A DNA stretch of 64,000 nucleotides, taken from assembly GCA_951406725.2 (NCBI GenBank), contig OX597840.1, positions 26,226,001-26,290,000 on the forward strand. The letters are read 5' to 3'. The notes under the pieces were generated by a model. That model was not told the origin of the DNA. It made no database searches and worked only from the letters and a program-made list of their open reading frames with translations. Shown here piece after piece: positions 1 through 64,000 of the stretch (its first letter is position 1; each line of letters opens with the position of its first letter). Made by a program: the position numbers and the translations under genes. The DNA comes from Octopus vulgaris. Lineage: Eukaryota.

Positions 1-227
1 TCTTATTTTACAGCGATAAGGTTCAGCTGAGACACATCTATACCAAAGGGATGCCAGATACACCAATTATCGGTTACCACATAAGAGAATAAAGTAGATA
101 TATATTATTTACGTCTGGGTCTTGTTGTTTCTGACTGGTAGAGAATCTGGATTATTAAAGCAACGGAAAGTGATTGCTTCTCGCACCCCCAAAAGGTCCA
201 GAGAAGATATTCACACTAAGATCGTTA

Positions 228-1500
228 CAACTTCTTTAACTTCCTAAGACATCTCAAAAGCTTCTAAAGCAAACTTCGTTTGTTTGTTTACGTTCATCGT
301 AATTTGAATTTAAATATATATGTATTACGAAGAGAGAAAAGGATAACTTAGGTAATTAATTGAAAACAACATAAAAAAAACAGAGTACAATTCATATATA
401 ATGCCTTAAATCCCAACAACGGACCATTGAATGTGTTTATGTGAAAAAAGATATCGAAAAACATTAGCACGTAAGAGTGAGAAAGAAACTCGGAAGGTAT
501 CAGGTGGTCGTGGGGTGCGCGATAAATAACAGCTAAATTGCTCTTCAATCGGTTTTTTCCCTTCTTTGTTGGTTTCATAACCGTTTCAATCCTTGCATGT
601 ACAGCAGAAATACGCAGAAATTTTCTGAAAATTCCCCCAAAATAAAAATGTGATAAGCGGTTACATTGGGTGCTTAAAGAAAGATTCCTTTGAAAAATAG
701 ATATTAATTGTAAGTTGTAATGAAGGAGAAGAACCTTCGGAAATAGAGACTTCCTAGGTTTTAAATAAAATCCGTTCCATTTCTTCTGTATACAATATTT
801 ACTTTTCGTTTCAGTATTTCAAGTGCACACTCGTATTTTTATACATTCCGCATGTCTTAGAAATTACATCGTAATTTTCCCGCGGAATTACATGTGAGGA
901 AGAAAGAGAAAAGTTATCTACACAAGGTATCCATCGGACGTTAACAAATAATATAGGAAATAAGGAAAGATGCAATGAAATATCTGAATGTAAAGGAGAA
1001 CACAACGGAAGTATTGAAAGAACAGCCTCACCGAAGTTGAAAAAGTGGGTTTCCATCGCAAAAAAATTAGGGAAAGGTAGGTGCGGTCCATGCCCTTTAC
1101 CTCCGCTATTTCGTCTTTGTTTAGTGAGATTCTTTCTTGTAACTTACTCAACACATCGAAACAAACAGACGTACGTAATATGATACATATACAATAGAAA
1201 TATACTTACATAGTAATATATATTCAGAGAGAGTCAACGATGAAAATATGAGAATATGTTGAATCAGGGAAAAGTTAGAGTGGACAGTGACAGCTTCAAG
1301 AGAATTTTTACGACGAATATTCATATTTAACAGGTCAACATAATATAAAAAAATGCTGCATCTGTTTCTTTAGACACTTAATTACCAATTACGTGTCTAT
1401 TTAATTAGATTTTCTCTTCAATATCAGTTGTAAAGTGGAACTGAGCAAGCAATACACATGCATACGGAGCAACAAAATTAGGAAGAATTAACTCTGAACA
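228..1500 (-). other. Promoter, non-coding exon 1 and start of intron 1 of a zinc-finger unit whose ORF lies left of the window
   Basis: 1077-1500 matches 61026-61450 and 228-363 matches 60740-60870 (upstream region of U7); GTAAGTA donor on - strand at 1209. Confidence 0.65.
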
Positions 1501-1514
1501 AACGTCTTGTCTTT

Positions 1515-2460
1515 GTAAGAAATGGGGAATGTATAAAAATACGAGTGTGCACTCGAAATACCGAAACGAAAAGCAAATATCGTAACGAGAGGAAATGGAA
1601 CGGCTTTTATTTGAGAGATAGGAAGTCTTTATTTCTGGTGGTTCTTCTGCATCATTAAAATTTAGAATTAGTATGTTTTTCTAATTTATTTAATTTTTGT
1701 GTGTGTGGAGTGCTGCTTTAAGCACCTAATATAATCCCTCGTCACATATTTTTATTTTGGGGAATTTTCAGAAATTTTTGCGTACGAGAATTTGAAATTA
1801 TCCATTATTGAATCAAAAGAACATTGACAGAGGAAGGAAAACATATCACTGTGATGTTAAACCTGAATCATTCTTTCAAAATGGTGAATTAATTATACAC
1901 AATCCTATTAATATGAAAGATATAACTGTAACCTAAGCTATTCGTGCTAAATCAATCTACGAAAATGATCAATTATTGAAATGTAAATGCATTGATACAG
2001 AAGAGGAACCACGATGATGATGATCCTCATCATTTAAAATTCTCCTATTCTTGCTTCTGTGGATCAGATGGAATTCATTGATGGAGATTTTCTACATCTG
2101 GGTCCCTTTCTTGTGACCAATCTTCACCTGTTTCCAAGCAAGGAAATATTTTCCATAAAATATGGTGAGACATATTTTATGCAGAAGGCTAGAAGTGAAC
2201 AACTGCACAAGTATGACGGTCATGATGGCCCTTTACGAACATCACATAATATCTAGGCAAAGGAACACGCACAGATACATGTGTATGTCTGAAGAATTTC
2301 TTATAGGAAATATCTTAAATGTTTTCTCTACGTGTAAATGTTTGTGATTCCTATTAGGAAATGAAACACATGTAATGCTGAATAAATAATATCAAACTCT
2401 TCTCTATTGTCCTTATGTGATTTGTAATTACTCTGCAAAAAATATTATCCAAACCTCCCA
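1515..2460 (+). pseudogene. Zinc-finger unit remnant with the coding region deleted (intron-1 piece fused to 3' UTR)
   Basis: 1515-1790 matches intron-1 sequence (cf. 14012-14160; reverse complement of 28495-28780); from ~1792 it matches the U1 3' UTR (11843 onward); AATAAA at 2381. Confidence 0.7.
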
Positions 2461-2920
2461 CAAAAATAATACACACAGACAGATATGGTGGTGAGTGCAT
2501 AGTGAAAACGGTTTTGTCTTTTCATTGAAATAAATTTTTGTATCACCTACAAATTGAAATGTGTATTGGCTCTGACCCATCACCTTGGCTTATAAGTTAC
2601 CAATGATACGGTTTTCAGTGTATGCCATGTTCCTTTAATTTTTTACTCACATGAAATTGTGACTCCTATATTTTACTATACAATTTTTGTTTTCTAGGAG
2701 AAAAATTTGAGCATTTCAATTTCAAAATGTAATTTTATCTGTTTATGGTCAAAATGGAAAAATAAGAGTGAATATTTATTTTATGAGAGCTGAGTGTATA
2801 AAATTGTGCATAAAATGTCGGTGCCATCTTTGTGTAAGTGGTACCGACAATAATTGTGATTTATGAGGAAGAATTTTCAAAGAAACGCTTTCAAAAAATA
2901 TGAAATATATATATATAAAT

Positions 2921-2990
2921 GGCGGTGCCCCAGCATGGCCACAGCTTGTGAGCTGAAACTAAATAAAATAAAAATAAATAAAATATAAAG
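2921..2990 (+). mobile_element. SINE 3' tail fragment
   Basis: GGCGGTGCCCCAGCATGGCC...CTGAAAC followed by (TAAAA)n; related copies at 13328-13370 and 20117-20165. Confidence 0.55.
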
Positions 2991-3224
2991 TAGAGCCGAA
3001 ATTATTTAAAGACGAGAGTTAGTTCCCCTTGATCTTTCATCTGCGTTTTGAGAAATTTGCTGCCTTTTGTCGAGAGAGTTCGATTTTTTGCTTATCGTTG
3101 TTTGTGTTAATTGTTAATTGAACGGTGCCCGTTGTGTAACGGTAGTTTTCGCCCTGCGGGGCGGAAGGTTCTGTGTTTAAAATTGTTGTTACCTTCGGGG
3201 TGGGTTTTGAAACATTTTTGAGAA

Positions 3225-4639
3225 ATGGATTTCGACTTGGCGTCGAGGAGTGATTTTCCCGCGATGGGAACAGGTGAATTGGGGGACACTGAGGTGACAA
3301 AGCGGTCTTTTTCGGCCGCGGTGGGCGGAGCCATGATGGACGTTGAATTCGGGATCGAGCAACTGTTCGAATTTGGGAACTTGGTGAAGGTGGAAGGAGG
3401 CGAAATCAGGCGAGGGTACAAGAGGTGAAGGAGAAAGCAGTTGTATACAGGGTGTATAGCTGCAGGGAGGGGAAGATTATGGACGTCGGAAGCGAAATGG
3501 TCGAGAAGTGCTTGTCCCCGGTGTGGGACGGGGTTCGCCGTGTCGTTCGAGGTGCTCGCGGCGCTGCTGTTGAAGCACATTTTGACTCGGCTGAGGTGGA
3601 AGGGGGGTGTCATCATTGACCCTGAAAGTGATGATATCATGCTGCTGCCCTCGTATATGGGAGGAGGAGCGGCTGAACTGCTGGTGGAGGACATGCCGAG
3701 AGGGTGTGATATGGTGTGGGTGGCAGCGGCGGTCCTGCACAGTGTGGAGCGGGAGGTTTCGGTTCTGCAGATGAGAGGGAGGGAGGAGGTGCGCTGGAGG
3801 GGACGGACGCTGGAGCTCCTCGTTCAGGCGGAGAACAAGATATTGGAGAGCCTGCCCGATGGGATATTTGACGAGGATGGAGCGTCCATGGGAGTGTCAG
3901 TGGAGGGGCGCAGACCTAGATGTTTTAGATGTGGCGAGAGGGGTCGCGTCCGCTCGAGCTGCTTAAAAAAAAGAAAACCAACGAAGCCCCTCCTCAAAGT
4001 GCTTCAAACACTGAAGGGGAGAAGGCGGAAAAAGATAACAAGACGACGACAAGCAAAGAAACAGAAACGGATTGTATCGAACAAATGGATTACACACAGG
4101 TGACACACAAAAGAAAAAAAGACAACACCCTGGACTCCCCTCCCCAAACAAGGAAAAAATCAGCAAGCACCGCAGACATACACACAAAGCAAATTCCCCA
4201 GCCCTACCCCCATGGCACTGTATTCATTGGGAAACAGTTCGCCAAGCCCCTCCCCATAAAACAAGATGTGAAAAAGTCTTTAAATAAAAATGATAAGATC
4301 ATTGCTTTTGATGAAAAAAACGAAAGGGTATATAAATACTATAAATTTTCAAAATTTAAACTATTTAGCAAGGCTACAGACATAAAAGCAACCACTCGCT
4401 TCGCAAAAATAAAGGAAGACGAGTGGAAGGAGGAAATACTACAAGAACATCTAAAGAATAGACTGATAAGAGACGTAACAAAAGAAGTACTGGAGGGTAA
4501 ACTTGTTATAACCCCGGCAACCACACCTACCCAGAGCCCGGTGGCAACGCCGGTTAAGAGCCCTGCAGCTACGACCACAAGGGAGGAAGAAGGGGAAGCG
4601 GGCAGATTTAAACTGTCATGCTCCCTTTCTCAACCGTAA
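3225..4639 (+). pseudogene. Tx1 ORF1 (gag-like, degenerate knuckle CFRCGERGRVRSSC), about three frameshifts
   Basis: Overlapping ORF pieces 3225-3428, 3425-3619, 3441-4103, 3929-4639; YRVY, LLPSY and VEGRRPRC motifs are shared with the ORF1-only element. Confidence 0.8.
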
Positions 4640-4666
4640 GTTCATTTATTTTTTCTCTCACCGACA

Positions 4667-7600
4667 ATGGCTAAGCTGGGTTGTGTGAATGTACGTGGAA
4701 TGGGGACGAAATGGAAACAAATTTGTTTCCTGAACGACCTCACGACACATTGAGTAGACATAGCTATTGCAACCGAGTCCAAGATGAACGAGGCCCAAGC
4801 GTTCTCGCCTCTTCTAAATGGGTTCGAGAAATTTATTTCTCCTAGCCGAGGAAGAGGCAGAGGCGTGGCAGTCCTTATCAGGAAGAGCTTGGACTTGCAG
4901 GTAAGTACTGTCTTTCTGGACCCAGAAGGCAGGCTGGTTGTTCTGGATGTGACCCACGTAAGTAAACAGTCCTTCAGGTTGGTAGCTGTCTACGCTCCGA
5001 ACGAGGGTAGACAGACGGGTTTTTTCGGAACCTGGAGCCCTTTTTAGCGACGTCGAAAACGGTAATCCTAGTAGGGGACTTTAACACTGTCCTTGAAGCG
5101 CGGGTCGACAGTGTTGGCTCAACCAATAGGAAGGGGAACCCTAGCCTCAAGGGTCTACTAGAGAGCTTTGATCTAGTGGACCGTTACCGACTGGATGAGC
5201 CGAGCGTTCCACAGTGGACGTGGAGTAACAACGACGGCTCACACAGATCGTATTTAGATAGGATATTTATTAAGAAAAGAGATAAGGATACGTTTAGTTG
5301 TCCACAGTTTCACATTGTGCCTTACACGGATCACAAATTTGTGACGTGTAGGATGCAATTAGACAAGTGTCATAGACAGGGACCCGGGTACTGGAAGCTG
5401 AACAAGGCTATTTTGAATTGTGAAGACTTCCGTACCCGGATTAAGGTGTTAGTACAGAGGGCATTGTGTGGCACCATCATTAACAATAGATGGTGGCACT
5501 CCCTCAAAAGAGCCATTCGTTCAGAGTCCATTAGATTTAGCAATCAGCTAAGGTTAGATAGGTCTAGGATAGAGGACGATTTAGTTAAGAATCTAAACGA
5601 GGCAATGGAAGCTGGCTCTGCATCCGGAGTGATGGCGGCAAGGACGGTATTGTACCGTCACCTTAACTCCAAACACGAAGGTTGCAGAGTCAGAGCTAAG
5701 CTACGCGCTGGGAAACGAGAAGGTATTAACGTTGCCGGATGGGCCCGTCGAGTGGAGAGTCAGAGAGGTAACAAAGCCTCAATCAAGTCTTTAACTGACG
5801 AACAGGGACAAAAGATCTATGGACAGGAGGAGATGCAAAAGTTTCTTCACCAGCATTTCGCCCGCGTGTTCGGGGGTGGTGTGGCGCCGGAGCGGGGAGG
5901 ACCTTAAAGGACTTCCTGGCCGGCGGACCGCGGCTCTCGGGGCGTGAGGTGGAGTGCTGTGAAGAAGCGATCACTCCCGCGGAGATAGAGGGGATACTGG
6001 CCGGATGCGCCGGGGAGAAGTCGCCGGGGTTGGATGGTCTGCCCTACGAGTTTTACCAAAGTATGCCGGACTTGTTCGGGGGAATATTGGCAGGCGTCTA
6101 CACGAACTGGCAGCAGAATGGGAGAATTCCCAGTTCTGTAAGCCGGGGAGTGGTGACGCTAATCCAGAAAGACCCGAGCAAGGGGGATAACATTAGTAAC
6201 TACAGGCCCATAACTCTACTTAATGTAGAGTTAAAGATTTTGGCCAAGGTGTTGGCAAAAAGGTTGACGGTTGTCGTGGAGAAACTTGTAGGGAGAGCAC
6301 AGACATGTGCAATTCCAGGCAGGTCGATCCAGGACAATCTTCACCTTATACGCTACACCTTAGATAGGGTGGGTAAATTAACCGGCAAGGGCGGGGTAAT
6401 GGTCCATTTAGACCAAAGTAAAGCGTTCGATAGGGTAGACCATGAGTACCTGGCGACGGTCCTCGAAGCGGCTGGACTGGGCCCTGAATTTCGCGGGTGG
6501 ATCTCCGCTATGTATAGCGGCATCAAGTCCACCGTCCAGATAAACGGTTACCTAACGGAACCGTTTTCGATCGAATGTTCAGTTCGTCAAGGGTGCCCCT
6601 TGTCACCACTTTTGTACGTGTTGGCTCTTGAGCCATTGCTGCGAAAGTTGGAGAGGCTGGGAAGTAACTCGGATGAGATCGGAGGTGGGAGGACGGTTAC
6701 TGCTTATGCGGATGACGTCACCCTCATCGTGTCCAATGAGGCCCAGCTACCTTGTGTGGAAGAGGCTATCAGAGGATACGAGGCGGTGGCAGGAGCAAAG
6801 GTTAACAAGGACAAGTCGGTTGGCTTGCGCCTCGGCACCTGGAGGAACAAGTCGATATCGTCCAGTGTCGTGGGACACTGGACGGATGGCCCTGTTAAGT
6901 TGCTAGGAGTTTGGTTTGGGCCAGACTCCCAAACGGAGAGGAACTGGAGTGAGGTGACGAGCAAGGTGGAGGCCATAGTACGGACCTGGTCCGGAAGGTT
7001 TCTGTCCTTGAAAGGAAGGGTGGAGGTGGTACAGATGTTCATTGCATCTGTAATCACTTACCGCCTGACCGTTGTCCCTTGCCCCGATTCATGGCTTAGC
7101 AAGTTGGAGCGAATCCTTTTCCGCTTTTTGTGGAAGGGAGGAAAGCCACTTGTGAGGCGCTCCGTTTGCTGCCAGGAACCGTTAAAGGGTGGGTTAGGAA
7201 TGCCTTGGTTGATGATGCGCAGACATGTGTTGAGGCTGAAGCATCTCTGGCACCACCTGGAGGGTGATAAGGTGTGGAGTCCGCTGGCAGGGGAATTTTT
7301 CCCGAGACCGGCCTCCTTAGTGAATTTTAAACCCGGTCGCATCAAAAGATGGAAACTGACTTTATGGCAAAAGGAGTGCCGACAGGCACTCACGCTGATC
7401 CACAAGGCGGGCAAGGCCGGCTGCGGAAATACCACCTCGGTATTTTATAGAAGGCTGGTAGAGGCAAAGAACGACGACGTCCTAGGAGGGGCTCTGGGGT
7501 TTGACGAGGACCAGCTTACCAACCTGTTTAAAAAGACTTTCAGGACGGGGTACTTGGATAATTTCCAAAGATCCCTCGCCTGGCAGTGCTATAGGAATGC

Positions 7601-8054
7601 TTTACCTGTTCGCGAGAAGTTATCGCGGCACGGAATTTCAGTGCCACCGACGTGTCCAAGGTGCGAGTTGGACGATGAAACCGTCCAGCACGCTTTTGTA
7701 CACTGTCGGAAGTTGTCCGACTTGATAAGTTACGCAGAACACGTGTTATCGCATCTGGGACGAGTACAGCTGTCGGCTGAGTCTATGATTAAGATGATAC
7801 CGCCAACTGGACTCTCGAAGGAAGGTGAGGCATGTTTTCACTGCACAGTTGCAGTAGTAAAAGAATGCATGTGGCGAACAAGAATGGAAGGAGTCGCGAT
7901 AGGATCCTTTGTCTCGGGCCCCGGCTTGCTCACTTACTTCAGATATCATCTGAAGAGCAAAATGGGGCTGGAAAAGAGGATCTTACCACGGGGTGTGTAT
8001 GAGAAAAGATGGAAGGAAGTGGAAAAAAAGGTGGGTGTCAGAAACCCAGCTTAA
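4667..8054 (+). pseudogene. Tx1 ORF2: APE endonuclease, reverse transcriptase, C-terminal CCHC finger
   Basis: MAKLGCVNVRG, VAVYAP, LVGDFN, SYLDRIF, YTDH (APE); KSPGLDG, NYRPITLLN, KAFDRV, QGCPLSP, YADD (RT); CPRC..ETVQHAFVHC; TGA at 4751, frameshifts near 5025 and 5900. Confidence 0.92.
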
Positions 8055-8312
8055 CTATGGAGGGAGGAGAGGAAACAAAAGCTGCGGGGCCTTATAAATT
8101 GCCGGGGTTTAAAACTTCGGTAAAGATCGAAAGTTTATGAAATGTTATAATATTCTATTGGTCATGTAAAGGACAATTTACAGACGAATTTTTATAATGA
8201 ATAATCCAAATGTTATGGAAAATTTTTAATCGAACCTCTTAACTGTTTTTTGCATGTATGTCCTGTATGTGTCCTTTTATGTAACGATTGTATAATCGGA
8301 ATAAAGAAATAA

Positions 8313-8606
8313 AGAGTTAGTTCCCCTTGTCAAATCTCTTCCTAATTAATTGTATTTCTTGCTCTTGTTTCTCACGCACCTTGATTGTTTGATCAGTTCC
8401 ACTTTACGACTGATATTTAAGAGAAAACCCAATCAAATATATACAAATGATTGGTAATTAACTGTCTAAACAAACAGATACAGCATTTTTTATTACATTG
8501 ACCTGCGAAATATGAAGTAACGTTCGTTGTGAGAAAGGAAGAAATTCTCTTGAAGCTGTCAGAGTCCGCTCTGACTCGTTGACTCTCTCTTTATATCAAT
8601 TACTAT
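8313..8606 (+). promoter_or_regulatory. U1 putative promoter and non-coding exon 1
   Basis: GAGTTAGTTCCC motif; CCAAT 8429-8433 and ATTGG 8450-8454; GTAAGTA donor at 8607; block conserved in all units. Confidence 0.6.
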
Positions 8607-10015
8607 GTAAGTATTATGAAGACATTTCTATTGTATTAAGTATCATATTACGTACATCTGTTTGTTTCCATGTGTTGAATAAGTCAAAAGAAAGAATCTA
8701 ACCAAACAAAGAAGAAATTATATGAAAGTAAGGCTGTTCTTTTAATAATTACGATGTAATTTGTAACAAAAGATGGGGAATGTATAAAAGTACGATTGTG
8801 CACTTGAATTGCTGAAACGAAAAGGCAATATGGTATACAGACGAAATGAAAGGGCTTTGAATTGAAACACTAGAAACTACCTAATTTGACCAAAAATAAA
8901 TGTAAAAATCCGTTTATATAATATTTTACTCAAAAATTTGTAGATAAGATAAAAAAAAACCTACACGACATATAAAATGAAGGCTGATCTCCATTGTTTA
9001 AAAACTATCGCCTTGTGAAATTTAGTTTACTCTAATCAGTCACCAATAATTTAATTTTCCATGCTTGAAGCATTATAAACATTTTTATGTCCATTAAAAT
9101 ATATAGACATTATAATAATAATAATAATCAAAAGTCACTGAGAATGGTTTTAAGTTTGGTTTCACATTTTTATAATTAGGAAATACAAAACCGAATTAAG
9201 AGGAAACATTATTTTAATTAAGTCATTATGTCGTTTAAAGAAAGAACATAATAAATCCCTGCTATTTCTAGCATGCAAAGTGACTGCATACAGCATGGGT
9301 TACCTTTGAGTTAGTTCACTCTTTTCAACAAACTCCCCTCCACAAACACACTCTAGACCGATTTTGGCCCTTCTTTTCTCTAGACTGATTCTGGTACTCG
9401 AAAAACAGGGGAGAAACCCTTTTGGTTAAGAAAAACAATTTTACCTTTTCAGAGGAGAAAGTGTTTGATATAAAGGCGATTTAGCTTCACCAACTGAAAG
9501 AGTGCAAATGAAAGGTAGTTTGGAATCTGCTACAGTGGCACCAGCTTAACGCAACGCAAACGTATTAATTTAGAGGAGAAACCAGATCACTGTAATATCT
9601 GTGGCAAGTAATTCTATCAAAGAGGTAACTTCACTACTCACACAAGAGTTCATGGAGGGAAGAAGCCATATCACTGTGACATCATTAGTGAATCATTCTC
9701 TATTAGTAGTTGCCTAACTAGACCCAAGCATACTCAGACACTGGAGAAAACATCTGATATCTAGTGCCATTGACATGTATATTGGTATGTGTGTGTGTCT
9801 AGGACAGACTTAATGTCCAGGAGATGTTATTATAATACATGTGTCTACTCCCTGCTATAAACTTCTTGAAAATAGAGAGATGGGATAAGTTTAGTAGTTC
9901 AGATAAAGGATTGCTTCTATAATTTATGAAAACAGAAATGTCATAAATTTGCACTTTTGAATATCTGCCTTTTAAACATACTTGATGTCTTATATTATTT
10001 TTTCTATTCTTTCAG
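8607..10015 (+). other. Predicted 5'-UTR intron of U1 (equivalents: 13707-15389 on +; 24757-29084, 36852-38655, 43859-45662, 52206-54040, 59984-61157 on -)
   Basis: GTAAGTA donor and pyrimidine tract TTCTATTCTTTCAG acceptor conserved in every unit while the interior varies with TE insertions. Confidence 0.7.
9570..9765 (+). pseudogene. Two decayed C2H2 fingers inside the U1 intron
   Basis: Translates as [36 protein letters not shown]. Confidence 0.7.
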
Positions 10016-10444
10016 AAAATCACATGAAATTGGCTAAAAAGTATTTTTTACTTTTAAAGAATCATCAATGTTTCATGTTTTAAAGACTCTGCAAAGATAT
10101 TCTACAAACGTATAATCCTGCTCCTATAAAACATTGCCGAGTTACAGTAAAATATTTCCTCTGAGAGAGAGAAAGCATTTCTTTACTTCTGTGTCTGAAA
10201 TGTGCAGAAGATAATTTTCTCTTTTAAATATACTTTGATAGATTTCCAAAGAGTATTTGCAACATTTTTAAATATTGGCATTGATCACATTTAGAAGAAA
10301 TATAAGAGAAGTGATATTTGTTTGGAATAAACTATAAAAACAAAAAGAAGAAAAATATCCATAAATTTTGGTGAGAGGAGAATTAGTATTGAAAAGTTGT
10401 TGATCTGTACAACTTGAAAGATCGATTTTATTTTTCTTGAAGAG

Positions 10445-11656
10445 ATGTCGGAAGAATTAAGAAAATCATCATATGACTGTGACATCTGCAAAGAGTCATT
10501 CTTAGAAGAAAGTAAATTCAATCAACACAAACAAATTCATACAGGGGAACAACCATATCACTGTGATATCTGTGGTAAATCATTTTCTGATGGCAGTAGC
10601 TTACCCAACCATAAACGTATTCATACGGGGAAGAAACCATATCACTGTGATATCTGTGGTAAATCATTCTCTCGTGCTCATAGCTTAGCTATTCACAAAC
10701 GTATTCATACAGGAGACAAACCATATCACTGTGATATTTGTGGTAAATCATTTTCTAGTAGCAGTAACTTAATTAAACACAAATGTGTTCATACAGGGGA
10801 AAAACCATATCACTGTGATATCTGTGGTAAATCATTTTCTAGTAGCAGTAACTTAACTCGACACAAACGTATTCATACAGGGGAGAAACCATATCACTGT
10901 GATATCTGTGGTAAATCATTTTCTGATGGCAGTAGCTTACCCAACCACAAGCGTATTCATACAGGGGAGAAACCATATAGCTGTAGCATCTGTGGTACAT
11001 CATTCTCACATCACAGTCACTTAATTCGACATACAAGTATTCATACAGGGGAGAAACCATATCACTGTGATATCTGTGGTAAATCATTCTCTGATGGCAG
11101 TAGCTTAACCAAACACAAGCGTATTCATACAGGGGAGAAACCATATAGCTGTAGCATCTGTGGTACATCATTCTCACATCACAGTCACTTAATTCGACAT
11201 ACACGTATTCATACGGGGGAGAAACCATATCACTGTGATATCTGTGGTAAATCATTTTCTGATGGCAGTAGCTTACCCAACCACAAACGTATTCATACAG
11301 GGGAGAAACCATATAGCTGTAGCATCTGTGGTACATCATTCTCACATCACAGTCACTTAATTCGACATACACGTATTCATACAGGGGAGAAACCATATCA
11401 CTGCGATATTTGTGGTAAATCATTCTCACGTTCTCATAGCTTAGATATTCACAAGCATATCCATACAGGAGAAAGAAACTACCACTGTGATATCTGTGGT
11501 CAATCATTTTCTACTAGCAGTAACTTAACTCGACACAAACGTATTCATACAGGTGAGAAACCATATCATTGTGATATCTGTGGCAAATCTTTCTCTGAAA
11601 GCAGCAGCTTAACTAAACACAAGCATATTCATACAGGTGAGGAACCGTATCACTGA
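10445..11656 (+). CDS. C2H2 zinc-finger protein U1, 403 aa, 14 fingers
   Basis: CxxC-12-HxxxH repeats with TGEKPY linkers; AATAAA at 12420. Confidence 0.95.
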
Positions 11657-12859
11657 TATCTGCGGAAAATCATTCTCATAAAATCATCACTTAATTAAAC
11701 ACAAGTGCATTCGTTATGCAAAGGATCCATAGCACAGTGACATTTGTTGTATGACATTCCGTCAGAAGGTGAAGCTTGGACCTTATAAAGAACTCTACAC
11801 ATGATAGAAACTATATGAATGTGACATCTATAGTAAATCTTTGAAATGAAATTATCCATTATTGAATCAAAAGAGCATTGACAGAGGAAGGAAAACATAT
11901 CACTTTGATGTTAAACCTGAATCATTCTTTCAAAATGGTGAATTGTTTGTACACAGTCCTATTAATATGAAAGATATAACTGTAACCTAAGCTATTTGTG
12001 CTAAATCAATCTATGAAAATGATCAATTATTGAAATGTAAATGCATTGATACAGAAGAGGAACCACGATGATGATGATCCTCATCATTTAAAATTCTCCT
12101 ATTCATGCTTCTGTGGATCAGATGGAATTCATTGATGGAGATTTTCTACATCTGGGTACCTTTCTTGTGACCAATCCTCACCTGTTTCCAAGCAAGGAAA
12201 TATTTTCCCTGGTGAGACGTATGTTACGCAGAGGACTGGAAGTGAACAACTGCACAAGTATGACGGTCATGATGGCCCTTTACGAACATCACATAATATC
12301 TGGACAAGGGTCCACACACATGTATGTTCAAAGGTTTTCTTAAAGGAAATCCTTTACATTTTTTCTCTACGTGTAAATGTTTGTAATTCATATTAGGAAA
12401 TGAAACACATGTAATGCTGAATAAATAATATCAAACTCTTCTCCATTGTCCTGATGTGTTTTTTTCTAAGGTGAAAAAAAAATCGCTTCCACCTCACCCC
12501 ACCCCGGTTTTTGGACCCGTAAAAGGGTTTTGTAGCATATTATGAGGTCAGGGTAGTTGATTCCTCGCAAAAAATCTAACATTTTGATTTTTTTCTTAGT
12601 GAAAATCATGCGGGAGTTAATATAGAAATTTACCATAATGTTATTTAGCCTCAAATCAAACCTGATACAGCAAACGTATCATCAAAGACATTCCAGCCTT
12701 CAGCAAACTGTCTTTTCAGGGATAATCTAGGACATTACGTACAATGGGCATGTGATTTAGATAGGGGTATACTTTGGCTGCTATTTTTAGCATGTCGAGC
12801 GACCAGGCAGGGGCTCTCTCATTGGTTCGATTGCGTGATGAGATTTTTTAACACATATA

Positions 12860-13247
12860 GGATCTTTTCGGTTTGAACGGCAGTTTTTTTAACATAATTT
12901 CTAGGTAACTAAAAATTTTTCAACTTCGTATACTGGTAGAATGTGTTTATAAAACATCTCTCTCTCTCTTGGCTTTATTGAGAAAATTCTATGGTTTGTA
13001 AGATATTTATTGTTGTTTTTTTCTTCAATTTCTGCAATTTCAACCAATCAATGACGTCAATTGAGGTAAAAAAAAAACATGTCTGCCATATGAATATGTC
13101 CCTCGTTTATGAAACAAATAGGGTTTATTTACATTTCTGAAGAAAAAAAGATTGAAATGCAATAGATCGATACTAGGGTCATAATTATGGGTGATAATTT
13201 CATATGACACCGCTAGAAAAAAACTGCCGTTCAAACCGAAAAGATCC
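12860..13247. mobile_element. MITE with ~28-bp TIRs
   Basis: GGATCTTTTCGGTTTGAACGGCAGTTTT ... AAAACTGCCGTTCAAACCGAAAAGATCC, TA on the left; partial copies at 20316-20500, 40274-40611, 61477-61859. Confidence 0.8.
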
Positions 13248-13396
13248 ACAAAAAAGATTAATTTCTGGATCTGCCTTTCAAAGGGTAAAGACCCGGCAAG
13301 GATAAGAAACCTATAGAATAAGTCCTGCGCTGCTCCAGCGTGGCCGCAGTCACATGACTGAAACGTGTAAGGTACAGCAGCAATTATGTAAAGCCA

Positions 13397-13412
13397 AGAG
13401 TTAGTTCCCCTT
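13397..13412 (+). promoter_or_regulatory. U2 upstream motif, empty retroelement target site
   Basis: AGAGTTAGTTCCCCTT at the homologous position, with no Tx1 tail upstream. Confidence 0.75.
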
Positions 13413-14222
13413 AACGCTTCGTAATTCCCTTTAATTCTTGCTCCTGTTTCTCACGCACCTTGATTGTTTGATCAGTTCCACTTTACGACTGATATTTAAG
13501 AGGAAAACCCAATCAAATATATACAAATGATTGGTAATTAACTGTCTAAACAAACAGATACAGCATTTACGATTATGTGGACGTGAAAAATATTAATTAA
13601 TGTTTGTTGTAGAAACCTAGAAATTCTCTTGAAGCTGTCCTTGTCCACTCTGACTCCAGTTCTCACGTCTTCCTCGTTCACTCTTTCTCTCCATATCTAT
13701 TACTATGTAAGTATTTATTTAAACATTTCTATTATATATGTGTCGTATTATGTACATTTATTTGTTTCGATGTGTTGAGAAAGTTAAAAAGAAAAAAGAA
13801 TCTCACTAAGACGAAATTATACGAAAGGCTGTAATTTTAATACTTTCATTGTGTTGTCGTTTTCTTTTAGACATTTCATTGCACTTTTGGTTATTTTCTA
13901 AATTATTTGTAAAAACGTCGGATCAATCCCTTGTTTAGATAACATTTATCTTTCTTTCTAACGTGTAAATTCGACGATTTCGTTAAATGCGGGAAAATTA
14001 CGATGTAATTAGTAAGAAATGGGGAATGTATAAAAATACGAGTGTGCACTTGAAATACTGAAACGAAAAGCAAATATCGTACCGAGAGGAAATGGCTTTT
14101 ATTTGAGACAAAGGAAGTCTTTATTTCTGGCGGTTCTTCTGCATCATTACAACTTACAATTAGTATCTGGGGTTTGTTTTGTTTTTTCCGGAATTTTCAG
14201 AAAATCTTTGCAAATACGTATT

Positions 14223-14645
14223 CGCATTACGAAGAAAGAAAAGGATAACTTGCATAATTAATTGAAAACAACATTAATAAAAGTGTGCAATTCTGCTTTA
14301 AACATTATATAGCTCCTTAAAATTTTTTTCGCATTTTTCTGTGGAATTTTCGGAAAATTTTTCCAAATTTGTGATCTATATTATGAAAAAAATTGTTTTT
14401 TTTAATTTTTCCCATTTTTTAAAAAAGGTTCTACAGTGACAATTTTTTAAAAAATGGGAAAAATTGAAAAAAACAATTTTTTTCATAATATAGATCACAA
14501 ATTTGGAAAAATTTTCCGAAAATTCCACAGGAAAATGGGGAAAAACTATAAGGAGCTATATAATGTTTAAAGCAGAATTGCACCCTTTTTTAATGTTATT
14601 TTCAATTAATTATGCAATTTTATCCTTTTCTTTCTTCGTAATGCG
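14223..14645. repeat. Long fold-back inverted repeat in the U2 intron (~205-bp arms, 16-bp loop)
   Basis: 14223-14426 is the near-perfect reverse complement of 14443-14645. Confidence 0.92.
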
Positions 14646-15819
14646 TATATATTTATTATGAATGTATTTTTCACTTATCCAGATAAACAATATTTCGTTT
14701 TGAAGCAACAAGGAAGAGAAACATTAATTATAATGTGTAAGAATTTATAATTAAAAGAAAAAAACAAGAATGGCTAAATTTTAAAACTTAGTGCATAACA
14801 ATGAAAAGAAATTATAGTTTTTCCGTAAAATAAGGATAGACTTCATTGAAGCCTCTTCCATTTGCCCCATGGAGAAGGATTGTCACCAATTTTATCAATT
14901 TTTCTTAACATCAAAAATTCCCCACAAAAGATTTTGATGCTGCAAGTCAGACATCAATATTAATTACTGACTTTTATGCATCTTTTATGCTCAACAAAAG
15001 GTTAACATTAAGCTAACCACATATATATATTTGTATATTTATGCATATACAGAAAGAGGCAGAGGAGGAGTGATGTCTATTTTATAAAACAAACCTGTGT
15101 TGATACAATAGAACACTGAGGGGAAAACATCAGATATCTACTGTCATTGACATGTATATTGGTGTGTGTGTGTGTGTCTAGGACAGACGCAATGTCCAGG
15201 AGGTGTTATTACGATGGATGTGTCTGTGATATAAACCTCTTGAAAATAGAGAGATGGGATGAATATAATACTTCAGATAAAGGATCAATTCTACAATTTA
15301 TGAAAACAGAAATGTCGTAAATTTGCACTTTTGAATATCTACCTTTGAAACATACTTGATGTCTTATATTATTTTTTCTATTCTTTCAGAAAAATCACAT
15401 GAAATTGGCTAAAAAGTATTTTTTACTTTTAAAGAATCATCAATATGTATCATGTTTGAAAGGCTCTGCAAAGATATTCTACAAACGTATAATCCTGCTT
15501 CTAGAAAACATTGCTGAATTACAGTAAAATATTTCCTCTGAGAGAGAAAGCATTTCTTTACTTCTGTGTCTGAAATGTGCAAGAGATAATTTTCTCTTTT
15601 AAATATACTTTGATAGATTTCCAAAGAGTATTTGCAACATTTTTAAATATTGGCATTGATCACATATAGAAGAAATATAAGAGAAGTGATATTTGTTTGG
15701 AATAAACTATAAAAGCAAAAAGAAACAAAATATCCATATATTTTGGTGAGAGAAGAAATATTTTTGAAAAGTTGTTGATCTGTACAACTTGAAGGTTCAG
15801 GTTTATTTTTCTTGAAGAG

Positions 15820-16941
15820 ATGTCGGAAGAATTAGGAAAATCATCATATGACTGTGACATCTGCAAAGAGTCATTCTTAGAAGAAAGTAAATTCAATCAA
15901 CACAAACAAATTCATACAGAGGAAGCACCATTCCACTGTGATATCTGTGGTAAATCATTCTTAAGTAGCAGTCACTTAACACGACACATACATATTCATA
16001 CAGGAGAGAAACCATATCCCTGTGATATCTGTGGTAAATCATTCTCTCATGGCAGTAGCTTAACTAAACATAAACGTATTCATACAGGGAAGAAACCATT
16101 TACCTGTGATATCTGTGGTAAATCATTCTCTCAAAACTCTAACTTAACTACTCACAAACGTATTCATACAGGTGAGAAACCATACCACTGTGATATCTGT
16201 GGTAAATCATTCTCTGTTGGCAGTAGCTTAACTAAACATAAACGTATTCATACAGGAGAGAAACCATATCCCTGTAATATCTGTGGTAAATCATTCTCTG
16301 TTGGCAATAGCTTAACTAAACATAAACGTATTCATACAGGAGAGAAGACATATACCTGTAATATCTGTGGTAAATCATTCTCTGTTGGCAGTAGCTTAAC
16401 TGCACACAAACGTGTTCATACAGGTGAGAAACCATATCACTGTGATATCTGTGGTAAATCATTCTCTCAGGCTCATAGCTTAGATATTCACAAGCGTATT
16501 CATATAGGGGACAAACCATATCACTGTGATATCTGCGGTAAATCATTCTCTTGTGGCAGTAACTTAACTGCACACAAACGTATTCATACAGGAGACAAGC
16601 CATATCACTGTGATATCTGTGGTAAATCATTCTCTCAAAGTAGTGACTTAACTAAACATAAACGTATTCATACAGGGGAGAAACCATATCCCTGTGATAT
16701 CTGTGGCAAATCTTTCTCTGAAAACAGCAGCTTAACTCAACATAAACGTATTCATACAGGGGAGAAACCATACCACTGTGATATCTGTGGTAAATCATTC
16801 TCTGTTGGCAGTAACTTAACTAAACACAAACGTATTCATACAGGGGAGAAACCATACCACTGTGATATCTGTGGTAAATCATTCTCACAAAAAGATCACT
16901 CAATTAAACACAAGTGTATTCGCTATGAAGTTGATCCATAA
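15820..16941 (+). CDS. C2H2 zinc-finger protein U2, 373 aa, 12 fingers plus a degenerate terminal finger
   Basis: Finger repeats; [12 protein letters not shown] start; AATAAA at 17680. Confidence 0.95.
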
Positions 16942-18619
16942 CACAGTGACATTGGTTGTATAACATTCCTTCAGAAGGACAAGTTTGTATCTCATAAAAC
17001 CCTCTACACAAGAAAGAAACTATATCAATGTGATATCAATGGTAAGCCTTTCATTTGAAATGATCCATTAACGAATCAAAAGAGCATTGACAGAGGAAGG
17101 AAAACATATCACTGTGATAGCAGTGCTTAATCATTCTATGAAAATGAAGAATTCTACACAGTCATATTAATATGAAAGATAAAACCATACCCTAAGACAT
17201 TTGTGCTAAGTCAATCTATGAAAATGATCAATTATTAAAACATAACTGCATTCATACAGAAGAGGAACCATATCACTACAAAGATGATAATCATCATCAT
17301 TTAAAATTCGCTTTTCCATGCTCCAATGGATCAGATGGAATTCATTGATGGAGATTTTCCTGGGCTGGGTACCCTTTCTTGTCACCAATCTTCACCTGTT
17401 TCCAAGCAAGGAAATATTTTCCCTGGTGAGACATATTTTACACAGAGGACTGGAAATGAACAACTGCACAAGTATGACGGTCGTGATGGCCATTTACGGA
17501 CATCACATAATGTCTGGACAAGGATACACTCACTTGTGCATACACACACACACACACACACACTCACACACGTGTATATATGTATGTATGAAGAATTTCT
17601 TATAGGAGATATTTTACATGTTTTCTCTTTGTCTAAAAGTTTGTAATTCCTATTAGGTAATGAAACACATGTAATGCTGAATAAATACTATCAAACTGTT
17701 TTCCAGTCTCCTTATGTGATATGTAATTACTCTGCAAAAAATATCCAAACCTCAGACAAAAATGATATTTATGTATATATATAATAACCAGCTTGTTTGT
17801 ACAGCTGTTATGCTTTCATTAGATTAGTGGAATAAATGAGGGGTGGGGACAGAAGTGGGGAAAAGGGAGGGTGAAATAGAGTAAGGTGATCTTATAATAA
17901 TTCTGCTTCTCATTCTGTTACTTAGCTCGTCAGTAACACTTTCATGTTATTAGAGAAAATGGGGTAGAGAGAGAAAAGATAAGACAAAGAGTGAGGCAAA
18001 TAGGGAAAGAAAGGAAAGGGAGAGACAAAAAGACTAAGAAAGAAGCAAGCATGACATGTGATAGGGGGAATGCAATAGTTATTTTATGGTTAAAAAAGCT
18101 AGCTGAAGGTCGTGATATAGAGAAGAGTTAGAAATATAATCTTAGCAGAGGGGTGATGTTCTGATGTTGATATTAAAGAAAGGCACAGAGAGAGAGATGA
18201 TGGTGGTGGTGTGTTGATAGTGAAAAGGAATTTTTTTTTTTATAGTGACCATCACTTAACACTTGCACTTCTGTGTAATTATTTATTGTCTTCTCAATTA
18301 AGAGATTGATATTTCTTTCTAAGGATTAATTTAGCCTAAACTATGGATTCACAAGAGACACAGTTGCAAGCTGCCTGAGAAAAGATGCACAGATCTAGAG
18401 CATGGAACACTAAGAAGATATAATAAAAAAGAGGAAAAAGATGGCACCGATGGTGTTGTGAGGAATTGGATGTAGACAGATGCCAAGTATATTCAAAGAA
18501 AGCTAAAACTATGAATGCTATAAAGATGCAAATCATCCTCTCTTTCTTAAATAGGTCCTCTTAATTTTTTTCCTTCTGTAGAATTTACACGGGTCCCACT
18601 AGTAATTAATAATAAACTA

Positions 18620-18840
18620 AGGTGGGGAACTGGCAGGGTCGTTAGCACATTGGGGAAAATGCTTAGCTGTGGTTCTTCTGACATGACATTTGCATTTAAA
18701 TTCTGCCAAGGTGGACTTTGTCTTTTGTCCTTTTTGGGGTTGGTGGAAATAAGCAATGGTTGAGCACTGGAAGCGACATATTCAACTTAACACACACACA
18801 AATGGAATTGCTGGCCTTGTGCCAAAATTTGAAAACAGTA
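18620..18840 (+). mobile_element. Diverged tRNA-head SINE (duplicated copies on - at ~48257-48472 and ~56637-56843)
   Basis: Colinear similarity to the 37821 SINE (CTGGCAG..TCGTTAGCAC, GACTTTG, TGGCCTTGTGCC). Confidence 0.6.
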
Positions 18841-20509
18841 CAAACTTTAATGTCGACTTCTTGCTCTTATCTGTGATAATGCCAGAAGCACGTTGGCTTG
18901 CTTCAGTAGGTTCTGTTGAACCTTGGTGTGTGGCCAACTGAGGAATTCTATCAAAGACTTTCTCCAGGCCAACAAGTGCCAAGTATAATGGTTTATTCAC
19001 AACTAAATGCTTGTATTGCAGTTGTAAGTAGGCAGACCTATACACACACACACATATATTACATTATTATTTTCAATTGAATACCATTACAAAAATTTTT
19101 TGGTATATTTAAAAAATATTTTAAAGTGAAAATGGCTTTAGAAATACTGTAAATATTTCGTAAAAGACCTGTTCATAACCTCACTGTGAAATAAATTCAT
19201 TCCATAGGTTTTTTTCAAGTGCATTCAATGTATCTCATCTCCAAAGACTTGGTTGCTATCTCTAGCATGCCCTGTTACCATACAACAGCTATTTACGATA
19301 CAGGACTCAAAATAGCTGTTACCTGGTAGCAGGGCATGCAAGAAATAGCGGTCGAATCTTTCCTTTTCTAAGGAAAGGAGCCGTTTACGTATAATTTCAA
19401 TGTCACATACATTGAAAGCATGTAAAATAACCCAGAAAAAAACAAAACAAAATCTCTGTTGGTGGGGAAACTCCAAGGTCCCCCACCACCCCTCCCCCTT
19501 TTCCGGAAGAATGTGGCGGGTGGTGGGTTTGGACTGAGCATCGTTGAATGCACTCAAAAAAAACGTGTGGAAAAAAATTATTTCACACCAAAGTACAAAC
19601 GGGTCCTTTATGAAAAAGAAAGGACGGGTCATTCGAAGCTTTCTGTCCCCTGTAAAGAACCAGGTCGTCCTCGCGATTTCGGCTGATTAATCTTGAGATT
19701 GCTCCAATCTGGCCAGCCCCAAGGAAAAAGTAAGCTAAGAGCATCAGATTCCTTGGAAGAAAGCATGGAATGTATACGAAAATAAAGACGGAAAAACAGA
19801 CGATGTTACACAAATATAAATACAAAATACAATAAAAATATTAATAATAATAACAGGACATAACAACAGGTGTCTTTCGACTGGGGACGAATTGAATTCA
19901 GCTGGTGTGTGTGGAAATGAAGCCTTACGGCAGAGATACAGAGCTTTCACAAACACACGGAAGAATATCGATGTTGCACTGACCGTGGTCAGACGCAAAA
20001 AGAGGGTTAGCTGTCTGGGCTATCGGTCACGTGGGAAGAGAAGAGAGAGAAAGAGAGGAACAAAAGAATTAAGGAGGGGAAAGAGAAGAGAGAGTTGTAG
20101 ATTTGTTCGACTACAAGCGGTGCTCCAGCATGGCCGCAGTCGAATGACTGAAACAAAAGTAAAAGCACCCTATGAATTACTGTGTGAAGAATACAGATTC
20201 ACAAATATCTGCCAACACGTGTTGCCATGCTCAAAATGATAGCTTCCAAACCCTGTTTTGTGAATGAGTAAACATAATCGAACTTTAAGCCATTGTAACT
20301 TAAAAACAACTTTTGGACCTTATCGGTTTGAACGGCAGTTTTTTCTAGCGGTGTCATATGAAATTGTCACCCATAATTATGACCCTAGTATCGATCTATT
20401 GCATTTCAATGTGTTTTAGGGTTGGGGTTTTCACCTCAATAGACGTCATTGATTGGTTGAAATTGAAGGAAAAAAACAAATATCTAATTTTTTTAATGAA
20501 AAATGTGGA

Positions 20510-20850
20510 TTTTTCCAATGTTATCACATGTCATACACAACACTGCATTTGCCATTACCCTCCTCCCACAGACACCACATGGATCCCCCTTACTCACCAA
20601 CACTTCTCCTTCCACCCCACTCACTATCACCTTTGTTTTCCCAAGGTTTACCTTCAAACCCTTGCTTTCAAATGCCTCCTTCCATTTCCAAAACTTCTCT
20701 CTCATCAGAACAAGGTCATCTGCATACAGTATCTCCATTTACAGTCTCTTTCTTGCACTCTCCTTCTCCACATCAACCACTAGTGCAAACAACAATGGTG
20801 ACAGCACAGATCCCTGATGCACACCAACTTTCACCACAAACAAGGTGGTT
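20510..20850 (-). mobile_element. Old RTE LINE RT fragment
   Basis: EILYADDLVL..ESKGLKVNLGKTKV..PCGVCGRRV; a further fragment at ~18935-19030 (KPLYLALVGLEKVFDRIP). Confidence 0.75.
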
Positions 20851-20861
20851 ACTATATATAT

Positions 20862-21705
20862 CATCATCATCATCATCATTTCATTTAACGTCCGCTCTCC
20901 ATGCTAGCATGGGTTGGACGGTTCAACAGGGGGTCTGGGGAGCCCGAAGGCTGCACCAGGCCAGTCAGATCTGGCAGTGTTTCTACAGCTGGATGCCCTT
21001 CCTAATGCCAACCACTCCGAGAGTGTAGTGGGTTATTTTATGTGCCACCGACACAGGTGCCAGACGAGGCTGGCGAACGGCCACGCTCGGATAGTGTTTT
21101 TTATGTGCCACCGACACAGGTGCCAGACGGCCACGCTCGGATGGTGTTTTTATGTGCCACCGACACAGGTGCCAGATGAGGCTGGCGAACGGCCACGATC
21201 GGATGGTGTTTGTTACGTGCCCACAGCATGGAGGCCAGTCGATGCGGTACTGGCTACAGCCACGTTCGTATGGTTTTCTTCTTAGGTTCAACTTTTCTCT
21301 CAAGGTACTTACACTCTGTCGATTATGAACACTGACATTACACATCCATCGGAGCATACTGGATTCATTTCTTGCGAGCTTACGCATATCCTCAGCAGTC
21401 ACGGCCCATGTTTCACTACCATGTAGCATGGCTGTACGTACACATGCATCATACAGTCTGCCTTTTACTCTGAGCGAGAGGCCTTTTGTCACCAGCAGGG
21501 GTAAGAGCTCTCTAAACTTTGCCCAGGCTATTCTTACTCTAGCAGTTACACTTTCAGCACACCCACCCCCGCTACTGACTTGGTCTCCTAGGTAGCGGAA
21601 GCTATCAACTACTTCTAGTTTTTCTCCCTGGAACGTGGTAGAAGTTGGTCTCTGCACATTTCCAGTGTTTATTGCTCCTGAGCATCTGCCACAGACAAAA
21701 ACTAT
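20862..21705 (-). mobile_element. 5'-truncated, internally deleted RTE LINE with (ATG)n tail
   Basis: 21283-21705 closely matches 26770-27190; 20862-21270 matches the 3' UTR and tail of the element at 25412. Confidence 0.88.
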
Positions 21706-21716
21706 TTATATATATA

Positions 21717-22209
21717 CTGTAAATCCTCGAGTATAGTCCGCCCTTGAGTATAACACCTAAACCTAAACCTTGTGTATAATACACACCCCTTCTCTAACTT
21801 GAGTCATGCGTCATTAAGCCAGCAGCACCTAGTCAAACAAACACTTCCACGCGTGCATAATACAATAGTGGTGATGTTTTTAACTATTATATGGGAATGT
21901 AAATATGTTTCCAAATTGTTTTTGTTACATGTTATTCTGTGTTCTGAATACTTTTATTTTAATAAATGTTGCTTATTGCAAGTTATGGATGATTATTTTA
22001 TGACTTCATTGCTTTCAGGCTTAGCGTAAGGTATTTTCGCGCCTGACAGCACAAAATGCGTCTGAATAAACATTGCATGACAGCAAAATAGAGACTCGGA
22101 CATTGCTTAGAAAACATTTTTCAATTTTAACCTGGTATATAGTACACACTAGGGATTTTGACCCATAAATTTTGGGAAAACAATGCGGATTATACTCAAG
22201 GATTTACGG
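21717..22209. mobile_element. pogo/Tc1-type MITE
   Basis: TIRs CTGTAAATCCTCGAGTATAGTCCGC / GCGGATTATACTCAAGGATTTACGG, TA on both sides. Confidence 0.8.
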
Positions 22210-23043
22210 TATACATATATATTATTTTTGTGGGCGGTTTGGATGATATTTTTTGCGGAGTAATTACATAACACATAAGGACAATAGAGAAAAGTTTGAT
22301 ATTATTTATTCAGCATTACATGTGTTTCATTTCCTAATAGGAATTACAAACTATTAGATGTGTAGAAAACATATAAGATATAAGAAAATCTTCAGACATA
22401 CATAAGTGTGTGTGTGTGTGTGTGCACCCTTGTCCAGATATTATGTGGTGTTCATAAATGGCCATCATGACCGTCATACTTCTGTAGTTGTTCATTTCCA
22501 GTCTTCTGTGTAAAATATGTCTCACCAGGGAAAATATTTCCTTGCTTGGAAACAGGGAAGGTATCAATGAATTCAATCTGATCCATAGAAGAATGTAAAA
22601 GTGAATGTTAAATGATGAGGATCATCATCATCGTAGTGATATGGTTCCTCTTCTGTTTGAATTCATTTACGTTATAATTGATCATTATCAGATATCTTAG
22701 GGTATGGCATATCCTTCATATTAACAGGACTGTGTATAATTAATTCACCATTTTGAAAGAATGATTCAGGTTTAACATCACAGTGATATGTTTTCCTTCC
22801 TCTGTCAATGCTCTTTTGATTCAATAATGGATGATTTCATGTCAAAGATTTACTATAGATGTCACATTCATATAGTTTCTATATTCTGTGGATGTCTTTA
22901 TGAGATACGTCCTTTGTCCTTCTGAGGAAATGTTATACAACAAATATCACTGTGTTATGGACCCACTTCATAAGGAAAGACTTCTGTTTAAATCAGAAAT
23001 GATTTTGTGTAAATGATTTGCCACAGATATCACTGTCAATTTA

Positions 23044-23205
<162 letters not shown>

Positions 23206-24327
23206 TTATGGTTTGTCCCCTGTATGAATACGCTTGTGTTTAGTTAAGCAGCTGAGAACAGAGAATGATCTTCCACAGATATCACAGTGATATGGTTTCT
23301 CACCTGTATGAATACGCTGGTGCTTCGTTAAGTTACGTCCATCAGAGAAGAATTTACCACAGATATCACAGTGATATGGTTTCTCACCTGTATGAATACG
23401 TTTGTGTATAATTAAGCTACTTCCATCAGAGAATGATTTACCACAGATATCACAGTGATATGGTTTCTCACCTGTATGAATACGCTGGTGCTGCGTTAAG
23501 TTACGTCCATCAGAGAAGGATTTACCACAGATATCACAGTGATATGGTTTCTCACCTGTATGAACACGTATGTGAGTAGTTAATTCACCTCCTCGAGAAA
23601 ATGATTTACCACAGATATCACAGTGAAATGGTTTCTCACCTGTATGAATGAGTTTGTGTCTAGTTAAGTTACTTCCCTCATAGAATGATTTACCACAGAT
23701 ATCACAGTGAAATGTTTTCTCACCTGTATGAATGCGCTTGTGAGCAGTTAAGCTACCACTATGAGAGAATGATTTACCACAGATATCACAGGAATAAGGC
23801 TGCTCTCCTGTATGAACCCGTTTGTGTTGAGTTAAGTTAGCTTCTTGATAGAATGATTTACCACAGATATCACAGTGGTATTGTTTGTCCGCTGTATGAA
23901 TACGTTTGTGAATAGCTAAGAAATTATAACGAGAGAATGATTTACCACAGATATCACAGTGATGTGGTTTCTCCCCTGTATGAATACGTTTGTGAGTAGT
24001 TAAGTTAGAGTTTTGAGAGAATGATTTACCACAGATATCACAGGTAAATGGTTTCTTCCCTGTATGAATACGTTTGTGTTTAGCTAAGCTGCTGCCAACA
24101 GAGAATGATCTTCCACAGATATCACAGGTATATGGTTTCTCACCGGTATGAACACGTTTGTGAGTAGTTAAGCTACTGCGAACAGAGAATGATTTACCAC
24201 AGATATCACAGGGATATGGTTGTTCCCCTGTATGGATTTGTTTGTGTTGATTGAATTTACTTTCTTCTAAGAATGACTCTTTGCAGATGTCACAGTCATA
24301 TGATGATTCTCTTAATTCTTCCGACAT
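23206..24327 (-). CDS. C2H2 zinc-finger protein U3, 373 aa, 13 fingers
   Basis: Finger repeats; poly(A) signal at 22305-22310. Confidence 0.95.
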
Positions 24328-25085
24328 CTCTTCAAGAAAAATATAATCAATCCTTCAAGTTGTAAAGATCAACAACTTTTCAATACTAATTCTCCTCTCA
24401 CCAAAATATATGGATATTTTGCTTCTTTTTGGTTTAATAGTCAATTCCAAACAAATATCACTTCTCTTATATTTCTTCTAAATGTGATCAATGCCAATAT
24501 TTAAAAATGTTGCAAATACTCTTTGGAAATCTATCAAAGTATATTTAAAAGAGAAAATTATCTCTTGCACATTTCAGACACAGAAGTAAAGAAATGCTTT
24601 CTCTCTCAGAGGAAATATTTTACTGTAACTCAGCAATGTTGTATAGAAGCAGGAGTATACGTTTGTAGAATATCTTTGCAGAGTCTTTCAAACATGATAC
24701 ACATTGATGATTCTTTAAAAGTAAAAAATACTTTTTAGCCAATTTCATATGATTTTCTGAAAGAATAGAAAATATAAGATAAGACATCAAGTATGTTTAA
24801 AAGGCAGATATTCAAAAGTGCAAATTTACGACATTTCTGTTTTCCTAAATTGTAGAAGTAATTCTTTATCTGAACTATTAAATTTATCCCATTTCTGCAT
24901 TACCGAAATGTTTATATCATCGAGTAGACACATCTATTATAATACCAACTCCTGGAATATAAAGTCTGTCATAGACACACTTCCACACACACCAATATAC
25001 ATATAAATGACACTAGATTTCTGATGTTATCATTGCAGTCTTGTATCTTTGTTTGCTAAAACAGACATCGCTCTTTCTCTACCTT

Positions 25086-25380
25086 CATCATCATCGTTTA
25101 ACATCTGCTTTCCACACTGGCATGGGTTGTGAGGTTTGACTGAGGACTGGCAAGCCATGAGGCTGAACAAGGTTTCAATCTTATCAGGCAAGATTTCTAC
25201 AGCTGGATGCTGTTTGAGCATGTAGCGGTTGCCTTTTATGTGCCACAGAGCCAGTCAGGTAGCATTGGCACGACCATGCTTGAATGGTGCTTTGTATGTG
25301 CCACCGGCATGGGTGCAAGTCAGGCAGCACTAGCATCAATCATGCTCGAATGGTACTTTTTACATGCCACCTGCATGGGA
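25086..25380 (-). mobile_element. Diverged RTE 3'-end fragment
   Basis: (CAT)n-CGTTTAAC start; similar to the reverse complement of 27700-28085. Confidence 0.65.
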
Positions 25381-25411
25381 GCCATTTATACAAATACATA
25401 TATATATATAT

Positions 25412-28087
25412 AGGGCTATTAGACAAAAGAAACAGGCTTGGAAGGACTGGAAGAACGGTGGTAGCAGGGAAGTGTATCAGACTGCCAGAAGGGAAGCTAG
25501 GAGGCAGGTGTATTTAGCCAGAGAGGAAGCAGATAAGAAAAAATTTGCCAATGTTCTGCGCCGTGAGGATGAAAGACTTGAGGTATTTCGTGTTGCATGA
25601 GTGTGTGAGAGAGAATCGTGACATGGCAGGAGAGAAATGTGTTTGCAATGATGACGGTTCACTTGCGCTAAATGAAGATGCAAAGAGAGAGGTTTGGAGA
25701 CGCCAGTATGAAAGGATGCCGAATGAGGAAAATGAATGGGATAAAGAGAGTCTGCCGAATGTCGACCCAACAGAGGGACCAGCAATCCGAGTTGACAGTT
25801 CCTTAGTAGTTAAGGCAATTACAAGCATGAAAACAGGAAAAGCCCCAGGCCCATCAGGAATTACTGCAGAGATACTCAAAATATCTGGTAGTGTCGGCTA
25901 TAGCCTAGTCACCCGTATAGTTAACCGGGTGATACACAAAGGAGTCATACCCAATGACTGGTGTAGCAGCATAATAGTCAACTGCAACAAAGGTAAAGGT
26001 GATGCCCAGGATACAAATAACTACAGGGGTATCAAGCTGCTGGATCAGGTAATGAAGGTTACGGAGAGGGTTATAGCCCAACTAATTAGAGAGAGAGTTA
26101 GCTTAGATGATATGCAGTTTGGGTTCGTGCCAGGGAAAAGTACTACTGATGCTATATTCCTGGTAAGACAGCTGCAGGAGAAATACCTAGCCAAAGATAA
26201 GCCCCTGTACCTGGCTTTTGTTGACATGGAGAAAGCCTTCGACAGGGTCCCCCGATCCCTTATCTGGTGGTCAATGAGGAAACTAGGGATAGATGAATGG
26301 TTAGTGAGAGCTGTGCGAGCCATGTACAGAGACGCTGCTAGTAAGGTGAGGGTTGGCAACGAGTACAGTGAAGAATTCCGGGTAAAGGTTGGGGTCCACC
26401 AAGGTTCAGTCCTCAGTCCCCTCCTATTTATCATAGTCCTCCAGGCAATAACGGAGGAATTCAAGACAGGATGCCCCTGGGAGCTCCTCTATGCTGATGA
26501 CCTTGCTCTAATTGCTGAGTCACTATCAGAACTGGAGGAGAAGTTTCAGGTGTGGAAGCAAGGTTTAGAATCGAAGGGCCTTAGAATCAACCTAGCCAAA
26601 ACCAAAGTCCTAATAAGTAGGAAGATAAACCAATCACAAACGCCTTCAGGTAGATGGCCCTGCTCGATCTGTAAAAAAGGTGTAGGTAGAAACTCCATAA
26701 GGTGCACCAAGTGTAAGCTATGGACACATAAGAGGTGCACCAATGTCAAAGGAAGGCTAACTAGGAAAATAGTTTTTGTCTGTGGCAGATGCTCAGGAGC
26801 AATAAACACTGAAAATGTGCAGAGACCAACGTCTACCATGTTCCAGGGAGAAAAACTAGAAGTAGTTGATAGCTTCCGCTACCTAGGTGACCAAGTCAGT
26901 AGCGGGGGTGGGTGTGCTGAAAGTGTAACTGGTAGAGTAAAAATAGCCTGGGCGAAGTTTAGAGAGCTCTTACCCCTGCTGGTGACAAAAGGCCTCTCGC
27001 TCAGAGTAAAAGGCAGACTGTATGATGCATGTGTACGTACAGCCATGCTACATGGTAGTGAAACATGGCTGTGACTGCTGAGGATATGCGTAAGCTCGCT
27101 AGAAATGAAGCCAGTATGCTCCGATGGATGTGTAATGTCAGTGTTCATAATCGACAGAGTGTAAGTACCTTGAGAGAAAAGTTGGACCTAAGAAGCATCA
27201 GTTGTGGTGTGCAAGAGAGACGTTTGAGCTGGTATGGTCATGTGACGAGAATGGCTGAAGATAGTTGTGTGCAAAAGTGCCACACCCTAGCAGTTGAGGG
27301 AACCTGTGGAAGAGATAGACCCAGGAAAACCTGGGACGAGGTGGTGAAGCACGACCTTCGAACTTTAGGCCTCACCAAGGAAATGACTAGAGACCGAGAC
27401 CTATGGAAGTATGCTGTGCGTGAGAAGACCCGGCAAGACTAGTGAGACCATAACCCGTGGCCTCTACCTGGTATGTAGCCAGTCGACTTATACATACCTC
27501 TCCTTCTTGGGACACAAAACTCCGCTTGTGAAGACCCGTTGTGGCAAGTGAAAATCAAAAAATCAAAATCAAAACAAATCAAATATCAGAAAGCAGATCC
27601 AAAATCGAAGTCGATCAACATCAATGAAAATTGCGGCTGTGATACCAGTGCCGGTGACAAGTAAGCGAACCATCTGATCGTGGCCGTTGCCAGCGCCGCC
27701 CCGACTGGCCTCCGTGCCGGTGGCACATAAAAGCACCATCCGTTCATGGCCATTGCCAGCCACGACTGACCCCCGTGCCGGTGGCACGTAAAAGCTCCAT
27801 CCGTTTGTGGCCGTTGCCAGTCTCGCCTGGCCCCCGTGCCAGTGGCACGTAAAAAAAAGACATCCGTCCGTGACCGTTTTCCAGCTCCGTCTGGCACCTG
27901 TGCGGGTGGCACGTAAAAAGCACCCACTACACTCACGGAGTGGTTGGCGTTTGGAAGGGCATCCAGCCGTAGAAACACTGCCAGATCAGACTGGGCCTGA
28001 TGCAGCCTTCTGGCTTCCCAGACCCCAGTTGAACCGTCCAACCCATGCTAGCATGGAAAGCGGACGCTAAATGATGATGATGATGAT
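25412..28087 (+). mobile_element. 5'-truncated RTE-clade LINE, antisense within the U3 intron
   Basis: KAPGPSG, NYRGIKLL, KAFDRV, HQGSVLSP, YADD, HGSETW, RPRKTW; frameshifts at ~25597 and ~27068; 3' UTR with ~55-60-bp tandem repeats (27650-27930); (ATG)n tail. Confidence 0.93.
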
Positions 28088-28239
28088 ATCTATACGGTTA
28101 GCTCAACGTTAATATTTTGTTGAGCATAAAAGATGAATAAATGTCAGTAAATAATATTGATGTCTCACTAACAGCATCAAAATCCTTAGTGGGGAAATTT
28201 TAATGTAGGAAAAATTATTGGTTGATGTGGAGAATGAAA

Positions 28240-28415
28240 GCCAGATTCCTCCAAAGAGTTTGGCGCGTCCTGAAGAAGGCAATTTACTGTTGAAATGGCC
28301 GCCACGTTCACCTGAGCTGACACTTTGATATTTCTTTCTCAGGGAGGGCCTAGTCTATGTCTCCCCTCTTCCTGCAAGCCCAGAGGAAATTAAGCAAAGA
28401 ATTATTACCATACTG
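28240..28415 (+). mobile_element. Tc1-like transposase C-terminal remnant
   Basis: Translates as KWPPRSPELTL*YFFLREGLVYVSPLPASPEEIKQRI (WPPRSPDL motif). Confidence 0.7.
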
Positions 28416-29389
28416 GTCGTGAGAGGTGCGAAAAATAACAGCTAAATAGCTTATAAATCACAGTTGATTGTTTTCTTCTTTTGGTTGCATGACTGAACGA
28501 ATTCTCGTACGCAAAAGTTTCTGAAAATTCCCCCAAATAAAAATATGTGACGAGGGATTATATTAGGTGCTTAAAGCAGCACTCCACACACACACACAAA
28601 TTAAATAAATTAGAAAAACATATTAATTCTAACTTTTAATGATGCAAAAGAACCGCCAGAAATAAAGACTTCCTATTTTTCAAATAAAAGCCGATCCATT
28701 TCCTCTCGATACAGATATTTGCTTTTCGTTTCAGTATTTCAAGTGCACACTCGTATTTTTATACATTCCCCATTTCTTACTAATTACATCGTAATTTTCC
28801 CGCTTTTAACGAAATTGTCGAATTTACACGTTAGAAAGAAAGATAAATGTTATCTAAACAAGGGATTGATCCGACGTTTTTACAAATAATTTAGAAAATA
28901 ACCAAAAGTGCAATGAAATGTCTAAAAGAAAACGACAACACAATGAAAGTATTAAAATTACAGCCTTTCGTATAATTTCGTCTTAGTGAGATTTGTTTTC
29001 CTTTTAACCTTCTCAACACATGGAAACAAATAAATGTACATAATACGACACATATAGAATAGAAATGTTTAAATAAATACTTACATAGTAATAGATATGG
29101 AGAGAAAGAGTGAAGGAGGAAGACGTGAGAACTGGAGTCAGAGTGGACAAGGACAGCTTCAAGAGAATTTCTAGGTTTCTACAACAAACGTTAATTAATA
29201 TTTTTCACGTCCACATAATCGTAAATGCTGTATCTGTTTGTTTAGACAGTTAATTACCAATCATTTGTATATATTTGATTGGGTTTTCCTCTTAAATATC
29301 AGTCGTAAAGTGGAACTGATCAAACAATCAAGGTGCGTGAGAAACAAGAACAAGAAATACAATTAATTAGGAAGAGATTTGCCGATGAA

Positions 29390-29406
29390 CAACGGGAACT
29401 AACTCC
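29390..29406 (-). promoter_or_regulatory. U3 upstream motif, empty target site
   Basis: GGAGTTAGTTCCCGTTG followed by TTCATCGGCAAA, the same site type that is occupied in U6. Confidence 0.75.
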
Positions 29407-29410
29407 AGTC

Positions 29411-29997
29411 GGCAACGTTTCGGTTGTCGTAGCACAAGTTTCCGTCGATTTCCGTAAAAAACTTTAATTTTTTTACATAAGTAATGAGAGCGAAAGAGAC
29501 TAAGAGGAAGCGATTTTATGACGAGGAAGTTTCTCTTTGAAGTGCGCGTGTGTGTGTTTGATGGGGTGTGGGAGACAGACAGTATGTTATGTAAGTGAAG
29601 TGCTTCTGTTAGTGTGTGTGAATAGACAGAGAGAGTAATGTGTAAAAGAGAGAGATAACGATAACGTAATTACGATGAATCGGCTATACATACATACACA
29701 CACACACACATGCATGCATACATATACACATACACCGAGTAAAAAATCAGTTATCTCTCTCTTTCACACATTACTCTCTCTGTCTCTTCACACACACTAA
29801 CAGAAGCACTTCACTTACACAACATACTGTCTGTCTCCCACACCCCATCAAAACACACACACGCACTTCAAAGAGAAACTTCCTCGTCATAAAATCGCTT
29901 CCTCTTAGTCTCTTTCGCTCTCATTACTTATGTAAAAAAATAAAAGTTTTTTACGGAAATCGACGGAGACTTGTGCGACAACATGCGAAACATAGCC
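29411..29997. mobile_element. Fold-back/MITE-like element with ~245-bp inverted arms around a (CA)-rich spacer
   Basis: 29411-29659 is the reverse complement of 29750-29997. Confidence 0.85.
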
Positions 29998-30493
29998 CTC
30001 CGGTCTTTAAAGAATTGCGGCTCTACTTTAATAGATTTGGGATTTTGTGAAAGAGATTTCTTCAATATTCGGCTTCATCACTGTTATGGGTTGTTTCGTT
30101 CTAATGGGATAGACAACTCAATACGAAGCATAGTTATTCTTTTACGTGTTTATTTAGTTTTTCATCTTACACGAACTGGACTACATTCAGCGCAGCGACA
30201 CTGATATCACTTTAGACACAGCGTAGTAGTAATACTTATAAAATAGTGCCAAAAGCGGGGACGCATTCCACACACGCACGCCCACGCATAGATATGAATG
30301 TGTAACATCCCTTCTTCTTGAAAAAATAAAAGGGGTCTTTTGGCAGTGAAGACAAATATAGTAGTCTCCATTATTCTAATGGATTGTCAACGCGACGTGG
30401 CCATCCTGCAGCAGAAACCGTGAGATTATTCTGCCCCTGCTTTGTAATCGAGCAGAATTAGTTACTTATCTTTTCGTTTTTTTTCTTCTTTTC

Positions 30494-30782
30494 TTTTGAA
30501 AAAACTTTATCGTGAATAAAAAGAGAAAATATTTACATTTTTTTAATCAAAATATACCATTAGTTTCAATTGCCTAAAAAAAATTTAATAAGAAAATGAA
30601 AACCAAATTGATTAAAATTAAATTAATCATAGCAGTTTTTGAAAGTTCATGTATATATTTTTTTTTTTTTGGTTTTCATTTTCTTCTGAAATTTTTTTTA
30701 GGCAATTGAAACTAATGGTATATTTTGATAAAAAAATGTAAATATTTTCTCTTTTTATTCACGATAAAGTTTCTTTCAAAAA
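30494..30782. repeat. AT-rich inverted repeat (~115-bp arms) inside the Gypsy remnant
   Basis: 30494-30607 is the reverse complement of 30668-30782. Confidence 0.8.
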
Positions 30783-30821
30783 AAAACTTTATCATGAATA
30801 AAAAGAGAAAATATTTTTTCT

Positions 30822-31700
30822 TTAACGGTATCGAACCGGTGGCAGGATGTTCTTTCTACATCTGGTGGATCTTGTGCTTCGCACCGGTGTCTGAGGTGTG
30901 TTGTTGGGCTGCTGATGGGTGGTTGGTGCCCAATGGGATGATGATTCTGTGGGTGTTGTCACTGATGCAGCAGGTGTTGTACTCGTTGTCTGCTGATGGG
31001 TGGTTGTTACATTTATAATGTGGTGGACCTTTATGCTTTGTCCTTCCATCTCCTGTTTATCATGTGAGGATAGTCTGGAAAGAACATCCGCCAATATCAG
31101 GTCTTTTCCTGGCTTGTACCTGATATCATAGTCGTATGTTTGAAGCCTTAACAGTAATCTTTGCAGTCTGGCTGGTGCTTTCGTCAGGTTTTTCCTATGT
31201 ATTTGTTCTAGCGGGCGATGGTCTGTTTCAGTATTGAAATGTCTTCCATACAGGTATGTATGGAACTTTTCACATCCATATACTACTGCCAGGAGTTCCC
31301 TTTCAAATTTTGAGTACCTCGTCTCTGTGGGTGAGAGAGCTTTCGAGGCATATGCAATGGGCTTACCTTCCTGTATCAGTGCTGCACCAACTCCTCTCAT
31401 AGAAGCATCAACTTGGAGTGTTACTGGTTTGCGTCTGTCATAGTATTGCAGAGTTGTCTCCTTACTGATGAGCTTTTTGATTGCTTTGAAATCCTGTGTG
31501 TGTGAAGCACACCAATCAAACTCTACGTCATCTTTGTTTAGTTCTCGGAGATTTGCAGTGTGATCGGCCAGCTTGGGTATGAAGGCTCCCATGTAGTGAA
31601 TGAGTCCCAGGAAGCTCCTGAGTTCCACCTCGTCTTTAGGTTCTTTAATGTCTCTGATTGCTTCCACTTTAGCGGGGTCTGGTTTAACTCCCTCTGCAGA
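30822..31700 (-). pseudogene. Gypsy pol fragment (RT thumb and RNase H)
   Basis: LRSFLGL, VDAS..GVGAAL, AYASKAL, ERELLAVV, TDHRPL, ADVLSR. Confidence 0.9.
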
Positions 31701-32454
31701 GTATATTTATTCAAAAGAATTTGCACTCCTTTGTTTTTATCGCACACTTGCCTAAAAAAAATTTTCTGATTAATTATTTACCGCTGCCACCATGTTATGT
31801 GTAGTTTTGGGTTCTAATGGGAAAGACAACTCAATACGAAGCCATTGTTATTGTTTTACGTGTTTATTTACTTTTTATGATACACGAACTGGACTACATT
31901 CAGCGTAGTGATACATATATACTTTAGACATAGTTCGTACTGTTACTTACAAAATAGTGCCAAAAGTGGGGATGTATTCTACTTACCTATACCTGCGTAT
32001 ACACATAGATATGAATGTGTAACACTGTGGTTTAAAGTTTGATCATTCTTACCCATTTAGAAAACAATATTTGAAAGCTGTCATTTTGTTCATGTAAAAA
32101 AAAGGGGTGTGAAATGTCAAATTATTGTGATTTTGTACTTTTTACACAGAAATTCATACGATTCTGCAAATACGTGATATAAAAAAACTTTGTTCAACTA
32201 AAAACAAATTACTTTTAACTATGCACTGTCCATCACCATTTCCTCCACCACAACCATCATCTCTCTCTCTCTCTCTTTGTGCCTCAAATCTCACCATCAG
32301 AACATCACCACTCTGCTAAAATTATATTGCTAACTTCTCTATATCATCAACTTCAACTAACATTTTTTACCATGTAGTAAATATTATGTTCCCCCTATCA
32401 CATATCATGTACGCTTCTCTGTCCCTCTTTCCATCTTACTCTTTGCTTTAATAT

Positions 32455-32895
32455 ATGGGTGCTTGAAACTCTCAGAAGAGAATTGCTGGGACCAGTATTC
32501 TGTTTGGGATATGCTTTTGAAATGGAGAGAAAGCATGCCCTTATTTGGAAAAGAATTGTGACTGGAGATGAAAAATGGATTGCATGCTTAATGTTGTGCA
32601 AAACTGATCCTGGAGTTTGAAGAAATATCCCCCAAGCAACAAAAGATGAATATCCATGGCAACACACCTGTGCTTTGTGTTTGGTGGGATCATAAAGGCA
32701 TTAATATGACCTTCTCCCATAAAACCAGACCATTAATTCTGATGTGTTCTGTCATCAACTGGCTAATTTGAACCAAAATATATCAAAGAACTGCGGCTGG
32801 AGATTACCAACAGAAAAGCATTAGTCTTCCAACAAGACAATGCCCAACCATCGTCAAATAGAAAGGAGTCACCCTATCTCCCTCATATTCCTTAT
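32455..32895 (+). mobile_element. Mariner transposase remnant
   Basis: KRIVTGDEKWI, LCVWWDHKGI, NQTINSDVFCHQL, VFQQDNAQP motifs with stops and frameshifts. Confidence 0.85.
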
Positions 32896-34772
32896 AGTCT
32901 TCATTGTTATCATTTTTATGTCGTATGTTTTTTAAACCAATATTTTTTCACCAGATGCATTCTTAATTGAATTCTTTTCTTTTTGCTTTGCATCTTGTAC
33001 AGATTTAAGTCTTTAATTTTATAAATATATATTTATATAATCTTTCAGCTGTTTATCCATTATCCAAAAACAAAAGGTCCCGGTCACTAGTCATGGCCTC
33101 GGTGTCTAGTGAGGCAATGGATTGGGTTATTCCTGAAACCAAAACACTCTAAAGTGTAGCCTGTATTGTGTCTGCATCAAAAGATAGTCGCTCATCTGCT
33201 ATTCACTGAAAACTGAAGGAAATTGGAATACGGTAATTACTTAATACACTTTATGCACAATTTTATAGACACAGCACTCATAAAATAAATATTCGCTCAT
33301 ATTTTTCCAGTTTTCTCATTAACAGAAAAAAATTACATTTTAAAATTTACATGGGCACAATTTCTTATCCAAAACAAGAGAAGTGTATACTAAAAAAATT
33401 ACCTTATATGTAAAATATAGGGGTCACAATTTAATGTAACATGGCTCACTCTGAAAACCACATCAGTGGTAACTTGTAAGCCAAGGTGATGGGTCAGAGA
33501 GCCAATACACATTTCAATTTGTAGGTGTTGTAAAAAAACTTTGTTCAAGTAAAAAAAAAAATATTACTTTTCACTCTGTATTCACCAACACAACCACCAC
33601 CATCATCTGTCTCTCTCTACCTTTCTTTAACCTCTCCATCAGGACACCACCCACCTTCTAAAATTATATTCCTAACTCTCCTCTATATCACAACCTTCAA
33701 CTAAATATGTCCCCCATCACGTCATGCACGCTTCTCTCTCTTCCCGTCCCACTCATGGCCTTATCCTTTCTCTCTCCCACTTTCTCTCCTATCACATGAA
33801 AGTGTTACTGACGACCTAAGTAATGTAATGACAAGCAGAATTATTATAAGACCACCTTCCTTTACTTTTCCCTCCCTCTCACCCCACTACTCTAACTAAC
33901 ATAAATACACCAGTTGAACAAACAAGCTTGTGATTACATATATACACGTACATTATTTTTGTGGGAGGTTTGGATATTTTTTGCAAGGTAATTAGAAAAT
34001 CACATAAGGAGACTGGAGAAAAGTTTGATATTATTTATTCAGCATTACATGTGTTTCATTTCCTAATAGGAATCACAAACTTTTTGATGTGTAGAAAACA
34101 TGTAACATATATTTCCCATGAAAAATTCTTCAGACATACAATAGTTTATGTGAGTGTGTGTGTATCTGTCTGTGTATGTACCCTTGTATATTATGTGATG
34201 TTCGTAAAGGGCCATCATGACCGTCATACTTGTGCAGTTGTTCACTTCCAGTCCTCTGCGTCAAATAAGTCTCACCAGGAAAAATATTTCCTTGCTTGGA
34301 AACATGTGAGGATTGGTCACAAGAAAGGTACCCAGATGTAGAAAATCTCCATCAATGAATTCCATCTGATCCACAGAAGCATGAATAGGAGAATGTTAAA
34401 TGATGAGGATCATCATCATCGTGGTTCCTCTTCTGTATCAATGCATTTACATTTCAATAATTGATCCATTTTCATAGATTGATTTAGCACGAATAGCTTA
34501 GGTTACAGTTATATCCTTCATATTAATAGGACTGTGTACAAACAATTCACCATTTTGAAAGAATGATTCAGGTTTAACATCACAGTGATATGTTTTCCTT
34601 CCTCTGTCAATGCTCTTTTGATTCAATAATGGATGATTTCATGTCAAAGATTTACTATAGATGTCACATTCATATAGTTTCTATATTCTGTGGATATCTT
34701 TATGAGATACGTCCTTTGTCCTTCTGAGGAAATGTTATACAACAAATATCACTGTGTTATGGACCCCCTTCA

Positions 34773-34898
<126 letters not shown>

Positions 34899-36422
34899 CT
34901 ACCCTGTATGAATATGCTTGTGTTTGGTTAAGAAACTGTGTTGAGAGAAAGATTTACCACAGATTTCACAGTGATATGGTTTCTCGCCTGTATGGATACG
35001 TGTGTGTTTAGTTAAGTCACTACTTTGAGAGAATGATTTACCACAGATATCACAGTGATATGGTTTCTCGCCTGTATGAGCACGTTTGTGTTTAATTAAG
35101 TTACTTCCATCAGAGAATGATTTACCACAGATATCACAGGTATATGGTTTCTCCCCTGTATGAAGACGTTTGTGTTTAATTAAGGTACTTCCATCAGAGA
35201 AAGATTTACCACAGATATCACAGTGATATGGTTTCTCCCCAGTATGAATACGTGTGTGTTGAGTTAAGTGACTACTTTGAGAGAATGATTTACCACAGAT
35301 ATCACAGTGATATGGTTTCTCCCCTCCATGAACCCGTGTGTGAGTAGTTAAGTCAAATTCTTGATAGAATGATTTACCACAGATATCACAGTGGTATGGT
35401 TTCTCGCCTGTATGGATATGTTTGTGAATATCTAAGTTATGAGTACGAGAGAATGATTTACCACAGTGATATGGTTTCTCCCCAGTATGAATATGTCTGT
35501 GTTCAGTTAGGCTACGGCTTTCTGAGAATGATTTTCCACAGATATCACAGGAATATGGCTTCTCTCCTGTATGAACCCATTTGTGAGTAGTTAAGTGACC
35601 GCTATGATAGAATGATTTACCACAGATATTACAGTGATATGGTTTCTCCCCTGTATGAATACGTTTGTGTATAATTAAGTTCCTTCCATCAGAGAATGAT
35701 TTACCACAGATATCACAGTGATATGGTTTCTCCCCTGTATGAATACGTTTGTGTTTCGTTAAGCTACTTCCATCAGAGAATGATTTACCACAGATATCAC
35801 AGGAATATGGTTTCTCTCCTGTATGAACACGTTTGTGTTTAGTTAAGTTACTGCCAACAGAGAATGATTTACCACAGATATCACAGTGGTGTGGTTTCTC
35901 ACCTGTATGAATACATTTGTGGTTAGTTAAGCTACTGCTAACAGAGAATGATTTGCCACAGATATCACATTGATATGGTTTCTCACCTGTATGAACACGT
36001 TTGTGTACAGTTAAACTACTGCTTTCAGAGAATGATTTACCACAGATATCACAGGGATATGGTTTCTCTCCTGTATGAATACGTTTATGATTAGTTAAGC
36101 TACTGCCAACAGAGAATGATTTACCACAGATATTACAGGTATATGGTTTCTCACCTGTATGAATACGTTTATGTTTAGTTAAGCTACTGCCATCAGGAAA
36201 TGATTTACCACAGATATCACAGGGATATGGTTTCTCTCCTGTATGAATACGTATGTGTCGTGTTAAGTGACTGCTACTTAAGAATGATTTACCACAGATA
36301 CTACAGTGATATGGTGCTTCCTCTGTATGAATTTGTTTGTGTTGATTGAATTTACTTTCTTCTAAGAATGACCCTTTGCAGATGTCACAATCATATGATG
36401 ATTTTCCTAATTCTTCCGACAT
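34899..36422 (-). CDS. C2H2 zinc-finger protein U4, 507 aa, 18 fingers (finger 12 broken by a 9-bp in-frame deletion, YHCGKSF)
   Basis: Finger repeats; poly(A) signal at 34034-34039. Confidence 0.95.
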
Positions 36423-37820
36423 CTCTTCAAGAAAAATAAAATCGATCCTTCAAGTTGTACAGATCAACAACTTTTCAAAAATATTTCTCCTCTCACCAAA
36501 ATATATGGATATTTTGCTTCTTTTTGGTTTAATAGTCAATTCCAAACAAATATCACTTCTCTTATATTTCTTCTGAACATGATCAATGCCAATATTTAAA
36601 AATGTTGCAAATACTCTTTGGAAATCTATCAAAGTATATTTAAAAGAGAAAATTATCTTCTGCACATTTCAGACACAGAAGTAAAGAAATGCTTTCTCTC
36701 TCAGAGGAAATATTTTACTGTAATTCAGCAATGTTTTATAGAAGCAGGATTATACGTTTGTAGAATATCTTTGCAGAGTCTTTCAAACATGATACATATT
36801 GATGATTCCTTAAAAGCAAAAAATACTCTTTAGCCAATTTCATGTGATTTTCTGAAAGAATAGAAAAAATAATATAAGACATCAAGTATGTTTAAAAGGC
36901 AGATATTCAAAAGTGCAAAGTTACGACATTTCTGTTTTCATAAATTGTAGAAGTAATTCTTTATCTGAAGTATTATATTCATCCCATCTCTCTATTTTCA
37001 AGAGGTTTATATCACAGACACATCCATCGTAATAACACCTCCTGGACATTGCGTCTGTCCTAGACACACACACACACACCAATATACATGTCAATGACAG
37101 TAGATATCTGATGTTTTCCCCTCAGTGTTCTATTGTATCAACACAGGTTTGTTTTATAACATAGACATCACTCCTCCTCTGCCTCTTTCTGTATATGCAT
37201 AAATATACAAATATATATATGTGGTTAGCTTAATGTTAACCTTTTGTTGAGCATAAAAGATGCATAAAAGTCAGTAATTAATATTGATGTCTGACTTGCA
37301 GCATCAAAATCTTTTGTGGGGAATTTTTGATGTTAAGAAAAATTGATAAAATTGGTGACAATCCTTCTCCATGGGGCAAATGGAAGAGGCTTCAATGAAG
37401 TCTATCCTTATTTTACGGAAAAACTATAATTTCTTTTCATTGTTATGCACATAGTTTTAAAATTTAGCCATTCTTGTTTTTATCTTTTAATTATAAATTC
37501 TTACACATTATAATTAATGTTTCTCTTCCTTGTTGCTTCAAAACGAAATATAGTTTATCTGGATGAGTGAAAAATACATTCATAATAAATATATACGCAT
37601 TACGAAGAAAGAAAAGGATAACTTGCATAATTAATTGAAAATAACATTAAAAAAAGGGTGCAATTCTACTTTAAACATTATATAGTTCCTTAAAATTCTT
37701 TTCCCATTTTTCTGTGGAATTTTCGGAAAATTCTCCAAATTTGTGACCTACATTATGAAAAAAATTGCCACTGTAGAACTTTGCTTAAATCCCAACAATG
37801 TGTTTATGTGGAGAAGGATA

Positions 37821-37989
37821 TCTTTTCTACTCTAGGCACAAGGCCAGAAATTTTGGGAGAGGGGGCCCAGTGGATTAGATAGACCCCAGTACGCAACTGG
37901 TACTAAATTTATCGACCTCGAAAGGATGAAAGGCAAAGTCGACCTCGGCGGAATTTGAACTCACGTGCTAACGATTCTACCAGCTCGCC
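37821..37989 (-). mobile_element. tRNA-head SINE with Nin/Deu-like domain (intronic)
   Basis: A-box-like TGGTAGAATCG, B-box GTTCAAATTCC, core GCCTTTCATCCTTTCGAGGTCGATAAA. Confidence 0.8.
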
Positions 37990-38970
37990 GGTTTTATATG
38001 GAGAAAAATACTGAAAAACGTCAGCACATCAGAGTGACAAAGAAACTAGGGAGGTATCAGGTGGTCGTGAGATGTGCGAAAAATAACAGCTAAATAGCTC
38101 TTAAAGCACACAGTTTTTGCTTGTTTGTTGAATTCTCGTGTGTAGAATATTTGCAAAAATTTTCTGAAAATTCCGGAAAAAACAAAACAAACCCCAGATA
38201 TTAATTGTAAGTTGTAATGATGCAGAAGAACCGCCAGAAATAAAGACTTCCTATGTCTCAAATAAAAGCCATTTCCTCTCGATACGATATTTGCTTTTCG
38301 TTTCAGTATTTCAAGTGCACACTCGTATTTTTATACATTCCCCATTTCTTACTAATTACATCGTAATTTTCCCGCTTTTAACGAAATCGTCGAATTTACA
38401 CGTTAGAAAGAAAGATAAATGTTATCTAAACAAGGGATTGATCCGACGTTTTTACAAATAATTTAGAAAATAACCAAAAGTGCAATGAAATGTCTAAAAG
38501 AAAACGACAACACAATGAAAGTATTAAAATTACAGCCTTTCGTATAATTTCGTCTTAGTGAGATTTTTTTTCTTTTAACTTTCTCAACACATCGAAACAA
38601 ATAAATGTACATAATAGGACACATATATAATAGAAATGTTTAAATAAATACTTACATAGTAATAGATATGGAGAGAAAGAGTGAAGGGGGGAGACGTGAG
38701 AACTGGAGTCAGAGTGGACAAGGACAGCTTCAAGAGAATTTCTAGATTTCTACAACAAACGTTAATTAATAATTTTCAGGTCCACATAATCGTAAATGCT
38801 GTATCTGTTTGTTTAGACAGTTAATTACCAATCATTTGTATATATTTGATTGGGTTTTCCTCTTAAATATCAGTCGTAAAGTGGAACTGATCAAACAATC
38901 AAGGTGCGTGAGAAACAAGAGCAAGAAATACAATTAATTAGGAAGAGATTTGACAAGGGGAACTAACTCT

Positions 38971-40277
38971 TTATTTCTTTATTATGATTATACAATCGTT
39001 ACATAAAAGGACAAATACAGGACATACATGCAAAAAACAGTTAAGAGGTTCGATTAAAAATTTTCCATAACATTTGGATTATTCATTATAAAAATTCGTC
39101 TATAAATTGTCCTTTACATGACCAATAGAATATTATAACATTACATAAACTTTCGATCTTACCGAAGTTTTAAACCCCGGCAATTTATAAGGCCCCGCAG
39201 CTTTTGTTTCCTCTCCTCCCTCCATAGTTAAGCTGGGTTTCTGACACCCACCTTTTTTTCCACTTCCTTCCATCTTTTCTCATACACACCCCGTGGTAAG
39301 ATCCTCTTTTCCAGCCCCATTTTGCTCTTCAGATGATATCTGAAGTAAGTGAGCAAGCCGGGGCCCGAGACAAAGGATCCTATCGCGACTCCTTCCATTC
39401 TTGTTCGCCACATGCATTCTTTTACTACTGCAACCGTGCAGTGAAAACATGCCTCACCTTCCTTCGAGAGTCCAGTTGGCGGTATCATCTTAATCATAGA
39501 CTCAGCCGACAGCTGTACTCGTCCCAGATGCGATAACACGTGTTCTGCGTAACTTATCAAGTCGGACAACTTTCGACAGTGTACAAAAGCGTGCTGGACG
39601 GTTTCATCGTCCAACTCGCACCTTGGACACGTCGGTGGCACTGAAATTCCGTGCCGCGATAACTTCTCGCGAACAGGTAAAGCATTCCTATAGCACTGCC
39701 AGGCCAGGGATCTTTGGAAATTATCCAAATACCCCGTCCTGAAAGTCTTTTTAAACAGGTTGGTAAGCTGGTCCTCGTCAAACCCCAGAGCCCCTCCTAG
39801 GACGTCGTCGTTCTTTGCCTCTACCAGCCTTCTATAAAATACCGAGGTGGTATTTCCGCAGCCGGCCTTGTGGTGAATCAGCGTGAGTGCCTGTCGGCAC
39901 TCCTTTTGCCATAAAGTCAGTTTCCATCTTTTGATGCGACCGGGTTTAAAATTCACTAAGGAGGCCGGTCTCGGGAAAAATTCCCCTGCCAGCGGACTCC
40001 ACACCTTATCACCCTCCAGGTGGTGCCAGAGATGCTTCAGCCTCAACGCATGTCTGCGCATCATCAACCAAGGCATTCCTAACCCACCCTTTAACGGTTC
40101 CTGGCAGCAAACGGAGCGCCTCACAAGTGGCTTTCCTCCCTTCCACAAAAAGCGGAAAAGGATTCGCTCCAACTTGCTAAGCCATGAATCGGGGCAAGGG
40201 ACAACGGTCAGGCGCTAAGTGATTACAGATGCAATGAACATCTGTACCACCTCCACCCTTCCTTTCAAGGACAGAAA
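38971..40277 (-). mobile_element. 5'-truncated Tx1 copy at the U4 motif
   Basis: Near-identical to 7001-8312; 3' junction AAAGAGTTAGTTCCCCTTG (38954-38970) same as U1; ORF fragment 39228-40172. Confidence 0.95.
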
Positions 40278-41796
40278 TTGTCACCCATAATTATGACCCT
40301 AGTATCGATCTATTGCATTTCAATCTTTTTTTCTTCAGAAATGTAAATAAACCCTATTTGTTTCATAAACGAGGGACATATTCATATGGCAGACATGTTT
40401 TTTTTTACCTCAATTGACGTCATTGATTGGTTGAAATTGCAGAAATTGAAGAAAAAACAAAAACAAATATCTTCCAAACAATAGAATTTTCTCAATAAAG
40501 CCAAGAGAGAAAGATGTTTTATAAACACATTCTACCAGTATACGAAGTTTTAAAATTTTTAGTTACCTAGAAATTATGTTAAAAAAACTGCCGTTCAAAC
40601 CGAAAAGATCCTATGTGTGTTAAAAAATCTCATTACGCAATCGAACCAATGAGAGAGCCCCTGCCTGGTCGCTCGACATGCTAAAAATAGCGGCCAAAGT
40701 ATCCCCCCTATCTAAATCACATGCCCATTGTACGTAATGTCCTAGATTATCCCTGAAAAGACAGTTTGCTGAAGGCTGGAATGTCTTTGATGATACGTTT
40801 GCTGTATCAGGTTTGATTTGAGGCTAAATAACATTATGGTAAATTTCTATATTAACTCCCGCATGATTTTCACTAAGAAAAAAATCAAAATGTTAGATTT
40901 TTTGCGAGGAATCAACTACCCTGACCTCATAATATGCTACAAAACCCCTTTACGGGTCCAAAAGACGGGGTGGAGTGAGGTGGAAGCCATTTTTTTCTAC
41001 CTTATAAAAAACACATATGGACAATGGAGAAGAGTTTGATATTATTTATTCAGCATTACATGTGTTTCATTTCCTAATAGGAATTACAAACATTTACACG
41101 TAGAGAAAAAATGTAAAGGATTTCCTTTAAGAAAATCTATGAACGTACATGTGTGAGTGTGTGTGTACCCTTGTCCAGATATTATGTGATGTTCGTAAAG
41201 GGCCATCATGACCGTCATACTTGTGCAGTTGTTCACTTCCAGTCCTCTGCGTCAAATATATCCTTGCTTGGAAACAGGTGAGGATTGGTCACAAGAAAGG
41301 TACCCAGATGTAGAAAATCTCCATCAATGAATTCCATCTGATCCACAGAAGCATGAATAGGAGAATTTTAAATGATGAGGATCATCATCATCGTGGTTCC
41401 TCTTCTGTATCAATGCATTTACATTTCAATAATTGATCCATTTTCATAGATTGATTTAGCACGAATAGCTTAGGTTACAGTTATATCTTTCATATTAATA
41501 GGACTGTGTACAAACAACTCACCATTTTGAAAGAATGATTCAGGTTTAACATCACAGTGATATGTTTTCCTTCCTCTGTCAATGCTCTTTTGATTCAATA
41601 ATGGATGATTTCATGTCAAAGATTTACTATAGATGTCACATTCATATAGTTTCTATCATGTGTAGAGTTCTTTATAAGCTTCACCTTCTGACGGAATGTC
41701 ATACAACAAATGTCACTGTGCTATGGATCCTTTGCATAACGAATGCACTTGTGTTTAATTAAGTGATGATTTTATGAGAATGATTTTCCGCAGATA

Positions 41797-43452
41797 TCAG
41801 TGATACGGTTCCTCACCTGTATGAATACACTTGTGAGAAGCTAAGTTACAACCATCAGAAAATGATTTACCACAAATATCACAGTGATATGGTTTCTCCC
41901 CTGTATGAGTACGTTTGTGTCGAGTTAAGCTACGACCCTCAGAGAATGATTTACCACAGATATCACAGTGGTAGTTTCTTTCTCCGGTATGGATATGCTT
42001 GTGAATATCTAAGCTATGAGTACGTGAGAATGATTTACCACAAATATCGCAATGATATGGTTTCTCCCCTGTATGAACGAGTTTGTGTCTAGTTAAGTTA
42101 CTGCCAACAGAGAATGATCTTCCACAGATATCACAGTGATATGGTTTTTCCGCTGTATGAATGCGTTTGTGTGTAGTTAATCTACTGTTTTGAGAGAAAG
42201 ATTTACCACAGGTATCACAGTGATATGGTTTGTCCCCTGTATGAATACGTTGGTGTTTAATTAAGGTACTGCCATCAGCGAATGATTTACCACAGATATC
42301 ACAGGAATATGGCTTCTCTCCTGTATGAACCCGTTTGTGCTGAGTTAAGTTACCGCTTTGATAGAATGATTTACCACAGATATTACAGTGGTATGGTTTC
42401 TCCGCTGTATGAATACGCTTGTGTGTGGTTAAGCTACCGCTTTCAGAGAATGATTTACCACAGATATCACAGGAATATGGCTTCTCTCCTGTATGAACCC
42501 GTTTGTGCTGAGTTAAGTTACCGCTTTGATAGAATGATTTACCACAGATATTACAGTGGTATGGTTTCTCCGCTGTATGAATACGCTTGTGTGTGGTTAA
42601 GCTACCGCTTTCAGAGAATGATTTACCACAGATATCACAGGAATATGGTTTGTCTCCTGTATGAATACGTTTGTGTTTAATTAAGGTACTGCCATCAGAG
42701 TATGATTTATCACAAATATCACAGTGATATGGTTTGTCCCCTGTATGAATACGCTTGTGGTTGGTTACGGTACTGCTACCAGAGAATGATTTACCACAGA
42801 TATCACAGTGGTATGGTTTCTCCCCTGTATGAACACGTTTGTGTTTAGTTAACTTACTCCTTTGATAGAATGATTTACCACAGATATCACAGTGGTATGG
42901 TTTCTCCCCTGTATGAATACCCTTGTGTGTGGTTAAGCTACCGCTTTCAGAGAATGATTTACCACAGATATCACAGTGGTATGGTTTCTCACCTGTATGA
43001 ACACGTTTGTGTTTAGTTAAGCTACTGCCAACAGAGAATGATTTACCACAGATATTACAGGTATATGGTTTCTCTCCTGTATGAATACGTTTATGTTTAG
43101 TTAAGTTACTGCCAACAGAGAATGATTTACCACAGATATCACAGGAATATGGTTTCTCTCCTGTATGAATACGTTTGTGTTTAATTAAGGTAGTGCTATC
43201 AGAGAATGATTTACCACATATATCACAGGAATATGGTTTCTCTCCTGTATGAATACGATTGTGTCTGGTTAAATTACTTTTGTAAGAGAATGATTTACCA
43301 CAGATACTACAGTGATATGGTGCTTCCTCTGTATGAATTTGTTTGTGTTGATTGAATTTACTTTCTTCTAAGAATGACTCTTTGCAGATGTCACAGTCAT
43401 ATGATAATTTTCCTAATTCTTCCGACATCTCTTCAAGAAAAATATAATCCAT
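41797..43452 (-). CDS. C2H2 zinc-finger protein U5, 19 fingers (conserved MSEEL start at 43428)
   Basis: Finger repeats; poly(A) signal at 41045-41050. Confidence 0.95.
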
Positions 43453-44827
43453 CCTTCAAGTTCTACAGATCAACAACTTTTTAATAATATTTCTTCTCTC
43501 ACCAAAATTTATGGATATTTTGCTTCTTTTTGCTTTTATAGTTTATTCCAAACAAATATCACTTCTCTTATATTTCTTCTAAATGTGATCATTGCCAATA
43601 TTTAAAAATGTTGCAAATACTCTTTGGAAATCTATCAAAGTATATTTAAAAGAGAAAATTATCTCTTGCGCATTTCAGACACAGAAGTAAAGAAATGCTT
43701 TCTCTCTCAGAGGAAATATTTTACTGTAACTCAGCAATGTTTTATAGAAGCAGGATTATACGTTTGTAGAATATCTTTGCAGAGCCTTTCAAACATGATA
43801 CATATTGATGATTCTTTAAAAGTAAAAAATACCTTTTAGCCAATTTCATGTGATTTTTCTGAAAGAATAGAAAAAATAATATAAGACATCAAGTATGTTT
43901 AAAAGGTAGATATTCAAAAGTGCAAATTTACAACATTTCTGTTTTCATAAATTGTAGAATTGATCCTTTATCTGAAGTATTATATTCATCCCATCTCTCT
44001 ATTTTCAAGAGGTTTATATCACAGACACATCCATCGTAATAACACCTCCTGGACATTGCGTCTGTCCTAGACACACACACACACACCAATATACATGTCA
44101 ATGACAGTAGATATCTGATGTTTTCCCCTCAGTGTTCTATTGTATCAACACAGGTTTGTTTTATAACATAGACATCACTCCTCCTCTGCCTCTTTCTGTA
44201 TATGCATAAATATACAAATATATATATGTGGTTAGCTTAATGTTAACCTTTTGTTGAGCATAAAAGATGCATAAAAGTCAGTAATTAATATTGATGTCTG
44301 ACTTGCAGCATCAAAATCTTTTGTGGGGAATTTTTGATGTTAAGAAAAATTGATAAAATTGGTGACAATCCTTCTCCATGGGGCAAATGGCAGAGGCTTC
44401 AATGAAGTCTATCCTTATTTTACGGAAAAACTATAATTTCTTTTCATTGTTATGCACATAGTTTTAAAATTTAACCATTCTTGTTTTTATCTTTTAATTA
44501 TAAATTCTTACACATTATAATTAATGTTTCTCTTCCTTGTTGCTTCAAAACGAAATATTGTTTATCTGGATGAGTGAAAAATACATTCATATTAAATATA
44601 TACGCATTACGAAGAAAGAAAAGGATAACTTGCATAATTAATTGAAAATAACATTAAAAAAAGGGTGCAATTCTGCTTTAAACATTATATAGTTCCTTAA
44701 AATTCTTTTCCCATTTTTCTGTGGAATTTTCGGAAAATTCTCCAAATTTGTGACCTACATTATGAAAAAAATTGCCACTGTAGAACTTTGCTTAAATCCC
44801 AACAATGTGTTTATGTGGAGAAGGATA

Positions 44828-44996
44828 TCTTTTCTACTCTAGGCACAAGGCCAGAAATTTTGGGAGAGGGGGCCCAGTGGATTAGATAGACCCCAGTACG
44901 CAACTGGTACTAAATTTATCGACCTCGAAAGGATGAAAGGCAAAGTCGACCTCGGCGGAATTTGAACTCACGTGCTAACGATTCTACCAGCTCGCC
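44828..44996 (-). mobile_element. SINE, duplicated copy of 37821-37989
   Basis: Same sequence and same intronic position. Confidence 0.8.
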
Positions 44997-45985
44997 GGTT
45001 TTATATGGAGAAAAATACTGAAAAACGTCAGCACATCAGAGTGACAAAGAAACTAGGGAGGTATCAGGTGGTCGTGAGATGTGCGAAAAATAACAGCTAA
45101 ATAGCTCTTAAAGCACACAGTTTTTGCTTGTTTGTTGAATTCTCGTGTGTAGAATATTTGCAAAAATTTTCTGAAAATTCCGGAAAAAACAAAACAAACC
45201 CCAGATATTAATTGTAAGTTGTAATGATGCAGAAGAACCGCCAGAAATAAAGACTTCCTATGTCTCAAATAAAAGCCATTTCCTCTCGATACGATATTTG
45301 CTTTTCGTTTCAGTATTTCAAGTGCACACTCGTATTTTTATACATTCCCCATTTCTTACTAATTACATCGTAATTTTCCCGCATTTAACGAAATCGTCGA
45401 ATTTACACGTTAAAAAGAAAGATAAATGTTATCTAAACAAGGGATTGATCCGACGTTTTTACAAATAATTTAGAAAATAACCAAAAGTGCAATGAAATGT
45501 CTAAAAGAAAACGACAACACAATGAAAGTATTAAAATTACAGCCTTTCGTATAATTTCGTCTTAGTGAGATTTTTTTTCTTTTAACTTTCTCAACACATG
45601 GAAAGAAATAAACGTACATAATACGACACATATATAATAGAAATGTTTAAATAAATACTTACATAGTAATAGATATGGAGAGAAAGAGTGAAGGAGGAAG
45701 ATGTGAGAACTGGAGTCAGAGTGGACAAGGACAGCTTCAAGAGAATTTCTAGATTTCTACAACAAACATTAATTAATATTTTTCAGGTCCACATAATCGT
45801 AAATGCTGTATCTGTTTGTTTAGACAGTTAATTACCAATCATTTGTATATATTTGATTGGGTTTTCTCTTAAATATCAGTCGTAAAGTGGAACTGATCAA
45901 ACAATCAAGGTGCGTGAGAAACAGGAGCAAGAAATACAATTAATTAGGAAGAGTTTTTACAATTAACAACGGGAACTAACTCCAA

Positions 45986-47647
45986 TTTTTTTATTACCCA
46001 CCAGGGGCGGCGAAGAGGGGACATTACAAAACATTGGGGACATAGAACATTATAATTAAATTTATGAACAATGAATTATTAAATGAAAAAATGATAATAT
46101 GAAAGCGACGCTCTCGGCCCCATCCGCCAGCATCCCTTACCTGTCCTTTATCACCCATTTCCAATTACAATTCCTAGTTTTTCTATCACACTCTTCGTTT
46201 TCCTTTCATACATCTCTATCATTTCACCCTGCATCGGCACGGTCATCCATTTTATACCCTCTTCCTCACACCTCCTCGCCAATGTCTCCATAAATTCATA
46301 TTCCAAAACCGCGTAACTACCATCTTCATGTTCGCGCCATAAGTCTTTATGTACCATCCTTTCCGAGTTCTGGGTGTCCCTCCTCCTCGCAACACATAAA
46401 AAATAGGTCCTGGGACTTTGTTCGTTCTGTGTGTCTGCATTTGTTTTTGTTGTAGGCGGGGGTGGGGGGTGGAATCGCTGTTTGCAGGGGAGGGATGGGA
46501 CTCAGAGTGTACGGGTGGTGTTGGAGTTTCGTACAGTTTTCTTTTTTTTTTTTCTCCCTTCTTCCCACTCTTGCTGGATCTCCTCCTCTTCAGTTGCTTC
46601 CCTTTCTGTTTGGTTCTCCTTTTCTTTAGTGTCTTCCTTCTTTTGGGGTTCCGAAACGATTTCCTTTTCCTTTGGTGGGGGAGGGCAGTAGGCTCTTATG
46701 TGACCCCTCAGGCCACACTTATAGCACCTGGGCGCCCTGCCCTCCACCCACACTCTCATAATAATGTTCCCCGTTCCTACAGTATCTGTCAGCCCTTCCA
46801 CTGCTTCCGCCTCCGTCTGTATATTCATGTCCAAGGTAGCACCTCTCACGCCTTCGTATTTCATCGTGACGCGGAGGATGTCTACCTTTTCCTCGTTTCC
46901 CTTAATCACCGCTGCCGTTATGTATTCACCCTCTGGGTGTGGAGGTATTCCCTCCACCCAAATTCTTGTGGTCCTTCTATTTAGATACGAGGGCAGTAAG
47001 TATATTTTCTCGGTCTTCACCACCTTGGCTGCTATTTTTTTGGCGACGTTCTCACTTCTATACTGCACCGTTACCGTTCCACACTCCATTCCTCCAGTCA
47101 GGTAAACAATTTCCTCTCCAGTCTGTTTCAATGCCTCTTCAATAACTTCCACATTGACTATTTCCATCTTTCTTCCTCCATTCACGTACACTCTATATTT
47201 TATGGTTCTACGGTTGAACCCCTCGCCCCGCCTTGCTGGAGGTGACAGCTCGATTTCGCCGTTCTCCTCCTTCATAAAATTCTGGAAGCCTGGTAGTTTA
47301 GCCAGGTCCACCTCTTTTTCTATCGACTTCCTCATTATTCCTGCGTAGGTACTTTCCAGCTTCCTGTCCACTTTTGCCACTGCTTCTTCCAACTCCTCTT
47401 CAGATGTTGACAATTCCGGTAAACTTTCAAATAAATTCTTCCCGGCCATCTCACCAGTTAGGGAGAGGCGGCTCATAATCTCCTCAGACCGAAAACGGCC
47501 GCCCAAACAGAAACAGTGCAACGCGCAGAACCAGTGCGACGCGAAACCGCATCAACCGAAGTTCAAAACTCCACAACAACAACACTTTTTTTTTCTTTTT
47601 CACCGAATTCTACGAGCCGAGAAAAACACAACCGACGTCAAACGTTA
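45986..47647 (-). mobile_element. ORF1-only (HAL1-like) non-autonomous retroelement, copy A
   Basis: Single gag-knuckle ORF, no APE/RT; bounded by GGAGTTAGCTCCC (47648-47660) and GGAGTTAGTTCCC (45971-45983). Confidence 0.8.
46502..47476 (-). CDS. L1/Tx1-type ORF1 protein with CCHC knuckle (copy A; C-terminus shifted at an A12 run)
   Basis: CYKCGLRGHIRAYC; colinear with Tx1 ORF1; first ATG at 47476. Confidence 0.75.
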   Translation of the reverse strand: MSRLSLTGEMAGKNLFESLPELSTSEEELEEAVAKVDRKLESTYAGIMRKSIEKEVDLAKLPGFQNFMKEENGEIELSPPARRGEGFNRRTIKYRVYVNGGRKMEIVNVEVIEEALKQTGEEIVYLTGGMECGTVTVQYRSENVAKKIAAKVVKTEKIYLLPSYLNRRTTRIWVEGIPPHPEGEYITAAVIKGNEEKVDILRVTMKYEGVRGATLDMNIQTEAEAVEGLTDTVGTGNIIMRVWVEGRAPRCYKCGLRGHIRAYCPPPPKEKEIVSEPQKKEDTKEKENQTEREATEEEEIQQEWEEGRKKKKKTVRNSNTTRTL

Positions 47648-47662
47648 GGGAGCTAACTCCAA

Positions 47663-48130
47663 TTTCTTTATTATGATTATACAATCGTTACATAGAAGGA
47701 CAAATACAGGACATACATGCAAAAAACAGTTAAGAGGTTCGATTAAAAATTTTCCATAACATTTGGATTATTCATTATAAAAATTCGTCTGTAAATTGTC
47801 CTTTACATGACCAATAGAATATTATAACATTACATAAACTTTCGATCTTACCGAAGTTTTAAACCCCGGCAATTTATAAGGCCCCGCAGCTTTTGTTTCC
47901 TCTCCTCCCTCCATAGTTAAGCTGGGTTTCTGACACCCACCTTTTTTTCCACTTCCTTCCATCTTTTCTCATACACACCCCGTGGTAAGATCCTCTTTTC
48001 CAGCCCCATTTTGCTCTTCAGATGATATCTGAAGTAAGTGAGCAAGCCGGGGCCCGAGACAAAGGATCCTATTGCGACTCCTTCCATTCTTGTACGCCAC
48101 ATGCATTCTTTTACTACTGCAACCGTGCAG
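47663..48130 (-). mobile_element. Short 3' Tx1 fragment
   Basis: Matches 7841-8310; ends TAATAAAGAAAT then TGGAGTTAGCTCCC. Confidence 0.93.
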
Positions 48131-50149
48131 AAAGGCTTTGATAGAATTCCTGTTGGCCACACACCAAGGTTCAACAGAACCTACTGAAGCAAGCCAACGT
48201 GCTTCTGGCATTATCACAGGCAAGAGCAAGAAGTCGACATTAAAGTTCGTACTGTTTTCAAATTTTGGCACAAGGCTAGCAATTCCACGGGTGTGTGTGT
48301 GTATGTTAAGTTGAATATGTCGATTTCAGTGCTCAACCGTTGATTACTTCCACTAACCCCCAAAAGGACAAAAGACAAAGTCCACCTTGGCAGAATTTAA
48401 ATGCAAATGTCATGTCAGAAGAACCACAGCTAAGCATTTTCCCCAATGTGCTAACGACCCTGCCAGTTCGCCACCTTAGTTTATTATTAATTACTAGTGG
48501 GACCCGTGTAAATTCTCCAGAAGGAAAAAAATTAAGAGGACCTATTTAAGAAAGAGAGGATGATTTGCATCTTTATAGCATTCATAGATTTAGCTTTCTT
48601 TGAATATACTTGGCATCTGTCTACATCCAATTCCTCACAACACCATCGGTGCCATCTTTTTCCTCTTTTTTATTATATCTTCTTAGTGTTCCATGCTCTA
48701 GATCTGTGCATCTTTTCTCAGGCAGCTTGCAACTGTGTCTCTTGTGAATCCATAGTTTAGGCTAAATTAATCCTTAGAAACAAATATCAATCTCTTAAGT
48801 GAGAAGGCGATAAATAATTGCACAGAAGTGCAAGTGTTGAGTGATGGTCTCTATAAAAAAAAGAAATTCCTTTTCGCAATCAACACACCACCACCACCAC
48901 CATCATCATCATCTCTCTCTCTCTCTCTGTTCCTTTCTTTAATATCAACATCAGAACATCACCCCTCTGCTAAGATTATATTTCTAACTCTTCTCTATAT
49001 CACAAACTTCAGCTAGCTTTTTTAACCATAAAATAACTATTACATTCCCCCTATCACATGTCATGCTTGCTTCTTTCTTAGTCTTTTGTCTCTCCCTTTT
49101 CTTTCTTTCTCTATTTGGCCCTCTCTTTGTCTTATAATCTCTTCTCTCTCTACCCCTTTTTCTCTAATAACATGAAAGTGTTACTGACGAGCTAAGTAAC
49201 AGAATGAGAAGCAGAATTATTATAAGATCACCTTACTCTATTTCTCCCTCCCTTTTCCCCACTTCTATCCCCACCCCTCATTTATTCCACTAATCTAATG
49301 AAAGCATAACAGCTGTACAAACAAGCTGGTTATTATATATATACATAAATATCATTTATGTCTGAGGTTTGGATAATATTCTTTGCAGAGTAATTACATA
49401 TCACATAAGGAGACTGGAAAACAGTTTGATAGTATTTATTCAGCATTACATGTGTTTCATTACCTAATAGGAATTATAAACTTTTAGACAAAGAGAAAAC
49501 ATGTAAAATATCTCCTATAAGAAATTCTTCATACATACATATATACACGTGTGTGAGTGTGTGTGTGTATGCGCAAGTGAGTGTACCCTTGTCCAGATAG
49601 TATGTGATGTCCGTCATACTTGTGCAGTTCTTCATTTCCAGTCCACTGCGTAAATTATGTCTCACCAGGAAAAATATTTCCTTGCTTGGAAACAGGTGAG
49701 GATTGGTGACAAGAAAGGGTACCCAGCTCAGGAAAATCTCCATCAATGAATTCCATCTGATCCATTGAAGCATGGAAAAGCAAATTTTAAATGATGATGA
49801 TTATCATCTTTGTAGTGATATGGTTCCTCTTCTGTATGAATGTAGTTATGTTTTAATAATTGATCATTTTCATAGATTGACTTAGCACAAATGTCTTAGG
49901 GCATGGTTTTATCTTTCATATTAATATGACTGTGTAGAATTCTCCATCTCCATAGAATGATTAAGCACTGCTATCACAGTGATATGTTTTCCTTCCTCTG
50001 TCAATGCTCTTTTGATTCGTTAATGGATCATTTCAGATGAAAGGCTTACCATTGATATCACATTGATATAGTTTCTTTCTTGTGTAGAGGGTTTTATGAG
50101 ATACAAACTTGTCCTTCTGAAGGAATGTTATACAACCAATGTCACTGTG

Positions 50150-51775
50150 TTATGGATCAACTTCACAACGAATACACTTGTGTTTAATTGAGTGATGTTT
50201 TTGTGAGAATGATTCACCACAGATGTCACAGCGATATGGTTCCTCACCTGTGTGAATATGTTTATGTGCAGTCAAGTTACTGCCAATAGAGAATGATTTA
50301 CCACAGATATTACAGTGATATGGTTTCTCTCCTGTATGAATACGCCTGTGTTTAGTTAAGCTGCTGCTTTCAGAGAAAGATTTGCCACAGATATCACAGT
50401 GGTATGGTTTCTCCCCTGTATGAATACGCCTGTGTTTAGTTAAGATAATGTCCTGAGAGAATGATTTACCACAGATATCACAGTGGTATGGTTTCTCCCC
50501 TGTATGAATACGCCTGTGTTTAGTTAAGATAATGTCCTGAGAGAATGATTTACCACAGATATCACAGTGGTATGGTTTCTCCCCTGTATGAATACGCTTG
50601 TGTTTGGTTAAGCCACTGCTTTCAGAGAATGATTTACCACAGATATCACAGGGATATGGTTTGTTTCCTGTATGAATACGTTTGTGTTTAATTAAGGTAC
50701 TGCCTTGAGAGAATGATTTACCACAAATATCACAGTGATATGGCTTGTCTCCTGTATGAATACGTTTGTGTGCAGTTAAGTTACAGCGAACAGAGAAAGA
50801 TTTACCACAGGTATCACAGTGATATGGTTTGTCCCCTGTATGAATACGTTGGTGTTTAATTAAGGTACTGCCATCAGCGAATGATTTACCACAGATATCA
50901 CAGGAATATGGCTTCTCTCCTGTATGAACCCGTTTGTGCTGAGTTAAGTTACCGCTTTGATAGAATGATTTACCACAGATATTACAGTGGTATGGTTTCT
51001 CCGCTGTATGAATACGCTTGTGTGTGGTTAAGCTACCGCTTTCAGAGAATGATTTACCACAGATATCACAGGAATATGGTTTGTCTCCTGTATGAATACG
51101 TTTGTGTTTAATTAAGGTACTGCCATCAGAGTATGATTTATCACAAATATCACAGTGATATGGGTTGTCCCCTGTATGAATACGCTTGTGGTTGGTTACG
51201 GTACTGGTACCAGAGAATGATTTACCACAGATATCACAGTGATATGGTTTCTCACCTGTATGAACACGTTTGTGTTTAGTTAAGTCACTCCTTTGATAGC
51301 ATGATTTACCACAGATATCACAGTGGTATGGTTTCTCCCCTGTATGAATACCCTTGTGTGTGGTTAAGCTACCGCTTTCAGAGAATGATTTACCACAGAT
51401 ATCACAGTGGTATGGTTTCTCACCTGTATGAACACGTTTGTGTTTAGTTAAGCTACTGCTTTCAGAGAATGATTTACCACAGATATTACAGGTATATGGT
51501 TTCTCTCCTGTATGAATACGTTTATGTTTAGTTAAGTTACTGCCAACAGAGAATGATTTACCACAGATATCACAGGAATATGGTTTCTCTCCTGTATGAA
51601 TACGATTGTGCCTGGTTAAATTACTTTTGTAAGAGAATGATTTACCACAGATACTACAGTGATATGGTGCTTCCTCTGTATGAATTTGTATGTGTTGATT
51701 GAATTTACTTTCTTCTAAGAATGACTCTTTGCAGATGTCACAGTCATATGATGATTTTCCTAATTCTTCCGACAT
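50150..51775 (-). CDS. C2H2 zinc-finger protein U6, 541 aa, 18 fingers plus a degenerate terminal finger
   Basis: Finger repeats; poly(A) signal at 49435-49440. Confidence 0.95.
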
Positions 51776-53203
51776 CTCTTCAAGAAAAATAAAACTGAAC
51801 CTTCAAGTTGTACAGATCAACAACTTTTTAATAATATTTCTACTCTCACCAAAATTTATGGATATTTTGCTTCTTTTTGCTTTTATAGTTTATTCCAAAC
51901 AAATATCACTTCTCTTATATTTCTTCTAAATGTGATCATTGCCAATATTTGAAAATGTTGCAAATACTCTTTGGAAATCTATTAAAGTATATTTAAAAGA
52001 GAAGATTATCTTCTGCACATTTCAGACACAGAAGTAAAGAAATGCTTTCTCTCTCAGAGGAAATATTTTACTGTAATTCAGCAATGTTTTCTAGAAGCAG
52101 GATTATACGTTTGTAGAATATCTTTGCAGAGTCTTTCAAACATGATACATATTGATGATTCTTTAAAAGTAAAAAATACTTTTTAGCCAATTTCATGTGA
52201 TTTTTCTGAAAGAATAGAAAAAATAATATAAGACATCAAGTATGTTTAAAAGGCAGATATTCAAAAGTGCAAATTTACGACATTTCTGTTTTCATAAATT
52301 GTAGAAGTAATTCTTTATCTGAACTATTAAAGTTATCCCATCTCTCTATTTTCAAGAGGTTTATATCACAGACACATCCATCGTAATAACACCTCCTGGA
52401 CATTGCGTCTGTCCTAGACACACATACACACACCAATATACATGTCAATGACAGTAGATATCTGATGTCTTCCCCTCAGTGTTCTATTGTATCAACACAG
52501 GTTTGTTTTATAACACAGACATCACTCCTCCTCTGCCTCTTTCTGTATGTGCATAAATATACAAATATATATATGTGGTTAGCTTAATGTTAACCTTTTG
52601 TTGAGCATAAAAGATGCATAAAAGTCAGTAAATAATATTGATGTCTGACTTGCAGCATCAAAATCTTTTGTGGGGAATTTTTGATGTTAAGAAAAATTGT
52701 TGGTTGATGAAATTGGTGACAATCCTTCTCCATGGGGCAAATGGAAGAGGCTTCAATGAAGTCTATCCTTATTTTACGGAAAAACTATAATTTCTTTTCA
52801 TTGTCATGCACATAGTTTTAAAACTTAGCCATTCTTGTTTCTTTCTTTTAATTATAAATTCTTACACATTATAATTAATGTTTCTCTTCCTTGTTGCTTC
52901 AAAACGAAATATTGTTTATCTGGATGAGTGAAAAATACATTCATATTAAATATATACGCATTACGAAGAAAGAAAAGGATAACTTGCATAATTAACTGAA
53001 AATAACATTAAAAAAAGGGTGCAATTCTGCTTTAAACATTATATAGTTCCTTAAAATTCTTTTCCCATTTTTCTGTGGAATTTTCGGAAAATTCTCCAAA
53101 TTTGTGACCTACATTATGAAAAACATTGTTTCCCATTTTTTAAAAAATTGCCACTGTAGAACTTTGCTTAAATCCCAACAATGTGTTTATGTGGAGAAGG
53201 ATA

Positions 53204-53373
53204 TCTTTTCTACTCTAGGCACAAGGCCAGAAATTTTGGGAGAAGGGGTCCCAGTGGATTAGATAGACCCCAGTACGCAACTGGTACTAAATTTATCGAC
53301 CTCGAAAGGATGAAAGGCAAAGTCGACCTCGGCGGAATTTGAACTCACGTGCTAACGATTCTACCAGCTCGCC
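53204..53373 (-). mobile_element. SINE, duplicated copy of 37821-37989
   Basis: Same sequence and same intronic position. Confidence 0.8.
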
Positions 53374-54363
53374 GGTTTTATATGGAGAAAAATACTGAAA
53401 AACGTCAGCACATCTGAGTGACAAAGAAACTAGGGAGGTATCAGGTGGTCGTGAGATGTGCGAAAAATAACAGCTAAATAGCTCTTAAAGCACACAGTTT
53501 TTGCTTGTTTGTTGAATTCTCGTGTGTAGAATATTTGCAAAAATTTTCTGAAAATTCCGGAAAAAACAAAACAAACCCCACATATTAATTGTAAGTTGTA
53601 ATGATGCAGAAGAACCGCCAGAAATAAAGACTTCCTATGTCTCAAATAAAAGCCATTTCCTCTCGATACGATATTTGCTTTTCGTTTCAGTATTTCAAGT
53701 GCACTCTCGTATTTTTATACATTCCCCATTTCTTACTAATTACATCGTAATTTTCCCGCATTTAACGAAATCGTCGAATTTACACGTTAAAAAGAAAGAT
53801 AAATGTTATCTAAACAAGGGATTGATCCGACGTTTTTACAAATAATTTAGAAAATAACCAAAAGTGCAATGAAATGTCTAAAAGAAAACGACAACACAAT
53901 GAAAGTATTAAAATTACAGCCTTTCGTATAATTTCGTCTTAGTGAGATTTGTTTTCCTTTTAACTTTCTCAACACATGGAAACAAATAAATGTACATAAT
54001 ACGACACATATATAATAGAAATGTTTAAATAAATACTTACATAGTAATAGATATGGAGAGAAAGAGTGAAGGAGGAAGACGTGAGAACTGGAGTCAGAGT
54101 GGACAACGACAGCTTCAAGAGAATTTCTAGATTTCTACAACAAACGTTAATTAATATTTTTCACGTCCACATAATCGTAAATGCTGTATCTGTTTGTTTA
54201 GACAGTTAATTACCAATCATTTGTATATATTTGATTGGGTTTTCTCTTAAATATCAGTTGTCAAGTGGAACTGATCAAACAATCAAGGTGCGTGAGAAAC
54301 AGGAGCAAGAAATACAATTAATTAGGAAGAGTTTTGCCGATGAACGACGGGAACTAACTCCGA

Positions 54364-56029
54364 TTTCTTTATTACCCACCAGGGGCGGCGAAGAGGGGAC
54401 ATTACAAAACATTGGGGACATAGAACATTATAATTAAATTTATGAACAATGAATTATTAAATGAAAAAATGATAATATGAAAGCGACGCTAACGGCCCCA
54501 TCCGCCAGCATCACTTACCTGTCCTTTATCGCCCATTTCCAATTACAATTCCTAGTTTTTCTATCACACTCTTCGTTTTCCTTTCATACATCTCTATCAT
54601 TTCACCCTGCATCGGCACTGTCATCCATTTTATACCCTCTTCCTCACACCTCCTCACCAATGTCTCCATAAATTCATATTCCAAAACCGCGTAACTACCA
54701 TCTTCATGTTCGCGCCATAAGTTTTTATGTACCATCCTTTCCGAGTTCTGGGTGTCCCTCCTCCTCGCAACACATAAAAAATAGGTCCTGGGACTTTGTT
54801 CGTTCTGTGTGTCTGCATTTGTTTTTGTTTTTCTTGTAGGCGAGGAGTGGGTGGAATCGCTGTTTGCAGGGGAGGGATGGGACTCAGAGGGTACGGGTGG
54901 TGTTGGGGTTTCGTACAGTTTTCTTTTTTTTTTCTCCCTTCTTCCCACTCTTGCTGGATCTCCTCCTCTTCAGTTGCTTCCCTTTCTGTTTGGTTCTCCT
55001 TTTCTTTAGTGTCTTCCTTCTTTTGGGGTTCCGTAACGATTTCCTTTTCCTTTGGTGGGGGAGGGCAGTAGGCTCTTATGTGACCCCTCAGGCCACACTT
55101 ATAGCACCTGGGCGCCCTGCCCTCCACCCACACTCTCATAATAATGTTCCCCGTTCCTACAGTATCTGTCAGCCCTTCCACTGCTTCCGCCTCCGTCTGT
55201 ATATTCATGTCCAAGGTAGCACCTCTCACGCCTTCGTATTTCATCGTGGCGTGGAGGATGTCCACCTTTTCCTCGTTTCCCTTAATCACCGCTGCCGTTA
55301 TGTATTCACCCTCTAGGTGTGGAGGTATTCCCTCCACCCCAATTCTTGTGGTCCTTCTATTTAGATACGAGGGCAGTAAGTATATTTTCTCGGTCTTCAC
55401 CACCTTGGCTGCTATTTTTTTGGCGACGTTCTCACTTCTATACTGCACCGCAACAGTTCCATACTCCATTCCTCCAGTCAGGTAAACAATTTCCTCTCCA
55501 GTCTGTTTCAATGCCTCTTCAATAACTTCCACATTGACTATTTCCATCCTTCTTCCCCCATTCACGCACACTCCATATTTTATGGTTCCACGATTCAACC
55601 ACTGGCCCCGCCTTGCCGGAGGTGACAGCTCGACCTCGCCGTTCTCCTCCTCCTTCATAAAATTCTGGAAGCCTGGTAGTTTAGCCAGGTCCACCTCTTT
55701 TTCTATCGACTTCCTCATTATTCCTGCGTAGGTACTTTCCAGCTTCCTGTCCACTTTTGCCACTGCTTCTTCCAACTCCTCTTCAGATGTTGACAATTCC
55801 GGCAAACTTTCAAATAAATTCCTCCCGGCCATCTCACCAGTTAGGGAGAGGCGGCTCATAATCTCCTCAGACCGAAAACGGCCGCCCAAACAGAAACAGT
55901 GCAACGCGCAGAACCAGTGCGACGCGAAACCGCATCAACTGAAATTCAAAACTCCACAACAACAACACTTTTTTTTCTTTTTCACCGAATTCTACGAGCC
56001 GAGAAAAACACAACCGACGTCAAACGTTA
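54364..56029 (-). mobile_element. ORF1-only (HAL1-like) non-autonomous retroelement, copy B
   Basis: Homologous end to end with copy A; bounded by motif copies at 56030-56042 and 54349-54361. Confidence 0.8.
54526..55859 (-). CDS. L1/Tx1-type ORF1 protein with CCHC knuckle (copy B; as assembled it stops at 54654, and one extra A in the A10 run gives 444 aa ending at 54526)
   Basis: CYKCGLRGHIRAYC; ORF track 54654-55904 and 54526-54948. Confidence 0.7.
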
Positions 56030-56044
56030 GGGAGCTAACTCCAA

Positions 56045-56511
56045 TTTCTTTATTATGATTATACAATCGTTACATAGAAGGACAAATACAGGACATACAT
56101 GCAAAAACAGTGAAGAGGTTCGATTAAAAATTTTCCATAACATTTGGATTATTCATTATAAAAATTCGTCTGTAAATTGTCCTTTACGTGACCAATAGAA
56201 TATTATAACATTACATAAACTTTCGATCTTACCGAACTTTTAAACCCCAGCAATTTATAAGGCCCCGCAGCTTTTGTTTCCTCTCCTCCCTCCATAGTTA
56301 AGCTGGGTTTCTGACACCCACCTTTTTTTCCACTTCCTTCCATCTTTTCTCATACACACCCCGTGGTAAGATCCTCTTTTCCAACCCCATTTTGCTCTTC
56401 AGATGATATCTGAAGTAAGTGAGCAAGCCGGGGCCCGAGACAAAGGATCCTATTGCGACTCCTTCCATTCTTGTACGCCACATGCATTCTCTTACTACTG
56501 CAACCGTGCAG
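56045..56511 (-). mobile_element. Short 3' Tx1 fragment (duplicate of 47663-48130)
   Basis: Same 5' breakpoint and 3' junction. Confidence 0.93.
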
Positions 56512-58515
56512 AAAGGCTTTGATAGAATTCCTGTTGGCCACACACCAAGGTTCAACAGAACCTACTGAAGCAAGCCAACGTGCTTCTGGCATTATCACAG
56601 GCAAGAGCAAGAAGTCGACATCAAAGTTCGTACTGTTTTCAAATTTTGGCACAAGGCCAGCAATTCCACGGGTGTGTGTTAAGTTGAATATGTCGATTCC
56701 AGTGCTCAACCGTTGCTTATTTCCACCAACCGCCAAAAGGACGAAAGACAAAGTCCACCTTGGCAGAATTTAAATGCAAATGTCATGTCAGAAGAACCAC
56801 AGCTAAGCATTTTCCCCAATGTGCTAACGACCCTGCCAGTTCGCCACTTTAGTTTCTTATTAATTACTAGTGGGACCCATGTAAATTCTACAGAATGAAA
56901 AAAATTAAGAGGACCTATTTAAGAAAGAGAGGATGATTTGCATTTTTATAGCATTCATAGTTTTAGCTTTCTTTGAATATACTTGGCATCTGTCTACATC
57001 CAATTCCTCACAACACCATCGGTGCCATCTTTTTCCTCTTTTTTATTATATCTTCTTAGTGTTCAATGCTCTAGATCTGTGCATCTTTTCTCAGGCAGCT
57101 TGCAACCGTGTCTCTAGTGAATCCATAGTTTAGGCTAAATTAATCCTTAGAAACAAATATCAATCTCTTAAGTGAGAAGGCGATAAATTGCACAGAAGTG
57201 CAAGTGTTGAGTGATGGTCTCTATAAAAAAAAAAAATTCTTTTACCCTATCAACACACCACCACCACCATCATCTCTCTCTCTCTGCCTTTCTTTAATAT
57301 CAACATCAGAACATCACCCCTCTGCTAAGATTATATTTCTAACTCTTCTCTATATCACAAACTTCAGCTAGCTTTTTTAACCATAAAATAACTATTACAT
57401 TCCCCCTATCACATGTCATGCTTGCTTCTTTCTTAGTCTTTTGTCTCTCCCTTTTCTTTCTTTCTCTATTTGCCCCTCTCTTTGTCTTATCATCTCTTCT
57501 CTCTCTACCCCCTTTTCTCTAATAACATGAAAGTGTTACTGACGAGCTAAGTAACAGAATGAGAAGCAGAATTATTATAAGATCACCTTACTCTATTTCT
57601 CCCTCCCTTTTCTCCACTTCTGTCCCCACCCCTCATTTATTCCACTAATCTAATGAAAGCATAACAGCTGTACAAACAAGGTGGTTATTATATATATACA
57701 TAAATATCATTTTTGTCTGAGGTTTGGATAATATTGTTTGCAGAGTAATTACATATCACATAAGAAGACTGGAAAACAGTTTGATAGTATTTATTCAACA
57801 TTACATGTGTTTCATTACCTAATAGGAATTACAAACTTTTAGACAAAGAGAAAACATGTAAAATATCTCCTATAAGAAATTCTTCATATATACATATATA
57901 CACGTGTGTGTGTGTATGCACAAGTGAGTGTATCCTTGTCCAGACATTATGTGATGTCCATAAATGGCCATCATGATCGTCATACTTGTGCAGTTATTCA
58001 TTTCCAGTCCTCTGTGTAAAATATGTCTCACCAGGGAAAATATTTCCTTGCTTGGAAACAGGTGAGGATTGGTGATAAGAAAGGGTACCCAGCTCAGGAA
58101 AATCTCCATCAATGAATTCTATCTGATCCATTGGAGCATGGAAAAGCGAATTTTAAATGATGATGATTATCATCATTGTAGTGATATGGTTCCTCTTCTG
58201 TATGAATGCAGTAATGTTTTAATAATTGATCATTTTCATAGATTGACTTAGCACAAATGTCTTAGGGTATGGTTTTATCTTTCATATTAATATGACTGTG
58301 TATAATTCTTCATTTTCATAGAATGATTAAGCACTGCTATCACAGTGATATGTTCTCCTTCCTCTGTCAATGCTCTTTTGATTCGTTAATGGATCATTTC
58401 AGATGAAAGGCTTACCATTGATATCACATTGATATAGTTTCTTTCTTGTGTAGAGGGTTTTATGAGATACAAACTTGTCCTTCTGAAGGAATGTTATACA
58501 ACCAGTGTCACTGTG

Positions 58516-59514
58516 TTATGGATCAACTTCATAACGAATACACTTGTGTTTAATTGAGTGATGTTTTTGTGAGAATGATTCACCACAGATGTCACAGCGA
58601 TATGGTTCCTCACCTGTGTGAATACGTTTATGTGAAGTCAAGTTACTGCCAACAGAGAATGATTTACCACAGATATCACAGTGGTATGGTTTCTCACCTG
58701 TATGAATACGTTTGTGTTTAGTTAAGCTGCTGTTTTCAGAGAAAGATTTGCCACAGATATCACAGAGATATGGTTTCTCCCCTGTATGAATACGCTTGTG
58801 TGTGATTAAGCTACTGCTAACAGAGAAAGATTTGCCACAGATATCACAGGGATATGGTTTCTCACCTGTATGAACACGTTTGTGTTTAGTTAAGGTATTG
58901 CCAGCAGAGAATGATTTACCACAGATATCACAGCAATATGGTTCCTCACCTGTATGAATACGTTTGTGTGTAGTGAAGTTACTGCTAAAAGAGAATGATT
59001 TACCACAGATATCACAGCGAAATGGTTCCTCACCTGTGTGAATACGTTTATGTGCAGTCAAGGTACTGCTAACAGAGAATGATTCACCACAGATATCACA
59101 GTGATATGGTCTCTCACCTGTATGAATACGTTTGTGAGTAGTTAAGTTACCTTCTTGAGTGAATGATTTACCACAGACATCACAGCAATATGGTTCCTCA
59201 CCTGTGTGAATACGTTTGTGTGCAGTGAAGTTACTGCCAACAGAGAATGATTTACCACAGATATCACAGTGATATGGTTTCTCCCCTGTATGAATACGTT
59301 TGTGTGCAGTCAAGGTACTGCTAAAAGAGAATGATTTACCACAGATATCACAGTGGTGTGGTTTCTCACCTGTATGAATACGTTTGTGGTTAGTAAAGCT
59401 ACTGCGAAGAGAGAATGATTTACCACAGATATCACAGTGATATGGTTCTTGACTTGTATGAATTTCTTGGTGTTTACTGGATTTACGTTTTTCTAAAAAT
59501 GACATTTTGTACAT
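58516..59514 (-). CDS. C2H2 zinc-finger protein U7, 332 aa, 10 fingers plus a degenerate terminal finger; family start codon changed to ATA
   Basis: ATA at 59553-59551 in place of the MSEE ATG; next in-frame ATG at 59514; poly(A) signal at 57790-57795. Confidence 0.85.
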   Translation of the reverse strand: MYKMSFLEKRKSSKHQEIHTSQEPYHCDICGKSFSLRSSFTNHKRIHTGEKPHHCDICGKSFSFSSTLTAHKRIHTGEKPYHCDICGKSFSVGSNFTAHKRIHTGEEPYCCDVCGKSFTQEGNLTTHKRIHTGERPYHCDICGESFSVSSTLTAHKRIHTGEEPFRCDICGKSFSFSSNFTTHKRIHTGEEPYCCDICGKSFSAGNTLTKHKRVHTGEKPYPCDICGKSFSVSSSLITHKRIHTGEKPYLCDICGKSFSENSSLTKHKRIHTGEKPYHCDICGKSFSVGSNLTSHKRIHTGEEPYRCDICGESFSQKHHSIKHKCIRYEVDP

Positions 59515-61446
59515 GCCACAGTCATATGATGAGTTTCCGTATTCCTCCGATATTTCTTCAAGAAAAATAAAATCAATCCTTCAAGTTTTACAGATCAACA
59601 ACTTTTCAATAATATTTCTTCTCTCACCAAAATATATGGATATTTTGCTTCTTTTTGCTTTTATAGTTTATTCCAAACAAATATCACTTCTCTTATATTT
59701 CTGCTAAATGTGATCAATGCCAATATTTAAAAATGTTGCAAATACTCTTTGGAAATCTATCAAAGTATATTTAAAAGAGAAAATTATCTCTTGCACATTT
59801 CAGACACAGAAGTAAAGAAATGCTTTCTCTCTCAGAGGAAATATTTTACTGTAATTCAGCAATGTTTTATAGAAGCAGGATTATACATTTGTAGAATATC
59901 TTTGCAGAGTCTTTCAAACATGATACATATTGATGATTCCTTAAAAGCAAAAAGTACTTTTTAGCCAATTTCATGTGATTTTTCTGAAAGAATAGAATAA
60001 ATAATATAAGACATCAAGTATGTTTAAAAGGCAGATATTCAAAAGTGCAAATTTACGACATTTCTGTTTTCATAAATAGTAGAAGCAATCCTATATCTGA
60101 ACTATTATATTCATCCCATCTCTCTGTTTTCAAGAAGCTTATATCAGGTGTGTAGACATATGTAGTATAATAACATCTCCTGGACATTAAGTCTGTCATA
60201 GACACACACCAATATACATGTCAATAACACTAGATATCTGATGCTTTCATCTCAGTCATGTGTCGTAAAAGAGATATCACACCTCATCTGCCTCTTTCCG
60301 TACATTTATAAATACACACATACAGGAAGCTTAATGTCAATATTCTGTTGAATATGAAACATGAATAAAAGTTAGCAAATAATCAGTATGGATGACTAAC
60401 AGCATCAAAATCTTTTGTGGGGAATTTTTCATGAAGGAAAAATTATTGGTTGAGGTGGAGAAGGAAATTGGTGACAATCCTTCTCAATGGGGGCAAATGA
60501 TGTAGTTTTAACATTAAATTATTCTCGTTTTCTTCTTTTTTTTAAAATTCTTACAAGTTACAATTAATGTTTCTCTTCCTTTTTACATCGTGGTGAGTGA
60601 AAAATACAGCGATGCGTAATCACGGAGGTGTGAGTTCGAGTCTCATAGCCGGCCGCCAACACTTTTCTGCAAAATAGGGGTAGCTTATCCTGTTCAGGCT
60701 ATATTATTAGCAATATCCTGCCTTTGAGAATTTAAAATCACTTCTTTAACTTCCTAAGACATCTCAAAGCTTCTAAAGCAAAATTCGTTTGTTTGTTTAC
60801 GTTCATCGTAATTTGAATTTAAATATATATTTATTACGAAGAGAGAGAAGGATAACTTAGGTAATTAATTGTGTTTATGAAACCGACTCTGAAACCGTTC
60901 TGCAAACAAAGTGACGTCATCGTTCTGCGCAACAAAGCAATAGTTCGAGATATGGCCATTAGGTAACAGCACATACCTTGAGTGAAGAGCAAATCAAGGC
61001 TGCTAATTAATTTCTGACGGTAGTGTAGGTGCGGTCCATGCCCTTTACCTCCGCTATTTCGTCTCTGTTTAGTGAGATTCTTTCTTGTAACTTACTCAAC
61101 ACATCGAAACAAACAGACGTACGTAATATGATACATATACAATAGAAATATACTTACATAGTAATATATATTCAGAGAGAGTCAACGATGAAAATATGAG
61201 AATATGTTGAATGAGTGAAAAGTTAGAGTGGACGGTGACAGCTTCAAGAGAATTTTTACGACGAATATTAATATTTAACGGGTCAACATAATATAAAAAA
61301 ATGCTGCATTTGTTTCTTTAGACACTTAATTACCAATCACGTGTCTATTTAATTAGATTGTCTCTTCAATATCAGTTGTAAAGTGGAACTGAGCAAGCAA
61401 TACACATGCATACGGAGCAACAAAATTAGGAAGAATTAACTCTGAA

Positions 61447-61463
61447 CAAGGGGAACTAAGTCT
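61447..61463 (-). promoter_or_regulatory. U7 upstream motif variant, empty site
   Basis: AGACTTAGTTCCCCTTG, one mismatch from the Tx1 TSD, at the homologous position. Confidence 0.7.
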
Positions 61464-62340
61464 TGTCTTTCTACTCTAGCGGTGTCATATGAAATTGTCA
61501 CCCATAATTATGACCCTAGTATCGATCTATTGCATTTCAATCTATTTTAGGGTTATGGGTGGGGGAAAGGGCATCTTTTTCTTCGCAAATGTAAATAAAC
61601 CCAATCTGTTTCTTAAACGAGGGACATATTCATATGGCACAGAATGTTTTTTTTTTACCTCAATGGACATCATTGATTGGTTGAAATTTCAGAAATTGAA
61701 GAAAAAAACAACAAATATCTTACAAACCATAGAATTTTCTCAATAAAGCCAAGAGAAAGAGATGTTTTATAAACACATTCTACCAGTATACGAAGTTTAA
61801 AATTTTTTAGTTACCTAGAAATTATGTTAAAAAAACTAACGTTCAAACCGAAAAGATCCTATGTGTGTTAAAAAATCTCATCACGCAATCGAACCAATGA
61901 GAGAGCCCCTGCCTGGTCGCTCGATATGCTAAAAATAGCAGCCAAAGTATACCCCTATCTAAATCACATGCCCATTGTACATAATGTCCTAGATTATCCC
62001 TCAAAAGACAGTTTGCTGAAGGCTGGAATGTCTTTGATGATACGTTTGCTGTATCAGGTTTGATTTGAGGTTAAATAACATTATATCTATATTAACTCCC
62101 GCATGATTTTCACTAAGAAAAAAATCAAAATGTTAGATTTTTTTGTGTGGAATCAACTACCCTGACCTCATAATATGCTACAAAACAGGGTGAGGTGGAA
62201 CCGATTTTTTTTTCACCTTAGAAAAAAACACATCAAGACAATGGAGAAGAGTTTGATATTATTTATTCAGCATTACATGTGTTTCATTTCCTAATAGGAA
62301 TTACAAACATTTACATATAGAGAAAAAATGTAAAAGATTT

Positions 62341-62400
62341 CATCATCATCATCGTTTAGCGTCCGTTTTCCATGCTAGCATGGGTTGGACGGTTCTACTG
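62341..62400 (-). mobile_element. ~60-bp RTE 3'-terminal fragment in the U8 3' UTR
   Basis: Reverse complement of 28030-28085 including the (ATG)n tail. Confidence 0.75.
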
Positions 62401-63066
62401 GGCCTTTAAGAAAATCTTTCACCATACATGTGTGTGTGTATATGTACCCTTGTCCAGATATTATGTGATGTTCGTAAAGGGCCATCATGACCGTCATACT
62501 TGTGCAGTTGTTCACTTCCAGTCCTCTGCGTAAAATATGTTTCACCAGGGAAAATATTTCCTTGCTTGGAAACATGTGAAGATTGGTCACAAGAAAGGGA
62601 CCCAGATGTAGAAAATCTCCATCAATGAATTCCATCTGATCCACAGAAGCAAGAATAGGAGAATTTTAAATGATGAGGATCATCATCATCGTGGTTCCTC
62701 TTCTGTATCAATGCATTTACATTTCAATAATTGATCACTTTCGTAGATTGATTTAGCACAAATAGCTTAGGTTACAGTTATATCTTTCATATTAACAGGA
62801 TTGTGTACAAACAATTCACCATTTTGAAAGAATGATTCAGGTTTAACATCACAGTGATATGTTTTCCTTCCTCTGTCAATGCTCTTTTGATTCAATAATG
62901 GATAATTTCATGTCAAAGATTTACCATAGATGTCACATTCATATAGTTTCTATATTCTGTGGCTGTCTTTATAAGATACGTCCTTTGTCCTTCTGAGGAA
63001 ATGTTATACAACAAATATCACTGTGTTATGGACCCACTTCATAAGGAAAGACTTCTGTTTAAATCA

Positions 63067-64000
<934 letters not shown>

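Follow-up and report, generated by a model that had tools for sequence, protein, structure and literature searches.

To our knowledge, the sequence-specific LINEs known so far spare host genes and target RNA genes, microsatellites or other transposons. Within the Tx1 clade, a family is regarded as target-specific when one sequence type makes up more than 20% of its flanks, and the targets described include U2 snRNA for Keno, microsatellites for Kibi and Koshi, Mariner-N4 for Tx1-Mar and Harbinger for Tx1-9_AMi (PMC4494074). The RNA of R1Bm must include target sequence from downstream (PMC7265360), and SINEU and R2 are transcribed from their flanks (PMC4494074). Position-specific integration is known from Ty3, DGLT-A and TRE5/TRE3 at tRNA genes and from Tf1 at Pol II promoters (PMC6101501).

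The window, a stretch of 64,000 nucleotides from Octopus vulgaris, contains a Tx1-like LINE (family A) inserted upstream of zinc-finger (ZNF) genes of the C2H2 type. As far as the accessible text of the sources describes them, Xenopus Tx1L and the target-preferring Tx1 LINEs have in common with family A an ORF2 with APE endonuclease, reverse transcriptase (RT) and zinc-finger domains, a CCHC ORF1 and target site duplications (TSDs); the target-preferring elements are also alike in tandem stacking at the target and in having other transposons among their targets. Unlike the Tx1L-type LINEs, family A has several unrelated, precise targets, including leaders of host protein-coding genes, and the feature common to these targets is a position behind a TATA-like box.

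Family A in ZNF promoters

Pfam domains PF03372, PF00078 and PF13966 were identified in the ORF2 pieces of the window as well as in the 1129-aa ORF2 of L062, which is intact. The zf-CCHC domain was found in the 477-aa ORF1 of an intact relative, L047 (21.2 bits, cut-off 20.8); a CCHC knuckle in ORF1 is a Tx1-clade feature. Family A ORF2 reached 252 bits to Tx1L ORF2 vs 179 bits to human L1 ORF2, a comparison of scores and not a tree.

Seven ZNF units (U1 to U7) occur in the window (Table 1). The element of U1 is enclosed by a perfect 17-bp TSD, as the original prediction had it, and is full-length in extent; its coding capacity is broken by the stop and frame changes listed in Table 1 and by a further frame change near 3960. 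Its RNA is predicted to be cleaved inside the right TSD.

Table 1. Features of the ZNF units and Tx1-like elements in the window
Feature	Position	Strand	Remarks
TATA-like box, U1 ZNF promoter	2984..2990	+	31 bp before TSD; from sequence and the familiar TATA consensus
Left TSD copy, 17 bp, motif inside; predicted transcription start region	3015..3031	+	
Family A full-length Tx1-like LINE, no poly(A) tail	3032..8312	+	
ORF1, CCHC knuckle	3225..4639	+	frameshifted in window copy
ORF2: APE endonuclease, RT, zf-RVT	4667..8054	+	in-frame stop at 4751-4753; frame altered near 5017-5044 and near 5895
AATAAA, 7 nt before element end	8300..8305	+	from sequence
Right TSD copy, 17 bp	8313..8329	+	
U1 ZNF predicted non-coding exon 1	8330..8606	+	donor GT at 8607; homologous U2 donor spliced
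U1 C2H2 ZNF coding frame, 412 aa stop to stop	10418..11656	+	
Empty motif, U2	13398..13409	+	donor 13707 joined to ~15391 in three RNA-like runs
Empty motif, U3	29394..29405	-	no TATA-like box at -31
Motif adjoining U4 copy	38958..38969	-	donor at 38655
5'-truncated family A copy, U4	38971..40277	-	no left TSD; left flank of other promoter type; duplicate of L078
Family B 1.66-kb ORF1-only Tx1-like element, U5	45985..47646	-	between motif copies 45971-45982 and 47648-47659
Family A 3' piece, U5	47662..48130	-	
Family B element, U6	54363..56028	-	between motif copies 54349-54360 and 56030-56041
Family A 3' piece, U6	56044..56511	-	U6 is a segmental duplicate of U5
Empty variant motif, U7	61450..61461	-	donor at 61157

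All four family A 3' ends in the window adjoin the sequence GAGTTAG(T/C)TCCC in the orientation of the ZNF gene, as had been noticed, although the last two (47662 and 56044) lie 1 nt from where they had been placed; the three further 3' pieces, all on the minus strand, are 96-98% identical. In 7/7 units the motif precedes the exon-1 donor by 293-321 nt, which bears out the distance of 290-320 bp given earlier. The motif copy touching the Tx1 element in U5 and U6 (47659 and 56041) is, however, about 2 kb from the donor, because these units have two motif copies with an ORF1-only element of 1.66 kb between them. It is empty in U2, U3 and U7, the last as a variant with one change. The ORF1-only element represents a second Tx1-like family (family B) at the same ZNF site, which the original prediction had missed.

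The ZNF insertion site resembles the Pol II promoter element that had been proposed, with a TATA-like box 31 bp upstream and a spliced donor downstream. According to Logan contigs, in which transcript starts are not visible, splicing at this exon-1 donor occurs in three RNA-like runs, each set of reads coming from one of three studies; the splice joint was absent from the listing for a DNA-like run, and no run recorded as RNA was listed as containing the stretch. Among the ZNF leaders listed, 12/33 are occupied, and occupied units could not be told from empty ones by the presence of an open ZNF frame.

The ZNF motif has repeatedly received independent insertions. The pattern of 3' end plus motif occurs 14 times in the genome, vs 0 times for the reversed control. 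Over their last 1.2 kb, family A elements are 98.6-99.8% identical in all 45 pairs, whereas the downstream flanks of the same ZNF insertions fall to 81-86% identity in many pairs, and the upstream flanks are of three unrelated promoter types. ZNF-site copies differ in TSD length and 5' head, tandem insertions are present, the truncated copy L081 has a TSD of its own, and L190 and L204 are empty alleles of the U1 haplotype. Family A insertions in general have TSDs of 8-24 bp and no poly(A) tail. Where at least two independent insertions had been suggested, with the others perhaps segmental copies, at least six are now counted, so that the motif copies do not all descend from one insertion; U1/L079, U4/L078, U5/U6 and L050-L052 are duplicates. 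In L069-L072 and U4/L078 the left and right flanks come from different promoter types, and their extra junction bases are unusable as proof of RNA read-through because recombination can supply them; this argument, considered for the right junctions of L070-L072, was dropped because empty alleles reveal mixed promoter-type flanks.

Targets beyond the ZNF motif and the TATA-like box

The ZNF motif is not the sole target. Heterogeneous flanks elsewhere, which had been named as counting against the original view, occur in part, with 22/42 exact 3' ends of family A outside ZNF promoters, and 17/42 adjoin the motif. Among 50 true 5' ends (55 pattern matches minus five non-element ones, in L087, L097, L106 and two in L107), 16 are located in another repeat vs 12 in ZNF promoters, and both the motif, by 3' ends, and this repeat, by 5' ends, exceed the 20% share of flanks used for target-specific Tx1 families. 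We take this repeat to be hammerhead-like because it has hammerhead core words and a matching pattern of stems in RNAfold; an Rfam scan of seven loci gave no match at gathering score. At 13 of its loci the two TSD copies covary, with 8 mismatches vs 28 when shuffled (0/20000), a further sign of independent insertion.

Insertions of relatives with 92-99% identical endonuclease DNA lie in RTE-LINE 5' monomers, in hammerhead-like repeats and at single sites. Copies with unrelated targets can be 98-99% identical in endonuclease DNA and 1-3 residues apart, so that one endonuclease-set target probably does not describe the family, a comparison weakened by the existence of mosaic copies (L086). Three copies interrupt other elements, L065 within a coding frame of Gypsy type and L056 and L092 within further Tx1-like elements. 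The off-site copies L045, L063 and L059 have 7-11 bases in common with the ZNF motif. The target of L053 and L091, a candidate Gypsy LTR in a reading since dropped, is a tandemly arranged unit that has inverted ends and contains hammerhead-like words, presumably Penelope-like. Inspection of family A flanks revealed none of the targets of Keno, Dewa or Kibi and Koshi (U2 snRNA, tRNA spacers and microsatellites, respectively). Family B, which lacks ORF2, targets the ZNF motif and many other sequences, and several of its copies, without a TATA, have inserted into (TG)n tracts or into a SINE. The target class is wider than the ZNF motif and takes in the predicted starts of units of several types.

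Across unrelated target classes, a TATA-like box is statistically associated with the position about 30 bp upstream. Boxes were called with the familiar TATA consensus (TATAWAWR, at most one mismatch, box start at -36..-26), leaving out the TSD-unresolved loci L056, L059, L063, L080, L074, L075, L078, L093 and L108 as well as the majority of tandem family B arrays. A box was present in 12/21 target classes vs a background of 10.4%, and, with related classes merged, in 8/15 vs 9.2% (p=1.8e-5). The interval tested was picked after the sites were seen and the correction is by scan test only, with a scan-maximum permutation p=0.0028 and 4/15 in the next-best interval. Box starts peak at -34..-29. 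Single, non-repeated (terminal) sites had a box in 4/11 cases (p=0.019). For family B and its relatives, which were added afterwards, the box was present at 3/6 resolved sites and always stood at -29/-30 (p=0.016). The box accompanies 11/16 full-length but 1/5 5'-truncated classes. L077, a copy that has the head of another sub-lineage, lies off the usual motif, 31 bp behind a TATAAA that is missing from the same promoter type in U7. No box was detected in 7/15 classes, nor in the motif-bearing ZNF promoters U3, L195, L202, L119 and L120.

Host bases captured at the 5' ends point to the same distance. The head of L056 contains 17 nt of RTE monomer starting at TATA+29, that of L060 starts at TATA+32..34 of the L091 target, and captured heads overall start 29-34 bp behind the donor's TATA. 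Close relatives have their first 5-7 target bases in common: the flank bases common to nearest relatives number 4.4, as against 1.9 when shuffled, and at 9/16 single sites at least 5 are shared (p=5e-5, the nearest-neighbour pairs being partly reciprocal). An all-pairs Mantel test of 3'-end identity against flank sharing gave no correlation (rho -0.14, p=0.92), and a run of at least six A at the junction start was present in 0/60 junctions.

A proposed mechanism and its alternatives

The repeated use of the same ZNF spot, together with near-identical relatives that lie in unrelated repeats some 30 bases downstream of TATA-like boxes, makes it likely that the element seeks transcription start sites generally. 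Family A is probably a Tx1-like LINE aimed at Pol II start sites that borrows the promoter on which it has landed and whose RNA ends carry target sequence. The proposed cycle builds on the repeated, independent insertions described above, in sense orientation, and on the statistical association of unrelated target classes with a TATA-like box about 30 bp upstream. The insertion site would coincide with the transcription start, as the captured heads of daughter copies suggest; the host promoter would therefore transcribe a full-length copy, giving an RNA that begins with the left TSD. This RNA may extend beyond the terminal AATAAA and take in part of the right TSD; its target-derived bases could anneal to nicked DNA and prime reverse transcription, which would create a heritable preference of 5-7 bases in each sub-lineage and return the ZNF sub-lineage to ZNF promoters. 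In the last and weakest step, the nick would be placed by position and not by sequence recognition of the endonuclease, perhaps through contact with the preinitiation complex or at open start-site DNA.

Such an element would resemble R1Bm, SART1Bm and R2 in that target sequence from downstream is part of the RNA and pairs with the target (PMC7265360; PMC4494074), and R2 also in co-transcription from the promoter of the target (PMC4494074). As described in the available text, those elements have one fixed, endonuclease-set target, whereas family A sub-lineages combine differing targets with near-identical endonucleases. Like Ty3, DGLT-A, TRE5/TRE3 and Tf1, family A inserts at a set distance from a promoter element in targets of unrelated sequence (in 8/15 merged classes), and it would work like Ty3 if the nick is positional; Ty3, DGLT-A and Tf1 are LTR elements and TRE5, though a LINE, inserts at Pol III genes, whereas family A is a LINE at Pol II units. 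The accessible part of PMC6101501 describes no LINE at TATA+30 of Pol II units, and none there or in ZNF promoters was found in the papers searched, which were largely open-access. The fuller account, in which the LINE finds Pol II starts by position, hijacks the promoter, retargets via host bases captured at both RNA ends, occupies, in the octopus-type ZNF clusters, about one third of the promoters of one gene family and swaps promoters among ZNF genes by inter-copy recombination, is put forward tentatively.

It is rather unlikely that start sites are not sensed at all and that annealing of flank-derived RNA ends alone picks the target. The TATA link would then be a survival bias, as only copies at starts would be transcribed and daughters would therefore return to homologous multicopy promoters. 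The strong lineage memory of the first flank bases, the non-promoter insertions matching only 5-7 bases (L065, L056, L092, L063 and L059), the association of the box mainly with full-length copies and the family B copies in (TG)n tracts would agree with this. However, terminal single-site copies, not necessarily masters, also have the box in 4/11 cases, L077 changed target with little homology at TATA+31, and matches of 5-7 bases are so frequent genome-wide that alone they are insufficient for the occupied ZNF leaders. Recognition of the ZNF motif by the APE endonuclease, as in Tx1L and Keno, with the remaining sites as off-targets, was the view first taken and now appears improbable: copies 1-3 endonuclease residues apart use unrelated sequences at precise, repeated positions, the hammerhead-like repeat alone holds 16 of the 50 5' ends, and family B uses the motif and many other sequences without an ORF2, even though the motif adjoins many 3' ends, the off-site copies L045, L063 and L059 match it in part, and target choice in the Tx1 clade is usually credited to the endonuclease (PMC4494074). 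One old insertion, multiplied as the ZNF cluster underwent segmental duplication and gene conversion, could account for the duplicates, and the recombinant flanks indicate active conversion, but as the sole cause it is refuted, a single copied insertion being ruled out because element identity far exceeds flank identity and empty alleles exist, and the three unrelated upstream promoter types, the varied TSD lengths and 5' heads, truncated L081 and the tandem insertions make it exceedingly improbable.

Implications for ZNF genes and target-specific LINEs

A target-preferring Tx1-type LINE with a host-gene leader among several targets is new relative to the literature searched. Lying between promoter and exon 1 in 12/33 of the listed leaders of an expanding C2H2 family, it could silence these genes, change their regulation or shuffle them. 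This is relevant to the debate on whether transposons are linked to the expansion of ZNF genes in cephalopods; the accessible part of a paper on this subject mentions neither Tx1 nor promoters (PMC12988792). Near-identical endonucleases with different precise targets constitute a natural experiment on target change in target-specific LINEs, and a flank swap would provide a testable route for RNA-steered insertion.

The Tx1-like element and its zinc-finger surroundings

The window carries seven to eight tandem C2H2 zinc-finger (ZNF) units, on contig C27 of the 2.8-Gb genome, and a full-length LINE, termed here family A, whose predicted 17-bp target site duplication (TSD) was confirmed as a perfect duplication on both sides. 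Intact natural frames occur in relatives at other loci (ORF1 of 477 aa in L047, ORF2 of 1129 aa in L062) and contain zf-CCHC, APE, RT and zf-RVT domains. Family A, including the window element, is assigned as Tx1-like because its ORF2 scores higher against Xenopus Tx1L (252 bits) than against human L1 (179 bits). As also predicted, three more 3' pieces adjoin the motif GAGTTAG(T/C)TCCC in U4-U6, and the motif lies 293-321 nt upstream of the GT donor in all seven units. Contigs from three RNA-like runs, each of a different study, show the U2 donor spliced to about 15391; this joint is absent from those listed for the DNA-like run.

Elements and other features of the window
Feature	Position	Strand	Remark
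Family A element	3032-8312		full-length
ORF1 of family A element	from 3225	+	broken in this copy
ORF2 of family A element	4667-8054	+	broken in this copy
Family B element, U5	45985-47646	-	1.66 kb, ORF1-only, sandwiched by two motif copies
Family B element, U6	54363-56028	-	1.66 kb, ORF1-only, sandwiched by two motif copies
Extra ZNF leader	1028-1517	-	96% identical to that of U7, motif deleted
RTE-like RT fragments and LTR-element pol fragment	20983-21705, 25518-27074, 30822-31706		between ZNF units, identified by eye

Family B, represented at loci L127-L174 as well as in U5 and U6, consists of ORF1-only Tx1-like elements, with 703 candidates at first look. Its flanks are lineage-bound and include (TG)n tracts, tandem arrays and a SINE; the family was likely mobilised in trans. 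Three relatives (L167, L169, L170) lie about 250 bp from a terminal repeat, facing it, that we take to be Mariner-like, a placement resembling the description of crocodilian Tx1-Mar/SINEU. The 3' end of another (L163, C29:24228000-24237999) enters decayed C2H2 coding repeats of a different cluster.

TATA spacing and putative RNA ends

TATA-like words were scanned with at most one mismatch to the consensus TATAWAWR. In 12 of 21 classes such a word has its start 36-26 bp upstream of the TSD, against a background of 10.4%; with related classes merged the count is 8 of 15 (background 9.2%, p=1.8e-5). The starts peak at -34 to -29. For the enrichment, a scan-maximum permutation yields p=0.0028. Single sites (4/11, p=0.019) and family B relatives added later (3/6, p=0.016) also carry the word.

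Short 5' heads on full-length copies are common to unrelated loci. The head of L056 is 17 nt of an RTE monomer, beginning at TATA+29, and for L060 the head corresponds to the L091 target from TATA+32 to +34 onward; if these are natural 5' ends, the start sites of the donors fall where transcription from a TATA promoter would begin. At the other end, AATAAA lies 5-7 nt upstream of the element boundary, and a poly(A) run at the junction start was seen in none of 60 junctions. Nearest relatives at single sites have 4.4 flank bases in common versus 1.9 when shuffled (p=5e-5), and at least five at 9 of 16 such sites; an all-pairs test of flank sharing was negative (rho -0.14). Extra junction bases in L070-L072 were dropped as evidence because recombinant flanks explain them.

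Precise insertion has been repeated, at several targets, with TATA spacing and captured heads. We favour, with moderate confidence, a cycle in which family A would insert at Pol II start sites, the insertion base corresponding to the start site and the nick being placed by position; the captured promoter would drive transcription of the inserted copy, and target-derived bases at the RNA ends would bias daughter copies to the same promoter family, presumably through read-through annealing. The principal alternative, annealing combined with survival bias and without start-site sensing, is possible and clearly less probable. Counting against a shared TATA-like word are its lack in 7 of 15 merged classes, its presence in only 1 of 5 truncated copies, and the position of some family A copies inside other elements' coding frames.

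In PMC4494074, Tx1 targets comprise transposons, U2/U5/5S genes, satellites and microsatellites; flank-driven transcription is also proposed there. R1Bm needs downstream target sequence, according to PMC7265360, and Ty3, DGLT-A, TRE5 and Tf1 are treated in PMC6101501. Neither Tx1 nor promoter was matched in passages of PMC12988792, and a literature search, with Repbase and most subscription papers outside its scope, turned up no description of a LINE at TATA+30 or inside a ZNF promoter.

Range of targets

With a pattern biased toward the window's lineage, 42 exact 3' ends were located, 17 at the motif, 3 elsewhere in ZNF promoters and 22 at other sites; the ZNF motif proposed in the original prediction is therefore one true target and not the sole one. 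The 5' pattern gave 55 matches, 50 after removal of 5 non-element ones. ZNF promoters hold 12 of the 50, and a TA-flanked repeat of roughly 340 bp holds 16. This repeat carries hammerhead-like core words (no Rfam match at seven loci scanned), and its TSD pairs co-vary (8 mismatches versus 28 shuffled, 13 loci), which argues for separate insertions. RTE-type LINEs are also targets, in their 5' monomers of roughly 500 bp, as are another tandem unit (L053, L091, L096) and single sites. At L206 (C5:94286000-94295999) and L177-L179, RTE-type LINEs have as many as 13 such monomers in tandem; these measure about 520 bp, and every one contains a perfect TATA box.

Target class largely tracks sub-lineage in the element trees, with mosaics present. 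An endonuclease specific for the ZNF motif would fit the ends at that motif and is improbable: endonuclease DNA is 92-100% identical across 19 representatives compared, and ZNF copies differ by 1-3 residues (98-99% DNA identity) from L047, L054, L080 and L086, whose targets are unrelated.

Independent insertions at zinc-finger leaders

Counting only TSD-supported events, at least six insertions were recognised (U1/L079; L076 or L069; the L049/L050 type; the L070-L072 type; tandem L073; truncated L081), with up to 13 junction types, bearing out the suggestion of at least two. Some copies are duplicates (U1/L079, U4/L078, U5/U6, L050-L052), in line with the segmental copies that had been supposed. 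The ten ZNF-site copies share 98.6-99.8% identity over their last 1.2 kb in all 45 pairs, against 81-86% in many pairs for the 400-bp downstream flanks. Their upstream flanks are of unrelated types, and the U1 haplotype is also present without the element (L190, L204). Pure duplication is very improbable.

An exon-1 pattern lists 33 ZNF leaders, 12 of them occupied and the other 21 empty. Since this pattern was found only in C27 clusters and at one C22 site, the leader cannot be classed as a dispersed repeat. The motif occurs 256 times versus 146 for its control, and diverged forms lie near ZNF repeats on C7 (L119, L120). In diverged loci L118-L124 (C7, C1), two of which adjoin ZNF repeats, it has an AAGAG/CCCTG context and is possibly a conserved core-promoter element. 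In the C2 cluster, CpG-rich sequence some 180 bp upstream of the ZNF motif contains a word resembling the ZNF143/Ronin ACTACA motif (L112:6738-6750).

In L069-L072, L078 and window U4 (38971-40277), the left flank belongs to one ZNF promoter type and the right flank to another, and an empty chimera also exists (L199); the element may serve as a substrate for recombination by which ZNF genes exchange promoters. A 5' truncation at element base 3968 is common to unrelated sites, window 40277 and L064 (C18), one of which has its own 18-bp TSD, reflecting either a hot spot or a truncated master.

Family A is a real, young, target-preferring Tx1-like family that truly targets the ZNF leader, as one part of a wider, probable start-site habit.

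Follow-up and report, generated by a model that had tools for sequence, protein, structure and literature searches.

HAL1 and the CR1-derived Ag-Sponge are non-autonomous LINE derivatives that carry ORF1p only (PMC5753468, PMC5786205), and in the part of PMC5786205 available to us ORF1-bearing derivatives are listed for the Jockey, L1 and CR1 clades only. The same source describes HeT-A of Drosophila telomeres, whose only protein is ORF1(Gag) and which alternates head-to-tail in arrays with its RT-bearing partners TART and TAHRE; HeT-A proteins are presumed to form multimers with those of the partners. For crocodilian SINEU-3 and Tx1-Mar, and for Xenopus Tx1 in Tx1D, one site within a non-autonomous DNA transposon serves both passenger and Tx1, and tandem insertions there sandwich a duplication (PMC4494074, in excerpt).

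Here we describe an ORF1-only element in a window of 64,000 nucleotides of Octopus vulgaris DNA. Like HAL1 and Ag-Sponge in the portions of those sources at hand, it is a non-autonomous LINE derivative with ORF1p only, but its partners are Tx1-type and target-selective, its fixed tail has no poly(A), and its copies lie mostly in mixed arrays. Unlike those of HeT-A, the octopus arrays are interstitial and bounded by a cut target, neither lying at nor extending chromosome ends, and a host role is putative at most. SINEU is a short snRNA-headed element found in tandem pairs (PMC4494074, in excerpt), whereas the octopus passenger encodes a conserved ORF1p and forms arrays of up to ~23 units; in contrast to SINEU-3, its target lies inside a Tx1 ORF1 remnant within a Helitron-like repeat. 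Our verdict is a HAL1/HeT-A-like element of putative Tx1-type origin. Judged by titles and the starts of abstracts, the literature outside Repbase, Dfam and most subscription journals holds no report of a Tx1-derived ORF1-only family, and a database entry may exist; literature on octopus Tx1, judged likewise, does not report such a family. A young Tx1-type clan with many intact copies and a nucleotide-exact target common to an intact partner makes passenger ORF1p retention, partner choice and non-telomeric array growth testable.

An ORF1-only element at a zinc finger promoter

The features of the window are as follows, with boundaries read from the sequence unless another basis is given.

3015..8329, plus strand: full-length Tx1A with a 17-bp duplication of the same promoter motif
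45663..45905, minus strand: first exon of a C2H2 ZNF gene, donor GT 45662-45661, 5' limit approximate (spliced contigs X2 and X7, and sequence)
45971..45984, minus strand: downstream target-site duplication of copy A (empty paralogues read ...taaagac|TGGAGTTAGTTCCC)
45985..47647, minus strand: ORF1-only element copy A, 1,663 bp (ends set by copies elsewhere in the genome)
45985..46150, minus strand: copy A 3' UTR, its final 45 nt being a tail common to Tx1B/Tx1C and a SINE
46151..47476, minus strand: copy A ORF1, broken by TGA at 46502-46504 (sequence, against intact relatives)
46685..46726, minus strand: copy A zinc knuckle (CCHC), CYKCGLRGHIRAYC
47477..47647, minus strand: copy A leader, 171 nt (head similar to 5' ends of sibling elements and Tx1C)
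47648..47661, minus strand: upstream 14-bp target-site duplication of copy A (promoter motif)
47662..48130, minus strand: 5'-truncated Tx1A lying upstream of copy A, with just its 3' end retained
54349-54362 and 56030-56043, minus strand: duplications of copy B
54363..56029, minus strand: ORF1-only element copy B, 1,667 bp, frameshifted
56044..56511, minus strand: 5'-truncated Tx1A upstream of copy B, breakpoint identical to that at copy A

Copies A and B are 96.8% identical and are flanked by 14-bp repeats, TGGAGTTAGCTCCC/TGGAGTTAGTTCCC and TGGAGTTAGCTCCC/CGGAGTTAGTTCCC respectively; the two-copy element of ~1.66 kb and the ~170-nt leader of the original prediction are real. In run X4 a contig links position 45969 directly to 47647, and 14 letters at the join are compatible with either side. 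As predicted, the element lacks Tx1 endonuclease and RT domains in tblastn searches with the window Tx1 queries (best E 1.8), and Rfam gave zero matches within 45000-48500. The further claim of one ORF and a short 3' UTR holds for the ORF1-only content, but both window ORFs are broken, copy A by an in-frame TGA downstream of indels close to an A-run and copy B by a frameshift, and the true 3' UTR measures ~166 nt because intact relatives encode 425-473 aa including an extra C-terminal domain. TATA-like and DPE-like words were noted close to element heads.

The proposed order of Tx1 tail, motif, element, motif and ZNF first exon is correct. In contigs of X2 and X7 a splice joins 45663 to the exon upstream of the ZNF coding region, and one X2 contig spans the Tx1A-element junction. 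Among 30 promoter paralogues examined, 4 carry the element, 10 a Tx1A tail and 16 neither. The site has received both, since the element occupies the same motif nucleotide as Tx1A insertions. The element had been offered as a further independent insertion supporting specificity; instead, the three full promoter copies represent one event because a single 5' junction is common to all, and the four copies at the motif probably derive from one insertion. Nor are copies flanked by the motif genome-wide, as had been expected, since it stands at 3/206 element tail junctions plus one interrupted copy (L094). The proposed pair sharing a promoter target is thus upheld at this locus alone; neither promoter specificity of the whole family nor its pairing with the window Tx1 is supported.

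When copy A is compared with L031, 1/469 sites differ in the Tx1A tail, whereas 52/1671 differ in the element and 15/341 in the promoter (p=6e-5). Judged by this divergence, the element probably inserted before the neighbouring Tx1A, and to call it stacked behind Tx1 probably inverts the order of arrival. A Tx1A tree is compatible with single or multiple promoter origins (4 changes, 1 forced). Gene conversion could likewise give Tx1A tails a young look, which counts against the model we favour.

A multicopy ORF1-only family

The element belongs to a discrete, multicopy, non-autonomous ORF1-only family with its own ends and target duplications. Its clan comprises 409 exact 18-mer matches in the genome and hundreds of ~1.7-kb elements, so copies are dispersed well beyond the duplication in the window. 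None of 214 ORF1s examined runs into an endonuclease or ORF2, which bears out the expectation of discrete copies without ORF2; a fixed 3' tail lies ~750-800 nt past the ORF1 knuckle in 206 of them, and the other 8 are at a stretch edge (4) or interrupted (4). The ORF is intact in 101/206 units, a fraction inflated by the choice of loci partly by similarity to an intact ORF. Target duplications of 13-24 bp flank 8/16 testable units against 0.1 expected. Counting against our favoured model, the other 8 have no duplication and in 9 units beyond these 16 the head is not detectable.

Between subfamilies the ORF1 core has a dN/dS of 0.09-0.22 (where dS<1), which is below 1 as anticipated and indicates strong purifying selection. 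The C-terminal domain gives 0.25-1.4, and window copies A and B give 0.66 on 13 changes. In a tree the clan forms its own clade (support 100/99), upholding the view that the element is not a recent deletion derivative.

Intact relatives encode, in order, two predicted RRM-type domains, a CCHC knuckle, a charged linker and a C-terminal alpha/beta domain, and the protein is predicted to bind RNA. The zf-CCHC domain was found in 16/20 aligned ORF1s, and some ORF1s are chimeric, with an H1 front and an H2 back. Identity to Tx1A ORF1 is 32% over the aligned core, so the proposed colinear but far diverged likeness is real and low; two of the motifs quoted for it, YRVY and CG.RG, are replaced by YKVY and CGEKG where L031 preserves Tx1A at full length, the window Tx1A being A-to-G hypermutated in this region. 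A word-based protein search with an intact ORF1 returned nothing at E<=0.001, and a profile search returned 1,716 matches; among ten looked up, nine were named Octopus or Argonauta proteins, and all were at most ~52% identical to the H1/H2 clan. Zinc knuckles were the sole matches in PDB sequence searches. In an atlas search the ORF1 resembles clusters whose RNA-binding domains are of ZCCHC3 type (rank 9, score 0.90); its C-terminal domain (pLDDT ~85) had zero atlas matches, and a separate fold search barely covered this domain.

Partner families and target sites

Tx1A, Tx1B and Tx1C encode an ORF2 with AP endonuclease, RT and zf-RVT domains downstream of a CCHC ORF1. An intact ORF2 of 1,131 aa is present at L045, and partner homologues carry PF03372, PF00078 and PF13966; the sole informative name among the at least 120 matches listed was 'Transposon TX1 uncharacterized 149 kDa protein' (35% over 421 aa). 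The element's tail is identical at 37/45 positions to Tx1C and to a Tx1B relative, at 36/45 to Tx1B and at 35/45 to an abundant SINE, with shuffle maxima of 26-28. It matches window Tx1A at 25/45 (shuffle maximum 26), yet the element sits at a Tx1A-preferred site, which counts against our favoured model. Hairpins in four tails did not beat shuffles (z -1.5 to 0).

The partners prefer target sequences: an ACATGG-type site is next to the Tx1B 3' end in 30/30 examined, and Tx1A is at the promoter motif in only 16/30 copies. Sixteen element tails also end at an ACATGG-type site. Tx1B is a young family whose target is one position in a Helitron-like repeat (repeat X, 1,284 copies), within a Tx1 ORF1 remnant that the repeat carries. 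Helitrons have a 5' TC and a 3' CTAG after a short hairpin and insert between A and T; repeat X, read in L301 and L302, has 5' TC and 3' CTAG past a short hairpin, between A and T, and both ends are present in most of 30 copies. The element shares exact sites with Tx1A at the ZNF promoter motif, probably through one event, and with Tx1B at the Helitron-like site, through many. Elements at the latter mostly lack Tx1B's 12-14 bp duplication, and often ~10 bp are deleted, again counting against our favoured model. Spread by hitchhiking on filled Helitrons was ruled out, as element pairs differ by 1.3% and their Helitron-like flanks by 6.1% (47/47 pairs). In a flank tree the branches are interleaved and lack resolution.

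Head-to-tail arrays

Most copies lie in head-to-tail arrays of up to ~23 units that mix autonomous and ORF1-only elements, often at the single site in the Helitron-like repeat. The arrays lie within contigs and are bordered by host DNA at either end; examples are found 9.6 Mb along a contig of 119 Mb and 47.7 Mb along one of 118 Mb. The tail|head junction between units reads ACGTGG, compared with ACATGG for the Tx1B target. In the array on contig C8 an ordered block is repeated, units 0-2 matching units 8-10, so some units did not arrive by an insertion of their own, which tells against our favoured model.

A-to-G bursts

ADAR-type hypermutation is found in some retroviral proviruses. In the octopus family A-to-G hypermutation marks 15/206 units, against 0/206 for each of three control types, with an edited fraction by 5' neighbour of.33 (T),.27 (A),.13 (C) and.047 (G) and by 3' neighbour of.24 (G),.21 (C) and.14 (A). 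Clustered A-to-G changes depleted after G are described in hyper-edited repeat RNAs, where the octopus signal is among the strongest, in the available parts of PMC5625713 and PMC9989829. The 3' preference agrees with the latter and disagrees with the invertebrate A preference of the former, which counts against our favoured model.

The full-length Tx1A of the window carries 97 A-to-G changes compared with 2 T-to-C, and its 5' 1.2 kb holds 95 of these. Neighbouring units in L210 differ by 119 A-to-G against 7 other substitutions, and copy B has a cluster of 7 A-to-G differences opposite copy A 47169-47255. The bursts are strictly biased to the sense strand of the elements, on both genome strands, and this bias together with the ADAR-like context points to an RNA intermediate; the pattern in these sequences was likely left by RNA editing. 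Hyper-editing by ADAR is a known pattern in RNA (PMC5625713, PMC9989829, as far as available), whereas here it is fixed in genomic retrotransposon copies; literature judged by titles and abstract starts, most subscription journals excluded, holds no report of ADAR-edited genomic retrotransposon copies. If true, such copies would show ADAR at work on retrotransposon RNA that is heritable, and this in the group of animals most noted for editing. The bursts give each insertion a private barcode; three edit patterns plus unedited copies bring the number of separate Tx1A insertions counted at ZNF promoters to at least four.

Proposed mechanism and alternatives

We consider it quite probable that the element is a non-autonomous non-LTR retrotransposon with an ORF1 and a Tx1-type tail, likely copied in trans by any of several co-resident Tx1-type ORF2 proteins and likely landing at the partner's cut sites. 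ORF1p would coat element RNA and co-assemble with partner particles. Every insertion would provide a site open to further use, in the form of a duplicated target or of the ACGTGG junction, and arrays would grow from such sites by repeated insertion and local duplication. In the window, the element would have entered first, the locus then been duplicated, and Tx1A inserted later at the upstream motif copy; the A-to-G bursts would be ADAR edits fixed by reverse transcription. More tentatively, and at slightly less than even chances in our estimate, the whole may be an interstitial HeT-A/TART-like system in which several ancient ORF1-only lineages ride several Tx1 families, with the target rebuilt at each junction (ACGTGG mimicking ACATGG), trains of at least 20 units in a Helitron that spread a captured Tx1 ORF1 fragment, and ADAR hyper-editing before copying that leaves heritable and datable genomic records of germline editing.

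Arrays might instead be single-event concatemers made as the partner RT jumps end-to-end between element RNAs in one particle, as is known for R2 (cited in PMC4494074, seen in part). At many junctions tail and head are separated by just 'AC', the 3'-most unit, which would be copied first, is frequently Tx1B, and the chimeric ORF1s would reflect template exchange; but locus-specific 12-21 bp spacers recur between units, including sibling-head duplications, as sequential insertion predicts, and Tx1C is 5'-most in L364 and L262, leaving this unlikely. Slightly less likely still, long arrays could be mainly satellites amplified from one or two insertions by unequal crossover or replication slippage. 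Such growth would suit the ordered C8 duplication, near-identical neighbour runs (0-1 differences) and a 3.6-kb repeat at C1:216.9 Mb that takes in flanking DNA. It sits poorly with a within-array divergence of 1.2%, the same as against arrays on other contigs, a unit identical across C8 and C10, several subfamilies per array, private A-to-G bursts in single units, as in L210, and unit trees of three arrays where belonging to the same array is no guide to how closely units are related.

That the element is a dedicated passenger of window Tx1A which targets the ZNF promoter motif specifically and landed behind a Tx1 already in place is improbable: the insertion points coincide at 4/30 promoter paralogues, duplications of near relatives start AAGAGTTAG or AGTGTGTT, loosely motif-like, and both end in AATAAAGAAAT, but the motif is rare at tail junctions (3/206), the tail is no nearer Tx1A than shuffles, Tx1A itself is at the motif in 16/30 copies only, and divergence puts the element earlier. 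We give very little weight to a host-kept ORF1 with incidental mobility, which might for instance restrain Tx1 particles in the way of ZCCHC3, which reportedly suppresses L1, or of L1TD1. Strong purifying selection on the core and the ZCCHC3-type atlas likeness would fit, but selection between source lineages is expected for any mobile ORF, and the copies, dispersed, young and flanked by target duplications, number in the hundreds; many are broken, and we see no one locus at which the ORF is fixed. Only slightly less remote is an origin of the A-to-G bursts on DNA after insertion or as assembly errors, uninformative on an RNA stage. Edited units are over-represented at array starts and singletons (10/15 vs 36/191) and all four edited full-length Tx1A copies are at ZNF promoters, which looks position-dependent; against this stand the strict sense-strand bias on both genome strands, the depletion after G as in ADAR editing (PMC5625713, PMC9989829, in the parts available), and the duplicate Tx1A at L171, which has all 97 changes of the window copy.

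Window locus and element anatomy

The window is housed in a C2H2 zinc-finger (ZNF) cluster of the 2.8-Gb genome, with named protein homologues coming from Octopus species and Argonauta. The original prediction described an ORF1-only element with a motif on both sides, behind a Tx1 tail and ahead of the ZNF promoter, and both the coordinates and the splicing at 45663 confirmed this order:

47662-48130, minus: 5'-truncated Tx1-type tail, first in minus-strand order, upstream of copy A
Between Tx1-type tail and element, minus: TGGAGTTAGCTCCC, upstream motif copy
45985-47647, minus: element copy A, 1,663 bp
Between element and ZNF segment, minus: TGGAGTTAGTTCCC, downstream motif copy
Last in order, minus: ZNF-joined segment, spliced at 45663 (spliced contigs from two runs)
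54363-56029, minus: element copy B, repeating the copy A arrangement, 96.8% identical to A

As predicted (a leader of ~170 nt and one ORF without APE or RT), the element has a 171-nt leader and a single ORF bearing CYKCGLRGHIRAYC; a search for endonuclease or RT similarity in it came up empty (best E 1.8). The ORFs of copies A and B are broken, and that of an intact relative, L033, encodes 444 aa. An 8.3-kb tandem duplication (93%; window 41858-59476) comprises ZNF gene, promoter, element and the tail of Tx1A, the window's own Tx1-type family; copy B also contains a short tract like other family members, which suggests gene conversion. Elsewhere in the ZNF cluster are what we take, from motifs, to be a second, RTE-like RT ORF (25551-27074) and an LTR-type RNase H-like fragment (30822-31592).

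An ORF1-only clan under selection

Searching the genome with the element DNA yielded 71 matches (from 25 scored candidates) and with the ORF1 protein 95 scored matches of 59-100% identity, the majority stop-free; one element 18-mer occurs 409 times, compared to 0 for a reversed control. Near-identical sequence is also present in sequencing runs from four organisms. The retrieved genome stretches contain 214 ORF1 knuckles of H1/H2 type, of which 206 are followed ~750-800 nt downstream by the same tail, while 4 sit at the end of a stretch and 4 have been interrupted; in no case does an endonuclease follow, in agreement with the predicted discrete copies lacking ORF2. Among the 206 tail-ended units, a sample skewed toward intact copies, 101 carry an intact ORF of 425-473 aa. 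The ORF1 core has a dN/dS of 0.09-0.22 between subfamilies where dS < 1, below 1 as anticipated, and the C-terminal domain is fast-evolving (0.25-1.4).

The proposed ORF1 phylogeny placed 10 clan proteins in one clade (support 100/99), separate from 5 autonomous ORF1s, with two other ORF1-only types, HC and HD, splitting off deeper; a common origin of all ORF1-only types (81/86) is neither shown nor rejected. Such further types number at least two, HC and HD (L298:2718-4046, L199:4202-5608, L368), with another probably lying upstream of L033-L035; the C-terminal region varies from type to type.

A structural model of L033 ORF1 (mean pLDDT 69.6, pTM 0.39) predicts two alpha/beta domains, at ~82-168 and ~167-248. 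The first resembles RRMs in the model (La, Z 9.3, rmsd 2.4 A over 81 residues) and the second finds at best intermediate matches, of RRM/ACT type (Z up to 7.7). Downstream, the model places a knuckle, then a linker modelled with low confidence, and last a confidently modelled C-terminal domain, for which an atlas search has so far returned no match.

Partner tail and order of insertion

The original prediction paired the element with Tx1A. Over its final 45 nt, 37 positions agree with Tx1C and with a Tx1B relative, 36 with Tx1B and 35 with an abundant SINE but just 25 with Tx1A, where shuffle maxima are 26-28, and the tail does not support this pairing. This SINE-like repeat (L111-L140; 23,232 tail matches) likely has a Tx1-type partner; it also builds its own 184-bp tandem runs.

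Locus L031 reads full-length Tx1A, motif, element, motif, promoter. When all three of A, B and L031 are compared, the differences between A and L031 amount to 1/469 sites in Tx1A versus 52/1671 in the element and 15/341 in the promoter (p=6e-5; 4e-4 once an indel cluster is removed). The element had been proposed to stack behind an earlier Tx1; the simplest reading of these differences is instead that the element inserted first and Tx1A then used the upstream motif duplicate, the alternative being conversion of the Tx1A tail.

Insertion targets

Sharing of the promoter target held locally but not family-wide. Among 30 promoter paralogues, 4 carry the element tail, 10 the Tx1A tail and 16 neither, and Tx1A is at the promoter motif in 16/30 copies; the motif flanks the element at 3/206 tail junctions, in the closest copies only. 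One more, interrupted copy (L007/L094) lies at the motif, and every motif-flanked copy is on contig C27. The three complete copies have one common 5' junction and probably go back to a single insertion.

We surveyed loci using the first 100 18-mer matches listed (43 loci on C1-C3). Multi-copy loci hold 73 of these matches; 56 are at 16 loci with a ~1.1-kb Helitron-like repeat, X, and 8 more at X-type junctions, with neither seen at 25 of the 43 loci. Repeat X (L334-L363; 1,284 genome matches) starts with TC, ends with a hairpin and CTAG, and is located between A and T. Its insertion point, ttgaac|acatgg, is surrounded by a decayed Tx1 ORF1 fragment and occupied in 10 of the first 30 X copies. 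The X site follows the 3' end of Tx1B, a young family (3' ends 99-100% identical, intact 1,131-aa ORF2), in 30/30 ends, and 16 element tails likewise terminate there. Elements at the site diverge by 1.3% compared to 6.1% for X flanks (47/47 pairs), indicating that they entered X after X spread. Because the decayed fragment contains the Tx1B target, the original target of Tx1B may have been the ORF1 of a different Tx1.

Relation to known systems

ORF1-bearing non-autonomous LINEs are described for the Jockey (HeT-A), L1 (HAL1) and CR1 (Ag-Sponge) clades (PMC5786205), with HAL1 defined in PMC5753468. PMC4494074 reports a common DNA-transposon target, with tandem insertion, for Tx1 families and SINEU-3, and PMC13282606, on an octopus, gives no more than a count of L1-Tx1 families. 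A literature search judged on titles and abstract openings, with Repbase and Dfam outside its scope, found neither a Tx1-derived ORF1-only clan nor ADAR-marked genomic LINE copies. The element probably works in like manner to HAL1 or HeT-A, but is not HeT-A because it is not telomeric, and cannot be placed in strict HAL1; our Tx1 label is provisional, drawn from the order of the domains, the preference for a target and a single homologue with a name. The original observation is confirmed and its interpretation borne out in part.

Arrays

The longest head-to-tail runs have 15 units (C8:9.6 Mb) and ~23 units (C10:47.7 Mb), and another (C2:138.8 Mb) has 14 units plus Tx1B. Arrays bring different subfamilies, chimeras and HC/HD types together with Tx1B or Tx1C, and have spacers that are locus-specific duplications, sibling-head duplications or AC alone. 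As the most frequent junction, ACGTGG (38/206), is one base off the Tx1B site ACATGG, we infer that tail|head junctions turn into fresh targets. Within C8's array the median difference between units is 1.2%, equal to their difference from arrays on other contigs, one unit is identical between C8 and C10, and an ordered block of the C8 array is duplicated locally; retrotransposition and unequal exchange therefore both contribute to growth. The spacer found between units at C3:20.08 Mb is the sequence duplicated locally at the target of the C2:158.83 Mb array, as if a transcript had brought it along as its 5' tag. L367 (C18:49.0 Mb) is a nest of several Tx1A-like elements inside one another, with an ORF1-only element within an endonuclease region.

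A-to-G marks, probably of RNA editing

A sense-strand A-to-G excess is present in 15/206 element units, with T-to-C, G-to-A and C-to-T excesses in 0/206 each. Edited fractions by 5' neighbor are T.33, A.27, C.13 and G.047, and by 3' neighbor G.24, C.21, T.16 and A.14; in PMC5625713 and PMC9989829, depletion after G is ADAR's conserved signature and the 3' preferences disagree. Edited units are overrepresented at array starts (10/15 versus 36/191), and at L210 the substitutions between adjacent units are A-to-G in 119 cases and of other kinds in 7.

At ZNF promoters, full-length copies of Tx1A (window 3032-4200, plus; L175, L177, L171) bear 97-191 sense-strand A-to-G changes, almost all within the 5' 1.2-1.7 kb. 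The window copy has 97 (versus 2 T-to-C), all shared by its duplicate L171, whereas the sets of L177 (134) and L175 (191) differ yet overlap. These distinct sets point to separate insertions and imply that Tx1A entered the motif more than once. Five other promoter-associated copies have 6-11 changes, the dispersed copies examined have no such load, and 0/10 Tx1B copies show an excess. An inverted element fragment within an array (L228:7591-7999) is a possible source of double-stranded RNA.
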